From: Octopus vulgaris
Taxonomy: Eukaryota
Reading direction: 5' to 3'
NCBI GenBank assembly: GCA_951406725.2
Contig: OX597814.1
Coordinates: 206,336,001-206,400,000, forward strand
Length of the DNA: 64,000 nt
Shown: positions 1 through 64,000 of the stretch, one piece after another
Numbering within the stretch: the first letter of the stretch is position 1
Layout of the letters: each line of letters opens with the position of its first letter
Program-made: the position numbers and the translations under genes
The notes under the pieces: generated by a model
The model's database searches: none
What the model saw: the letters and a program-made list of their open reading frames with translations, nothing else
What the model was told of the DNA's origin: nothing

Positions 1-128
1 TGGTCGTTCGTCCTAACGATATCTTTCCTTCTGAAACGAAGAAAATAAATACCGCCTTAACTAAAAATCCCTCAACCACGTTTCCGTCTTTATATATGTT
101 TCTCTCTCTTCTGTTTTTGTAAATTTAA

Positions 129-1985
129 CCCATTAAGTCCCAGAGTACTGAGATGTTTGAATATTACTTTTAAATTTTCAAAGATGATTGAAAAAAAGGG
201 TAAGATAATAAAAATCAATTATAAAAACTGCTTTACTTCAAGTAGAAATGGAAATACACGGGTTTTCCATAAAGAGGATCCTGGCTCAATGTGATACTTT
301 CATAAATTCAAAATCCCTCATATGTTATCTGTTAATATATTCTATTGGTATTAAAGTTTGTATGTAAAATGGCTAAAGTTTTTGAAAGAATACAGCGAAA
401 TAATAGAGCGAAATACAAAAAATACGATACAATTAAAGATTGAAATACAAATCATACAAAAAAACAAGATTGAAGGAAATCAATTTATAAGACTATGCCT
501 TGAGGAAATGGGCCAAAACAGTCTTGACTCAGGGTGACGTTGCACTTTTCACAATAATTTAGTGGTTTCCTGTTGTACGACTTATTTTGACAACGTCGTT
601 GCTGATCTCGTTTAGCTATTATATGGCCTTTCAAATCAAATTGAACGTCAGCATTTGGTGTGGATAGTGTGATCGTCTATGTTTATTGTTCAGATTGCTT
701 AGCAGTGGAGAGCTTTAGATATGAAACGCATAGATATCTCCTGAAATCGAGTAAATATTTATGTTTCCTCCTTTCCCTCGTTGATCAGTTTGTAAATAGT
801 CCACGCATTGACAACAGTCCTATCAATGACTCTAGCCAACAATGGTCTGCACCACTTTATGCGTCTAATTGAGGTTGCACATTTTGACACCAACCAGTCT
901 GGCTTGTCAACTTCACCCGTGCAATTGTTATATGAGCCGCAAACATGGGGTCGGGTCACATTGCCCTTGCTTTTACTTCCTTTACTCTAGCGTTGTACAT
1001 TGCAAATGGGTTCGACTGAATCAGGATTAGTCCCAATTCTCAAACATTTAGTGTCAAGCCAACTAACTACAAGGATTTCATTATTGATTTCAAATCTATA
1101 ATCATATCAACATCTTCGCTCCTTTCTCATCAATGCTCTTTCCTTTAGAGGACATCTCTTGAGACAATTATCTCTCGTAGCAGTTGTTTCAAATGCCATT
1201 TGCCCGAGATGCACTAACGGATCATACTTTGTGAATATATTATCAAAATATACGGATTGTGACCAAGGATCATCTACCACTCCAAGAAACTTTCCTTCCA
1301 AGTGGAAGATCGTCTTCGGGTCCTTTTTGAATTCTCTTGCCACAATACAGATCAAAGTTGTAACAAAATCCTGAAACACCGCACAATGCCCAAAACTTTT
1401 AACGAAATCTTATGGGTTTCCCTTTTATAAATTGTTTGAGTGAATTATGCCCCAATAGCATTTGACCATCATTACATCGACTGACAGACTCTTTTCACAA
1501 ATTTCGAATCTATTGAAGGAATTCTGAACCATATTAAAGAGAAAACGAACTGCATAATATTTATCATCTTTATTCTCCTCCCAATTTTCGTTATTCTGAA
1601 GTGAATGGTGCTATAAAGATGCCGGAGTGGATTTCTTGTAATAGCAGTTTTGATTAATGGCACACCCAGATCTTCGTCACTTGACCAGAGTGGTTTCTTG
1701 TGAGGGGTAACCTAAGATAACTGGAATATATTAGAACTCCAAGAACTGTTTCCATTCATCTACAGAAAAGGTTTCGGTTTTAATCCTTCCGGGCCGCAGA
1801 ATATCGAACGTTTTCTTTCGCTGTGTAGTCATATATTTCTGGTGTTTGCATTTCCTCAAACATTTCAACAGGGCTGCGTTATTGCAGAGCATCTTGCATT
1901 TTTCTAAAACATTCTAACTAATTCTTAATTCTTGGCTGAGCTTTTTGTGTATTCAAGTATCTCTTTCGATGTAATCGAGGTGCTC
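129..1985 (-). mobile_element. Degenerate piggyBac DNA transposon (3' part)
   Basis: TTAA|CCC terminus at 125-131. Transposase fragments VYFDNIFT, YNNCTGEVDK, VVNAWTIYK and a C-terminal Cys-rich remnant (QRRCQ..YCEKCNVTL..DCF). Confidence 0.88.
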
Positions 1986-1999
1986 CTCCCGCAAATATT

Positions 2000-2935
2000 T
2001 CAGGCCTAATGTAGAAAGGATTATTATTCGTATGAATGCAAATTCGTAATCTGGATATAGAAGCTGGAAGTTACAATGCATTTGTCCATAATTAGCTTCT
2101 TTGTTTTTGATTTTCAAAGAGATATTCCCATCAGCAGGGCAACCGACCTGTACGACGGTACATTCTTTTTCTTGCCTGTCCCAGACAACAATATCTGACT
2201 CGTTATGCTTACCTTAGCATGAATGCACACCTGTTTCTGTCACAACAACCTCTCTTCACCTGGTACAGCATCACTTCTTCCAATGCTCCCTCCCCGTCTG
2301 AAAGAATATTTGTCTTGCAAATTACTTGGTGACCCTGCAAATGTTGGTGCCAGGTAAAGAGCCACCAATCCACACTGTAAAGTGGTTGGTATTTTCGAAG
2401 GGCATCCAGCTGTAAACATCATGCCAAAACTGGCCTACTCTATGCTGGGGCCACGTAAAAGACACTCTTCCGGCCTGTTGGTTAGGAAAAGCATCCAGCC
2501 CTAAAATCCATGCTAAAATATACACTGAAGCCTTGTGCTGGCTTTTGCCTAGCCAGCTCCTGTCAAACCGTCCAAACCATGCCAGCATGAAAAGCAGACG
2601 TGAAATGATGAGGATTATGATGAAGATAACAAGGATGATGATGACGGCGACGACGATGATAATGATGATGACGATGATTCATCTATATTTTCAGCTGCCC
2701 CTTAGAACGCCAATGGCTTCAATGTCTCTTTTATTGATTAGGTATTTAGTAGCAATCTCCCGTTCTTGGACTGTAAATGCATATCTTTTGAAGCCTAGTG
2801 TGATGTATCGGTCATGAGTCCAAAAGGGGTTTCGTTTCATCTCTGTGTTACTATCATCTTCAGATCTACTAGAAACGTACTCATACATAGTCATTTCTTA
2901 GCGTTCCATTTTGAATCTGTTTGAAACGAAATTCA
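2000..2935 (-). mobile_element. RLE non-LTR retrotransposon relic interrupted by short interspersed repeat fragments (~2240-2680); mirror at ~39065-39980
   Basis: YAFTVQEREIATKYL and DIVVWDRQEKECTVV-like pieces resemble 27487-28119. Insert ends in CCAGCATGAAAAGCAGACGTGAA(ATG)n. Confidence 0.65.
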
Positions 2936-3242
2936 TACTCATTTCATATATCTTTACCATCTACATTAAAACCTCCGTATTTTCAGTTCAAATATAACTT
3001 GATTCAGTTATGATGCTAATTTTAATACCTTGAACTAGGTAGTATCAAAAACAATAGAAAATCTCCTGCAACCTTTGAATAGAAAATATTGACCTTGAAA
3101 CGGGGATATGTTTAACCATAGAAGAGGTACTCGGCAACAGAAAAATGCATTGATTTCTCAGATACATTGACCACAACACTTATGATTATTTCGTAACATT
3201 GCATATGTCTATGAAATAAAGAAACGGAGTTGAATCTTCATT

Positions 3243-3276
3243 ACTTAATATGCTTTGTTTTTTCATATTTTTACAG
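3243..3276 (+). promoter_or_regulatory. Putative 3' splice acceptor of a 5'-UTR intron
   Basis: Branch-like CTTAAT, pyrimidine tract and TTTTTACAG ending 10 nt before the ATG. Retained in the paralog (~38724-38760, minus strand). Confidence 0.6.
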
Positions 3277-3286
3277 ATAACCAAAT

Positions 3287-5509
3287 ATGGCTGCCGTGCA
3301 GACGACAATAACAGCAACCAGTTCTCTTATTCTTTCAATCATTCTTATTATCACACTGACATTACTAAACATCGATGCGAAGGAACTCGGCAATGATTGT
3401 GAAGTTAAAATCCCTCCCAATATCAGTGAGATTTTATTTCATTTAGTAAAATTAGAAAAAGCGGTTTTCAATTTTGAAGTCCATTTATCAAACAAGACAC
3501 TTGATGAACTTCTTAATCCTGTGCCATTGGATTATTTTGCAAATGCGAGGAGTTTTACGTGGATTCCAGATAAATCAGGCGCTTTAACTATATATAAAAC
3601 TTTCCCCTATGATTTTTCAATGCGCACTTTTAATATGTTGGACGTCTACGTTGCTAAACAAAGGATTGATATCAATATCACTTGTGGAAAACAAAATATT
3701 CAGAGACACGATTTAATATATTTGATATTCGACGCATTGAAAAGAATCATATTTATGGACAAATTACAAATGGCAGAATCTGGATACATGTGTTTTTATA
3801 TAAATTTATCTCAAGACATGAAGACGAATAGCCCTGGCACATTTGAAGCCAACAAAAGAATTGGTAATAATCGAGAAATGTTGAAGAACTATTGCTGTAA
3901 ACTCTATAAAAATGGAAGCTATTTTTATCACTCCAAATCTATTTGTTCAGGAAAGATTATTGAGAATGCTATGTTTCAGAATTTAGCACGTATCGCCGGT
4001 GCCGTTTTGTGGGCTATATTACCATTACTCATTAGTTTCGTATCAAAAGCGAAAGTACCTTTACATTCCCGTCAACTCAATCTGCCACTGTTTGCTCACG
4101 ATGAATTCATATTTACAATTAAAAACACATTACCATACAAATCCGAGTGGATCAATGTAAAACATAATATTTACACATTCTCACATTTTCTGTCTTGGGT
4201 ATTTTGTTTCCACAATTCCTCTTTCTTTGCCTCAAGACTAAGAAGATTCCTTTGTATTCTATTTTCACTTTCAGTACTCTTTCTGGATCTTTTGATGCAT
4301 TACTTCTTTTTATATGAAACAATAGAAATTATTTACCAAGATGGTTTACCGTTGGGCTATCGCGCCCTAATATTAGGAATAACAGAAAGTTATGACAGTA
4401 CAGATGGCTTCTTGGGGGGTCCGTTTTTGTGCTTCATCGGCTATATATTTTTTAGCTTTATTCTCTTCGTTCTTCCCAGTCGTTTAAGTGAGACTGTCGC
4501 GTATAATGCACTACATCAAAGATCCACTTTCACGTTTCTGATACAAAATATCACATTATTAGAGAAGTATGGCAGTTTAAATGTTTCTACACAACAGGAT
4601 TATGATCTACTCTATGCAATAATGAAAGCTAATGTTTCTACAGCTTTAAACACAAATTTCTGGCATTTAATAATTTATACTTGGTTCAAACGTATAAAGA
4701 AAATTTGGTTATATTACTGCAGGAGAAATATTTTCTGGCAATTCATTGCGCTTTGGCTCTTTATTTCCATTACAATTTTATCTGCTGTATTTTCTGTCTG
4801 TGAATTATTTCTATGCCTCATTTATTATGGAATCCCATTTGTTTATCTGATTTTAACTTTACCATTAAGTTATTTCAGAGTTTATATTTACCCCCTGTAT
4901 TTGAATCCTAACTATATTTTCAAGATTATTGCTTTCATTTTAACATTCATATCGTTTCCATGTTTTCTAGTGTGGGGAATTTATTCAATCTATATATTTG
5001 CAGTAAGTTTTGGTATCCTTTGCGAGTATGTATTTTCAATAGCTGTTGCAGTACTTGCTAAGCCTGATACTGTTGGTGATATATGGTTTGTTTCCATGTT
5101 TCTTCTCTATGGTATTGCAATCATAAAAGCTATCCAGAAACAGTATGACTTCATTCTGCTTGGATCCATAAAGCTTGCCAAAATTCTTCGTCCGAATTTA
5201 GTTCAGTCAAAATATGGGGAAGAATTCATGGATGCCAATTTGTTCAAGACAATTATTTACCATCATTTTCCATTGAGATTCGAGATTGGTAAATCCATTG
5301 TAAAACTGTTTCTAATCGTAACCTTTTTCTTTGCTTGCAACAATATAATAAGTCGAGAAGACTTGAACTTATCAGCATTCACAAAGATTACTTTGATATT
5401 GATGACGTCTATGATACCTAAATTATTGTCTATAGTAAATGCAGATCGTAGGTTAACAATAACCATGTTAGATAAAATGATCCAAACAATAAACTTATTT
5501 GAAGAATGA
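3287..5509 (+). CDS. Orphan multi-pass membrane protein (740 aa), receptor/channel-like, single coding exon
   Basis: Uninterrupted 2.2-kb high-complexity ORF. Hydrophobic N-terminal signal-like segment, ~200-aa ectodomain with 6 Cys and sequons NIS/NKT/NIT/NLS/NGS, then ~8-10 hydrophobic segments. No TE motifs. Paralog at 38713-36750. Confidence 0.88.
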   Translation: MAAVQTTITATSSLILSIILIITLTLLNIDAKELGNDCEVKIPPNISEILFHLVKLEKAVFNFEVHLSNKTLDELLNPVPLDYFANARSFTWIPDKSGALTIYKTFPYDFSMRTFNMLDVYVAKQRIDINITCGKQNIQRHDLIYLIFDALKRIIFMDKLQMAESGYMCFYINLSQDMKTNSPGTFEANKRIGNNREMLKNYCCKLYKNGSYFYHSKSICSGKIIENAMFQNLARIAGAVLWAILPLLISFVSKAKVPLHSRQLNLPLFAHDEFIFTIKNTLPYKSEWINVKHNIYTFSHFLSWVFCFHNSSFFASRLRRFLCILFSLSVLFLDLLMHYFFLYETIEIIYQDGLPLGYRALILGITESYDSTDGFLGGPFLCFIGYIFFSFILFVLPSRLSETVAYNALHQRSTFTFLIQNITLLEKYGSLNVSTQQDYDLLYAIMKANVSTALNTNFWHLIIYTWFKRIKKIWLYYCRRNIFWQFIALWLFISITILSAVFSVCELFLCLIYYGIPFVYLILTLPLSYFRVYIYPLYLNPNYIFKIIAFILTFISFPCFLVWGIYSIYIFAVSFGILCEYVFSIAVAVLAKPDTVGDIWFVSMFLLYGIAIIKAIQKQYDFILLGSIKLAKILRPNLVQSKYGEEFMDANLFKTIIYHHFPLRFEIGKSIVKLFLIVTFFFACNNIISREDLNLSAFTKITLILMTSMIPKLLSIVNADRRLTITMLDKMIQTINLFEE

Positions 5510-5606
5510 AATACATCACGGAGAAGCTTATCAAGTTATTTGATATTCTTCGATACGATGAAAAGTACATAAGTGTGCTTTATGGTTTATTAACTACACT
5601 GTATAA

Positions 5607-5664
5607 CATAATAATAATAATAATAATAATAATATTAATAATAATAATAATAATAATAATAATG

Positions 5665-5746
<82 letters not shown>

Positions 5747-5784
5747 TAATAATGATAATAATAATAGTAATAATAATAATAATG

Positions 5785-5829
<45 letters not shown>

Positions 5830-5856
5830 TTTATAATAATAATAATAATAATGATA

Positions 5857-5954
<98 letters not shown>

Positions 5955-5969
5955 TATAATAATAATAAT
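5607..5969. repeat. (TAA/TGA)n microsatellite; other half at ~8606-8902
   Basis: Direct reading. Much longer than the paralogous empty site at ~36622-36652. Confidence 0.95.
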
Positions 5970-8605
5970 AGGGAAGGAGAAAGTAACCGTTAAAGACCCC
6001 CCTCCCATGGAAGAAGTTCAAAACTTTTGGGAAAGGATTTGGAGTGACGAGAAGACGTACAACATAAATGCAGACTGGATTATACAAACTGAAGGATCCT
6101 ACCAAAATTTACAACAACAAGCATGGGAAGGCATCACAATAGCAGACCTAAGAAAGGCACTCACGAAGGCCCATAATTGGAAATCCCCGGTAAAGATAGG
6201 GTGCCGAATTTCTGGCTCTCATCGCTCCCATGCGCACACGGTTAGCTAATTCAGCTGCTCGATGGAATTATGAGAGATCCAAAGAAAACACCTGAATGGT
6301 TAGCAAGTGGTATTACCTACCTACTCCCAAAGAATAACGAAACCAAACTTCCAAAAAACTGTCGGCCTATAACCTGTCTATCCACCACGTATAAAATCCT
6401 AACATCTATCCTGGCGGAGAAAACATATGCATTCATGAAGAAAAACGATATTTTCCCCATTGAACAAAAAGGGTGCTGCCGAGGCTCATACGGATGCAAA
6501 GATCAACTGCTAATTAATCGTATGATCCTTGAGAACTGTCACAACAAGCGCAGAAATCTCAGCTCCGCATGGATTGACTATAAAAAGGCCTTCGATAGTA
6601 TACCGCATTCATGGATCTTGAAATCGCTGGACATCTTCAAAATTTCCCCTGTGATTTCAAACTTCCTGAAGCACAATATGTCGTTGTGGAATACGAATCT
6701 CCAATTATACCACTCTAATGGAGTACTTGCTTCAGAGAATATAAACATCAACTGTGGAATTTTTCAAGGTGACTCACTTTCACCTCTAATATTCTGCATA
6801 GCCCTAATACCCCTTACAAGTGAATTAAACAGAACAGGGTATGGGTATAAAATTGCCAATAAAAAAATAAGCCATCTATTTTATATGGATGACTTAAAAC
6901 TCTATGGTAAAGACGTTAATGAACTTGAAGGCATATTGCGCACTGTGAAAACATTCAGCGATGACATCGGGATGGAGTTTGGACTTGAGAAGTGTGCCAA
7001 GGCCACTTTCCAGAAAGGGAAAGTGAAGACCACAAGTTCAGTCGTGTTAGATGTTGACACAGTCATAAGAGAGCTTGAGCAAGAACAAACCTACAGATAT
7101 TTAGGGATAAATGAAGGCTCTATTATTCAGCATGCAAGCATGAAAGAGAAGATCAGGAAGGAATGTTATAGGAGAGTTCCAGCAGTCCTGAAATCAAACT
7201 AAATGCACGTAACAAGGTGTTAGCTATAAATTCCTTAGCAGTTTCAGTTGTTACTTATAGCTACAATGTGTTGAACTGGAATATGAGTGAAGTAAAGAAT
7301 ATAGATAGGAAAATACGCAAGCTGCTGAGTTGTAATAGGATGCACCACCCAAAGGCATATGTAGATCGCCTTTACCTCCCCAGAGCCCAAGGATGTCGAG
7401 GCCTGATCCAATTTGAACTAGCTTACAAAACAACCACAATTGGACTGGCCAAATATCTTGAAATAACGAATGACTGGATGCTAAAGCTCGTGGAAAATCA
7501 CGAGAGACGAAAGAAGCTTCATTCTATCATAAAGGAAAGCAAAACATTTGCTGTTGATCTCGTGCAAGATACCCAAACTGAACAACCCGAGGGAAGTACG
7601 GCAACTATTGTTTCAAAGAAGGTGAAAATAATGACAACGAAAAAAGCGCACGAGCAATTGGCTGATAGGTGGGAGGAGAAACCTCTGCACGGCAAATATG
7701 TGGTCCGTAGCAAACAAGCTGATGTTGACCAGAAGCAAACCCATCAGTGGCTACGGAGATCAGGGCTAAAAGCAGAGAGCGAAGGTTTCATCCTGGCTGC
7801 TCAAGATCAAAGCCTATTAACCCGGAACTACCAGGCCAATGTGATGAAAAATGGAGCAGACCCAAAATGCCGATTCTGCAACGACATGATTGAAACAGTG
7901 GACCACCTAATCTCTGGATGTAAAGTCTTAGCACTAGTGGAGTATAAATTAAGACGTGACAGAGTTGGCCAATATCTACACTGGCTAATAAGTCGGCATT
8001 ACAATATCAAAACTGCCGACAAGTGGTATAATCACCACCCTGAGGCTGTAACTGAAGGAGAAAATGTAACCATTCTGTGGGACATTCCAGTACATACAGA
8101 CCGAACCATCAAGGCCAATAAACCAGATATTGTTTTGAAAGACCAAAACAATAAAGTTTGCTTATTGATCGACATGAGCATCCCCTGTGATCATAATATC
8201 TCGGCGAAAGAATTTGACAAGCTCAGAAAATATAAAGACCTGTTCATTGAAATTGAGAAAATGTGGCATCTCAAGGCGGTTACATTACCAGTGATCGTAG
8301 GAGCACTAGGAATGATCAAGAAGGGAACCGAAAATTATATGAGAATGATCCCTGGCTTACCATCCCTGCAAGAAGTGCAAAAGATTGTCTTAACTGGTAC
8401 ATCACACGTATTGAGAAGAGCATTGTCGATGTGAGAACTATTACTACCCATGTATTTTAATTTAACTTTATTCTATAAAAGAAAAATGAACGAACTAGTG
8501 AGTTTAGTTTAATGGCCTACCAATGTATACTATGAGTTTCTTTGCCCTAGGATTCGGGAAGACACTCGGCAAGAAATAGAAGCAAATAGAAGAAAAACCC
8601 ATAAA
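5970..8605 (+). mobile_element. 5'-truncated R4/Dong-like RLE non-LTR retrotransposon inserted in (TAA)n
   Basis: RT (QGDSLSP, YMDD), CCHC knuckle CRFC..HLISGC, RLE KPDIV..IDMSIP..KY. Frameshifted. (TAA)n on both sides. Near-identical to 52090-54735. Confidence 0.93.
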
Positions 8606-8638
8606 CAATAATAATAATAATAATGATAATAATAATAA

Positions 8639-8669
<31 letters not shown>

Positions 8670-8679
8670 AAGAAGAATG

Positions 8680-8776
<97 letters not shown>

Positions 8777-8820
8777 TAATAATAATAGTAATAATAATAA
8801 TAATAATAATAATAGTAATG

Positions 8821-8869
<49 letters not shown>

Positions 8870-8957
8870 TAATAATAGTAATAATGATAATAATAATAAT
8901 AATGGTTCTGGGCATTCTCACAGTCACAAACACACTCATGTATCTCCTATACATAAA

Positions 8958-9085
<128 letters not shown>

Positions 9086-9109
9086 TACACAATACTTCAA
9101 GCTAACTAC

Positions 9110-9775
9110 AAAACAATACAAATATGTAAGAAAAATTATAATAAGAAGAATTATAATTGAAGTTATGTAATGTCATTCTCATCAGTGTGAAGAATTTAAG
9201 GAAGAACATCAAAAATAATTATTAATTAAAATGAAGGAAAACTAAATTATTTAATAGGGAAAATTTAACCGAATATTTATAAATAAGTTGTAAAAATGAA
9301 AAAACTTATATGAGGAACGAGAAAGGAAGACATATCAATGTATATGCAAGTCTCTCTCTGCAAAAAATCTATAACTTTAAATGTCTAAAGGATAATTGGA
9401 AAAAATAATAGTAAAAGATCATAGTGTAAACAAGAAGACAAAGACACGTGTCTAGCATATATAAACATCACGTTCTTTTTTAAATATATCCTTTAGACAT
9501 ATTAAGTTATAGATGATTATTGCACAAATAGACTTGCAGACACATTGATATATTTTGCATTTTCGTTTCTCTTATTTTCCCCCTTTTACAACTTATTTGT
9601 AAATATCCAGTGAAATCTTCCCTATTACGCCATTTGTGTTTCATTCTTCATTCTCATTCATAATTTTTTTTGATATTCTTCCTAAATTCTCCACACTGGG
9701 GAGTATGAAAATACATAACTTTAACTATAATAAAACTTTAACAACAATAATATTTTCTTACATATTTGTATTGAT
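9110..9775. repeat. Imperfect foldback/MITE-like inverted repeat
   Basis: ~9110-9395 is reverse-complementary to ~9489-9775 (e.g. CTATAACTTTAAATGTCTAAAGGA vs TCCTTTAGACATATTAAGTTATAG). Confidence 0.7.
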
Positions 9776-9913
9776 CTTTGATCGTTCGTATGTATTAAAT
9801 CCAATTTTGATTTTTTAACATCTTTTCTCCATTTTTATAACTGTTTATACTATCTTTATATTGCTCGCTCTCTCTATCTCTATCTCTCTCTCTAGATATA
9901 TATTCTCTCTTTT

Positions 9914-9984
<71 letters not shown>

Positions 9985-10666
9985 TGAGGGAATAAAATCC
10001 AAACTTACAAGGAAAAAGAATTCAATTTAGAAATACTAAAGCTAAGTCTGATTTTATTTTATCGTTTCTATATTTCATTTGATTATTGTACTGCTGTGAA
10101 TTTCATATTATTGTTGTTATTACTTTTGTTTGGTGTAATATTTTTATTTATTTATAGTTTCTTGATAGTATTTTTTACGTCCGATGTTTGATTGTTATAA
10201 AAGATTTTACGTTTTACATATCATTTAATTTGAGAATGTATAATGGTTAGACTTTATTTCTTATTATAATTAGATAATATTTTCATTAAATTGTACTTTT
10301 TTTAAATATACTAGTTTTTATTTTAATATAACGTTTATGTTTAACTTTTTATCGTGTGATATATTAAATCTATAGATTTTATACATGGATATTAATATAA
10401 CGAATTTATATAATGGATTTGAGTGTATTTGTACTTTTTCAAAGATTTGATTGTATTTTCATTAATGAAATTGATTGAGTTGATTAATTAGACGCTTATC
10501 CTTTTGTTTTTCTACCTACTATATACGTTATATTATTTTTGTAATTTACTTAATCTTTACTTTTTAATTGTTATTTTAATTTTAACTTTTCTATTATATG
10601 TAATTTTCTTAATGGTGTAATTTAATTATTCCTTTTGAATTGATAAAAGGTGTTTTCTTCTAATAT

Positions 10667-10717
<51 letters not shown>

Positions 10718-11383
10718 TTTAAAATAATAAGGGTGAAAGTTTGATTATTAACTTGATTAATATCAATTTAAATCTAGTTGTCTAGCATATTGAAAAATTA
10801 CATTACATATATATGAGAGATGACCACTAAGTGGCTATCCATTGTGCTAGAGCAAGACCATAGTGGGTCAACTTCTAGCATAATGGATGTCCTCATAGTG
10901 ATCATCCCTCTTATGTATATACACACATCTGTCTGTACTTGACTCCCGCCTTCGCTGTGAAAAGGAATCAATGTTTTCCCTTCATTATTTTGCTCCTAAT
11001 GGTCATAATTCGTCACTTCTCTTCATCTCATACCCAACCCACTCAGATTAGCACACACGTCCCATATTCGACTGCCCATCTCCTCCACCCACACCGGCTA
11101 AATAGGTATCCTCACCATACACAACAATACACACAATGCACACACTAGCTTAGTCGTACACATACACACACACACGTTCAAATATATCCCCAGATGCCTA
11201 TGCGTTTGCACACACACATAATAAACGCCACACAAATACAAATTTCATACGCCCAGACACATTCTAACCAGCACATGAAACATATCACTCTTGTATTCTC
11301 TCCCGCTTTTTTCCCCATTCACTCCTTTCTTATGAAGAGCATCGGTCCGAAACGTCAAAAAATTATCGATAATAATCATAATG

Positions 11384-11461
<78 letters not shown>

Positions 11462-11924
11462 CTTTCTAGTGGAGACATAAACCCTCAAATTTGTGGGGCG
11501 TTCACTAGTCGATTATATCGACTCCAGTATTTCACTGGTATTTCATTTATCGACTTACATGCACACACACGCACGCACATATATACATCTAAATGTACAA
11601 TCTGAATAACAATTCTTCATTGCTTAATATTTTCTTTATGTCTGGTTTAATCCAGGTTTTTGTTTATTTTGTTTCGAATCGAATAAAGAATTTATTTTGA
11701 TATCGACTATAACGTTGTTTGTCTTTCTTCTCGGAATCCATGTCTCTGGGCGCTTTGTCATACTTCTCTCAAAGCATTTCCGTATTTGTGTGTGTAAATG
11801 AGGGTGTGGTTGTGGGAGGGTGTGTGTATATATGTGTATTACTCAAACAGTTGAGACTCATTGTTGGGTCTGTCAAAAGAATTGAAAAATGAACAACCCT
11901 CAAAATCAAGAATTTAAAGGAATT

Positions 11925-12180
11925 GCAAATGAATGCAAACATGAATTTCAAAACAAAACGTCACATCTTCTGCATTACTTGCCTACAATTCGACGAGAAT
12001 TACATTGGAGGAACAGAAACAAATTTCACCAACCGTGTGAACGTCCTCAAATAGTAAATTAAAAATTCATCTTTTAGAAATTGTCCACGTAATAAACATG
12101 TAAACATTTGTGCAAATGGAAAATAGAAAATATTCCCTTTTTACAAAATATAAGACGAAAATGTCCAGCTATGAAAGGCA
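11925..12180 (+). mobile_element. Penelope-like GIY-YIG endonuclease relic (mirror ~35455-35715, minus)
   Basis: Hand translation NMNFKTKRHIFCITCLQFDENYIGGTETNFTNRVNVLK**IK..CPRNKHVNICANGK*KIFPFYK. Confidence 0.75.
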
Positions 12181-12756
12181 CTGCATAAGTCTTCTCAATC
12201 TGAAGCTAAACCCGAAATCGTCAACCCCATAAACAAAAACAACTTTCTCTACACGCATTACCCCAGAACATGTGTTTTGTAGAAGTTCAACAACGAAAGC
12301 GGTTACATACAAAATACAGACAAAGGCTTTGTGACATTCTATTCTCTAAATAACTTTTAAACAGTTAATAAATTTCAAAAGTAATGAAAAAAACACTAAA
12401 AGAGAATGAGTCAAACCCAGACACAATAAAATTTTAGAAGAACTTTCATTAAACATTGGGACAATATCAAGTATATTTAGAAAGACTCTTACACACACAC
12501 ACACACATACACAGACACTGACACACAAGCAAACAAACACACACTCATCAAGAAGACGGTGCTGCTGTATGGCCGCAGTGAAATGATTTAAACAAGTAAA
12601 AGAATAAAAGATTATATACATATCCTCGGTGCCACAGCCGTTTTTGCCGTCTCCATCCTGAATCCAGCGCATCTCTACATCTAGTAAATACTGTATTTGG
12701 AAAATATACTTTCAGAACTCCTGTATCCGCCGCCAATGTGAATATCTCGCTCTCAG

Positions 12757-12811
<55 letters not shown>

Positions 12812-12813
<2 letters not shown>

Positions 12814-14619
12814 GATAACGAGGATTTAAAACAGAACCGGTCCGTAACATCATCCGAATATAAGAAGCTTTTCAAGTCGATGGAGACGCCACCACCTAAC
12901 CCCAGACTGAAGAAATTTGAGGACGACTTATGGGGCATTGTAAGGAGCATTAAATTCAGGAAGTCGCCCCGTAGGAATAAACACCTCAGATACCTAGGGA
13001 AAATTACTAAGGATATCAACAGCTCAGACGGAATCCTGGTCCAATCTGACAAAACAAGGAACACTTACAAGATACCTATAAACCAGTACTTAGAATTACT
13101 CAGGAAAGAGATCCAGAAGAACTATAGAACTACAAATAAGAATACAATGAGAAGAGTTAACTTGGAGATTAAGAAAATTATGGTAAATTATGGGCTTCAA
13201 ATGAGAACACAACCGCTTAACCCAAGACAACCTAGATTCATCGTTAAGGACCACAAACCAAATTTCCACACCAATCCAGCATTAAGGCTCATATGCCCTT
13301 CTAGTTCCGACATCGGTTCCATCAGTAAGTACATTTTAGACAAATACATTCCTAGTTTAGTTAATAAGCTTAAGCTTAACCTTTGGGCGAACTCCTCGCA
13401 AGTCGTAAAGTGGTTCTCTTCTATCCCTAATAAAAACAGAACTAAGTTCATTCAGTTCGATATTGCTAATTTCTACCCCTCGATTAACCCTAGTGTACTC
13501 AATAAGGCCCTGTGGCATGCACATAATAAGGCAGGCCTCACAAGAGAAGAAATTGATATAATTCTAGTCGCCAGAAAATCCTTTATACAGTTTGAAGACA
13601 AGTTATGGGTTCGTAAGGATACTCCCAACGAGTTCGATGTACCTATGGGAAGTTCAGATAGCGCCCAGATTGCCGATTTGGTCGGAATCTATATTCTCTA
13701 TGAATTATCCGACCAATTCCCGGACATCGGAGGCGGCCTATATCGTGACGATTGTCTGTTTTACCTACAGAACACCCCGAATAGAATGATACAGAAAACT
13801 AAAAGTAGATTAGCTAGGTTCTTTAAAAGGATGGGCATGAGCATAGTTTTTGATAACGAACTTACCAAGGCTAATTTCTTAGATGTCACACTAAACCTGC
13901 ATAGCGATTCTTACTGCCCCTACCACAAACCTTCCACTAACTTAAAGTATGTCAGTGTTTTCTCTAACCACGCAAAAACTATAACAGACAATTTAGTTAA
14001 AAAAAGATTAACAAATTTATCTGCCAACGTCGACATTTTTAGGCAGAAAGCGGAATTTTATAATGCCGCCCTGTCAAAAGCCGGTTATTGGGAGAAGGTA
14101 GCATATATAGACCCGGCCCTTCCGAAACCAGCATTCTATCATCACGATAAGTCAAGTTACAATAACATAAATAATATAAGTAGTGATGGTAGCCTGAGGA
14201 ATGTCGATACAAGTACAACTAGCATAAATATAGATAACATAAATAATTTGCGGTCCAGGGGAGGCCATCGTAGGCCAAAACCCATTATTCAACCCAGAGA
14301 TACCCACCTTAATGTTAGAGTTGACTCTCCGAGCCAGTACAAGAACAGGAAAAACTATATTTGGTTTGTAATTCCCTTTGGTAAACAAATAAGATCTAAC
14401 CTACCGTTGCAGTTTCGCCAAGCAATTGCCAGAAATTTTCCCAGAAATTCGAGATATTACTCCACTGTAAATTCACACAAAGTTAGGATAGCCTTCTCCA
14501 ATACTAAAAATCTTTCACAGATAATTTCCTCCCATAACAATAAGCTGCTAAATAAGACCCTCTCACCCATGAGCGGAGACTGCTGTCTAATTCCAACATA
14601 ACGTCTAATTCCAACATAA

Positions 14620-14704
<85 letters not shown>

Positions 14705-16344
14705 GAACTGGCACAGATATTAGCAACCTCCATACCAACATTGGAGTTAGTAATAGTAATAAGGATAAGAGCAATGATCTCGTCATTAACGTAGGGGGAG
14801 TAAGTAATGGTAATAAGGATAAGAGCACTGATCTAGTCATTAATGTAGGGAGTCCCAACAATAATATTAGCAGCGGGTTTAACAACAGTAGTATTACGGA
14901 CATTATCAATCACAGCATTCACAGTAACAGGGAATATGCAGGTGATATTGCCTTAAATAGTAATGATAATGGCGTGAATAATATCGAATCCAGCGGTAGT
15001 TTTTACAATCATCATAGTAATAAGAACGCTGTATTAATATCGGAAACCAATCCCAATAGATTAAGGTTCTTATCTAGTAACTCCAAGATTAGAAACGCCA
15101 TTTACCAGTGCAGAGTTTATACTGATTCAGATGTCTACATTTATATCGGAGCTTCATCATCGAAATTGGCTGTTAGAATATCGAATCATTTTTCCACGTT
15201 CCGTGATAAGGAAAAGCAACACGCTACGGGGCTAAGCAAATTAGTCTGGCGTTTGAAGAACGCGAATTCAACTTTTAGACTGGAATGGTCAATTTTATCG
15301 GTGTTTTTACCGTTTGATAAGGGCAAAAAAATCTGTGCTCTTTGTAACTCGGAACTCTTTCATATTCTGTTCGCCCGAGGGCACCTTGTTAACTCGATTG
15401 TGCAAAATTCTTTCAGATGCCCCCACTGGAAACGGCATACATTTCTCTCATACCAATGAAGTCTAATATAGTTAACCCCTTGATTTCCTAAGAAAATTGA
15501 AAAAATTTGAATTTAATTTGTAATGAGATATCACTCCCCTGTTAGTATAAGAACTGCTAGTTGTCTAGAACTGCTGACATCCCTGACAGCAGCACTGTAT
15601 CCTGCCATGACCATTGTGGACACCCCCTCTCTCTATCAAGTGGTTACAGACGAACACACAGACACAGTCTTTTCTGTTGCTTGACCATTAATACCTGCTA
15701 TATCTCTCTCTCTTGCTGCCTTCGAAACACACTGCAACACATACATACACGCACACATACATACATGAAAGCAATTTCTCACACTCAAACTCTCTAGCAC
15801 TCATTCTTAAAATAATTCAAATATTAACACCAGTCATACAGAATACATTCACACTCTTTGATTTTCTTGTACTACCCTTCTGCTAACCGGATTTTGACCT
15901 TGAATTATCTCAACGGACCTTCTCGTCTGCTTTCACCCAGCCTGGCGTCAACGCATATAGATAGACAGTTTGTGCCATTTATTCCATGGGCTCCTCGTGA
16001 GCGTTTGTTGAAAAGCTTGCTGTGCATTTTGTTGGAGAATTAAGTTCCTGGATTTTCCTGAAGAGAAGGCTGCAAAATGGACTCCTTATTCAATCCGAAT
16101 TAGAGACTTTGCAGCCTTTGAAACATATGTAGAAAATAATAAAAAGGAATTTTGTTAAATCTTCGTTCAGCTCCATTTCTTCCTACACTAAATATATAAA
16201 ACTTCAAATTTCCGCACTAAGGCACGGAGTTTAGGCCCCATGGTCGTAACCTCAACCGTGCTTTTTCTGTTGTGATTTTTGCTACCCAGGTATCGGTTAT
16301 CATTTGAATTATCCGTAATAAGATAATTCATTTATCTACTTCAA

Positions 16345-16345
<1 letters not shown>
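12812..16345 (+). mobile_element. Penelope-like retroelement (RT + C-terminal GIY-YIG; tentatively Naiad-like), in (TA)n
   Basis: RT 12880-14601 (KDHK..RLI, FDIANFYPSI, GLYRDD, FLDVTL). Same-frame Asn-rich linker and endonuclease to 15459 (AIYQC..YIG..R..H, CALC..E..N..CPH). 3' extension carries a hammerhead. (TA)n on both sides. Confidence 0.92.
16052..16137 (+). ncRNA. Type I hammerhead ribozyme in Penelope 3' extension
   Basis: ATTTTC-CTGAAGA-GAAGGCTGCAAA...TTTGCAGCCTTT-GAAA-CATATG-TA-GAAAAT. Stems I and II pair, palindromic stem III, GUA cleavage triplet. Confidence 0.88.
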
Positions 16346-16395
<50 letters not shown>

Positions 16396-16396
16396 G

Positions 16397-16431
<35 letters not shown>

Positions 16432-16454
16432 ATTTATGTATACTTATAGATATA

Positions 16455-16524
<70 letters not shown>

Positions 16525-17078
16525 GAAGGCTACTACTGTCTTTCTTCTCCTGGCTACCTTCAAGTAGAGACGGCAAACCTGTTGCTCCCTCGCTGTTCTC
16601 AAAAAATAGCGTTTGTAAAAAAATTTATCTCGTTCAGCTTAACAGCCCTTCTTGTTTGTGTTACTGTTATTCTCCGTGTCCTGTCTTTTACTGTTTATAT
16701 TTTGTACTGTCGTTACTGTCCTGTTTTTGTTACCATTTTTACCCCTCCGCAGAAAAATCTCAAATTTTATTTAATTTGATTTTCGCGGGAAGGAAAGTTT
16801 CATAAAGTCATGTATCGCCTTGACTTTCGAAACGTGGAGTAGATGAAACAAAGGCGACTGAAGAAGGCAAATTTTCCTTGTTTAGTATGTCCTGTACTTT
16901 TTTCGTTGTCTAAGAAAAATGTCCATTTCCTTGGTTTTGTGTTTATGTTTTCGTTTCTCATTGTGTTCGACGTTTTTTTTTTTGGTGTCCTGTACCCATA
17001 TATGCATGTATATATACATGTAGAGGTAGGTACTTACATATATGTATGTATATATGCATATGTTTTATTTATTTATTA

Positions 17079-17114
<36 letters not shown>

Positions 17115-17115
17115 A

Positions 17116-17169
<54 letters not shown>

Positions 17170-17303
17170 GGATAAGCATGTTAGACGGGTGAAAATATAA
17201 AGTATATTAAATACATGAAATACAAAAATTGCATATATGTATATCTGACACACAGAATGCAAATGATACAGAGAATTAAAGATGTTGAAGTAAAGTATTA
17301 CAA

Positions 17304-17396
17304 ATCCAACAGCTGTTTCTGGGGAGTCGGTGGTCCAAAATAATGTTTATAGATTGATTCCATCGTAGAATGAGATGAGCCTCCATCTTCGGCGAT
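17304..17396 (-). ncRNA. Degenerate hammerhead ribozyme
   Basis: Minus strand ATCG-CCGAAGA-TGGAG...CTCCCCA-GAAA-CAGCTG-TT-GGAT. Core U>C change and weak stem I. Confidence 0.55.
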
Positions 17397-18069
17397 GAGA
17401 TCTTACATTTGAGATGTTAAAGGAAAGAAGTTCAAAGATGGAATGAATACGTGGAGAGCCAAGTGTTTTAGAGGGAGAAATTGGGGAGGTATTCAGATAG
17501 GGAATAGTGAGAGGAGAAAATAAATTTCAAGTGTTAGGGGTTAATAAAGAGACTAGTAGGGAGTAATAGTAGTAGAGGTGGAAGAGAGGAGGGTTGTGTT
17601 GGTGGTAATTGTTGGGATAGCGAGAAAAGAGAATGGCCATTATTTGGGAGGAGTAAGTTGACTGGTCCAGTGGCTGACGGAGATTACTAAATAGAGAAGT
17701 ATGAGAGAAGATAGAGGGAGGTGGATGAGAGTGATGGTGGGAGTTGATAGTCTATACTCTCCATATTGTCCTATCCAATGCATTCCGTATTGTTCTAGGC
17801 TAATGATACATGAAGCCTCATAGTAAAAAGACGTCTCTCTCTCTCTCTCTTCCAGATCAGTGGCTATCATTGCAATATTAAGATGTTCGCGTTTGTCTGT
17901 GTGTCTGTATGTATGTATATGTGTGTTGTGAATGTAAGTGTGTGTATGCGCTCGTGTGTGTGCGCATGCGTGCTCAAGCACCTCAGTCTGCTTCCCATTT
18001 CCCAGCGTTTGCTCCCTCCTTGAATCTCTTATATCATTTTTATTCTTACATTTTCCGAAGTCCCGCTAT

Positions 18070-18275
18070 TCTCCATTCGTTTATTCTTTTACTTGTTTCA
18101 GCCATGCTGGAGCACCGCGCTGAAGTGTTTTAGTCGAGCAAATCGATCCCAGGGCTTACATTTTAGTCTGGTGCTTATTTTTAACGGTCTTTTTGCGAAA
18201 CCGTTAAGTTACGGGGACGGAAACGCACCAACACCGGTTGTCAAACGGTGATGAGGGCACAAACACAGCGCAAAC
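18070..18275 (-). mobile_element. SINE 3' half
   Basis: Reverse complement of the GATTTGCTCGACTAAA..GCTCCAGCATGGC..TGAAACAAG tail seen at ~31410-31480. Confidence 0.75.
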
Positions 18276-18995
18276 ATACATACATACATACATACATGTT
18301 AGGATCCGTTCATCTTACTAAAGTTGCAGTGAACATAGTGAAAGCCATAACTAACCTGACTTCATCGAGGGCCGCCATCTTGAAATTAAACACAAACAGT
18401 GACTGTATTATCATTGGCAGAATACAGTATGGCAAAGGCATATTCCAATGGGACAGCCTTTCTGTGATGTTGTTTATACTTTCTGTAAAACCCTCGTCAT
18501 TCATGTTAAGGAAGTCTGAGGAATATCTCACTGGTTCACAAGGAAACAGACATACCAAAACTACACACTGTTTCTTTGTGGTTGGTTTCAAACTATATGC
18601 CATGAATGTGTATGAGATGAAAAAAAAGCCTTGGCCTAGTTACGACATTCTCAAAGGAAGTAGGGTTGGAGTTTGGTCAGGATAAATGTTATAAGGTTGT
18701 GAAAAGGGGTAAAACTATAAACCAGACCAACAACATTTCCGTCAATCATTTAATTGATTCCTCTATATCTGATGAGGAATATTACTGATATCTGGGGGTG
18801 CATGAATACATATCTTATATTGGCACCTGTAACAAAACACATGCCACAAAAGACTATCACAGCCAAATAAAGAAAATTTGAACCTCAGAACTCTTTGCAT
18901 TCGATGAAACAGTGGCCCACACACAAAGATAAATTGATAGATACAACTGAGTATTTCTATAGTTATAGATGTATATGTATACATGTATATGTGTA

Positions 18996-19049
<54 letters not shown>

Positions 19050-19054
<5 letters not shown>

Positions 19055-19845
19055 TTTATACATAAATATAAGAGAGTAACCACTATGTGGTCGAATCTAG
19101 CACTAAAAATAGATCCGCTAGGTTTCAGCCACAAAGAATTGTTTCCGATGAAAGTTAGCACGACTACTAGCGCAAACGAACAAGGCAAATAAAAATAACA
19201 AAAATGCAGATTAGTTCAGGACAATTGTTTCGCTATTAATAAATTATGTAATTTTACTCACATAACATATCTGTAGCTCTTCAGCCGAAACGGTCCAGAA
19301 TACAATTTACTCAACCGCACGCTAGATTTTACCATAACGATAAACACACGTGCGGTTCGGTCGATTGCATTCGCTGTTATAATTCAAGTGCCCCTTCCAC
19401 AGCCTGCCAAAATTCACGGAAACAGATAATACATCCAAAATTATATGTAGTATAATTACAATCAACTAATAAGGGTGAGAAAATTGGATACTAATTTAAT
19501 AGTACATCCATTTAACACCAAGTGGCTTAGTGCATAAAAAACCTGGATTTCGATAAATTTTATACATAAATATAAGAGAGTAACCACTATGTGGTATTTT
19601 TGTTATTTTTATTTGCCTTGTTCGTTTGCGCTAGTAGTCGTGCTAACTTTCATCGGAAACAATTCTTTGTGGCTGAAACCTAGCGGATCTATTTTTAGTG
19701 CTAGAGTCGACCACATAGTGATTACTCTCTTATATTTATGTAAAAATTTATCGAAATCCAGGTTTTTTAAGCACTAAGCCACTTGGTGTTAAATGGATGT
19801 ACTATTAAATTAGTATCCAATTTTCTCACCCTTATTAGTTGATTA
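19050..19845 (-). mobile_element. Non-autonomous Penelope-derived element: partial tandem plus inverted pLTR-like segment, in (TA)n
   Basis: ~19052-19090 repeated at ~19555-19595 (period ~500 nt). ~19596-19845 is an inverted copy of the unit. Contains a hammerhead. Confidence 0.75.
19215..19289 (-). ncRNA. Type I hammerhead ribozyme
   Basis: Minus strand TTCGG-CTGAAGA-GCTA...TAGC-GAAA-CAATTG-TC-CTGAA. Confidence 0.82.
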
Positions 19846-19946
19846 TATATATATATATATACATGTAATATGTACACACACATATATACACATATATACA
19901 TACATACATATATACACCCATACACATATACACAAACACGTACATA

Positions 19947-20270
19947 GTGCGGGTGTGGCTGTGTGGTAACACACTTGGTTCCAAATCACATGGTCCTAGG
20001 TTCAGTCCCACTGTGTGGTGACTTGGCATATATCTTCTGCTATAATCTCACACCAACCAAAGCCTTGTCAGTGGATTTCGTAGACAGAAACTGAAAGAAA
20101 TCAATCGTATATATATGTATGTATATATGTAAGTCTATGTGTGTGACTTTATTTCTGTGTTTCGCCCTCATCACTGCTTCACAACTGCTGTTCGTTTATT
20201 TACATCCCCATAACTTACTGGTTTCACAAGAACAAACTAATAGAATAAATACTAGGCTTATCAACATGAA
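19947..20270 (+). mobile_element. tRNA-derived SINE (degenerate)
   Basis: TGGCTGTGTGG A-box-like and GGTTCAGTCC B-box-like motifs. Matches the 31041 family. Confidence 0.8.
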
Positions 20271-20374
20271 AAAAGCACTAGGCTATCTCATATTTTTGTT
20301 TGCCCACTCAGGTGTATCTATCAATTTATCTTTGTGTGTGTGTTTCTATATATATATATAATTGACACAAACAT

Positions 20375-20480
<106 letters not shown>

Positions 20481-20493
20481 GTGCACATTCATA

Positions 20494-22158
20494 TCTTTTA
20501 TATCAAAGTCAATGTCTTTATGTGTGTTCGTGTGTCACTTATACATTCGAAAACTGCTGCACCGATCATCATAAAATTTGGAACACAAAATCCAACCCTA
20601 GGAAGAAGGGTAATGCTGTGTGTTTCATACAATTTCATGGACTAAAATTACTAAATGGATCCTTATGATATTTGACACTTATATTCAATGCATTAGTGCA
20701 GGTAAAATACAAAATGTTTGGCTTGAATTTCAAATGGCTTAAAGGGGAGCAGAACCCCTGTGAAAATTCATAAATTTTCGATGTTGATGAAATTTCAGCC
20801 ATGGGTAATTAACACACATCAAGAAGTATTCTCAAAGTTTCCACTTCACATGAGGATTCTAAGACACCCAAATGGGGGCCTTAACTCCCAAATTTTAGTC
20901 ATTTCTTTTATGATCCAAAACTAAGTCAAAAGTACTGAATGGATCTTTACGAAATTTGGAAATTATATTCTATGCATAACGGCCATAACCCCCATGGCAA
21001 TTCATGTATTTTTGCTGTTGATGACATTTTAACTATAGATATTTGATACAAATGAAGTAATATAAAATTTCATCTTACAAGTTAGAAAGACCCCTTCATG
21101 GGGACTTAACACCCACAATTTAGTCATTTTATCTAAGCAAAGACGAATGGAGTTGTGCTCTTGGAAGCTGTGGGGTCATCCGAGCACATCAGATAAGCAT
21201 TATTTGTAATTCAATGGTACAACAGTGTAAGAGTTTGCTTTGACATACACTTAAATTGTGATTTCTGCAATGTGCTGCATAAATTGTCAAGTAAATGAGA
21301 GGCATCTTTGTTTCCACTGATTCAGTTGCAAAGTGTGGAGTAAAGTTATTTGATTGCAGACCTCCTTTCAGTCTTTTTATTATCACTGGGTCACACATAG
21401 TCCCTAGATGGTAACATTGATTTCAAGGTCTTCCCAGATGAGTGACTGGTTATTCAAAGACATTTATAGATTGTAAATTTATTCTGTCCAGTTACGTATC
21501 AGTATAGTGGTCATTTGCAAAATCCACACTTTCATTTCTCCTTGGCCATCACGTCACATAGTTGTTAATGTTTATTTCAGATGGGTCACGCCCTACCAAT
21601 CGCTATAGATTCGTAATGCATCTTACGGCTGTGCCTGTCACCTGGATGGTGAGGAATCCTACATTGGGAGTGGTAACGACTAGGGTACTGTAGCTGACTG
21701 CTTATTGTTATCATTCATCTTTTGGTTTCCTGTAGCTTTGCTCCCTTCTACAAATCCAGTGAACATATATTTCCTATTTCAAAGAAATTCAAGCTGTACA
21801 TATAAGACCCAAGTAAAAAAGATTCTCAAAAGTTCAACTTCTCTGGTTGACATTAAGACACCCATCCCCAATAGGGGCCTTAATATTTTAGAGCTCCGTG
21901 AGCTCCATTTTACAGGAGCAAAATCCTTTTAACAGGTTCTATAAGACTGGAATTTTGGAATATGCGCATAAAAATCAGTAGTATGGGATACATGTGGCAC
22001 GATTACAATTTTTTAGGGTGTGTAAAGAGGGAAATAACCCTCATCTGTAATTTTGATGAAATTCGAAACATAGGTATTCCAGTTCATTACAGAAAATATT
22101 ACAAAAAGTCTAATTCTTCAATTGTATGTAACACGGGCAACGCCGGGTAACTCTGCTA

Positions 22159-22159
<1 letters not shown>
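20494..22159 (+). mobile_element. Non-autonomous Helitron
   Basis: A|TCTTTTATATCAAAG 5' end. 3' GC-rich GGGCAACGCCGGG motif then CTAG|T. Internal tandem subrepeats ~20630-21140. Confidence 0.7.
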
Positions 22160-22215
<56 letters not shown>

Positions 22216-22286
22216 AATATATATATATATGAATCCCCAACGTAGAATTTTTGATGTAATACATGTCCTTGAAGTAGTAATTGTGC

Positions 22287-22364
22287 GCGGCTGAAGAAGG
22301 CCATAGACACACATTATGCATTGTTATAAATCCGTCTAATAAAGGCCCGAAACATATGTACCGC
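22287..22364 (+). ncRNA. Type I hammerhead ribozyme
   Basis: GCGG-CTGAAGA-AGGCC...GGCCC-GAAA-CATATG-TA-CCGC. A-C mismatch at the base of stem II. Confidence 0.78.
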
Positions 22365-24136
22365 TGAATCCTTGGCATCATGTTTTTATTTTGATTAATT
22401 TACTCCACCACCTACACCACCAAACGGTATATACAGGTGCTTACAATTATCAAGTACTCACCCTGAATTTATATATATATATATATATCCTTATTGCCGA
22501 AACAGCTGTCAGATATGATATAATTACATATTATATTTTATATTTTATATTTCTATTTCCTTGTCTAATTATATTTACAATATATTTTGTATAATGCCTT
22601 TACTGTTATGTAATGGTGTAATAAAGTATTGTTTGGGTATCATCTGATGGTTGATGTTTGATTGATTTAAGTATGTTTCTCCATTTTCTAATTTTGTAGT
22701 ATATATATATATATATATATATATATCATCGTCTGAAAATCCAAAGGTCAAGGAAACATATATGCACTCGTATATTTATCAATATAGTGGGTATATTAAA
22801 CAAGGCATTAAGTATTAGACATCCATTTCACCCGAAACATGGATGGGCACCCACCCGACACACCTATCACCCTAGAAAGCAAACTCTTCACATATACCAA
22901 CCTGGAAATTCTACCTGTACGTATTTTCACTAGACTTTTGCTGTCTTGTTGCTATGTTGGATACTGTAGGTCTAAAGAATATAACACTTGATGAATCCCT
23001 CACTGATTTCTCTTGAGGTTTCGCTCTTTTCCACAGCATCCACAGAATGGCTGTGAAATTTTTCATCTCCAATAATAGAGCAGTCGCTATATTTTTCCCC
23101 TACTAGCTATTTTAGCAAAGGACGTGGTACAAAGGACGTCGTTTGTTTGGATTTTTACACAATAGGCCATTCTTAGCAAGTTGCTTCCAAAAAGTTATAC
23201 TTTTTCCAAGGTTGTCTTGTGCGTGTTTTTGTATCTTTTGTTTGGTCCAAATTGTGATCAAGAACCAAATGTTACTTTTGCGAAGATCTGTCTGGAAAGA
23301 GTGAAGTCGGGCATGTGCGCTACATGTTCACTCTACCGCAGTTAGAATTCGCTCATAAAGCATACACGCTTGGAATGTTAGCTCTGTCGATAACACTTTT
23401 ATTTGGAGCTTTATTGTCCTCTGATGTTAAGAACTTTTCGCAAGTGTGTCAGGTGAAAGTGGTTACATTTTTTGGCATGTCTGGTAAACTGTCCAGATTT
23501 CACAAGCATCCTGTAGTCTAGTCCCCACAGCATCCACAGAGTGGCCGTGAAAATTTTCACCTCCAATAAGAGAGCGGTCGCTATATTTTTTCCCCTACCA
23601 GCTATTTTACCAAAGGACGTGGTGCTAATTAACCACACAGGTATCTAATACCTGGTTATCGAATACGATTAGTGGGATCGGCTGTAAAGGAGCTATATTA
23701 CTGTATGCTTTGATTGATACACACACGCGCACAAAAAAGCGGAAATGGATAGAGATTAATAAGCCATAGTGTCCAGAGGAATGGGTTTCGAGAAGAAAGT
23801 CAAACAACGTTCAAGTAGATATCCAAATGAATTCTTTATTTGATTCGAAACGAAATAAACAAAAATCTGAATTAAATCAGGCAGAAAGATAAGATTAAGC
23901 AATCAAATATTCTTTGAGATTATACATTTAAATGGCTTGCGTGGGGGTGGGGTGGATACAGGATAGTTGTAACAGGTATTTCTAGCTCAACAGGCGTCAT
24001 CAGAACGACAGATGCGTTGTCATGACTGAAGCTAGACATAAAACAACCGGAACAAAATGGTAAAACACATGTAAGGATTTGGTTCTGTGCATAGGACAAA
24101 CGGCGAGAAGCAAATTGAAACAGGCACGCATACAGG

Positions 24137-24174
<38 letters not shown>

Positions 24175-24196
24175 TCACCACACACACACACACACG

Positions 24197-24261
<65 letters not shown>

Positions 24262-25154
24262 TGAGAGCCCCTTCGGTCACGACAGAGACCATGGGATTGC
24301 ACCAAGAAAGTTACCCTCTCAGGCACAAGTCCGGGCAAGGTTGTTTATGGAGGACTCGCAGTCGCCCATGCATACCGGCCTCCCATCTCCACGCCACCAG
24401 TGTTACCCAAGGGAAAGGCAAAGGGGTCGATACAGCTAGGTACCTGTGACGTCGCAACTCATTTCTACAGCGGAGTGAACTGGAGCAACATCAAATATAT
24501 ATATATATAACGTATAGTAAATAAAGAAATGAACACATACTAAATGCACAGGCGAACAGAAAACACACAAAGTCACGAAATCTTCGTCAGTTATCGGCAA
24601 GAGGAGTCAAACGCAATTTCAGCCATTTTCGATAATATTGTTTCCTCTCTGGAAGCACCAGCAAAAGACTTGCCGGGAATGGGATCAAAATATAACAAAA
24701 TGAGACGGGATCAAGACGAAACCGTTAGTGGACGGTCGAAGGACAAAACAAACAGAATAAGGGCTTAGAACCACACGAAGACAACAATTAATAATGATAA
24801 TAATACATATAGGGAAGAAAATAGCCTTGGGGCTGCAAGACAAGATGAAAGTGGGTAACACGAAGGAGAAATGAAAACTGTCCTAAGGAACGTGAGGGAT
24901 AGAGCGAGGAGCTCAGAAAATCGTGACCAGTGCGGTCGAAGGCAACGTAAAAAATTATATGACACCACCATAGGTCGTCACGGGTCACATGATAGTTGGA
25001 AGAGGGTAACAGATAAAGAGAGAGAGAGAGAGGGGGAAATAAAGAGGAGAAAAGTAAAGGAAAGAAACATGGAGACACAAAAATATCCCAAGAAATTAAA
25101 GAGTGCGTGCGTTACATAAATAACAGGAAGACAACAAACGGAAAATATGACATG

Positions 25155-25204
<50 letters not shown>

Positions 25205-25211
<7 letters not shown>

Positions 25212-25655
25212 TTAATAAGGGTGAGAGAATTAGATACTAATTTAATAGTATATCTATTCAACACCAGGTGGCCCAGTGCCCCGAGAAACCTGGATTATTA
25301 TAATATTTTATAATATATTATAATATTTTATACAAAAATAAATATAAGAGAGTGGTCACTATATGGCTCACTCTAGCACTAGTAAATCCAAAAGGTTTCA
25401 ACCACAAAAATACATATTTCCCATGAAAGTCAGTACGATTGTTAGCTCACACGAACAGGGCAAATAAAAAATAACAAAAATACAGATTATTTTGGGACAA
25501 TTGTTTCCTGTTCGTGTGAGCTAACAATCGTACTGACTTTCATGGGAAACATGTATTTTTGTGGTTGAAACCTTTTGGATTTACTAGTGCTACAGTGAGC
25601 CATATAGTGACCACTCTCTTATATTTATTTTTGTATAAAATATTATAATATATCT
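25205..25655. mobile_element. Related Penelope-derived element with ~145-bp inverted arms
   Basis: Starts AATAAGGGTGAGAGAATT like 19467. ~25314-25459 is inverted at ~25507-25652. Hammerhead 3' half (GAAACAATTGTC, minus) at the junction. Confidence 0.7.
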
Positions 25656-25789
25656 AACGGTGATTCTGGAATTTTATTTTCGTTTCTTTATTTGGATCGG
25701 ATTCCTCAGTCACCAAATTTATCAAATTTTTATAAACTAGAAAGAAGAGGAAACGTTGCGTATCCATTTCCGTAATTATAAACTCTAAG

Positions 25790-26584
25790 TAGAATGGGAA
25801 TTTCTGGACACCTGTAAAAAATTGGAAAAGTGAAGAAAACAGATAGGTTTGTTCTACATCAACTGAACGAGATTTGAAAAAAAAAAAAAAAAAAAACCAG
25901 AAGCCTCTAAATGTGCTTATTATTGCTTTCCCGACTAGAAAAATACCATTTTTGGATCAAATCCTTACTTGTGATGACAAATGGAAACTCATTGACAACA
26001 GCAGAACAGGACAGTGATTAAATGCAGGAGAGTCACCTAAACGCACCATTGCACCCTAAAAAGTTGGTTGTCATTGTATGGTCGTCCGCGAAGGGAGTTA
26101 TTCATTATTCATATTTGCAACAAGGGAAAACGGTAACAACAACATCGTATTGCTAGGAAATTGATTGTATGCGTGAGAATTTGAAAAAGAAGCAACCCAG
26201 AATAGTGAAGAGAGATGGCCCAATTTTGCTCCACGACATTGCACGTGCTCACTCTCCACAAGCTACGGTCCAAATGTTGCAAATCCGGAATTATGAGATT
26301 TTGCAGCATTCTCTGATATCTCTCCAACTAATCATCACTTATTTAAGCATATTGCCTATTTCATAAACAATAAAACATTCGTAAAGAGAGAAGAGGTGAT
26401 TGAAGCATTCGGACAGTTTAACAGCAAATGATGGATTCCCTTTTAAAGATGGAAAATATGACATAGACAAAACTTTGGTAAATGAACGGGGATCATACTT
26501 TGATTAAATGAATCAGTTCTCCAACATTTCTGAAACATTTTATTGTTAGCTTTCAAATACGACAATTCATGTAAAACAACCTAA
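25790..26584 (+). mobile_element. Degenerate mariner transposon (3' part)
   Basis: FLDQILTCDDKW, LHPKK..VW..GVIHY, GPILLHDIARAH. Right TIR-like end ..AAAACAACCTAA|TA at 26584-26586. Confidence 0.88.
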
Positions 26585-26619
26585 TATTAAGCTAGGAACT
26601 TTTCCATTTGAACGGCAGA

Positions 26620-28440
26620 TCGAGAAATTAATTTTTTGTAACTAAACACTTTCAAACTTAAGATTAAACTCAAAGAGTGACTGTATTATCACTGATAGAA
26701 TACAGTGTCTCAAAGGCATCTTCCAAGGGAACAGCCTTCTGTGATCTTTATATTTCCTGTAAACCCCATGTCATTCATGTTAAAGAAGTCTGTAGGATAT
26801 CTCACTGGTTCACAGGGAAACAAAAGTATCAGAATTACACACTGTTTCTTTGTGACTGACCTAAAACGTTATGCAAAGAATATGCATGAGATGAAAAAGA
26901 GCCTTGAGCTAGTTACGACATCCTCAAAGGATGTAGGGTTAGATTTTGGTCAGGATAAATGTTGTTATATAGTTGTGAAAAGGAGGAATGCTATAAACTA
27001 GACTAGTAGCATCTCCGTCAATAATTTGAATGTTTCCCCTGTATCTGGTATCTAGGGGTGGATGAAAATATATCTTACAATGGCACCTGTAACAAAACAC
27101 GTGTCACTGAAGAATATTACAGCCGAATTAAGAAAATTTGGACCTCACATCTATCTGCATTCAATAAAACACAATGTGTTTGCAGTGTCAGTACCCGTAC
27201 CAATATTTGAGATGCTTGATTGGACGTTTGATGAGATCCTAGCAATTTGTGTGAAAACCCGAAAAATATGAACAACAAAACATAATTTCCACATAAACAG
27301 TGACGTAGGTAGCCTCTACCTGAAACGAAAACAAGTGGCAGAGGTTTAACATCGATCCAAAATGCCTTTGGATGTCACATCATATCCTTTCGGCAACATC
27401 TTTTAACCGTCAAGTGTCGAAATGCATCCCTTGACCAAGTTTGCATACATGAGGCTGATAACATCATAAGACTTGAGCAGCATTCCTTGTCTGAGAACCT
27501 AAAGTACATACTCACACGACTCTACCGCAGCGTCTCATCAGATGAAAGGATGAGCCTATGTAAGCAGAAGACCATGCATGGATATGATAGTAGAAAGCTT
27601 TGTGATGATAGTAGCATCGATCATCAAAGCAGTTTATCATGGATCAATAGCCGGATTACTACCTCGCACTTTGAAGGATATGCATTTGTTATCGAGGAAC
27701 AGGAAATATCAACCAAGTACCTGGTGAACAAAAGGGATGGAGATACAGAAAAAGCATTCAAATGTGGCAAACGATGCAGACTTTGTGGAGTTCACACTGA
27801 AGATATCACCCACATCATAAGCAGTTGTCCGAAAATGTCATCACGGTATTATCTACCGATGAGACATGATGTTGTAACTAGGACACTCTATAATGAAATC
27901 CGTGGTAAGCATAATCCCAAGAAGAAAGAAAAAAGAATCCACAATATGGTAGATGCCATAGCCACTCATAATAAAAAGGAATACCGGTGGAATGTCCCAG
28001 TGAAGACCTCAGTAAAATATAGGAACAACAGACCTGATATAATGATTTGGGATAGAGAAGAGAAACTGTGCACAGTTGTGGAAATTAGCTGCCCAGCGGA
28101 TGTTAACATAAAGCGGTAGATCAGTGAAAGAGAGAACACCTCTGCTGAACTATTGAGAAATCTGCAGTTACTCTATCCAGATTACAAGTTCAGGTTCATA
28201 CCTGTAATTATTGGGGCACAGGGATATGTAACACACTGCCTAAATACCAATTTTGAGAAATTAGGCTTCTCAAAACCAGAAAGGAGAAAGCTAATTCGAA
28301 GATTACAGATCCAATCCATCACTGGAACTGTAAAAATCTGGAAAACTTTCCAGAAGTTTATCATTTAAATATATATGAGTATGTCTAGATATGTAACTAT
28401 ATGCATGAGAATACATAAAAACATACAAAAATACAGATCT
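26620..28440 (+). mobile_element. Second RLE (R4-like) non-LTR family, degenerate 3' half, followed by (TACA)n
   Basis: FVTDLK (degenerate YxDD), CRLC..HIISSC, RPDIMIWD..VEISCP. Other copies at ~18305-18960, ~42005-42631 and ~44811-46125. Confidence 0.85.
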
Positions 28441-29100
28441 TCACACACAACATTCATACATACGTACATACATAAATAAATACATACATACATGCACACA
28501 TACATACCTACATAAATAAATACATACATGCATGCATACATACATACATACATACATACATACATACATACATACATACATACATACATGCATACATACA
28601 TACATACATACATTCATACAGACAGACAGACAGACAGACTGGCTTGAAGTGACGCGTCGCGTATTTAGTATGGAAGACTATTTATGGAAGATACGATGAA
28701 TACTATCTCCATCTTTGAAGCCCTGTTAAATAACTGGTTAATCTCCAGAAGAATTAACTGAAGGAGCCTTTTATTAAAGATTGTATTGATTTTCGACTGA
28801 AACTTGAATTTAGCATGCAGAGATTTACTACAAACAACATGGCTGGACACAACATCAACAACAACACAACCAAGGAACAGAACAAAAACAACAGCTCAAC
28901 AGATAAACAGATTCTTTCTAGCTGTAGTTAGAGAAGAATCCCTAACCACAAAACTCATCTTTTTTCTTGGATTTATGAATTGAGGACAGATTTATTAATT
29001 GTTATAGAAGAGCTAAACAAAACCCCGTCGTTGGATGTTTGGTCAGATTGGAACCATACATGGACGATCCGCATCCACAACTAAATTATTTTACTGCGAG

Positions 29101-29400
29101 ACAATTACGCCAACAAGCAACATTTGTGGGACGTAGGAAGAAAGTTTGTAGCCGAACGGAACAAAACCTTGAAATATCGGGAACTGAGATTGAACTGTCT
29201 CTTCCAACTTATGGCGTTTGAGATGTTTGAAGGAAGTGAACCGCTAACAACGAAGTTCTTGTCATCGTTGGCAGCTCGCTTAACCGAGGCGTCGGGTGAT
29301 GCCTGTGATGGCGTTTGGCTTTTCCGACGCCTTAGCCTCGCCTTCGATCCTGATAATGCAGTGAAGTGTTGACTCGCTTCAGTAGGTTCCGTTGGGCTTT
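29101..29400 (+). mobile_element. CRE-like non-LTR retrotransposon 3' fragment
   Basis: KYREL..FQLMAFEMF..FLSSLAARLTEASGD..WLFRRLSLA..NA resembles CRE-clade C-termini. Absent from the paralogous 46890 site. Confidence 0.65.
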
Positions 29401-31040
29401 GTGGCGTTTGACCAACAGAAGAAATTGGAGCTGCATTGATGTTTTCTTTCTCTTTCTTTTTCTTCCCTTTATAGTTCTTCTTTTCTTTGTCTTTCTTTTG
29501 TAAAAAAATTAAATATTATAGAATAATCAGGACTACGACGTTGGAACCCCTATGTGGTTTCGCAGTTAATAACATTACAACAAATACTATACAGCCTACC
29601 AGCTAAACTACGTCACAAGCTAAAATAACTAACCATTGACCCTCTACTATGACCATGGTAAATAGCAGGCACAACCGCAACGATTATTATAGAAGTTGTA
29701 ATAGTAGTGATAGTAGTCAGGGGAGGAGTTATGAACATCACAGAAACTTTTTCACGAGAAGACAGAGACTTCTTCTGGATGAAAAGGTGTTAAACACCAA
29801 AAATAACAATAACAAACCAGGAAGGAAAGGAAACAGCATTTAAAGGGTTTCCAACCCCAGAGAGAAAAAGAAAACCCGATTGATTCATGGTTTATCCTCA
29901 GACAGACACCTCGTCTCACAGTAAACTCCTCCAAAGAAAACAAAATACTAAAAACAACAGCCACATATCTCTCAAATCCTTCCTTCAATTCTTAGAAAGG
30001 AAATACATTGGTGGACAATGCATATGAATAGAGAGGGTGGTGGTCAAGGTTAGAATGTCTTGTATCATAGATCTACTCCCGCAACACTGACATGTTGCTA
30101 AACCAAGAAAATAATAATTCTCTTACCTTTTGCGAGTCTCTCGATTTCAATGATATACGTACAACAAATACTGGGAAACAAAAAGTAAGCCAATTCCTTA
30201 AAAGCATCAATAATATTTCTCAACCAACAAAACAACCTTCCTCTGAGCTTTCCTGATCAAAACAGAACCCAAGTGGTGGTAGACAGACTGTATTATCAGA
30301 ACTATGCCTGAATAGGTGTAAACTATTTCCTGTGCATGTGAAATATATAAATATATGCGTAAAATTGTAAATCTATATCTGTAAAGAATACATTAACATC
30401 ATTCCTGCGGATAACCCATTTATATATATATATATATATATATAGTTATTTATTTATTTATATCCAAATTCACCTCAGCAACTTTAGTCCCACCAAGAAA
30501 AGTTAATTAAGTAGATTTACTACTTTTAGTAAAGTGGGTTTTCCAAAAATTTATATTTATCACAAGAAAACTAAACAAACATGCCTTTAACGACATTTCT
30601 CTTGACAGTCATATCCAATTTGATCATCAGATGCCAAAATGAAAGACGAAGAAGAAGCATGAAATTCTATGAGAGAAACGAGCTCAGAGTGAAATTTGGT
30701 AAAAAATGGAGAAATGTGTAAAAAAGAGACCAGCTGATTGGTCTGTACCTCCATTAGCTGTTTCAAGAATTCTGAAAAGAATTGAAAAATCCTGGAAATT
30801 ACTTAAGCCGTGATCGCTCGGGAATACCACAAGTAACAACACCTCAAACTGGTCATTTTATCTACCACTGTACAAGAGCAAATCCTTTCTCTTCTGCAAG
30901 TGAGAGACAAGCCCAGTTACCAGAAAATAATAACAAAAAACAACACCAAGATTATCAACAATTGAGGACCGTTTAGTAAAAAGTTTAAAGCTCAGAACCA
31001 ACCAGCAAAAACAAAAAGAAACATTTTAAACAGATAATAA

Positions 31041-31206
31041 GCGCAGGAGTGGCTGTGTGGTAAGTAGCTTGCTTACCAACCACATGGTTCCGGGTTCAGT
31101 CCCACTGCGTGGCATCTTGGTCAAGTGTCTCCTACTATAGCCTCAGGCCGACCAAAGCCTTGTGAGTGGATTTGGTAGACGGAAACTTAAAGAAGTCGTA
31201 TATATG

Positions 31207-31237
<31 letters not shown>

Positions 31238-31490
31238 TTGTGTGTCTGTGTGTGTATGTGTGTGTGTGTGTGTTTGTGTGTTTGTGTGTGTGTGTTTTCC
31301 ACCCAACATCGCTTGACAAACGATGGTGGTGTGTTTGCGTCACTGTAACTCAGCGGTTCAGCAAAAGAGACCGATAGAATAAGTACTAGGCCTAGAAAGA
31401 ATAAGTCCTGTGGTCGATTTGCTCGACTAAAGGCGATGCTCCAGCATGGCCGCAGTCAAATGACTGAAACAATAAAAGAGTATAGAGTAA
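31041..31490 (+). mobile_element. tRNA-derived SINE, full length
   Basis: Pol III A/B-box-like head, internal (TA)(TG)n, conserved tail. Near copy at 55674. Confidence 0.85.
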
Positions 31491-32360
31491 AGAGAGTAAC
31501 CAAGAAAACTATTCAAAATCGAATTAAATTTCGGGTAAGTATTTCTCTTGCAGTTGTCTGGCTAAGAAAATAGCATCAGTAATGCTTCTCCCCGTGGCAA
31601 AGCTAATCTGGATTTTGTCCAGTCTAATTCTGTTCCTAACCGTAACCCTAACCAATTCAATGGATCACACTAATGTTTACTGATGAAATATTAATTCCTA
31701 AATACCAAAGCTATTAACCTCAGGTAAGAAGAGCAAAAGGTGAGCAGCTGAATGTAAAGTATACAGGTTTTAAATGGGACATTGGTTCCATCATCGACAT
31801 TCCAATGACGGAGCTTTGTATGTTTGTTAGAAAACAGCCTCTTCTTCAGGAGAATGTCAAGTATTAAAACCAGGAGAGAAACATACATACATACATACAT
31901 ACATACATACATACATACATACATACATACATACATACATACACACACACATACAAGCATGCACACATACACACATAGATACATATATGCATACATACAA
32001 ACACATACATGCTTGTGTACATACATACACACACATACATGCATGCATACACACATACATAGATGCAGGAATGTTCCTTTAGGGATAGAATCACATAGAT
32101 AGAGCGAGAGTAGGGAGAGAGAGAAATATAGAGCGACAGAGGTAGAGGCATTGAAAGGACAACGGAGAGAGAGAGAGTCATTATCACGGAGAGATATATA
32201 CACAGTGATAGAGGGAGAGAGATTAGATGTAGAGACATAAACACAGACAGACAGACGAACGGACGGGGGGACAGACAGACAGACAGTAAGACAGACAGAC
32301 AGACAGACGGACGGACGGACGGACGGACGGACGGACAGATAGATAGATAGTTGATGGATG

Positions 32361-32449
<89 letters not shown>

Positions 32450-34104
32450 TTATATAGACATAGAGAAAGGGTGAAAGATTGAGGGGCAATGAGAGAAAGG
32501 ATGAGAATGACGGTTGATGGGAGACATATACATGGCTATGGTACATTTAACACACAGCTCCTTGTTAATAGGGAAACTGTAAGGAATCTCTATGGGGAAA
32601 CTGAACCCATGTCTCTCCATAACTGAAACAGGAAAAGTAAGGCAACAGCATTTATAGGGGTTCCAACCCCAGAGAGAAAAAGAAAACCAGATTGATTCAT
32701 GCTTTATCCTCAGACAGACACCTCGTCTCACTGTAAACTCCTCCAAAGAAAACAAAATACTAAAAATAACAGCCAAATATCTCTCAAATCATTCCTTCAA
32801 TTCTTAGAAAGGAAATACCTTGGTGGATAATGCATGTGAATAGAGAGGGTGGTGGTCAAGGTTAGAATGTCTTGTATCATAGATCTACTCCCGCAACACT
32901 GACATGTTGCTAAACCAAGAAAATAATAATTCTCTTACCTTTTGCGAGTCTCTCGATTTCAATGATATACGTACAACAAATACTGGGAAACAAAAAGTAA
33001 GCTAATTTCTTTAAAGCATCAATAATATTTCTCAACCAACAAAACAACCTTCCTCTGTGCTTTCCTGATCAAAACAGAACCCAAGTGGTGGTAGACAGAC
33101 TGTATTGTCAGAACTATGCTTGAACCGGAGTAAACTATTTCCTGTGCATGTGAAATATACAATCAAAATCTATAAAGCTGAAATGCGAAAAATTTGTTTG
33201 CCTCATTTTGGGATGGGAACGGTTTAAGGGCCGGTAGATGAAGTCAGATTGGCTCCATAATTTACAGAGACATATAAAATGAGGTGATGAAGCAACTGCA
33301 CTAGGTTAGAAACCCTTATCTCAAAAGCTGTGGTTACTAGGGCAACAAAACCCAAACTTTGACAAGTGTTTGTTGTTTCTCTCTTTTGGATATCAGTGTT
33401 TTTCTTCTACCAGTGCAATCAACTTGGTATCAGCATTAAAGCTCTCTCTCTGTCAAAATTGGGAACACATAACCGTCCAGGATTTTCCATATGTATATTA
33501 TACTCTCTCTCTCTCTCCCTTTGCCATTCAAGAAAATAGAGACACAGAGCTTTCAGACGTACCCAGGAATTAAGGCTTTCAACCAAATTTATTCTACTGA
33601 TGAACGTTGTCAGTATTTATGCTGTTGCAAATCTTCTCCAATTCCGTGACTCATACTATTTCTTTGTTTGATTTTTAAGTGAGTTATAATCTTTGGTGGA
33701 TTCTTTTCTGGTGGAGGAGTTTTTAAACATGAAGCAATTTATTAAAAGACATCTCTAAAAATAGACTTTCTGTGTTTCTGATCCTCGCCCCACCAGCTGA
33801 TAGCATACGTTTTATAGTTGTATGGTTTCGCTGATAAAATGTTGCGGACCTTCATTTTGGATACGCGATGAAGTACTAAGTGCAGAGGGGTCATCCTTAT
33901 TGTTATGCAGCATGGTAACAGAGTGTGGAGCCTGTTTGCTGTTGAAGAAATGCTTGTCTAAGAAAATGTCTCCGCCATGATATTTGTGCAGTGTTTACAG
34001 CTTCAGAAATAAGATTACATTCATCATTTTTTTAGAAATGATTTCATCAACTATTCTTTTGCGTTCAACAAATGTTAATAGTTGGTGGAATTGTTTGGCC
34101 GTGA

Positions 34105-34420
34105 GGGCGCGTGGCTTAGTGGTCAGTGTGTTCCACTCAATGATTGTAAGGTCGTAAATTCGATGCCTGGCGGAGTGCTATGTCCTATCCTTGAGCAACA
34201 CACTTTATTTCACGTTCTCGCCATTCCACTCAGCTTGCCAAAAGGAGTAATTCAAAGAGCCAGCCTTGTTGCATTCTGTGTCACACTGAATCTCTCTAGA
34301 AACTACGTGAAAGGTACGCGTGTCTGTGGAGTACTCAGCCACTGGCACGTTAATTTCATGGACAGAATGTTCCATCGATTGGATCAACTGGAACGCTCAC
34401 CATCGTAAACGATACAGTAC
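34105..34420 (+). mobile_element. Second tRNA-derived SINE type
   Basis: TGGCTTAGTGG A-box and degenerate ATTCGATGCC B-box, then TCCTTGAGCAACACACTTTA. Confidence 0.65.
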
Positions 34421-36321
34421 CTCCTATCTCTGTCTCTTTCGCCGTGAAATGATTGAGATCTTGATGAAGCTTACCAAAGTATGATTTCAGACATTTCATA
34501 GAGCTAGCATCGGGATCGTCTTTTGCCAATTGATAAGTTGGCCATTATTCCATTCATGATTGGCACATAAATGGATTTATAAAATTAAAACTAATCACTT
34601 CTATATCTGCAATCAAAAAGATAGCGTTTACTTTCTTTCCCTGTTTTGCGCCATTGTTGCGGTTGGATTCATTATTTTTCTCTTTAGCTGCGTGAAATGT
34701 AGAGTATTGCTGTCAGGGAGATATCTTATGATAGTAGAATAGTATTTTAACTGTTGTTTCTAAATTTCGGTGTCTGGTGAAGCAAATTTTGCTAAACACT
34801 AATTATAATTATGCACGTAATTATAGAAATGTTGTATAAGTTTACCGATAATGGTTCTTTTAACATACCGAACTGCTTTGTAAAATTATTAATTATTAAT
34901 TGATTAATTAATTTTACACTTTATCATGTGTATATATATATGGCCTGATAGCGAGACAGTCACCTCGGCGACGGAAACAGGAGTTCTGAAAATATATTTT
35001 CCAGATATTTCTAATCTATTTACAACATGTAGAGATGCGTTGAATTCAAGATGGGGGCGACAAAAATGCTTGTGGCACCGAGGATATGTATATATTCTTT
35101 TATTCTTTTACATGTTTAAGCCATTTGACTGCGACCATTTTGCAGCACCGTCATGTGGATGTGTGTGGGTAAATGTTTTTCTAAATGTATTTGATAATCT
35201 CAAAATATTTTATGAAAGATCTTGTAAATGTCTAGGGAGAGACATTCTCTTTTAGTGGGTTTTTTTACTTTTAAAATTTATTAACTGTTTAAAATTTATT
35301 TAGAGAATAGAATGTCACAAAGCCTTTGTATTTTGTATGTAACCACTTTCGTTGTTGAACTTCTACAAAACACGTGTTCTGGGGTAATGCGTGTAGAGAA
35401 ACTTGTTTTTAATAATCAGTTTGGTTTAGTTTCAGATTGGGAAGTCTTATAAAGTGCCTTTCATAGCTGGATATTTTCGTCTTTTATTTTGTAAAAAGGG
35501 AATATTTTCTACTTTTCATTCGCACAAATGTTTACATGTTTATTACGTGGACAATTTCTAAAAGATGAATTTTTAATTTACTATTTGAGGACGTTCAGAC
35601 TGTTGGTGAAATTTGTTTCTGTTCCTCCAATGTAATTCTCGTCGAATTGTAGGCAAGTAATGCAGAAGTTGTGACGTTTTTTTTTTTTTTGAAATTCATG
35701 TTTGCATTCATTTGCAATTCCTTTAAATTCTTGATTTTGAGGGTTGTTCATTTTTCAATTCTTTTGACAGACCCAACAATGAGTCTCAACTGTTTGATTA
35801 ATACACACACATACACACGCACCCAAGCCCATGCATACCTATACATAAACACACACAAACTCAAAAATGGATAGAGAATAATAATACAGAGCGCCCAGAG
35901 GCGTGGATTCGGAGAAGAAAGTCAAACAACATTATAGTTGATATCAAAATTAATTCTTTATTCGATTAGAAACAAAATAAACAAAAATCTGGATTAAACC
36001 AGACAGAAAGATAAGATTAAGCAATGAAGAATTGTTTGAGATTATATATTTCAATGGTTTCCAGGGGTTGGGTGGTAACAGGATAGTTGTAACAGGTATT
36101 CCTAGGATAACACGCGTCATCAGTACACATAAACATGCTTTAATGTAAGAAATATTCTTTCATGGTTTCAGGCTTCGACTGCCATTTTTAGCATGTAAGA
36201 AATCCACATGGTAGTTTTCTTGTATGTTTTCATATAATATTATATTTAAATATATGTATGTCTTCTGACTCCTGTTAAGCATGATAGCCACTGGTAAATA
36301 ATTATCTAATAATTTATAAAG

Positions 36322-36353
<32 letters not shown>

Positions 36354-36749
36354 TGTATGTATGTATGTATGTATGTATGTATGTATGTGTGTATGTGTGT
36401 ATGTATTATGTATGTAAGCGTGTATGTGTGTATCTATGTATGTATGTGTGTATTTGTGTATGTATGTAGGTAGGTAGGTAGGTAGGTAGGTAGTTAGGTA
36501 TGTAGGTAGGTAGGTAGGTAATTAGGTAGGTAGGTAGGTAGGTAGGTAGGTAGGTAGGTAGGTAGGTAGGTAGGTATAGGAGGCGGCTGAGTGTGTTTGT
36601 AACTGTGAGAATGCCCAGAACAATTATTATTATTACTACTACTACTATTATGTTACAGAACGTAGTATAGAATTCATAAAACACTTTGAAGGAATTTTGA
36701 TTTTATCGAAGAATATCAAATAACTTGATAAACTTCTGCGTGATGTATT

Positions 36750-38713
36750 TCATTCTTCAAATAAGTTTATTGTCTGGATCATTTTATCTAAAATGGTTAT
36801 TGTTAACCTACGATCTGCATTTATCATAGACAATAATTTAGGTATCATAGACGTCATCAATATCAAAGTAATCTTTGTGGATGCTGATAAGTGCAACTCT
36901 TCTAGACTTATTATATTGTTGCAAGCAAAGAAAAAGGTTACGATTAGAAACAGTTTTACAATGGATTTACCAATCTCATTTCTCAATGGAAAACGCTGGT
37001 TAACAATTCTCTTAAACAAAGTGGTGTTTATGAATTCTTCCCCATATTTTGACTGAACTAAATTTGGACGAAGAATTTTGGTGAGCTTTATGGATTCAAG
37101 CAGAATGAAGTCATATAAACTCTGAAATAACTTAATGGTAAAGTTAAAATCAGATAAACAATTGGGATTCCATAATAAACGAGGCACAGAAATAATTCAC
37201 AGACAGAAAATACAGCAAATAAAATTGTAATGGAAACAAAGAGCCAAAGTGTAATGAATCACCAGAAAATATTTCTCCTGTAGTAATATAACCAAATTTT
37301 CTTTATACGGTTAATCCAAGTATAAATTATTGAATACCAGAAATTTGGGTTTAAAGCAGTAGAAACATTAGCTTCCATTACTGCATAGAGTAGATCATAA
37401 TCCTGTTGTGTAGAAACATCTAAATTGCCATACTTCTGTAATAATCTAATATTTTGAATGAGAAACGTGAAAGTGGATCTTTGATGTAACGTATTATAAG
37501 CGATAGTCTCACTTAAACGACTGGGAAGAACGAAGAGGATAAAGTTGAAAGATACGTAACAGATTAACCATACAAAGGGAGCACCAAAAAAGCCATCAGT
37601 ATTCTCATAACTTTCTGGGATTCCTAATATCAAGGCGCGATGTCCCAATGGTATACCATCTTGGAAAAGTATTGCTATTGTTTCATATAAAAAGAAGTAA
37701 TGCATCAAAAGATCCAGGAAAATTACTGAAAGAGAAAATAGAATACAAAGGAATCTTCTTAGTCTTGAGGCTAAGAGAGTGGAATGGTGAAAGCAAAACA
37801 ACCAAGACAGAAAATGAGAGAATGTGTAAATATTATGTTTTCCATTGATCCACTCGGATTCGTGTGGCAATGTGTTTTTAATTGTAAATAAGAATTCATC
37901 GTGAGCAAACAGTGGCAGATTGAGTTGACGGGAATGTGAAGGTAATTTAGCTTTTGATACAAAACTAATAATTAATGGGGAAAATACCCACAAAACCCCT
38001 CCGAAAATATCTAAATAATTTTAAAAGTTATCATTTTGAATGATTTTTCCTGAACAAATGGATTTGGGGCGATAAAGATTACTTTCATTTTTATAGAGTT
38101 TACAGCAATAGTTCTTTATAATTTCTCTATTTATGCCAATTCTTCTGTAAGTTTCAAATGAGAGAGGGCTGTTCTTCTTCATGTCTTGAGACAAATTTAT
38201 ATAAAAACACATGTATCCAGATTCTCCCATTTGCAATTTATCGATAAATAAAATTCTTTTCAATTCCTTGAAAATCAAATATATTAAATCGTGTCTCTGA
38301 ATATTTTGTTTTCCACAAGTGATATTGATATCAATCCCTTGTTTAGCAACGTAGACGTCCAACATATTAAAAGTGTGCATTGAAAAATCATAGGAGAAAG
38401 TTCTATATAGAGTTAAAGCGCCTGATTTATCTGGAATCCACGTAAAACTCCTCGCATTTGCAAAATAATCCAATGCCACAGGATTAAGAAGTTCATCAAG
38501 TGTCTTGTTTGATAAATGGACTTCAAAATTGAAAACCTCTTTTTCTAATTTCACTAAACGAGATAAAATCTCACCGATATTGGGAGGGATTTTAACTTCA
38601 CAATCATTGCCGAGTTCCTTCGCATCGATGTTTAGTGATATCAGTGTGATAATAAGAATGATTGAAAGAATAAGAGAACTGGTTGCTGTTGTTGTCGTCT
38701 GCACGGCAGCCAT
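36750..38713 (-). pseudogene. Pseudogenised paralog of the 740-aa membrane protein
   Basis: ORF pieces 38021-38713, 37259-37993 and 36750-37187 align collinearly with 3287-5509. In-frame stops at 38021-38023 and 37259-37261, plus a 259-bp frameshifting deletion (equivalent to 4888-5146) with TAT microhomology at 37113-37115. Confidence 0.9.
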
Positions 38714-39989
38714 ATTTGGTTATCTGTAAAAATATGAAAAAATAGAGCATATTAAGTAATGAAGATTCAACTCCGTTTCTTTATTTCATAGACATTTGCA
38801 ATGTTACGAAATAATCATAAGTGTTGTGGTCAATGTATCTGAGAAATCAATGCATTTTTCTGTTGCCGAGTACCTCTTTTATGGTTAAACATATCCCCGT
38901 TTCAAGGTCAATATTTTCTATTCAACGGTTGCAGGAGATTTTCTATTGCATTCGATGCTACCTAGTTCAAGGTATTAAAATTAGCATCATAACTGAATCA
39001 AGTTATATTTGAACTGAAAATACGGAGGTTTTAATGTAGATGGTAAAGATATATGAAATGAGTATGAATTTCATTTCAAACAGATTCAAAATGGAACGCT
39101 AAGAAATGACCATGTATGAGTACGTTTCTAGTAGACCTGAAGATGATAGTAACACAGAGATGAAACGAAACCCCTTTTGGACTCATGACCGATACATCAC
39201 ACTAGGCTTCGAAAGATATGCATTTACAGTCCAAGAACGGGAGATTGCTACTAAATACCTAATCAATAAAAGAGACATTGAAGCCATTGGCGTTCTAAGG
39301 GGCAGCTGAAAATATAGATGAATCATCGTCATCATCATCATCGTAGTCGCTGTCATCATCGTCCTTGTCATCTTCATCATAATCCTCATCATCCTCATCA
39401 TTTCACGTCTGCTTTTCATGCTGGCATGGTTTGGACGATTTGACAGGAGCTGGCTAGGCAAAAGCCTGCACAAGGCTTCAGTGTATGTTTTAGCATGGTT
39501 TTTAGGGCTGGATGCCCTTCCTAACCAACAAGCCGGAAGAGTGTCAGGTTTGGCATGATTTTTACAGCTGGATGCCCTTCGAAAATACCAACCACTTCAC
39601 AGTGTGGATTGGTGGCTCTTTACCTGGCACCAACATTTGCAGGGTCACCAAGTAATTTGCAAGACAAATATTCTTTCAGACGGGGAGGGAGCATTGGAAG
39701 AAGTGATGTTGTGCCAGATGAAGAGAGGTTGGTGTGACAGAAACAGGTGTGCATTCATGCTAAGGTAAGCGTAACAAGTCAGATATTGTTGTCTGGGGCA
39801 GGCAAGAAAAAGAATGTACCGTCGTACAGGTCGGTTGCCCTGCTGATGGGAATATCTCTTTGAAAATCAAAAACAAAGAAGGTAATTATGGACAAATGCA
39901 TTGTAACTTCCAGCTTCTATATCCAGATTACGAATTTGCATTCATTCCAATAATAATCCTTTCTACATTAGGCCTGAAATATTTGCGGG

Positions 39990-41817
39990 AGGAGCACCTC
40001 GATTACATCGAAAGAGATACTTGAATACACAAAAAGCTCAGCCAAGAATTAAGAATTAGTTAGAATGTTTTAGAAAAATGCAAGATGCTGTGCAATAACG
40101 CAGCCCTGTTGAAATGTTTGAGGAAATGCAAACACCAGAAATATATGACTACACAGCGAAAGAAAACGCTCGATATTCTGCGGCCCGGAAGGATTAAAAC
40201 CGAAACCTTTTCTGTAGATGAATGGAAACAGTTCTTGGAGTTCTAATATATTCTAGTTATCTTAGGTTACCCCTCACAAGAAACCACTGGTCAAGTGACG
40301 AAGATCTGGGTGTGCCATTAATCAAAACTGCTATTACAAGAAATCCACTCCAGCATCTTTAAAGCACCATTCACTTCAGAATAACGAAAATTGTGAGGAG
40401 AATAAAGATGATAAATGTTATGCAGTTCGTTTTCTCTTTAATATGGTTCAGAATTCCTTCAAGAGATTCGAAATTTTTGAAAAGAGTCTGTCAGTCGATG
40501 TAATGGTGGTCAACTACTATGGGGGCATAATTCACTCAAACAATTTATAAAAGGGAAACCCATAAGATTTCGTTACAAATTTTGGGCATTGTGCGGTGTT
40601 TCACAATTTTTGTTACAACTTTGATCTGTATTGTGGCAAGAGAATTAAAAAGGACCCGAAGACGATCTTCCACTTGGAAGGAGAGTTTCTTGGAGTGGTA
40701 GATGATCCTTGGTCACAATCCGTATATTTTGATAATATATTCACAAAGTATGATCTGTTAGTGCACCTCGGGCAAATGGGATTTGAAACAACTGCTACGA
40801 GAGATAATTGTCTCAAGAGATGTCCTCTAAAGGAAAGAGCATTGATGAGAAAGGAGCCAAGATGTTCATATGATTATAGATTTGAAATCAATAATGAAAT
40901 CTTTGTAGTTAGTTGGCTTGACACTAAATATTTGAGAATTGGGACTAATCCTGATTCAGTCGAACCCATTTGCAATGTACAACGCTAGAGTAAAGGAAGT
41001 AAAAGCAAGGGCAATGTGACCCGACCCCATGTTTGCGGCTCATATAACAATTGCATGGGTGGAGTTGACAAGCCCGACTTGTTGGTGTCAAAATGTGCAA
41101 CCTCAATTAGACGCATAAAGTGGTGCAGACCATTGTTGGCTAGAGTTATTGATAGGACTGTTGTCAATGCATGGACTATTTACAAACTGATCAACGAGGA
41201 AAGGAGGAAACATAAATATTTACTCGATTTCAGGAGATATCTATGCGTTTCATATCTAAAGCTCTCCACTGCTAAGCAATCTGAACAATAAACAAAGACG
41301 ATCACACCATCCACACCAATTGCTGACGTTCAATTTGATTTGAAAGGCCATATAATAGCTAAACGAGATCAGCAACGACGTTGTCAAAATAAGTCGTACA
41401 ACAGGAAACCACTAAATTATTGTGAAAAGAGCAACGTCACCCTGAGTCTAGACTGTTTTGGCCCATTTCCTTAAGGCATAGTCTTATAAATTGATTTCTT
41501 TCAATCTTTTATATTTTTGCAGTTTTTGTATTTCAGTCTATTATTTCGCTGTATTCTTTCAAAAACTTTAGCCATTTTACATATAAACTTTAATACCAAT
41601 AGAATATATTAACATATAACATATGAGGGATTTTGAATTTATGAATGTATCACATTGAGCCAGGGTCCTCTTTATGGGAAACCCGTCTATTTCCATTTCT
41701 ACTTGAAGTAAAGCAGTTTTTATAATTGATTTTCTTTCATTTTACCCTTTTTTTTCAATAATCTTTGAAAATTTAAAAGTAATATTCAAACATTTCATTA
41801 CTCTGGAATTTAATGGG
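39990..41817 (+). mobile_element. Degenerate piggyBac (duplicated copy)
   Basis: YNNCMGGVDK and VYFDNIFT motifs. Ends GGG|TTAA at 41815-41821. Confidence 0.88.
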
Positions 41818-43859
41818 TTAAATTATCAAAAACAGAAGAGAGAGAAATATATATATATGTAACATACATACATGTACCGAGCAATTGTTAATAAAGAAAA
41901 CTGAGGTGTCAGAGGTGCGAGAGCATAGGAGGAAGTGAGTTTCATTGTGGCTACATTACAAGAAAACCTTTCACTGTGTTCCCTACTCATGGATGCCAGA
42001 AACCCCTCAACTTGCTAAAGTTCCAGTGAGAATAGTCAAAACCATAGAAGAGCTGACTTCATCGTAGTCCACTATACTAAAATTAATCACAGAGAATTAC
42101 TGTATGATCACTGATATCGCAAATGTATATCCTAAGGGAACAGCCACTCTATGATGATGTTTATACTTTGTGTAAACCCTTCTTCATTCATGTTAAGGAA
42201 GTCTGTAGGATATCTCCCTGGTTCACAAGGAAACAGAAATACCAAAATTACACAGTGTTTCTTTGTGACTGACTTAAAACTTTATGCAAAGAATATGCAT
42301 GAGATGAAAAAGAGCCTTGAGCTAGTTACAACATCCTCAAAGGATGTAGGGTTGGAGTTTGGTCAGTATAAATGTTGTCATATGGTTGTGAAAAGGGGGA
42401 ATACTTTAAACCAAACTAGTAGCATCTCCGTCAATAATTTAACTGTTTTCCCTGTATCTGGTATCTAGGGGTGGATGAAAATATATCTTACATTGGCAAC
42501 TGTAACAAAACACCTTTCACTAAACAATATAAACATCGATCATCAAAGCAGTTTATCATGGACCAATAGCTGGATTGCTACCTCCCACTTTGAAGGGTAT
42601 GCATTTGCAATGCCGGATCAGGAAATATCAACCATACATACATACATACATACATATATACATACATACATACATACATGCATGCATGCATGCATACACA
42701 CATACGTACATACATACATACATACATACATACATAATACATACATACATACATACATACATACATACATACATACATACATACATACATACATACATAC
42801 ATACATACATACATACATACGGACAGGCTGGCTCGAAGTGACACGTCGCGTATTTAGTATGGAAGACTATTTATGGAAGATACGATGAATACTATCTCCA
42901 TCTTTGAAGCCCTGTTAAATAACTGGTTAATCTCCAGAAGAATTAACTGAAGGAGCCTTTTATTAAAGATTGTATTGATTTTCGACTGAAACTTGAATTT
43001 AGCATGCAGAGATTTACTACAAACAACATGGCTGGACTCAACATCAACAACAACACAACCAAGGAACAGAAGAAAAGCAACAGCTCAACAGATAAACGCA
43101 GGACACTCACTTTCGAACTAATGTCTCTGAAACCGGAGCAAAAAGTTGTCAGTGACAAATCCGGAAGTCAGAAGAGAATAACCAAGAGAAAAACAGTAAA
43201 CAAAAGATTTAAGCGAAACCAGGCAGCAGTATACAGTGACATGAGAAGAGGTGCAGTGAACATTACAGAAACTTCTTCACGAGAAGACAGAGACCTCTTC
43301 TGGAGGAAAATATGTTAAACCACAAAAATAATAATAATCGTCTTTCTGAGTCTGTCACTTTGAATGGTATACGTACAACAAATACTGGAAAACAAAATGT
43401 TTGCCAATTTCTTAAAAATCTCAGTAATATTTCTCAAACATCGAAATGAATTTCCTCCGCGTTTTCCTGATTAAGGCAGAACCTAGACAATAGGTGTAGA
43501 CAGGCTGTACTATCATAACTAAGCTTGAACATGAGTGTGTGATTTGCAATACTTGTAGAATATATAAATATAAAATTGTAAATGCATTTGTAAAGAACAT
43601 AATGGAATCAGTCAGGGGAATAACCCATTTAAATATACATATATATATATAAACTTTTCTGGGTGTGACTAAAGTTGTGAGATGACTGTATGTATAATTT
43701 TTTAATTTTTTTATTTTAACTTTTATATTTTAAAATTAATTTTATGTATTGGCTTATGTTTTTCACTATTTGATTTGCCTAATAGTGGTTTTATCTCTAA
43801 TTTAATATAATATAATATATATATATATATATATATCTATACATACATACATACATATA

Positions 43860-44276
43860 ACAGGACAGTGATTAAATGCAGGAGAGTCACCTAAACGCAC
43901 CATTGCACCCTAAAAAGTTGGTTGTCATTGTATGGTCGTCCGCGAAGGGAGTTATTCATTATTCATATTTGCAACAAGGGAAAACGGTAACAACAACATC
44001 GTATTGCTAGGAAATTGATTGTATGCGTGAGAATTTGAAAAAGAAGCAACCTAGACTAGTGAAGAGAGATGGCCCAATTTTGCTCCACGACATTGCACGT
44101 GCTCACTCTCCACAAGCTACGGTCCAAATGTTGCAAATCCGGAATTATGAGATTTTGCAGCATTCTCTGATATCTCTCCAACTAATCATCACTTATTTAA
44201 GCATATTGCCTATTTCATAAACAATAAAACATTCGTAAAGAGAGAAGAGGTGATTGAAGCATTCGGACAGTTTAAC
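43860..44276 (+). mobile_element. Duplicated internal mariner fragment
   Basis: Near-identical to ~26007-26422 (ORFs 26169 and 44023 differ by one residue). Confidence 0.88.
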
Positions 44277-44810
44277 ACAGCAAAAGATTAAACTCATACT
44301 GCCGAAGAGAAGAAGAGGGCAGAGCAAGGAACAAGAAAACCCACAAAGAAACAAATTCTGCGGTCAGGAAGGATATAATCGAAACCTTTTCTGTAGATTA
44401 ATGGGAACAGTTCTTGGAGTTCTAATATATTCTAGTTATCTTAGGTTACCCCTCACAAGAAACCACACTGGTCAAGTGACGAATATATGGGTGTACCATT
44501 AATCAAAACTGCTATTACAAGAAATCCACTCCAGCATCTTTATAGCACCATTCACTTCAGAATAACGAAAATTGGGAGGAGAATAAACATGATAAATGTT
44601 ATGCAGTTCGTTCCCTCTTTAATATGGTTCAGAATTCCTTCAAGAGATCCGAAATTTTTGAAAAGAGTCTGTCAGTCGATGTAATGATGGTCAACTACTA
44701 TGGGGGCATAATTCACTCAAACAATTTATAAAAGGGAAACCCATAAGATTTCGTTAAAAATTTTGGGCATTGTGCTGTGTTTCAGAATTTTGTTACCACT
44801 TTGATCTGTA
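44277..44810 (+). mobile_element. Internal piggyBac fragment (third copy)
   Basis: 44350-44810 matches ~40170-40630. Confidence 0.8.
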
Positions 44811-46125
44811 ACATCGATCATCAAAGCATGAAAATATATCTACCATTGGCACCTGTAACGAAACACCATACACTAAAGAATATTACAGCCAAATAAAGAA
44901 ACTTTGGACCTCAGAACTTTCTACATTCAATGAACCAGTGTCCCACAATGTGTTTGCAGTGCCAGTACTAGTCCCAACGTAGACCTCCCCTACCTAAAAC
45001 GAAAACAAGGTGGCAGAGGCTTAACATCTATCCCAAATGCCTTTCAATGTCGCATCATATCCCTTCGGGAACATATTTTACACACCAATTGTCGACGAGC
45101 ATCCCTTGACCAAGTTTGCATACATGAAGCTAATAACATCATAAGACTTAGAAGGCAGCTCCTTGAGCAACACTCTTTGTCTGATAAACTAGAATACATG
45201 CTCAAATAAGCCGCACGACTCTACTGCAACTTATCATCAGATGAAAGGATGAGCCTATGTAAGCAGACGACCATGCATGGATATGATAGTAGAAAGCTCC
45301 GTGATGATAGTAACATCGATCATCAAAGCTGTTTATTATGGACCACCAGCGGGATTACTACCTCCCACTTTGAAGGGTATGCGTTTGCAATCCAGGAATA
45401 GGAAATATCAACCAAGTATCTGATGAACAAAAGGGATGGAGATGTAGGTAAAGCATTCAAATGTGACAACCGATGCAGAATTTGTGGAGTTCACACTGAA
45501 GATATCACCCACACCTTAAGCAGTTGTCCGAAAATACCATCACCTTAAATGTCACATGACGTTGTAGCTAGGACACTCTATAAGGAAATCCGTGGTAAGC
45601 ATAATCCCGAGAAGAATGAAATAAGAATCCACAGTATGGTAGAAGTCATAGCCACACGTAACAAAAAAGAATACTGATGGAATGTCCCAGTGTAGACCAC
45701 AAAAAACTGTAATCCCAACAGACCTGAGAGAATGATTTGAGATAGAGAAGAGAAACTGTGTACAGTTGTGGCAATTAGCTGCCCAGCAGATGTGAACATA
45801 AAGCTGAAGATCAATGAAAAAGAGTGTATCTATGCTGAACTATTGAGAAATCAGCAGTTTCTCTATTCAGATTACAAGTTCAGGTTTATACCTGTAATTA
45901 TTGGGACTCTGGGACGTGTTACACAATGCCTAAATACCAATCTAGAGAAATTAGACTTCTCAAAACCAGAGAGGAGAAAGCTAATTTGAAGACTACAGAT
46001 ACGACCCATCACTGGAACTGTAAAAGTCTGAGAAACTTTCCAGAAGTTTATTATTAAATATATATGAGCATTTCTAGATATGTAACTATGTGCTTGAGAA
46101 AACGTACATAAAACATACAAATCTG
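44811..46125 (+). mobile_element. Second RLE family, degenerate copy
   Basis: Collinear with 27060-28430. Ends in (TACA)n. Confidence 0.85.
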
Positions 46126-48270
46126 CATATACATACATACATACATACATACATACATACATACATACATACATACATACATACATACATACATACATAC
46201 ATACATGCATGCATGCATGCATGCATGTATACATACATACATACATACATACATACATGCATGCATGCATGCATACATACATACATACGTACATACATAC
46301 ATACATACATACATACATGCATGCATGCATACATACATACATACATACATACATACATACATACATACATACATACATACATACATACATACATACATAC
46401 ATACATACATACATACTTACGAACTCCAAGCGACACGTCGCGTATTTGATGTGGCAGACTATTCATCGAAAATATGATGATTACTATCTCCAACTCTGAA
46501 GCTAAAACTACCAGCCTTATCAAATAACTGGTTAATCTTTAGAAGTATTAACTGAAGGAGCCTTTTATTAAAGATCGTATTGATTTTCGACTGAAACTTG
46601 AATTTAGCATGCAGAGATTTACTACAAACAACATGGCTGGACACAACATCAACAACAACACAACCAAGGAACAGAACAAAAACAACAGCTCAACAGATAA
46701 ACAGATTCTTTCTAGCTTTAGTTAGAGAAGAAACCGTAACCACAAAACTTTTTTTTTCTTGGATTTATGAATTGAGGACAGATTTATTAATTGTTATAGA
46801 AGAGCTAAACAAAACCCTTTTGTTGGATGTTTGGTCAGATTGGAACCATACATGGACGATCTGCATCCACAACTAAATCATTTTACTGCGAAAGTAGCAA
46901 TAGTAGTCAGGGCTATATAGCGGTGCCCCGACTAAAAATTTTCAAGAAGAAATAACTTTGATTTCGAAGCACTCTCTCGAAGAGAGAGAATTCTATATCA
47001 AAGTAAGCAAAAGACTGCCAGACACAGTATTAAAAGTTCACCAAGAAGAAGAGAAGAAGGAGATAGAAGTGATGTTTTGAAATAGCAAAAAGAGGACATT
47101 CAATTACGAACTGACCACTCTCAAACAGGAGCTAAAAGATGTCAGTGAGAAACCTCGAAATCAGAAGAGAATAACCAAGAGAAAAACAGTAAACGAAAAA
47201 GAAAAAATTAACCAGAACCAGGCAGCAGTATACAGAGATATTGAGAGGAGGAGTAGTGAACATCACAGAAACTTCTTCACGAGAAGACATAGACTTCTTC
47301 TGGATGAAAAGGTGTTAAACCACAAAAATAACAATAACAAACAGAAAAGGAAAGGCAACAGCATTTATAGGGATTCCAACCCCAGAGAGAAAAAGAAAAC
47401 CAGATTGATTCATGCTTTATCCTCAGACTGACACCTCGTCTCACATTAAACTCATTCAAAGAAAACAAAATGCTAAAAACAACAGCCAAATATCTCTCAA
47501 ATCCTTCCTTCAATTCTTAGAAAGGAGATACATTGGTGGACAATGCATGTGAATAGAGAGGGTGGTGGTCAAGGTTAGAATGTCTTGTATCATAGATCTA
47601 CTCCCGCAACACTGACATGTTGCTAAACCAAGAAAATAATAATTCTCTTACCTTTTGCGAGTCTCTCGATTTCAATGATATACGTACAACAAATACTGGG
47701 AAACAAAAAGTAAGCCAATTCCTTAAAAGCATCAATAATACTTCTCAACCAACAAAACAACCTTCCTCTGTGCTTTCCTGATCAAAACAGAACCCAAGTG
47801 GTGGTAGACAGACTGTATTGTCAGAACTATGCCTGAATAGGTGTAAACTATTTCCTGTGCGTGTGAAATATATAAATATATGTGTAAAATTGTAAATCTA
47901 TATCTGTAAAGAATGCATTAACATCATTCATGCGGATAACCCATTTATATACATGCATGCACAGTAACCCGAGAAGCTTTAGTCACCCCTGCACATTTAG
48001 ATAGGCTTATTACTTTTAGTAAATTGGATTTTCCAAAATGTTATTTTTAACACTAGAAAACTCAAAAAATCTTGTCTGTGTAAGCATTTCTCTTGACAGT
48101 CATGTCCAAATTCATCTTCAGATGCCAAATAAAAATGACAAAGAAGAAGCATGAGAAACGAGCTCAGATTGAAATTTGGTAAAAGAATGGAGAAATGTGT
48201 GAGTAAGACAGCAGCTGATTGGTCTGTAACTCCATCAACTGTTTCAAGAATTCAGAAAAGAATAGAAGAA
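44828..48270 (+). repeat. Direct segmental duplication of ~27060-30790; sub-block also at ~32625-33160
   Basis: Collinear TE relics and flank (ORFs 29752-29988, 32450-32776 and 47277-47513 share sequence). Confidence 0.8.
46430..47340 (+). mobile_element. Probable 5' portion of second RLE family (also ~28640-29100 and ~42825-43330)
   Basis: Each copy starts right after (TACA)n. Encodes ..VNKRFKRNQAAVYSDMR..DLFWRKI, resembling QNKLFTSNAKKFYREIG..NFWERIW of the Dong-like ORF. Confidence 0.6.
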
Positions 48271-48399
48271 GGTTCATAAAGAAGGCTTCACCTACAAGAA
48301 GTAGCCGAGAATGTTCCCTGATATCAAACTCAGCCAACCTAAAGTTAATACATCAGAAATTATGATACTGTTAGTTTAGACAATCTAACTGAAATAGAA

Positions 48400-49177
48400 G
48401 GTTAAGAATAGATTAGTTAGGTTTTTTTCGTAGAATGAGCTTTCACATTGTTTTTGACGATGAGTTAACTAAGGCTAACTTCTTAGATATTACTCTTAAT
48501 TTACAAAATAACTCGTACTTCCCATACACCAAACCTTCCACAAATATCAATTATATTAGTCCTTCCAGTAATCTCGCTAGGGCAATTAATAAGAATTTAG
48601 TTAAAAACATTTCAGTTAGATTGTCTAAACTATTCGCCAATGTTGACATTTTTAACGACAAGGCAGAATTTTTATAACTCTGCTTTAGTTAAAGCAGGAT
48701 ATAAAGAAAAAGTTACATACATTGATTCTGCTCAATTTCGTCCTTCATCTACTGTTCAAGACAAGAAATCTAGTTGTAATAATAAGTGTGATTTTAATTC
48801 TAATATTGTAAACAACACAAAACAATAAAATTCCTGTACGGGGTAAGGGAGGCAAGCGTTATTTAAGGCCATTTTTCCACTCTAGAGGTATTTCACTGTT
48901 CTTTAAAGATAATACCGCTTACAATTTGAATGTTACTAGGAAAACTGTCTGGTTTGTTATTCCGTATGGAAAACAAATTAAATCTAATCTTCCTTTACAA
49001 TTCCGTGATGTGGTTGCTAGGAACTTTCCAAAAAATTATTAATTCTCTTATAGTTAGAGTTGCCTTCTCCAACACAAAAAATCTTTCACAAATTATATCT
49101 TCTCATAATACCAGTCTGCTAAATAAAAGTCCATTTTCTGGGAGTTACAACGTTAATTTTATTAATTCCAGCCCCTC

Positions 49178-49240
<63 letters not shown>
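48400..49240 (+). mobile_element. Degenerate Penelope-like element, RT thumb to (AAT)n linker
   Basis: MSFHIVFDDELTKANFLDITLNL and VRVAFSNTKNLSQIISSHN match 12880-14601. Confidence 0.88.
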
Positions 49241-49242
<2 letters not shown>

Positions 49243-52200
49243 GCACCAGCCTTGACAGCGGCTGGACGTGTTCCTCACTTCTCTGACAGTTCGGTGGCCG
49301 AAAGCCATAGAAACACTAATATGGGCCAGTTTAGCAACGGGGAAAAATAACTCTCAAAGACTGGAACATCTACAATACCTCGTGAGTATTTGAAATTCTC
49401 TTCAAAGTGGGTTAAGAAATTTACAAATTTACGTATCTACAGCTTTCAAACATACATCCGATCGGCTTTAAAAACTTTAATACCCACAACTGCCTCTGTA
49501 AGCACCCTTTTTTCTTTCTTTCTTTTTTTTTTATTCTCTCTAAAAACATCACGCTTTTCTTTTTTCTTTTTGTAGACTTGCAAAACCCTAAAACTTTCTA
49601 TGAATATCTGACTTTTCTTTGCTTCCTCCCTGAATATTCAAATATAAATGTAAACATATACTTTTTATTGCAAAAACACACCTGTTCTTCTAACTGGACA
49701 TACAAACATCTCTAGAGGGGTCAACTTCAACCTCCACAATATTACCTTGCACGAAATATACAAACACTTTTTATTGCAATAACACAAACGCACATGGAAA
49801 AAATGATGATGCTAAGATTCTCTCTGGTCGAACACAGCTTCTCTATTCACAAATAATACAGAACAGCCCTTCAAAATAAGTTAAGAAAATTTACAAATTT
49901 ACATATCTACAGTTTTCAAACATACATTCGACCAGCTTTAAAAACTTTGATACCCACAATTGCCTCTGTAAACATCCTTTTTTTTTTCTTCTCTCTAAAA
50001 ACATCACGCTTTTCTTTTTGTGGACTTTCAAAACCGTAAAACTTTCTATGAAAATCTGACTTTTCTTTGCTTCCTCCCTGAATATTCAAATATAAACGTA
50101 AACATATACTTTTTATTGCAAAAACACACCTGTTCTTCTAACTGGACATACAAACATCTCTAGAAAAGTCAACTTCAACCTCCACAATATTACCTTACAC
50201 GAAATATACAAACACTTTTTATTGCAATAACACAAACGCACATGGAAAAAAAAAAAAATGATGATGCTAAGATTCTCTCTGGTCGAACACAACTTCTCTA
50301 TTCACAAACAATACAGAACAGCCCTTCCTTAATTTTTCTTAAGGCTAATAGTAGTAAACATCTGAACTTTTTTTGACCACACCCCCAAAAAAAAAAAAAA
50401 AAGATAGTAATAGTGCTGATATTCTATCTATCTATCTACACACACACACACACACAAACCTCACCTCGGCTCTATTGTTAACCAAATATGAAAGTATTAT
50501 TTGACAGGCAAGAACTCTGACATTGAAGACAGTCAGCCAGCCAACCACCAAGCCAGCCAACGAGACAGACAGACACTACTGTGATGGTGATAATGATAAA
50601 AAAACAAAAATAACAATAATAAGATACTGCTGTGACTACACATAAAACAATATCATTGATGATGATGGTGGTGATGGTGATGGTGATGATGATAATGATG
50701 ATGGTAATGGTGGTGATAATGATGATAGTGATGGTAATGGCGAAGATAATAACAATAATAAGCCGACTACGGCTGCTATAATGGTACGATTATAATTGTA
50801 ACGGCAATGATGGCCGTCTCCCCACGAGCCAATCAAAGCTAAAAAATGATAACATTATCGTACCAAAATGTTTTTGGAAACTAAAAGGAAAACTAAATCA
50901 GTATACCAAATCGCTTGTCCTATGGTTAATCTGGAAGCGCGTCCCCCAGGGAAGAGCCAGCCTGGGATCGAAAAGTCATCAACTGGCACAAACTCTTCTC
51001 CGAATACGGACATGGATGGTCACTTGAACGGGAAATCCCCCAACTCGAGCCCTCCAAGTTCACCACCACAACCACCACAGAAAGAAAAATGTAAGCGGAA
51101 CAAATGGACCCGAGAAGAGTATAAAGAAGTAATATACGCTTATTACTATGCATTAGGTAGGCCATCTCAAGAGAGACACACCGCAAACTCTTACAGTATA
51201 TGGGGAACACGGAATCAAGACAGTAGGCCCTATTTGGACGAGAACAAATTAGCAAATGTGAGGAGGGATATCTTTAGAAATAACAGACTCACAGACAGTG
51301 AAATAAGTGCGATCAAGCACGCAACGGAAAATGACATAAATATAAGACACAAAGGAAATGAAGAATCAGATGAACAGTATAGCCCGCCACGAGGCTTAAT
51401 TGAAAGACTGCCATCTGACCAAAGTACGCAAAGGCCTGAAGATACAAGAAATTCTATTGTACCTGTTAAAGATAGCCAGGAAAACGAAAAAACAACAGTA
51501 ACTGAAGATCTCGCATTTGCTGAAGAACACAGAGAGTCTATGGCAGAAATGAGGCAGAAAATCCTGAATACGCTTGAAGTTGTAAGACATACAAGTATGA
51601 ATGATAGAGAACCGCTTCATAAACTCTCAAATACAAACCAAAATAAAAAACAAATCCAAATTGGCAACTATGTAACAAATGAAATAATAAGAGAATTAAA
51701 ACCTGATTTTACTGAGTTAAATGAAATTATTTACGCTTCTGCTAGGGCAATTGAAACCAGCTGTATGCCCCCGAAAAAACAAAGAAAACAAAACCTGGGA
51801 AGAAATCAAACCTGGAGAAGTGAAATTGAAAAAGAGATTGAATTTATGAGAGGGGAAATATCAATATTAAATGAACTAATATGTGGAAATGATGTAAGAT
51901 CCAGAACAGGAAGAAAGATGAAGAGAAAATTTGGATCCTCACCAAGAGAAGAACTGATATCAATAAAAGAAACGCTGAAACAAAAAGTCCAAGCAAAAGC
52001 CCAAAGAATACCAAGATTTGAGAAGAGAAACAAGTTTTACAAGCAAAATAAGCTGTTCACATCCAATGCCAAAAAATTCTACAGAGAAATAGGGAAGGAG
52101 AAAGTAACCGTTAAAGACCCCTCCCATGGAAGAAGTTCAAAACTTTTGGGAAAGGATTTGGAGTGACAAGAAGACGTACAACATAAATGCAGACTGGATT

Positions 52201-54735
52201 ATACAAACTGAAGGATCCTACCAAAATTTACAACAACAAGCATGGGAAGACATCACAATAGCAGACCTAAGAAAGGCACTCACGAAGGCCCATAATTGGA
52301 AATCCCCCGGTAAAGATAGGGTACCGAATTTCTGGCTCGCATCGCTCCCGTGCGCACACGGTAAGCTAGTTCAGCTGCTCAATGGAATTTTGAGAGACCC
52401 AAAGAAAACACCTGAATGGTTAGCAAGTGGCATTACTTACCTACTCTCAAAGAATAACGAAACCAACCTTCCAAAAAACTATCGGCCTATAACCTGTCTA
52501 TCCACCACGTATAAAATCCTAACATCTATCCCGGCGGAGAAAACATATGCATTCATGGAGAAGAACGATATTTTCCCCATTGAACAAAAAGGGTGCCGCC
52601 GAGGCTCTTACGGATGCAAAGATCAACTGCTAATCAATCGTATGATCCTTGAGAACTGTCACAACAAGCGCAGAAATCTCAGCACCGCATGGATTGACTA
52701 TAAAAAGGCCTTCGACAGTATACTGCATCCATGGATCTTGAGATCGCTGGACATCTTTAAAATTTCCCCTGTGATTTCAAACTTCCTGAAGCACAATATG
52801 TCGTTGTGGAATACGAATCTCCAATTATACCACTCTAATGGAGTACTTGCCTCAGAAAATATAAACATCAACTGTGGAATTTTTCAAGGTGACTCACTTT
52901 CAACTTTAATATTCTGCATAGCCCTAATACCCCTTACAAGTGAATGAAACAGAACAGGGTATGGGTATAAAATTGCCAATAAAAAAATAAGCCGTCTATT
53001 TTATATGGATGACTTAAATCTTTATGGTAAAGACAATAATGAACTTGAAGGCCTATTGCGCACCGTGAAAGCATTCAGCGATGACATCGGGATGGAGTTT
53101 GGACTTGAGAAGTGTGCCAAGGCCACTTTCCAGAAAGGGAAAGTGAAGACCACAAATTCAGTCGTGTTAGATGTTGACACAGTCATAAGAGAGCTTGAGC
53201 AAGAACAGACATACAAATATTTAGGGATAAATGAAGGCTCTGGTATTCAGCATGCAAGCATGAAAGAGAAAATCAGGAAGGAATGTTATAGGAGAGTTCG
53301 TGCAGTCCTGAAATCTGAAATAAATGCACGTAACAAGGTGTTAGCTATAAATTCCTTAGCAGTTCCAGTTGTTACTTATAGCTACAATGTGTTGAACTGG
53401 AATATGAGTGAAGTAAAGAATATAGATAGAAAAATACGCAAGCTGCTGAGTTGTAATAGGATGCACCACCCAAAGGCAGACGTAGATCGCCTTTACCTTC
53501 CCAGAGCCCAAGGAGGTCGAGGCCCTGATCCAATTTGAACTAGCTTACAAAACAACCACAATTGGACTGGCCAAATATCTCGAAATATCGAATGACTGGA
53601 TGCTAAAGCTCGTGGAAAATCACGAGAGACGAAAGAAGCTTCATTCTATCATCAAGGAAAGCAAAAAATTTGCTATTGATCTCGTGCAGGATACCCAAAT
53701 TGAACAACCCGAGGGAAGTACGGCAACTATTGTTGCAAAGAAGGTGAAAATGATGGCAATGAAAAAAGCGCACGAGTAATTGGCTGATAGGTGGGAGGAG
53801 AAACCTCTGCACGGCAAATATGTGACCCGCAGCAAACAAGCTGATGTTGACCAGAAGCAAACCCAACAGTGGCTGCGGAGCTCAGGGCTAAAAGCAGAGA
53901 GCGAAGGTTTCATCCTGGCTGCTCAAGACCAAAGCCTATTAACCCGGAACTACCAGGCCAATGTGATGAAAAATGGAGCAGACCCAAAATGCCGATTCTG
54001 CAACGACATGATTGAAACAGTGGACCACCTAATCTCTGGATGTAAAGTCTTAGCACCAGTGGAGTATAAATTAAGACATGACAGAGTTGGCCAATATCTC
54101 CACTGGCTAATAAGTCGGCATTACAATATCAAAACTGCCGACAAGTGGTATAATCACCACCCTGAGGCTGTAACTGAAGGAGAAAATGTAACCATTCTGT
54201 GGGACTTTCCAGTACATACAGACCGAACCATCAAGGCCAATAAACCAGATATTGTTGTAAAAGACCAAAACAATAAAGTTTGCTTATTGATCGACATGAG
54301 CATCCCCTGTGATCAAAATATCTCAGCGAAAGAGTTTGACAAGCTCAGAAAATATAAAGACCTACTCATTGAAATTGAGAAAATGTGGCATCTCAAGGCG
54401 GTTACAATACCAGTGATCGTAGGAGCACTAGGAATGATCAAGAAGGGAACCGAAAATTATATGAGAATGATCCCTGGCTTACCATCCCTGCAAGAAGTGC
54501 AAAAGATTGTCTTAACTGGTACATCACACGTATTGAGAAGAGCATTGTCGATGTGAGAACTGTTGCTGCTCATGTATTTTAATTTAACTTTAAAATTTAA
54601 AAAAAAAAAAAAATTAACGAACTACTGAGTTTGGTTTAATGGCCTACCAATATACACTATGAGTTTCTTTGCCCTAGGAGTCGGGAAGACACTCGGCAAG
54701 AAATGGAAGAAAATTTGAAAGAAGAAAAAAAAAAG
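49241..54735 (+). mobile_element. Full-length R4/Dong-like RLE retrotransposon with ~1.6-kb 5' UTR (ORF 50868/50921-54556, disrupted)
   Basis: Single RT-CCHC-RLE ORF broken by frameshifts (~52120, ~53524) and stops (52945, 53777). (TAA)n on both sides. 5' UTR contains a ~460-bp tandem duplication (~49410-50325). Confidence 0.92.
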
Positions 54736-54900
54736 TAATAATAATAATAATAATAATAATAATGATAGCAATAAAAACATGGTTTTGGTCTCTGAGGACA
54801 ACCCCAACAGAATTAAATTTATGTCTAATAATTCTAAGGTCAAGAATTCTATATACCAGTGTAAAATTTCTTGCGGTACTCTGAACTCTTCCATATTCTC
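54736..54900 (+). mobile_element. Continuation of the 48400 Penelope element (start of GIY-YIG) after the nested insertion
   Basis: NDSNKNMVLVSEDNPNRIKFMSNNSKVKNSIYQCKI aligns with HSNKNAVLISETNPNRLRFLSSNSKIRNAIYQCRV of 14974-15459. Confidence 0.85.
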
Positions 54901-54945
54901 TTCTCTAAGAGAATGTCGAAAGTAATAGCATCTGCGTTCAACTCC

Positions 54946-55009
<64 letters not shown>

Positions 55010-55011
<2 letters not shown>

Positions 55012-55452
55012 ATAATCTAATCTAATCTAATCTAATCTAATATAATATAATATAATAATATAATATAATAATATAATATAATATAGTGTAATATAATGTA
55101 ATATAATATAATAATATAATATAATATAATATAATATAGTATAATATAATGTAATATAATATAATAATATAATATAATATAATATAATATAATATAATAT
55201 AGTATAATATAATATAATAATATAATATAATATAATATAGTATAATATAATGTAATATAATATAATATAATATAATATAATATAATATAATAATATAATA
55301 TAATATAATATAATATAGTATAATATAATATAATATAATAATATAATATAATTTAATATAATATAATATAATATAATATAATATAGTATAATATAATATA
55401 ATATAATAATATAACATAATATAATATAATATAGTATAATATAATGTAATAT
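55010..55452. repeat. (TAATA)n pentanucleotide satellite
   Basis: Direct reading. Confidence 0.95.
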
Positions 55453-55673
55453 AAGCCATCTTTCCAAATGTTATCTTCATCGAAACAAGACGGCTTATTC
55501 TGTCCCTCTCATAACCTGTCTCCTTAATGCGTTCAAAATAATTTTTCGTTTCTCATTGTGTTCAACTATTTTTTTGATGTCCTGTACCCATATATGCATG
55601 TATATATACATATAGATGTAGGTATTACATATATGTATGTATATATGCATATATTTATATATTATTTATATTA

Positions 55674-56080
55674 GGCGCAAGAGTGGCTGTGTGGTAAGTA
55701 GCTTGCTAACCAACCACATGGTTCCGGGTTCAGTCCCACTGCGTGGATTCTTGGGCAAGTGTCTTCTGCTATAACCCCAGGCCGACCAATGCCGTGTGAG
55801 TGGATTTGGTAGACGGAAACTGAAAGAAGCCTGTCGTATATATGCATATATGCATATATATGTGTGTGTGTGTGTTTGTGTGTCTGAGTTTGTCCCCCTA
55901 GCATTGCTTGTTTACGTTACTTAGCATTGCTTGTTTACGTCCCCGTTACTTAGCGGTTCGGCAAAAGAGACCGATAGAATAAGTACTGGGCTTACAAAGA
56001 ATAAGTCCCGGGGTCGATTTGCTCGACTAAAGGCGGTGCTCCAGCATGGCCGCTGTCAAATGACTGAAACAAGGAAAGAG
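55674..56080 (+). mobile_element. tRNA-derived SINE, full length
   Basis: Same family as 31041-31490. Confidence 0.85.
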
Positions 56081-56104
56081 TATATTATATTATATATATA
56101 TAAA

Positions 56105-56955
56105 TTCCAACTCGCCAAAACTGATGGACAGAATGTTGGCATTAGTCCCCACCCCACCCCAGGTGAGTCACTATTTGTTTAACGAAATATTCCTCCGCAA
56201 GCTGTCACCCCAGGTCCAGGCCCTCATAACTCAGACCGAAATCAAGGACATTTGGAAATTATCAAAGGCGTCTGACGGGCATTTTTTATCCAGTGGTGTC
56301 CTGGTCAACGCCATAGGGCCGGTTCCGAGACGGAGTAGGGTTAAGCAGGATGACCTGTGCTTCTACAATGCAAAGTTTGGTAAAAAGGCGACAAAATGTA
56401 AACAACCGTATAGCTTCAGGACCCCATCACCAGTGAACCAGGGCAACTCTAGGGCCGGCCGATATTGAACACCTTTCTTCGAGCACATTTGCTACTGATG
56501 GATTTGCGGGGAAGATGACTGCTCGACAAAAACACACGCTTCCGTGCTTCTTGCAATATCTACACATGTCGCCCCCCCCCCCCCCGCATAGCAACCATCT
56601 CGCAGACCAAGAAGGAATTCTCGGATCTTCTTCTTAGTCGCCCGAATCTATCCACTCCGACATTCTCCAAACCTACAGCCCACCATGGGATGACACACCA
56701 CATCTCTACCCCGGCTCCCCAGTGCGCAGCCGCACACGTCGTCTATCACCAGACAAATTGCAATCGCAAAGACCGAATTTGACAATATGGAGGCTTTGGG
56801 TATTGTTCGCTAAACAAGCAGTCCCTGGTCATCACCCCTGCATGTGGCCCCCAAATCCAATGGAGGTTATCGACCCTGCGGAGATTACCGCCGTCTCAAC
56901 GCGGATACGACACCCGACTGCTTCCCCATTCCAAATATACAAGATTTTCCAGCCT
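56105..56955 (+). mobile_element. Ty3/gypsy gag-pol relic
   Basis: Gag-like LMDRML..IFLRKL..CFYNAKFGKKATKC. RT start SPWSSPLHVAPKSNGGYRPCGDYRRLNADTTPD.FPIPNIQDF. Confidence 0.85.
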
Positions 56956-57879
56956 ATAAAAGGTGCTAATTTTGGAAAATGTGCTCCACTTCTTACCCCG
57001 TTAGCTACGCCAGAGAGACTATGACCAGGTTCCTCCTATGCCACCACACCTCATAACTTTACTAATTAAAAGATGGTCAACAGGTGCACAAAGTCTTCCC
57101 AGATGCTTGTTCAACTCTGATATTATCACACTATCGCAAACAGCCGACCCTTAATGGTTCACACAGCTTGTATAAATGTTACACGTGAGATTCTAACAAG
57201 CAATTAATCAGCAGTTTATCGCCAATTGATCGATATTATTTTTGAGTATCATTTTTTTCTTCTACCAGTGCACTCAACTTGGTATGTTTACTTCCCCGTT
57301 GTAAGTTTGATAGTAAAAGTCAATAAGTTACCTACATAGAAAGACAGTTTTGGGTTCTACCATCCGACAATCAATTCTCTTTTGGCTGCTTTCCTCTCTT
57401 CAGCTTTGTTACAATCACAAAATTCTCACCATTGATCCCTTTGGTTTCTGTTTAAATCGAGAGACAATAATTCCATCATATCGTTTCTCAAAACCTGCAA
57501 TCTGAATCAAACCCTTTACTTCTCCCCAGATTTTCCTTCCCAATGAACGACCCCCTACTTTCCTGTGAACGAGTATCTGTGACATTCATTGATTGACCCC
57601 CCTCATATCTCATTGAGCAACTGATTGGTTGCGATGTAATTATTGGTTAATTAATTTATTCTCATCTCCTCTTCCTGCTACCACGTTTCTACTCTCAGCT
57701 CTCCGTTCCTCTTCCAGACTAATTCATTTATACTCATTTCATCTGTCTCTAAACATTGTTTCCATTTTATTTTTCGGTGGACTTGGTTGGTGTGGTGAGG
57801 GTTACTCATTTGTTTGTTGGTGTGTGATAAGCAACAGAACATAACTGATTAATAATTTCGTAGATCAACAATCTATTGT

Positions 57880-58035
57880 TTACCTTGTTATTTCATTACA
57901 TCCGCCTTCCTTAAGGAAGATGTATTTTTTAAGTCGTGTTTGTTAGTCTGTCCGTGGACAAGATTCTCAAGAACCGGTGGATGGATTCGCATGAAACTTT
58001 CAGGGATGTTTGGCCTCGTGACTGGCACGAACTTC
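57880..58035 (+). mobile_element. Helentron/HINE-like non-autonomous fragment
   Basis: TACATCCGCC..GTTTGTTAGTCTGTCCGT..GATGGATTCGCATGAAACTTTCAGGG pattern typical of DINE/HINE repeats. Confidence 0.45.
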
Positions 58036-58719
58036 GTCTGGTTGACTGATGAGTAGTAACAGAAGGCTGCGTCTTCGTATCACGCCGGGGCCATCAATTT
58101 ATGTAGTGGGAATATATATTCAGTTCCAGGTGCTGATATGGATACGTGTATGTTATTACAAGATTTCATAGAGAGATCATGAATAAATTCAAGAACAATA
58201 TTTACTACGTAAAAATGTATTTTATTTAATGGTCGTTGATGATACGTAATCAAAATGTAGAATCTAATTGAATTAAATAATCTATGCAAGACAGATGAGA
58301 GATAGGAAATATGGAAATAACAGCTACGTGGTGATTTTCAGTCATGTGGCGTAGAGAAACAGACGGACATAGCAATGACGTGAATGGCTCTAAGTCTAAT
58401 CGACTGAGAAGTGAAAGCAGGGTTAGCAAGCTGTTTTTATTAAGGGAACGCTAGATATTCTAGAAACTTCCAAGAGAAACATTAAGCTTCTTGAATAATA
58501 AAGAATCCGCTTTCATGGCACAGATGTTTCCAGAACCTTAGTGAAGGGAGACGACTCTATAAACCTTCTTGCAAGGGACATCATTCAACTATTTAGCTAC
58601 ATACATAGACCACTACATATATATATACATATATGAGAGAGTGGGAAGGGAGGAGGGAGCTGAGTGTCGTTGTGACTGTGAGAATGTCCTGAACCAGCAA
58701 TATTAATATTATTATTATT

Positions 58720-61700
58720 TTTTCCTTCTTTCTTCAAATTTTCTTCCGTTTCTCGCCGAGTGTTTTCCATACACCTAGGGAAGAGAAGCTCATTGTATGC
58801 ATTCCCAGATTACACACGCAAATTCACAGATAAAATATGTATTTAAAAATTAATAAATAAATAAATTCATGGATGGATGTTATTTTCAAAGCGATAGTGC
58901 TCTTCTCAGTACATGAGCCGTTCCAGTCAATACGATTTTTTGCACTTCCTTGTAGGGATGGTGAGCCTGGAATCATTTTCAAATAGGTTTCAGTACCTTT
59001 TTTTATCATTCCTACAGATCCTACAATCACTGGTACTGTAGTCGCCTCGAGATGCCACATTTTTTCAGTTTCTATTAGCAGGTCTTTATATTTACTAATC
59101 TTGTCAAATTCTTTCGCCACTATATTGTGATCACAGGGAATACTCTTGTCAATTAATAAACACATCCTTTTTGTCTGATCTATTATAATAATATCCGGTT
59201 TATTAGCTTTTATAGTCTTGTCGGTCCTCACGGGGAAGTCCCATAGAATCGACACATTTTCTCCCTCAGTCACAGCTTCAGGATGATGTTTATACCATTT
59301 GTCAGCGGTTTTGATTTTATAATGCCACATATTGTCCATTGTAAATACTGGCCGACTCTGTCATGTCTTGCTTTATATTCTGAAGGTGCTAAGACTCTAC
59401 ACCCTGAGATTAGGTTGTCTGTTGTTTCAGTCTCCTCGTTACAGAATCAGCATTTTGGGTCAGCTCCATTTTTCATCACATTGGCTTGGTAGTTCCGGGT
59501 TAATAAGCTTTGGTCTTGAGCAGCTAATATGAAACCTTCACTCTCTGCTTTCAGCCCTGAGCTTCGTAACCATTGGTGCGTGTGTTTCTGGTCGACATCA
59601 GCTTGTTTGCTACGGGCCACGTACTTGCCATGGAGAGGTTTCTGTTCCCATCTGCTAGCTAAATTTTCATGTGCTTTTGTCTTTGCAATTAATTTTATTT
59701 TCCTTGCAGCTGCAGTTGGCGTATTTCCTTCAGCTTGATCAATCTGGTGTGTATCTAAGAGATCAGCAGCGAATTGTTTGCTCTCTTTGAGAATAGAGTG
59801 AAGTTTTTTCGGTCTTTCATGTTTTTCAACAAGTTTTAGCAGCCAATCGTTGGTTGTTTCAAGGTATTTGGCCAGTCCGATTGTGGTGGTTTTGTATGTA
59901 AGCTCAAGCTGGATCAAACCTCGACCTCCCTGAGCTCTGGGAAGGTAAAGGCGATCTACGTCTGCCTTTGGATGGTGCATCTTATTACAAGTCAGTAGCT
60001 TGCGGATTTTTCTGTCAATTTTCATTATTTCACTGGTATTCCAGTTAAGCACATTGAAGCTATATAGAACAACTGGTACTGCTAAGGAATTTATGGCTAA
60101 CACCTTATTATATGCATTCAGCTCAGACTTCAGGACTGCTCGAACTCTTCTATAACATTCCTTCCTAACCTTCTCTTTCATGCTTTCATGCTGGATACCA
60201 GAGCCTTCATTTATTCCTAGGTATTTATAGGTTTGTTCCTGCTCAAGTTCCTTTATTACTATTTCGACATCTAATTCGATTGAACTAGACTTTACCAATT
60301 TCCCTTTCTTAAAAGTGGCTTTGTCACACTTTTCAAGGCCAAACTCCATCCCGATATCATCACTGAATCCTTTCACAGTATGTAATAATGCTTCAAGCTC
60401 TTCATCATCTTTGCCATATAGCTTTAAGTCATCCATATAAAATAGATGGCTTATTTTTCTGTTGTCAATTTTGTAGCCATATCCTGTTCTATTCAGTTCA
60501 CTTGAGAGTGGTATAAGTGCTATGCAGAAAATTAGTGGTGCAAGTGAGTCACCTTGGAAATTGCTGCAGTTTATGCTAATGTTGTTTGAGTGCAATACTC
60601 CATTAGAATGATATAATTGGAGCTTCGTGTTCCATAGTGACATATTATACTTTGAAAAATCTGATATCACAAGAGAAATTTTGAAAATGTCCAGCGATTT
60701 CAGAATCCACGAATGTGGTATGCTGTCAAAGGCTTTTTTTGTAATCAATCCATGAAGAGCTGAGATTTCTGCGCTTGTTATGGCAGTTCTCAAGGATCAT
60801 GCGATTAGTTAAGAGCTGAACTTTGCATCCATATGAGCCTCGTCTGCATTGGGAATGAGGTTATTCTCTTCCATAAACGTATATGTTTTCTCTACTAGAA
60901 TAGATGTCAAGATCTTCTAGGTAGTAGATAAACATGTTATAGGCCGGTAGTTTTGGGGTCTTTCGTTTTGTTATTTTTGGGGAGGAGGTAAGTAATACTA
61001 TTTGCCATCCAATGTGGTGTTTTTCCGGGTCTTTCATAATACTATTAAATAGTATTACTAACATTTTGTGTGCGGACGAGAGTGATGAGAGCCAGAAATT
61101 TGGTACTCTATCAATACCAGGGGATTTCCACTTATGAGCCTTCGTTAGTGCCCTCCTTAGGTCGGCGATTGAGATGTCTTCCCATACCTGTTCTTGTAGA
61201 TTTTTGTAGTCATCTTGGGTGCGTTTGATCCACTCTGCATTTTCATTGTATGGTTTCTCATCACTCCAGATCCCCTTCCAAAAGTGTTCAACTTCTTCCA
61301 TTAGGGGTGGATTTTCAATGGTTATTTTTTTTTCCCTATTTCCCTGCAAAATGATTTAGCATTGGATTTGAACATCTTATTTTGTTTGTAGCATCTGATT
61401 CTTTTCTCAAGTCTGCGTATTCTCTGAGCTTTTGCTTGAACTTTTTGTTTAAGTGTTTCTTTCGCTGACATTAGTTCTTCTCTTGTTGAGTGTCCATATT
61501 TTCTCATAATCTTCCTGCCTTTTCTTGATCTTACATAATTTCCAGAGATTAGCTCAGTTAATATTGATATCTCCCTTCGCAATTATTCAATTTCAGTTTC
61601 AATTCTACTCCTCCAATTTGATTTTCTCTTCGAATTTGGTATTGTTGGCTTTTTGGGTGTTAAACAGCGTCTTTCGATTACCTTAGCGACAGAGTAAATA

Positions 61701-63785
61701 ATTTCATTTAATTTATTAAGATCAGGTTTTAGTTGTTGTATGATTTCCTGTGTAACGCAGTTGCCAATTTGTGTTTTATGTTGGTGTGCATTTGAGAGTT
61801 TATGGAGTGGTTCCCTATCATTCATAGTTGTATGGCCTACAACTGCAAGCTCATTCAGAACTTCTTGCTTCATTTCAATGATAGATTTTCTGTGTTGTTC
61901 AACAAACATGAGGTCTTCAAATTCTGTTTCGACATCATTTTCCGGGCTGTTTTTTCTAGGGTCATTATATTTTCCTACTTCTTCAGGATCTTGAGTCGTT
62001 TCGGCAGATGGTCGCCTTTCAGTCAATGCTTGTGGCCCAACATTCCTCTCCTCAGCTTCGTTATTTCTTTCCTGACTTATATTTAGGTCATTCTCTACCA
62101 CTTATTTAATAGAGGTTAATTCTGCATCTGTGAGTCTGGTATTTCTGAAGATATCTCTTCTAACATTTGCTAAACTGCTTTCATCCAGGTTTGGTCTGCT
62201 AGCTGGATTCCGGCTCCTCCTTGGGCTGGTCTACTTAATGCAAATTAATAAGCATATATTACTTCTTTATATTCTTCCCGGTTCCATTTAGTTCTTTTAC
62301 TTTTTTGATTTTCTGGTCGTTGTGGTGGTGAACTTTAGGGGCTTAATTTGGGACAAATCCCGTTTAAGTGACCTTCCAGGTTCGTATTCGGGGAAGATAT
62401 TCAGCCATTTGAAAATTTTTCGCCATCAAGCTGGCAGCCTCCTGACGGACGCGCTTCCTGTATAACCATTGGGCAACCGATTCGGTGTACTGTTAGAAAT
62501 TTTCTTTTCAAGTAAAGTTAAATTATTATTAAGTTTTCATTAAAAAATAAATAAATAGATAAAATAAAATAGAAATTAAATAAAAGATTTAACCACTAAT
62601 TTTCATATAGGGGCCTCATTTATCATCATTAGCAGCCCCAGTAGTTATAGCAGCAGCAATATCATTGTCAGCAGCTGCAGCGGCAGTGGTAGTAGCAATA
62701 GTAATGACCGCAGCAACAGCATCAGCAGCAGCAGTGGTAGTACCAGTAGTAGTAGTAGCGGCGGTGGCAGCAGCAGCAGTAGCAGCAGCAGTAGCAGCAG
62801 CAGTAGCAGCAGCAGTAGCAGCAGCAATGGTAGCAATAGTAGTAGTAGCAGTGACAGCAGCAGCAGTGGTAGCAGCAGCAGTAGTAGTAGCAGCAGCAAC
62901 AGCAGTAGTGGCAGCAGCAGCAGTAGTAGCAGCAGCAACAGCAGTAGTAGTAGCAGCAGCAGTAGCAGCAGTAGTAAATACAGCAGCAACACCAGTAGCA
63001 GTAGCAGTAGTAGTAGTAGTAGTAGTAGTAGTAGTTAATGTGGCTCATGTAATCTTTTTTTTTTAGGTGGGATAGGGGTCCTATCGGTCAAAAAAGTTCA
63101 GCAGCGAACAGTGACCTTAACCTTAAGAAAAATTAAGGAAGGGCCGAGTTACTCTGTTCTGTATTATTTGTGAATAGAGAAGTTGTGTTCGACCAGAGAG
63201 AATCTATAATTAGTATCATTATTTTTTTTCCATGTGCGTTTGTGTTATTGCAATACAAAAGTGTTTGCATATTTCGGGTAAGGTAATATTGTAGAGATTG
63301 AAGTTGACTTTTCTAGAGATGTTTGTATGTCCAGTTAGAAGAACAGGCGTGTTTTTGCAATAAAAAGTATATGTTTACATCTATATTTGAATATTCAGGG
63401 AGGAAGCACAGAAAAGTCAGATTTTCATAGAAAGCTTTAAGGTTCACCAAAGGTAGTCTTTTGTAAGTCCACACAAAGAAAAGAGTGATGTTTTTAGAAA
63501 GAATTAAAAAAATGGATGTTTACAGAGGCAATTGTGGGTATTAAAGATTTTAAAGCTGATCAATTGTGTGTTTGAAAACTGTAGATATGTTAATTTGTAA
63601 ATTTCTTGACTTATTTTGAAGAGAATTTTAAATACTCACAAGATATTGTAGATATTCCAGTCTTTGAGAGTTATTTTTCCCCGTTGCTAAACTGGGTCAT
63701 ATTAGTGTTTCTATGGCTTTCGGCTACTGAATTGTCAGAGCAGCGAGGAGGAACACGTCCAGCCGCTGTGAAGGCTGGCGCTCTA
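58720..63785 (-). mobile_element. Full-length R4/Dong-like element, diverged subfamily
   Basis: ORF fragments 62101-58824 with QGDSLAP, YMDD and KPDIII..IP. Homologous 5' UTR at 63785-63050 and 3' UTR (CACTCGGC.AGAAA.GGAAGAAAATTTGAA). (TAA)n at both ends. Confidence 0.9.
62646..63035. repeat. (AGC/AGT)n trinucleotide tract inside the retrotransposon 5' UTR
   Basis: Direct reading. Lies between the conserved 5' block and the ORF. Confidence 0.9.
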
Positions 63786-63899
<114 letters not shown>

Positions 63900-63920
63900 T
63901 ATTATTATTATATTATATTA

Positions 63921-64000
<80 letters not shown>

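What the first reader, a model, noticed from the sequence alone, without database searches (positions are those of the whole stretch)
3725..4470. Hypervariable patches and abrupt divergence steps: mosaic paralogs
The upstream flank, codons 1-146 and the last ~75 codons differ by only ~3-4%. From codon 147 divergence jumps (22 of 82 residues differ in 149-230). It peaks at the ectodomain/TM1 junction (ENAMFQNLARIAGAVLWAILPL vs QNDNF*NYLDIFGGVLWVFSPL) and in the loop/TM around GFLGGPFLCFIGY vs GFFGAPFVWLICY. Coding sequence more diverged than adjacent dead TEs implies gene conversion or recombination among family members, or selection on specificity-determining segments.
Basis: partly seen in the sequence, partly recalled or inferred. 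Interest (0 to 1): 0.7.

Follow-up and report, generated by a model that had tools for sequence, protein, structure and literature searches.

The report
Patchwork octopus membrane-protein gene duplicates
Two inverted copies of an uncharacterised membrane-protein gene in a likely octopus genome, one intact and one broken, differ by about 3% in some stretches and up to 35% in others, silent sites included, which most likely reflects repeated copying of DNA segments among family members rather than selection on the variable patches.

Summary
Copy A (3287-5509, +, intact, 740 aa) and inverted copy B (38713-36750, -, two stops, 259-bp deletion) differ by 2.7-3.6% over the 5' flank, codons 1-146 and codons 666-740. 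Divergence jumps at base 3727 (0 of 1000 permutations) to 13-35%. The steps lie in silent sites (dS 0.01 to 0.49-0.60) and dN/dS in the diverged segments is 0.19-0.57, so they mark segments of different ancestry, not positive selection. Over residues 294-410, B differs from a third Octopus paralog at 5 of 117 sites, against 144 of 534 elsewhere. Octopus database proteins repeat both mosaics, which argues against an assembly chimera. The two peaks are not family-wide hypervariable, and the second straddles a near-invariant GGP motif. Verdict: ectopic gene conversion or recombination in a multigene family, a known process already proposed for other cephalopod clusters. The more interesting part is the family: expanded in Octopus, with one named bivalve relative, no Pfam or clear PDB match, and a confident model (pLDDT 86) with an ectodomain and about nine predicted membrane helices. 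A receptor or sensor role is likely but untested.

The parts
3287..5509 (+). Copy A: intact single-exon ORF, 740 aa. Signal peptide or anchor (about 4-27), Cys-containing alpha/beta ectodomain (about 36-228), about nine predicted membrane helices (229-717)
36750..38713 (-). Copy B: inverted pseudogene. Stops at codon 231 (38023-38021) and codon 485 (37261-37259); frameshifting 259-bp deletion at 37116/37115 (A 4885-5143 missing)
91..3286 (.). 5' flank shared with B (41855-38714). It ends in a pyrimidine tract and AG acceptor at 3275-3276, so it is likely a 5' UTR intron; it holds retroelement remnants. 2.7% diverged over 451-3286, 6.7% over 91-450
451..3726 (+). Young homogenised tract (flank plus codons 1-146), about 2.8% diverged; dS 0.011 in the coding part; partner B about 41508-38274
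3727..4066 (+). Old segment, codons 147-260 (C-terminal half of the ectodomain and first membrane helix): 19.6% nt, dS 0.49, dN/dS 0.35
3959..4036 (+). Peak 1, codons 225-250, ectodomain / first-helix junction: 34.6% nt, dS 0.68, dN/dS 0.57
37484..37834 (-). B codons 294-410 (A equivalent 4166-4516): tract shared with third paralog P0003 (5/117 aa differences against 144/534 outside; A vs B 25/117)
4394..4471 (+). Peak 2, codons 370-395, around the near-invariant G377-G378-P379 motif at the start of the third predicted membrane helix: 25.6% nt, dS about 1.06 (noisy), dN/dS 0.19
4697..4882 (+). Low-divergence tract, codons 471-532: 5.4% nt, dS 0.05
5282..5506 (+). Low-divergence tract, codons 666-740: 3.6% nt, dS 0.02; flanked by 13% (codons 620-665) and 13% (first 61 bp of 3' flank)
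11591..12741 (.). Colinear non-coding continuation of the duplicated unit (B 36051-34960), 10.8% diverged; contains a 270-bp tract 11843-12112 at 4/270 (1.5%) against 112/805 (13.9%) outside
5967..8640 (+). RT-encoding non-LTR retroelement inserted in an (AAT)n array just 3' of A and absent from B; it interrupts the duplicated unit

Best explanation
Copies A and B are inverted paralogs of a membrane-protein gene whose divergence changes in sharp steps at silent and non-coding sites, most likely because segments were repeatedly overwritten by ectopic gene conversion or related non-allelic recombination, both between A and B and with other family members. Shown: segments of different synonymous age, a B-type tract nearly identical to a third paralog, and a pseudogenised B. 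Inferred sequence of events: (1) an old duplication leaves A-type and B-type bodies (codons 147-260, dS about 0.5, about as far apart as ordinary family paralogs); (2) exchange between the B lineage and the P0003 lineage, and more loosely other paralogs, homogenises residues about 294-410, which leaves A standing out at peak 2; (3) later non-reciprocal copying homogenises the 5' 3.3 kb, codons 471-532, codons 666-740 and a 270-bp downstream patch to 1.5-5%; (4) B then acquires stops and a deletion. A plain crossover between inverted copies would only invert the 31-kb spacer and would not homogenise, so conversion or segmental re-duplication is needed. Direction and order are not resolved; a young duplication whose middle was replaced from other paralogs is a variant of the same mechanism. 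The protein is likely a cell-surface receptor or sensor (about 0.5; channel or transporter about 0.3; judged from architecture only), so the shuffling would assemble new ectodomain / membrane-domain combinations.
For: Silent sites: dS 0.011 (1/94.5 sites, codons 1-146) against 0.28 (56/237, codons 147-532), Fisher p 2.6e-8; four-fold sites 1/48 against 14/79. Change point 0/1000 permutations. Triplet B|A,P0003: a run of 20 consecutive P0003-type sites among 144 informative sites, p = 5e-5 (floor of 20,000 permutations); B|A,P0004 the same p; A|B,P0003 p = 7e-4. P0001-P0003 is the closest of 66 pairs in 294-410 (3.4%, median 23.5%) while 28% apart outside. The clade B+P0001+P0003 is rejected for residues 1-146 (p-AU 0.0001) and 666-740 (0.017) but recovered for 295-420 (94/87) and 295-400 (62/38). 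Non-coding 270-bp tract, 0/300 permutations. Both mosaics recur in named Octopus proteins: B vs O. sinensis P0001 21/651; A vs O. vulgaris P0002 37/629; O. vulgaris P0021 ends at the same codon as B. The shared 5' module occurs on A-type bodies (P0114, P0116) and B-type bodies (P0001, P0021). 13 of 16 sequences had at least one triplet at p <= 0.001 out of 105 each, uncorrected.
Against: The clade A+B+P0001 is not recovered in the middle segments but is not rejected there either (p-AU 0.137 and 0.269). No close donor for either the A-type or the B-type 147-260 segment is among the sampled paralogs. All third-paralog evidence is at protein level, and regional rate differences inflate triplet tests. 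The P0021 micro-tract (four A-type sites, 149-157, in a B-type copy) is weak (p 0.077 and 0.043). Region borders other than 3727 were chosen after seeing the data, so those Fisher values are post hoc. The 270-bp non-coding tract could be a constrained element instead.
Confidence: 0.82

Rival explanations
1. Positive (diversifying) selection on specificity-determining patches of a young duplicate pair made the two peaks.
For: Both peaks lie at predicted extracellular ends of membrane helices (sidedness inferred). A and its closest relative P0002 differ at 11/65 residues in 346-410 against 26/564 elsewhere (scan-corrected p 0.037), so peak 2 keeps changing.
Against: Silent divergence rises 20- to 50-fold in the same segments and dN/dS is 0.19-0.57. 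The peaks are not family-wide variable, and peak 2 is among the most conserved windows in 71 distant homologs. The only nonsynonymous excess is in the quiet tracts (26 N: 4 S) and is not significantly above neutrality (p 0.20).
Confidence: 0.06
2. Regional differences in constraint or mutation rate on old paralogs (no transfer) explain quiet and noisy stretches.
For: Residues 294-410 are somewhat more conserved across the family (median pairwise 23.5% against 30%). The 270-bp non-coding tract has only two copies in the window and could be functional.
Against: Retroelement remnants in the 5' flank are 97% identical, which constraint cannot explain. Silent sites step at a boundary resolved to about 25 bp. 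The same N-terminal residues are 25-38% diverged from other paralogs. A 1.3-fold family effect cannot give the six-fold B-P0003 effect (5/117 against 144/534).
Confidence: 0.07
3. An assembly chimera joined near-identical 5' sequence (for example a second haplotype) to different paralog bodies.
For: The region is rich in repeats and microsatellites, and no reads were available.
Against: The shared tract is 2.7% diverged, with 8 flank indels between 451 and 3286, so it is not one collapsed sequence. O. sinensis P0001 matches B from end to end across the junction, O. vulgaris P0002 and P0114 match A across it, and neither is identical to the window proteins.
Confidence: 0.03

Closest known systems
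Cephalopod protocadherin clusters (PMC9068888; passages read)
   Same: Octopus multigene arrays for which the authors suggest ongoing duplication plus homogenisation through gene conversion; cell-surface proteins.
   Different: No cadherin or any other Pfam domain here; multi-pass architecture; the evidence here is segment-level mosaicism, whereas the passage read argues from lineage-specific subfamilies.
Argonauta tyrosinase and reflectin clusters (PMC9635652; passages read)
   Same: Octopod tandem copies sharing more than 500-1000 nt blocks, read by the authors as gene conversion with partial recombination among gene bodies.
   Different: Known protein families; here an orphan membrane family, inverted copies 31 kb apart, one of them a pseudogene.
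Plasmodium falciparum DBLMSP / DBLMSP2 non-allelic gene conversion (PMC10919680; abstract and outline read)
   Same: Conversion between diverged paralogs makes domain-restricted, deeply diverged segments in surface proteins.
   Different: There the diversity is population-level and confined to one domain. Here no population data were available and the diverged segments are under purifying selection on average.
STRA6 retinol receptor (automatic UniRef label on P0005 and P0006)
   Same: Multi-pass membrane protein of similar size; about nine helices with the N-terminus outside (STRA6 topology recalled, from no call).
   Different: No Pfam family matched any of 56 family proteins and the PDB sequence-profile search returned no STRA6 chain. 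The signal peptide plus 200-residue Cys-containing ectodomain is not a STRA6 feature as I recall it. The label is unsupported.

Membership tests
Ectopic gene-conversion mosaic (concerted evolution in a multigene family) | Paralogous copies in one genome | tested here: met
   A and B in the window; further Octopus family members (18 proteins; 10 shorter ones)
Ectopic gene-conversion mosaic (concerted evolution in a multigene family) | Abrupt divergence steps that include synonymous and non-coding sites | tested here: met
Ectopic gene-conversion mosaic (concerted evolution in a multigene family) | A tract in which one copy is closer to a third paralog than to its overall nearest relative | tested here: met
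   B-P0003 5/117 against A-B 25/117 in 294-410; protein level only
Ectopic gene-conversion mosaic (concerted evolution in a multigene family) | Statistically incongruent trees between segments | tested here: inconclusive
   B+P0001+P0003 rejected at both ends and recovered in the middle; A+B+P0001 not rejected in the middle
Ectopic gene-conversion mosaic (concerted evolution in a multigene family) | Non-reciprocal transfer with identified donor and direction at nucleotide level | not testable with these tools
   No tool returns eukaryotic genomic DNA for the other paralogs
Hypervariable region under diversifying selection | dN/dS above 1 in the patch | tested here: not met
   0.57 and 0.19 in the two peaks; 0.35 and 0.24 in the wider segments; pairwise, low power for single sites
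Hypervariable region under diversifying selection | Synonymous divergence uniform along the gene | tested here: not met
   dS 0.011 to 0.60
Hypervariable region under diversifying selection | Same positions variable across the whole family | tested here: not met
   72nd and 59th percentile among 13 Octopus sequences; peak 2 at the 95th percentile of deep conservation
Hypervariable region under diversifying selection | Variable residues cluster on an exposed ligand-facing surface | not testable with these tools
   The model's coordinates are not returned; only secondary structure and pLDDT
STRA6 / RBP receptor family | Match to the family's sequence profile or solved chains | tested here: not met
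   0 Pfam families for 1 protein at E <= 1 and 55 proteins at E <= 0.01; PDB profile search gave 3 sequences at E 0.48-0.96, none STRA6
STRA6 / RBP receptor family | Same fold | tested here: inconclusive
   (whole-chain model only)
Class C GPCR-like seven-helix bundle | Seven-helix fold match | tested here: inconclusive
   GABA-B chain Z 7.4, rmsd 4.7, 139 aligned; GPR156 Z 7.0, rmsd 5.3, 140 aligned; tied with unrelated helical bundles and within the stated noise range

The most novel reading that the evidence does not exclude
These genes belong to an undescribed molluscan family of cell-surface receptors with an unrecognised fold, expanded in Octopus. Segmental gene conversion works as a combinatorial diversifier, shuffling ectodomain halves and extracellular loop modules among copies, with pseudogenes such as B serving as sequence reservoirs, to build a chemosensory or immune recognition repertoire.
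Probability: 0.2. Interest if true: 0.75.

Novelty: new member of a known kind. Interest (0 to 1): 0.4.

Why it matters
The process is textbook, so the steps alone would not surprise a specialist. The case is useful for two reasons. It is a clean warning that pairwise 'hypervariable patches' in paralogs can be old segments left out of conversion rather than selected sites. It also exposes an uncharacterised family of probable surface receptors, expanded in Octopus and actively recombining, that has no Pfam entry or clear structural match and was not found in the literature searches run. If the family proves sensory or immune, it would add a new repertoire beside protocadherins and GPCRs, and the mapped breakpoints (3727; residues about 294-410) give ready-made natural chimeras for locating specificity.

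Tried and rejected
Pfam: 0 families for A and for 55 relatives, which is 55 of the 87 relatives in alignment A2. NCBIfam: 0 for 9 proteins. PDB sequence profile: nothing below E 0.48. Foldseek: 0 matches at E <= 0.001. VIA wide search: 0 of 48,161 chains at Z >= 8, and the rows cover mainly residues 440-725, so the ectodomain is barely tested and a new fold is not shown; no STRA6 chain is among the 50 rows listed. ESM Atlas: no usable hit for the whole protein or for 290-740; this shows neither absence nor novelty. Cluster-member look-up and a homodimer prediction could not be run, so cluster contents and oligomeric state stay unchecked. AU tests did not reject A+B+P0001 in the middle segments. 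The heterogeneity test of N:S across eight regions was not significant (p 0.18). Peak 1 can also be aligned with compensating indels; I used the gapless codon alignment, which may overstate differences there, but the step at 3727 lies outside it. Literature: six LOC identifiers, 0 papers; octopus + STRA6, 5 listings, none on this family by title; some searches gave 1, 0, 0 and 4 listings, none on it by title or abstract start; two searches were seen as listings only. Supplements were not read; PMC9068888 mentions a supplementary table of unnamed squid gene arrays that might bear on whether the family is already noted. Sequence trimmed before trees and triplets: non-homologous ends of six fragment models; P0017, P0018, P0023, P0026, P0027, P0118, P0119 and P0122 were left out as fragmentary or fused; P0020 was left out of the trees. 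Viral and metagenome contig collections stayed unchecked; they have no evident bearing on an animal gene.

Full report
What is there. The finding lies in a 740-codon single-exon ORF at 3287-5509 (+), copy A. A self-search finds one inverted paralog 31 kb away, copy B, 38713-36750 (-), and tblastn finds no third copy in the window. B has stops at codons 231 and 485 and lacks 259 bp (A 4885-5143), so it is a pseudogene. The 18 near-length relatives found are all octopod: Octopus sinensis, O. vulgaris, O. bimaculoides and Argonauta hians, 53-94% identical. The window is therefore very likely an Octopus genome; I did not determine the species. Many of the named proteins share a longest-contig length within each species (213, 226 and 200 Mb), which fits one cluster per genome but does not show adjacency.

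Observation. The best single change point is base 3727, support interval 3706-3731, reached by 0 of 1000 permutations. Two corrections apply. The duplicated unit continues downstream of the gene, past a retroelement inserted only in A, and there it is 10.8% diverged (116/1075), so only the 5' flank is quiet. And some quoted differences are decay of B: the alanine in GFFGAP replaces a glycine that is the commonest residue in 100% of 71 distant homologs.

Selection or ancestry. The deciding test is silent divergence. dS is 0.011 in codons 1-146, 0.49 in 147-260, 0.16 in 261-345, 0.60 in 346-400, 0.21 in 401-470, 0.05 in 471-532, 0.20 in 620-665 and 0.02 in 666-740. Four-fold sites agree (1/48 against 14/79). 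dN/dS in the diverged segments is 0.19-0.57. Selection on protein cannot raise silent divergence 20- to 50-fold, so the segments have different ages. The peaks are also not hypervariable in the family: 72nd and 59th percentile among 13 Octopus sequences, and peak 2 is at the 95th percentile of conservation in distant homologs. The most variable windows sampled were 540-565 and the C-terminus. Against a fully neutral reading, A and its closest relative P0002 differ at 11/65 residues in 346-410 against 26/564 elsewhere (scan-corrected p 0.037), so that patch changes recurrently, by exchange or by selection. In the three young tracts there are 26 nonsynonymous to 4 synonymous changes; this differs from the old segments (p 0.011) but not from neutrality (p 0.20). 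It is a weak lead that selection, if any, acts in the quiet tracts.

Third paralogs. B is the counterpart of intact O. sinensis P0001 (21/651 differences) and A of O. vulgaris P0002 (37/629). Over residues 294-410, B differs from the otherwise distant P0003 at 5/117 sites (0/51 in 295-345), against 144/534 outside, while A and B differ at 25/117. In the triplet test, B shows 20 consecutive P0003-type sites among 144 informative ones (p 5e-5, the floor). At peak 1 the same paralog leans the other way (A-P0003 8/37, B-P0003 12/36; triplet p 7e-4). Trees put A+B+P0001 together at 100/99 for both ends and reject B+P0001+P0003 there (p-AU 0.0001, 0.017), yet recover B+P0001+P0003 in the middle (94/87; 62/38). 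The converse test is negative: A+B+P0001 is not rejected in the middle (0.137, 0.269). The shared 5' module appears on A-type bodies (P0114, P0116) and B-type bodies (P0001, P0021) in two species. P0021 stops at the same codon as B and shares its A80 and G126, yet carries four A-type residues at 149-157, a possible recent micro-tract (p 0.04-0.08). 13 of 16 sequences gave at least one triplet at p <= 0.001 of 105 each; this is uncorrected and inflated by rate variation, but it suggests family-wide shuffling. In non-coding DNA downstream, a 270-bp stretch at 1.5% sits inside 13.9% (0 of 300 permutations). These database matches argue against an assembly chimera.

How it likely works. Shown: stepwise silent divergence, third-paralog sharing and pseudogenisation of B. 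Inferred: layered non-allelic gene conversion (or segmental re-duplication followed by recombination), with the 5' 3.3 kb, codons 471-532 and 666-740 homogenised last. Crossing over between inverted copies alone would invert the spacer without homogenising. The oldest segments (dS 0.5-0.6) look older than the 3' flank (14%), so they may have been imported from paralogs not sampled; donor and direction cannot be fixed without paralog DNA.

The protein. phmmer over 1.84 billion representatives gives 95 hits at E <= 0.001, most about 21-27% identical and 700-900 residues long. The only distant relative that carried a name is from the bivalve Sinanodonta woodiana. An 88-sequence alignment gave a model with pLDDT 86 and pTM 0.82: N-terminal hydrophobic helix, an alpha/beta ectodomain with six cysteines conserved in 89-99% of distant homologs, a disordered loop at 260-285, and long helices. 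Hydropathy, the model's helices and the positive-inside rule suggest about nine membrane passes with the N-terminus outside; that count is my inference. No family or fold could be assigned (see Tried and rejected); the UniRef label STRA6 has no support in these calls. From architecture, lineage expansion, pseudogenes and shuffling I judge a surface receptor or sensor most likely (about 0.5); no functional evidence was obtained.

Comparison and novelty. Gene conversion has been proposed for octopus protocadherins (PMC9068888, passages) and argonaut tyrosinases and reflectins (PMC9635652, passages), and shown for Plasmodium DBLMSP paralogs (PMC10919680, abstract). This case meets the mosaic criteria that could be tested and fails those for a selected hypervariable region. 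I found no paper on the family; the library lacks most subscription papers and I read no supplements. Verdict: a real feature, an ordinary mechanism, an unusual and apparently undescribed host family. New member of a known kind, interest 0.4.

Noticed in passing
window 3287-5509 and relatives P0020-P0121: The host family itself is an orphan: 95 relatives, one named bivalve member, conserved motifs (ectodomain cysteines, R317/R320, GGP at 377-379, FW at 458-459, several prolines), a confident model, and no Pfam, NCBIfam or clear PDB match.
   Followed up: partly
window 3287-3724, 4697-4882, 5282-5506: Young tracts hold 26 nonsynonymous to 4 synonymous differences. Seven N-terminal changes are private to intact copy A among the near copies, and four B-lineage changes cluster at residues 690-698 in a predicted outer loop; a weak hint of selection outside the reported peaks.
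   Followed up: partly
window 3572-3691 (residues about 96-135): A and B share a derived ectodomain segment that differs sharply from all other paralogs, while residues 1-95 stay close to P0004 and P0010: a further likely breakpoint near residue 95 that the A/B comparison cannot show.
   Followed up: no
window 5967-8640 (+), 50868-54767 (+), 58701-62508 (-): Three copies of an RT-encoding non-LTR element (95% and 76-78% alike), at least the first two next to (AAT)n arrays. The C-terminal motifs resemble restriction-like-endonuclease elements of the R4/Dong kind (label recalled, not tested).
   Followed up: partly
window 47649-47696, 48293-48337, 49957-50083 (-); also 32936-32983 and 30124-30171: Short stretches matching upstream exons of O. 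vulgaris gene models P0114, P0119 and P0120, each followed by GT; possibly B's 5' exons. One is present in three copies inside a repeated block, so it may be repeat-derived.
   Followed up: partly
window 26005-30789 vs 43859-48270: Colinear direct repeat of about 4.5 kb made of pieces at 84-99% identity, apparently degenerate retroelements; it is also patchy in identity.
   Followed up: no
window 12880-14601 (+): 573-aa intact ORF with RT-like motifs but no Pfam hit at E <= 0.001; it resembles a Penelope-like element (recalled). A degenerate relative lies near 48390-49242.
   Followed up: no
window 25313-25653 and 19049-19861: A 340-bp self-complementary hairpin (90.5%) and a cluster of 95-98% inverted and direct repeats of about 150 bp.
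   Followed up: no
P0011, P0016, P0017: Family members with tandem repeats of about 24 residues expanded in the loop after the first membrane helix (A residues about 258-262), the region the model leaves disordered.
   Followed up: no

What the first reader, a model, noticed from the sequence alone, without database searches (positions are those of the whole stretch)
48400..54900. A TAA-targeting retrotransposon parasitises the poly-Asn linker of a Penelope element
The Penelope RT-thumb sequence stops at (AAT)n (49178-49240), and the GIY-YIG start resumes right after (AAT)n at 54736. The whole 5.5-kb R4/Dong-like element therefore sits inside the coding microsatellite of another retroelement. 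The less disrupted Penelope has the same (AAT)n at 14620-14703. Inference: one TE family spreads landing pads for another, which inactivates it.
Basis: partly seen in the sequence, partly recalled or inferred. Interest (0 to 1): 0.72.

Follow-up and report, generated by a model that had tools for sequence, protein, structure and literature searches.

The report
Dong retrotransposon inside a Penelope microsatellite
A 5.5-kb Dong-like jumping gene sits in an (AAT)n repeat between two halves of a broken Penelope-like jumping gene in a likely octopus genome, most likely because it lands on any TAA repeat and this already decayed element carried one, so the nesting is real but likely ordinary.

Summary
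The nesting is real. A full-length R4/Dong-like LINE (49243-54735) lies between (AAT)21 and (TAA)9. A Penelope-like RT thumb is on the left and a GIY-YIG start on the right, same strand and in order. An Octopus sinensis relative (P0241) carries RT, Asn7 and endonuclease in one frame, so the repeat is a family trait.

The parasitism reading is not shown. Two of three Dong copies in the window sit in non-Penelope TAA runs. Occupancy is 1 of 2 Penelope TAA loci against 2 of 5 others. Read-contig depth puts Dong at roughly 15 times this Penelope family (rough). The host is a 0.9-kb relic without RT core, with 3 frameshifts, about 220 nt of endonuclease deleted and no 3' end, so Dong probably did not kill it (p 0.05-0.10 only). 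On the left the repeat reads Ile, not Asn. TAA targeting by Dong is published. No genome was held, so enrichment is untested.

Side finding: this Octopus Hydra-like lineage has lost the CxCX5C linker motif and has an Asn-rich linker instead.

The parts
48390..49177 (+). PenB left piece: end of RT palm and thumb of a Hydra-like Penelope element; catalytic core and 5' two-thirds absent; 3 frame switches
   Evidence: tblastn and blastn against PenA, P0241, P0005
49178..49242 (+). (AAT)21 plus AA, 5' target repeat of Dong; reads Ile in the thumb frame
49243..54735 (+). D2: full-length R4/Dong-like non-LTR retrotransposon, 5,493 bp
   Evidence: 5' and 3' ends shared with D3 and D1
49400..50327 (+). 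~470-bp tandem duplication (89%) in the D2 5' UTR; single in D3
   Evidence: self-blastn
50853..54556 (+). D2 ORF: N-terminal region, RT, CCHC knuckle, restriction-like endonuclease; 2 frameshifts and 2 stops
54736..54762 (+). (TAA)9, 3' target repeat; reads Asn in the endonuclease frame
54763..54909 (+). PenB right piece: start of GIY-YIG endonuclease (to 54869), ~220-nt internal deletion that removes the YIG half, short later piece (54878-54909); 3' end absent
   Evidence: loose ends at 54879, 54878, 54909
12814..15459 (+). PenA: 5'-truncated Hydra-like Penelope ORF (RT 12814-14601; Asn run, linker and GIY-YIG 14620-15459), one frame break at the duplication 14585-14619
14620..14703 (+). (AAT)28 in PenA, no Dong body; N7 in O. 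sinensis relatives
16050..16139 (+). type I hammerhead ribozyme motif with short palindromic helix III, downstream of the PenA ORF (likely its pseudo-LTR)
   Evidence: descriptor scan: only hit in the window, 0 hits in 20 block shuffles; fold z -2.7
5971..8603 (+). D1: 5'-truncated Dong copy, 3.6% from D2, between (ATA)121 and (AAT)99, non-Penelope site
58720..63787 (-). D3: full-length older Dong copy, 21% from D2, between at least 72 TAA/TGA units and (TAA)4, non-Penelope 3' flank
36623..36650 (-). empty paralogous site of D1: 4 perfect TAA units plus degenerate units

Best explanation
A Dong-like LINE lies in an (AAT)n run between two collinear pieces of a Penelope-like element, likely because its endonuclease cuts any TAA repeat and this probably already dead Penelope copy carried one in its linker. 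Steps. (1) Shown: an Octopus Hydra-like Penelope lineage encodes a short in-frame Asn run between RT thumb and GIY-YIG domain. (2) Inferred: a copy of a related subfamily inserted here and decayed. (3) Inferred from established R4/Dong biology: Dong's restriction-like endonuclease nicked the repeat and primed reverse transcription there, which leaves TAA on both sides and fixes the sense orientation. (4) Inferred: the repeat lengthened at or after insertion. The Penelope family is one minor source of TAA targets among very many; no recognition of Penelope sequence is needed.
For: 3 of 3 Dong copies in the window have TAA runs on both sides, sense strand, and 2 of 3 have non-Penelope flanks. 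In 22 of 29 related loci from other organisms with at least 100 nt past the ORF end, a sense TAA run follows within 450 nt (0 of 29 antisense, 2 of 29 inside the ORF end). None of the 80 loci was nested in a Penelope hit; the single PLE hit (L056) lies 1 kb downstream with no upstream half. Window occupancy: 1 of 2 Penelope TAA loci, 2 of 5 others, p 1.0. The empty paralog of D1 has only 4 perfect units, so short runs likely suffice. Summed contig depth is 14-16 times higher on the Dong 3' end than on the Penelope EN start in 3 of 3 large runs. Host lesions: 3 frameshifts in 723 bp plus an EN deletion, against 4 lesions in 3,605 bp of Dong. Majority differences from other copies in all three large runs: 2 in ~455 Dong bases, 3 in ~95 Penelope bases (table 3; 7 rows not shown). 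TAA targeting by Dong in molluscs is stated in PMC7998251 and PMC3812793; Dong-R4 is the most numerous recently active LINE in O. vulgaris, 1,129 insertions (PMC13282606).
Against: No genome was held, so enrichment was not measured; window counts are too small to exclude it. 2 of 7 TAA loci in this window are Penelope-borne, which is a large share. The lesion-density difference is not significant (p 0.096 with frameshifts only, 0.052 with the deletion). PenA's run is 28 units against 7 in relatives, with a duplication beside it; if that is a tail-only Dong hit, 2 of 2 Penelope loci were hit. The tool states that contig depth is no copy number. The 80 related loci are mostly short (5 of 12 with over 1 kb beyond the TAA run) and not from octopus. 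No contig bridged the junction, because repeats were skipped.
Confidence: 0.8

Rival explanations
1. Dong is enriched in Penelope linkers: the Penelope lineage spreads (AAT)n targets and Dong hits remove active copies often enough to matter for the family.
For: In-frame N6-N7 run in 4 of 4 O. sinensis family proteins; 2 of 7 TAA loci in the window are Penelope-borne; PenA's run is expanded with an adjacent duplication; both families have recently active copies in O. vulgaris; TEs that prefer other TEs are known (PMC6719617).
Against: 2 of 3 Dong copies are elsewhere; no local enrichment; Dong looks ~15-fold more abundant than this Penelope type, so at most a small share of Dong copies could sit there; the one host seen is a relic.
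Confidence: 0.1
2. The two flanks come from one Penelope copy, but from two different AAT-like tracts, and about 250-300 nt of linker was lost at or after the insertion.
For: Thumb end to EN start is 171 nt, against 486 nt in PenA and 139 aa in P0241. The bases just before the EN start in PenA are a degenerate AAT tract that aligns with the 3' repeat of D2. P0092 has its N6 run near the EN start. This is compatible with the best explanation and refines it.
Against: PenB is a different subfamily whose intact linker was not seen; it may simply be short. One search found no longer protein for the EN start.
Confidence: 0.4
3. The flanks belong to two different Penelope copies brought together by deletion or recombination between two Dong-carrying or AAT-carrying loci.
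For: Frame offset across the repeat, short linker, both pieces truncated; the window is rich in rearranged duplications; no contig bridged the site.
Against: Same strand, correct order, no overlap, similar distance from PenA on both sides (25-30% and 35% mismatch); D2 has both of its own ends.
Confidence: 0.06
4. Assembly artefact: a join made through (AAT)n arrays.
For: Both junctions are simple repeats; raw reads were not available (all 24 runs are contigs).
Against: An artefact would not be expected to place thumb and EN start in order; the 3' repeat is only 27 nt.
Confidence: 0.03

Closest known systems
Dong (Bombyx mori), DongAg, DongBg and other R4/Dong clade non-LTR retrotransposons
   Same: One ORF with RT, CCHC knuckle and restriction-like endonuclease; (TAA)n on both sides; 5' end starts with GC right after TAA, as in the B. 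mori junction primer in PMC3774820; molluscan TAA target stated in PMC7998251 and PMC3812793.
   Different: PMC7998251 says the TAA target keeps Dong outside coding sequence; here it lies in the coding linker of another retroelement. No HDV-like ribozyme was found at the 5' end.
Hydra clade of Penelope-like elements (Craig et al. 2021, PMC8557442)
   Same: C-terminal GIY-YIG, DKT motif, no CCHH, CxxC and CxH around the conserved E and N, hammerhead motif, (TA)n near the ends of PenA.
   Different: The CxCX5C linker motif is absent in PenA, PenB, P0241, P0091 and P0092, replaced by an Asn-rich linker; a CxC..C motif was found in 97 of 134 relatives and is kept in an Argonauta relative (P0005).
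Tx1L inserting into Tx1D DNA transposons in Xenopus; Tourist into Tourist
   Same: One TE found inside another through a sequence preference (PMC6719617).
   Different: Tx1L prefers the host TE itself; Dong here uses a generic microsatellite and most local copies are outside Penelope.
Microsatellites born in Alu/L1 tails and bodies
   Same: A retroelement is a source of TAA-type repeats (PMC3812793).
   Different: Here the repeat is internal, protein-coding and inherited with the family.

Membership tests
R4/Dong clade LINE | single ORF with RT followed by CCHC knuckle and restriction-like endonuclease | tested here: met
   RVT_1 and zf-RVT hits; collinear with intact 1237-aa P0243; family profile matches only R2 proteins in PDB, E 8e-44; single-sequence RLE match to R2 is weak, E 0.08; CxxC..H..C and PD..D..K visible
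R4/Dong clade LINE | inserted in (TAA)n, repeat on both sides, sense strand | tested here: met
   3 of 3 window copies; 3' side in 22 of 29 relatives
R4/Dong clade LINE | N-terminal diverged Myb/SANT domain without zinc fingers | tested here: inconclusive
   No Pfam hit in the N-terminal ORF; a conserved W..T block is present in the family alignment; no profile comparison with Myb was run
R4/Dong clade LINE | 5' HDV-like ribozyme (shown for B. mori Dong) | tested here: inconclusive
   Conserved 5' 170 nt between D2 and D3, but no Rfam hit, fold z -0.1 and -1.1, own descriptor 0 hits (not validated on a known ribozyme)
R4/Dong clade LINE | RT phylogeny with named Dong/R4 elements | not tested
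   No relative named Dong or R4 among the 120 listed
Penelope-like element, C-terminal EN+ | RT and C-terminal GIY-YIG endonuclease in one ORF | tested here: met
   P0241 is one frame from RT core to EN; PenA EN model pLDDT 86 matches I-TevI at Z 10.2, rmsd 2.4, 89 aligned; Pfam alone did not detect it
Penelope-like element, C-terminal EN+ | hammerhead motif in the pseudo-LTR | tested here: met
   16050-16139; matches the description in PMC4209133; PenB has lost this part
Hydra clade PLE | DKT motif, no CCHH, CxxC and CxH around E and N | tested here: met
   PenA translation and alignment against PMC8557442 section 11
Hydra clade PLE | CxCX5C linker motif before GIY-YIG | tested here: not met
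   Absent in PenA, PenB, P0241, P0091, P0092; filed as Hydra-like, not as a member
Hydra clade PLE | N-terminal RWK motif | not testable with these tools
   PenA and PenB are 5'-truncated; RW[KR] is present in relatives P0004, P0005, P0009
Hydra clade PLE | insertion into (TA)n | tested here: inconclusive
   PenA starts ~10 nt after (TA)27 and a (TA)n array begins at 16344, ~200 nt after the hammerhead; 3' boundary not fixed; PenB's 3' end is lost
TE-targeting TE (Tx1L/Tx1D type) | target is specific to the host TE | tested here: not met
   2 of 3 Dong copies lie outside Penelope sequence

The most novel reading that the evidence does not exclude
An Octopus lineage of Hydra-like Penelope elements traded its cysteine linker motif for an (AAT)n-coded Asn linker. 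Every new copy thereby plants a Dong target in the middle of its own ORF, Dong hits these sites more often than other TAA runs, and one retroelement family thins out the active copies of another through a shared microsatellite.
Probability: 0.1. Interest if true: 0.55.

Novelty: new member of a known kind. Interest (0 to 1): 0.22.

Why it matters
As it stands it is a clean example of known Dong behaviour, with one small twist: the TAA target is coding sequence of another retroelement, whereas the literature seen treats it as non-coding. If enrichment were shown genome-wide, it would be a countable TE-on-TE interaction mediated by a microsatellite. The side finding may be the more useful one: a Hydra-like lineage without the linker cysteines is a natural test of the published idea that this motif drives (TA)n targeting (PMC8557442). 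Fragments of this family are also annotated as host genes in O. sinensis (names such as 'myb-like protein I' and 'kinase dyrk1').

Tried and rejected
Whole-genome count: no assembly held. Exact Dong 3' motif in metagenome contigs: 0 matches. Longer proteins for the EN start: none among 276 candidates (weak search). No RNA holder listed. Pfam did not recognise the Penelope RT or EN; Foldseek gave only weak GIY-YIG rows (E 0.34); profile search of PDB 0 hits. Rfam: 87 rows, none at the gathering score, nearly all microsatellite look-alikes; no ribozyme. HDV-like ribozyme at the Dong 5' end not found. L056, the only related locus with a PLE hit, is a neighbour and not a host. An empty paralog of the PenA or PenB site was sought; homology stops at 12770 and 48270. 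Earlier findings of the scan: nothing in 3 look-ups. Literature searches for Dong nested in Penelope or in octopus microsatellites listed no such report; the library lacks most subscription papers. Rejected: 'poly-Asn on both sides' (left frame is Ile); 'long arrays are needed as landing pads' (empty paralog has 4 perfect units); 'Naiad' (domain order is RT then EN).

Full report
SETTING. The window is very repeat-rich. Its Penelope ORF is 87-96% identical to proteins named from Octopus sinensis, so the source is likely an Octopus genome (inference). No whole genome was held.

OBSERVATION. (AAT)21 lies at 49178-49240 and (TAA)9 at 54736-54762. The left flank matches residues 336-589 of the Penelope RT at 12814-14598 in four segments, and the right flank matches the start of its endonuclease, on the same strand and in order. 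The 5,493 bp between share their 5' end with a second full-length copy, D3, and their 3' end with D1 and D3. They encode a broken ORF collinear with an intact 1237-aa relative, with RT and zinc-knuckle hits; the family profile matches only R2 proteins in the PDB. The nesting is real.

THE HOST FAMILY. P0241 (O. sinensis) runs in one frame from RT core through thumb, N7 and a low-complexity linker into the endonuclease. P0001, P0091 and P0092 also have N6-N7. The PenA endonuclease model (pLDDT 86) matches the GIY-YIG domain of I-TevI at Z 10.2, rmsd 2.4, 89 aligned residues, followed by EndoII and UvrC. DKT, missing CCHH, and CxxC/CxH motifs fit the Hydra clade as described in PMC8557442. A hammerhead motif follows the ORF. 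The clade's CxCX5C linker motif is missing in all five Octopus sequences that cover it, while a CxC..C motif was found in 97 of 134 relatives that my regular expression could place; many of the 37 others are fragments or mis-placed matches. I therefore call the family Hydra-like.

The repeat left of Dong reads Ile in the thumb frame and only the right one reads Asn. PenA is itself out of frame at the repeat. PenA and PenB differ by 25-35%. PenB has 171 nt between thumb end and EN start, against 486 nt in PenA, so linker may have been lost.

IS PENELOPE A SPECIAL TARGET? The 11 merged runs of four or more TAA units in the window collapse to 7 loci once Dong flanks are paired. Three hold Dong. 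One of 2 Penelope loci and 2 of 5 others are occupied (Fisher p 1.0); the numbers are too small to exclude enrichment. D1 and D3 have non-Penelope flanks, and the empty paralog of D1 has 4 perfect units. Among 80 related loci from metagenome contigs (best 80 of 371), 30 reach the C-terminus and 29 of them have 100 nt or more beyond it; 22 of 29 have a sense TAA run within 450 nt, 0 of 29 an antisense run. None of the 80 is nested in a Penelope hit, but flanks are short and these are other organisms. Contigs of four runs laid on 54200-54946 gave summed depths 14-16 times higher on Dong than on the Penelope EN start in the three large runs. Divided by the depth of single long contigs, this suggests on the order of 10^4 Dong ends and 10^3 EN starts; the tool warns that depth is no copy number, so this is only a rough bound. 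In O. vulgaris, 1,129 Dong-R4 and 329 Penelope insertions are recently active (PMC13282606).

DID DONG KILL THE HOST? PenB lacks its RT core and 5' two-thirds and has 3 frame switches in 723 bp. It has lost about 220 nt of the endonuclease: other copies continue at 54879 into the YIG half (loose ends in all four runs; sizes). It stops matching at about 54909. D2 has 4 lesions in 3,605 bp. The difference in lesion density is suggestive only (p 0.096; 0.052 with the deletion). Positions where most depth differs in all three large runs number 2 in ~455 Dong bases and 3 in ~95 Penelope bases (two more in two of three runs; 7 rows not shown), which may reflect age or subfamily. D1 and D2 differ by 3.6%. 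An older, already dead host is the likelier order, but it is inferred.

AGAINST MY READING. Two of 7 TAA loci here are Penelope-borne. PenA's run is four times the family length with a duplication beside it, which could be a tail-only Dong hit. No genome-wide test was possible and no contig bridged either junction.

MECHANISM. Shown: anatomy, TAA flanks, family-encoded Asn run, host lesions. From established knowledge of R2/R4-type elements (recalled, and consistent): the restriction-like endonuclease nicks the repeat and primes reverse transcription, which explains repeats on both sides and co-orientation with the Penelope ORF. Inferred: order of events and repeat growth.

WHAT IS KNOWN. Dong's TAA target in insects, molluscs and cnidarians (PMC7998251, passages; PMC3812793, passages). 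Dong 5' ribozyme (PMC3774820, passages). Hydra clade (PMC8557442, passages and section 11). PLE hammerheads (PMC4209133, passages). TEs that prefer other TEs (PMC6719617 and PMC8869645, passages). Octopus repeats (PMC13282606, parts 1-2 of 3; PMC8967140, passages). Xiong and Eickbush 1993 and Kojima and Fujiwara 2004 were not read, only seen cited. Searches listed no report of Dong nested in a Penelope linker; supplements were not read.

VERDICT. Real nested insertion, best explained by ordinary TAA targeting (0.8). Novelty: new member of a known kind. Interest 0.22. The bold reading (enriched, family-level parasitism through a coding microsatellite) has probability about 0.1 and would deserve 0.55. 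The loss of the linker cysteines in this Penelope lineage is worth a separate look.

Noticed in passing
window 15010-15110 and 54763-54869; P0241, P0091, P0092: This Octopus Hydra-like Penelope lineage lacks the CxCX5C linker motif (found in 97 of 134 relatives) and has an Asn-rich linker, yet PenA lies next to (TA)n at both ends.
   Followed up: partly
window 16050-16139 (+): Type I hammerhead motif with long helix II and palindromic helix III after the PenA ORF; missed by Rfam.
   Followed up: yes
window 8904-8938, 36578-36644 (-), 58651-58717 (-): D1 and D3 are 21% apart but both lie just 5' of the same ~55-bp motif that also follows the empty site: likely two independent Dong insertions at look-alike sites. 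Whether the motif is a dispersed repeat (a better 'landing pad' candidate) or a paralogous 3' flank is unknown.
   Followed up: partly
window 5608-5970 and 8607-8903 versus 36623-36650: The D1 site has 121 + 99 repeat units, its empty paralog about 9 degenerate units: large arrays may arise at or after Dong insertion.
   Followed up: partly
window 14585-14619: ~18-bp duplication right before the expanded (AAT)28 breaks the PenA frame; slippage or a tail-only Dong hit.
   Followed up: partly
window 3281-5509 (+) and 36753-38719 (-): 742-aa uninterrupted ORF with a hydrophobic, membrane-like C-terminal half and no Pfam match, with an inverted, broken paralog (82% aa) in a ~5.6-kb duplication.
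   Followed up: no
window 26741-28636, 44875-46420, 41840-42820, 18287-18917: Fragments of a second, distant restriction-like-endonuclease LINE family (22-27% to Dong); three are followed by (ATAC)n arrays.
   Followed up: no
window 29719-30789, 47244-48270: Repeated segment ending in a short frame that looks like a Tc1/mariner transposase start (recalled resemblance, not tested); PenB begins ~120 nt after it breaks off.
   Followed up: no
P0001, P0091, P0092, P0241: Penelope fragments annotated as O. sinensis host genes with names borrowed from Asn-rich proteins.
   Followed up: partly
P0090, P0009: Asn runs (N11, N4) also occur in linkers of other relatives that keep the cysteine motif, so Asn-rich linkers recur.
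   Followed up: no
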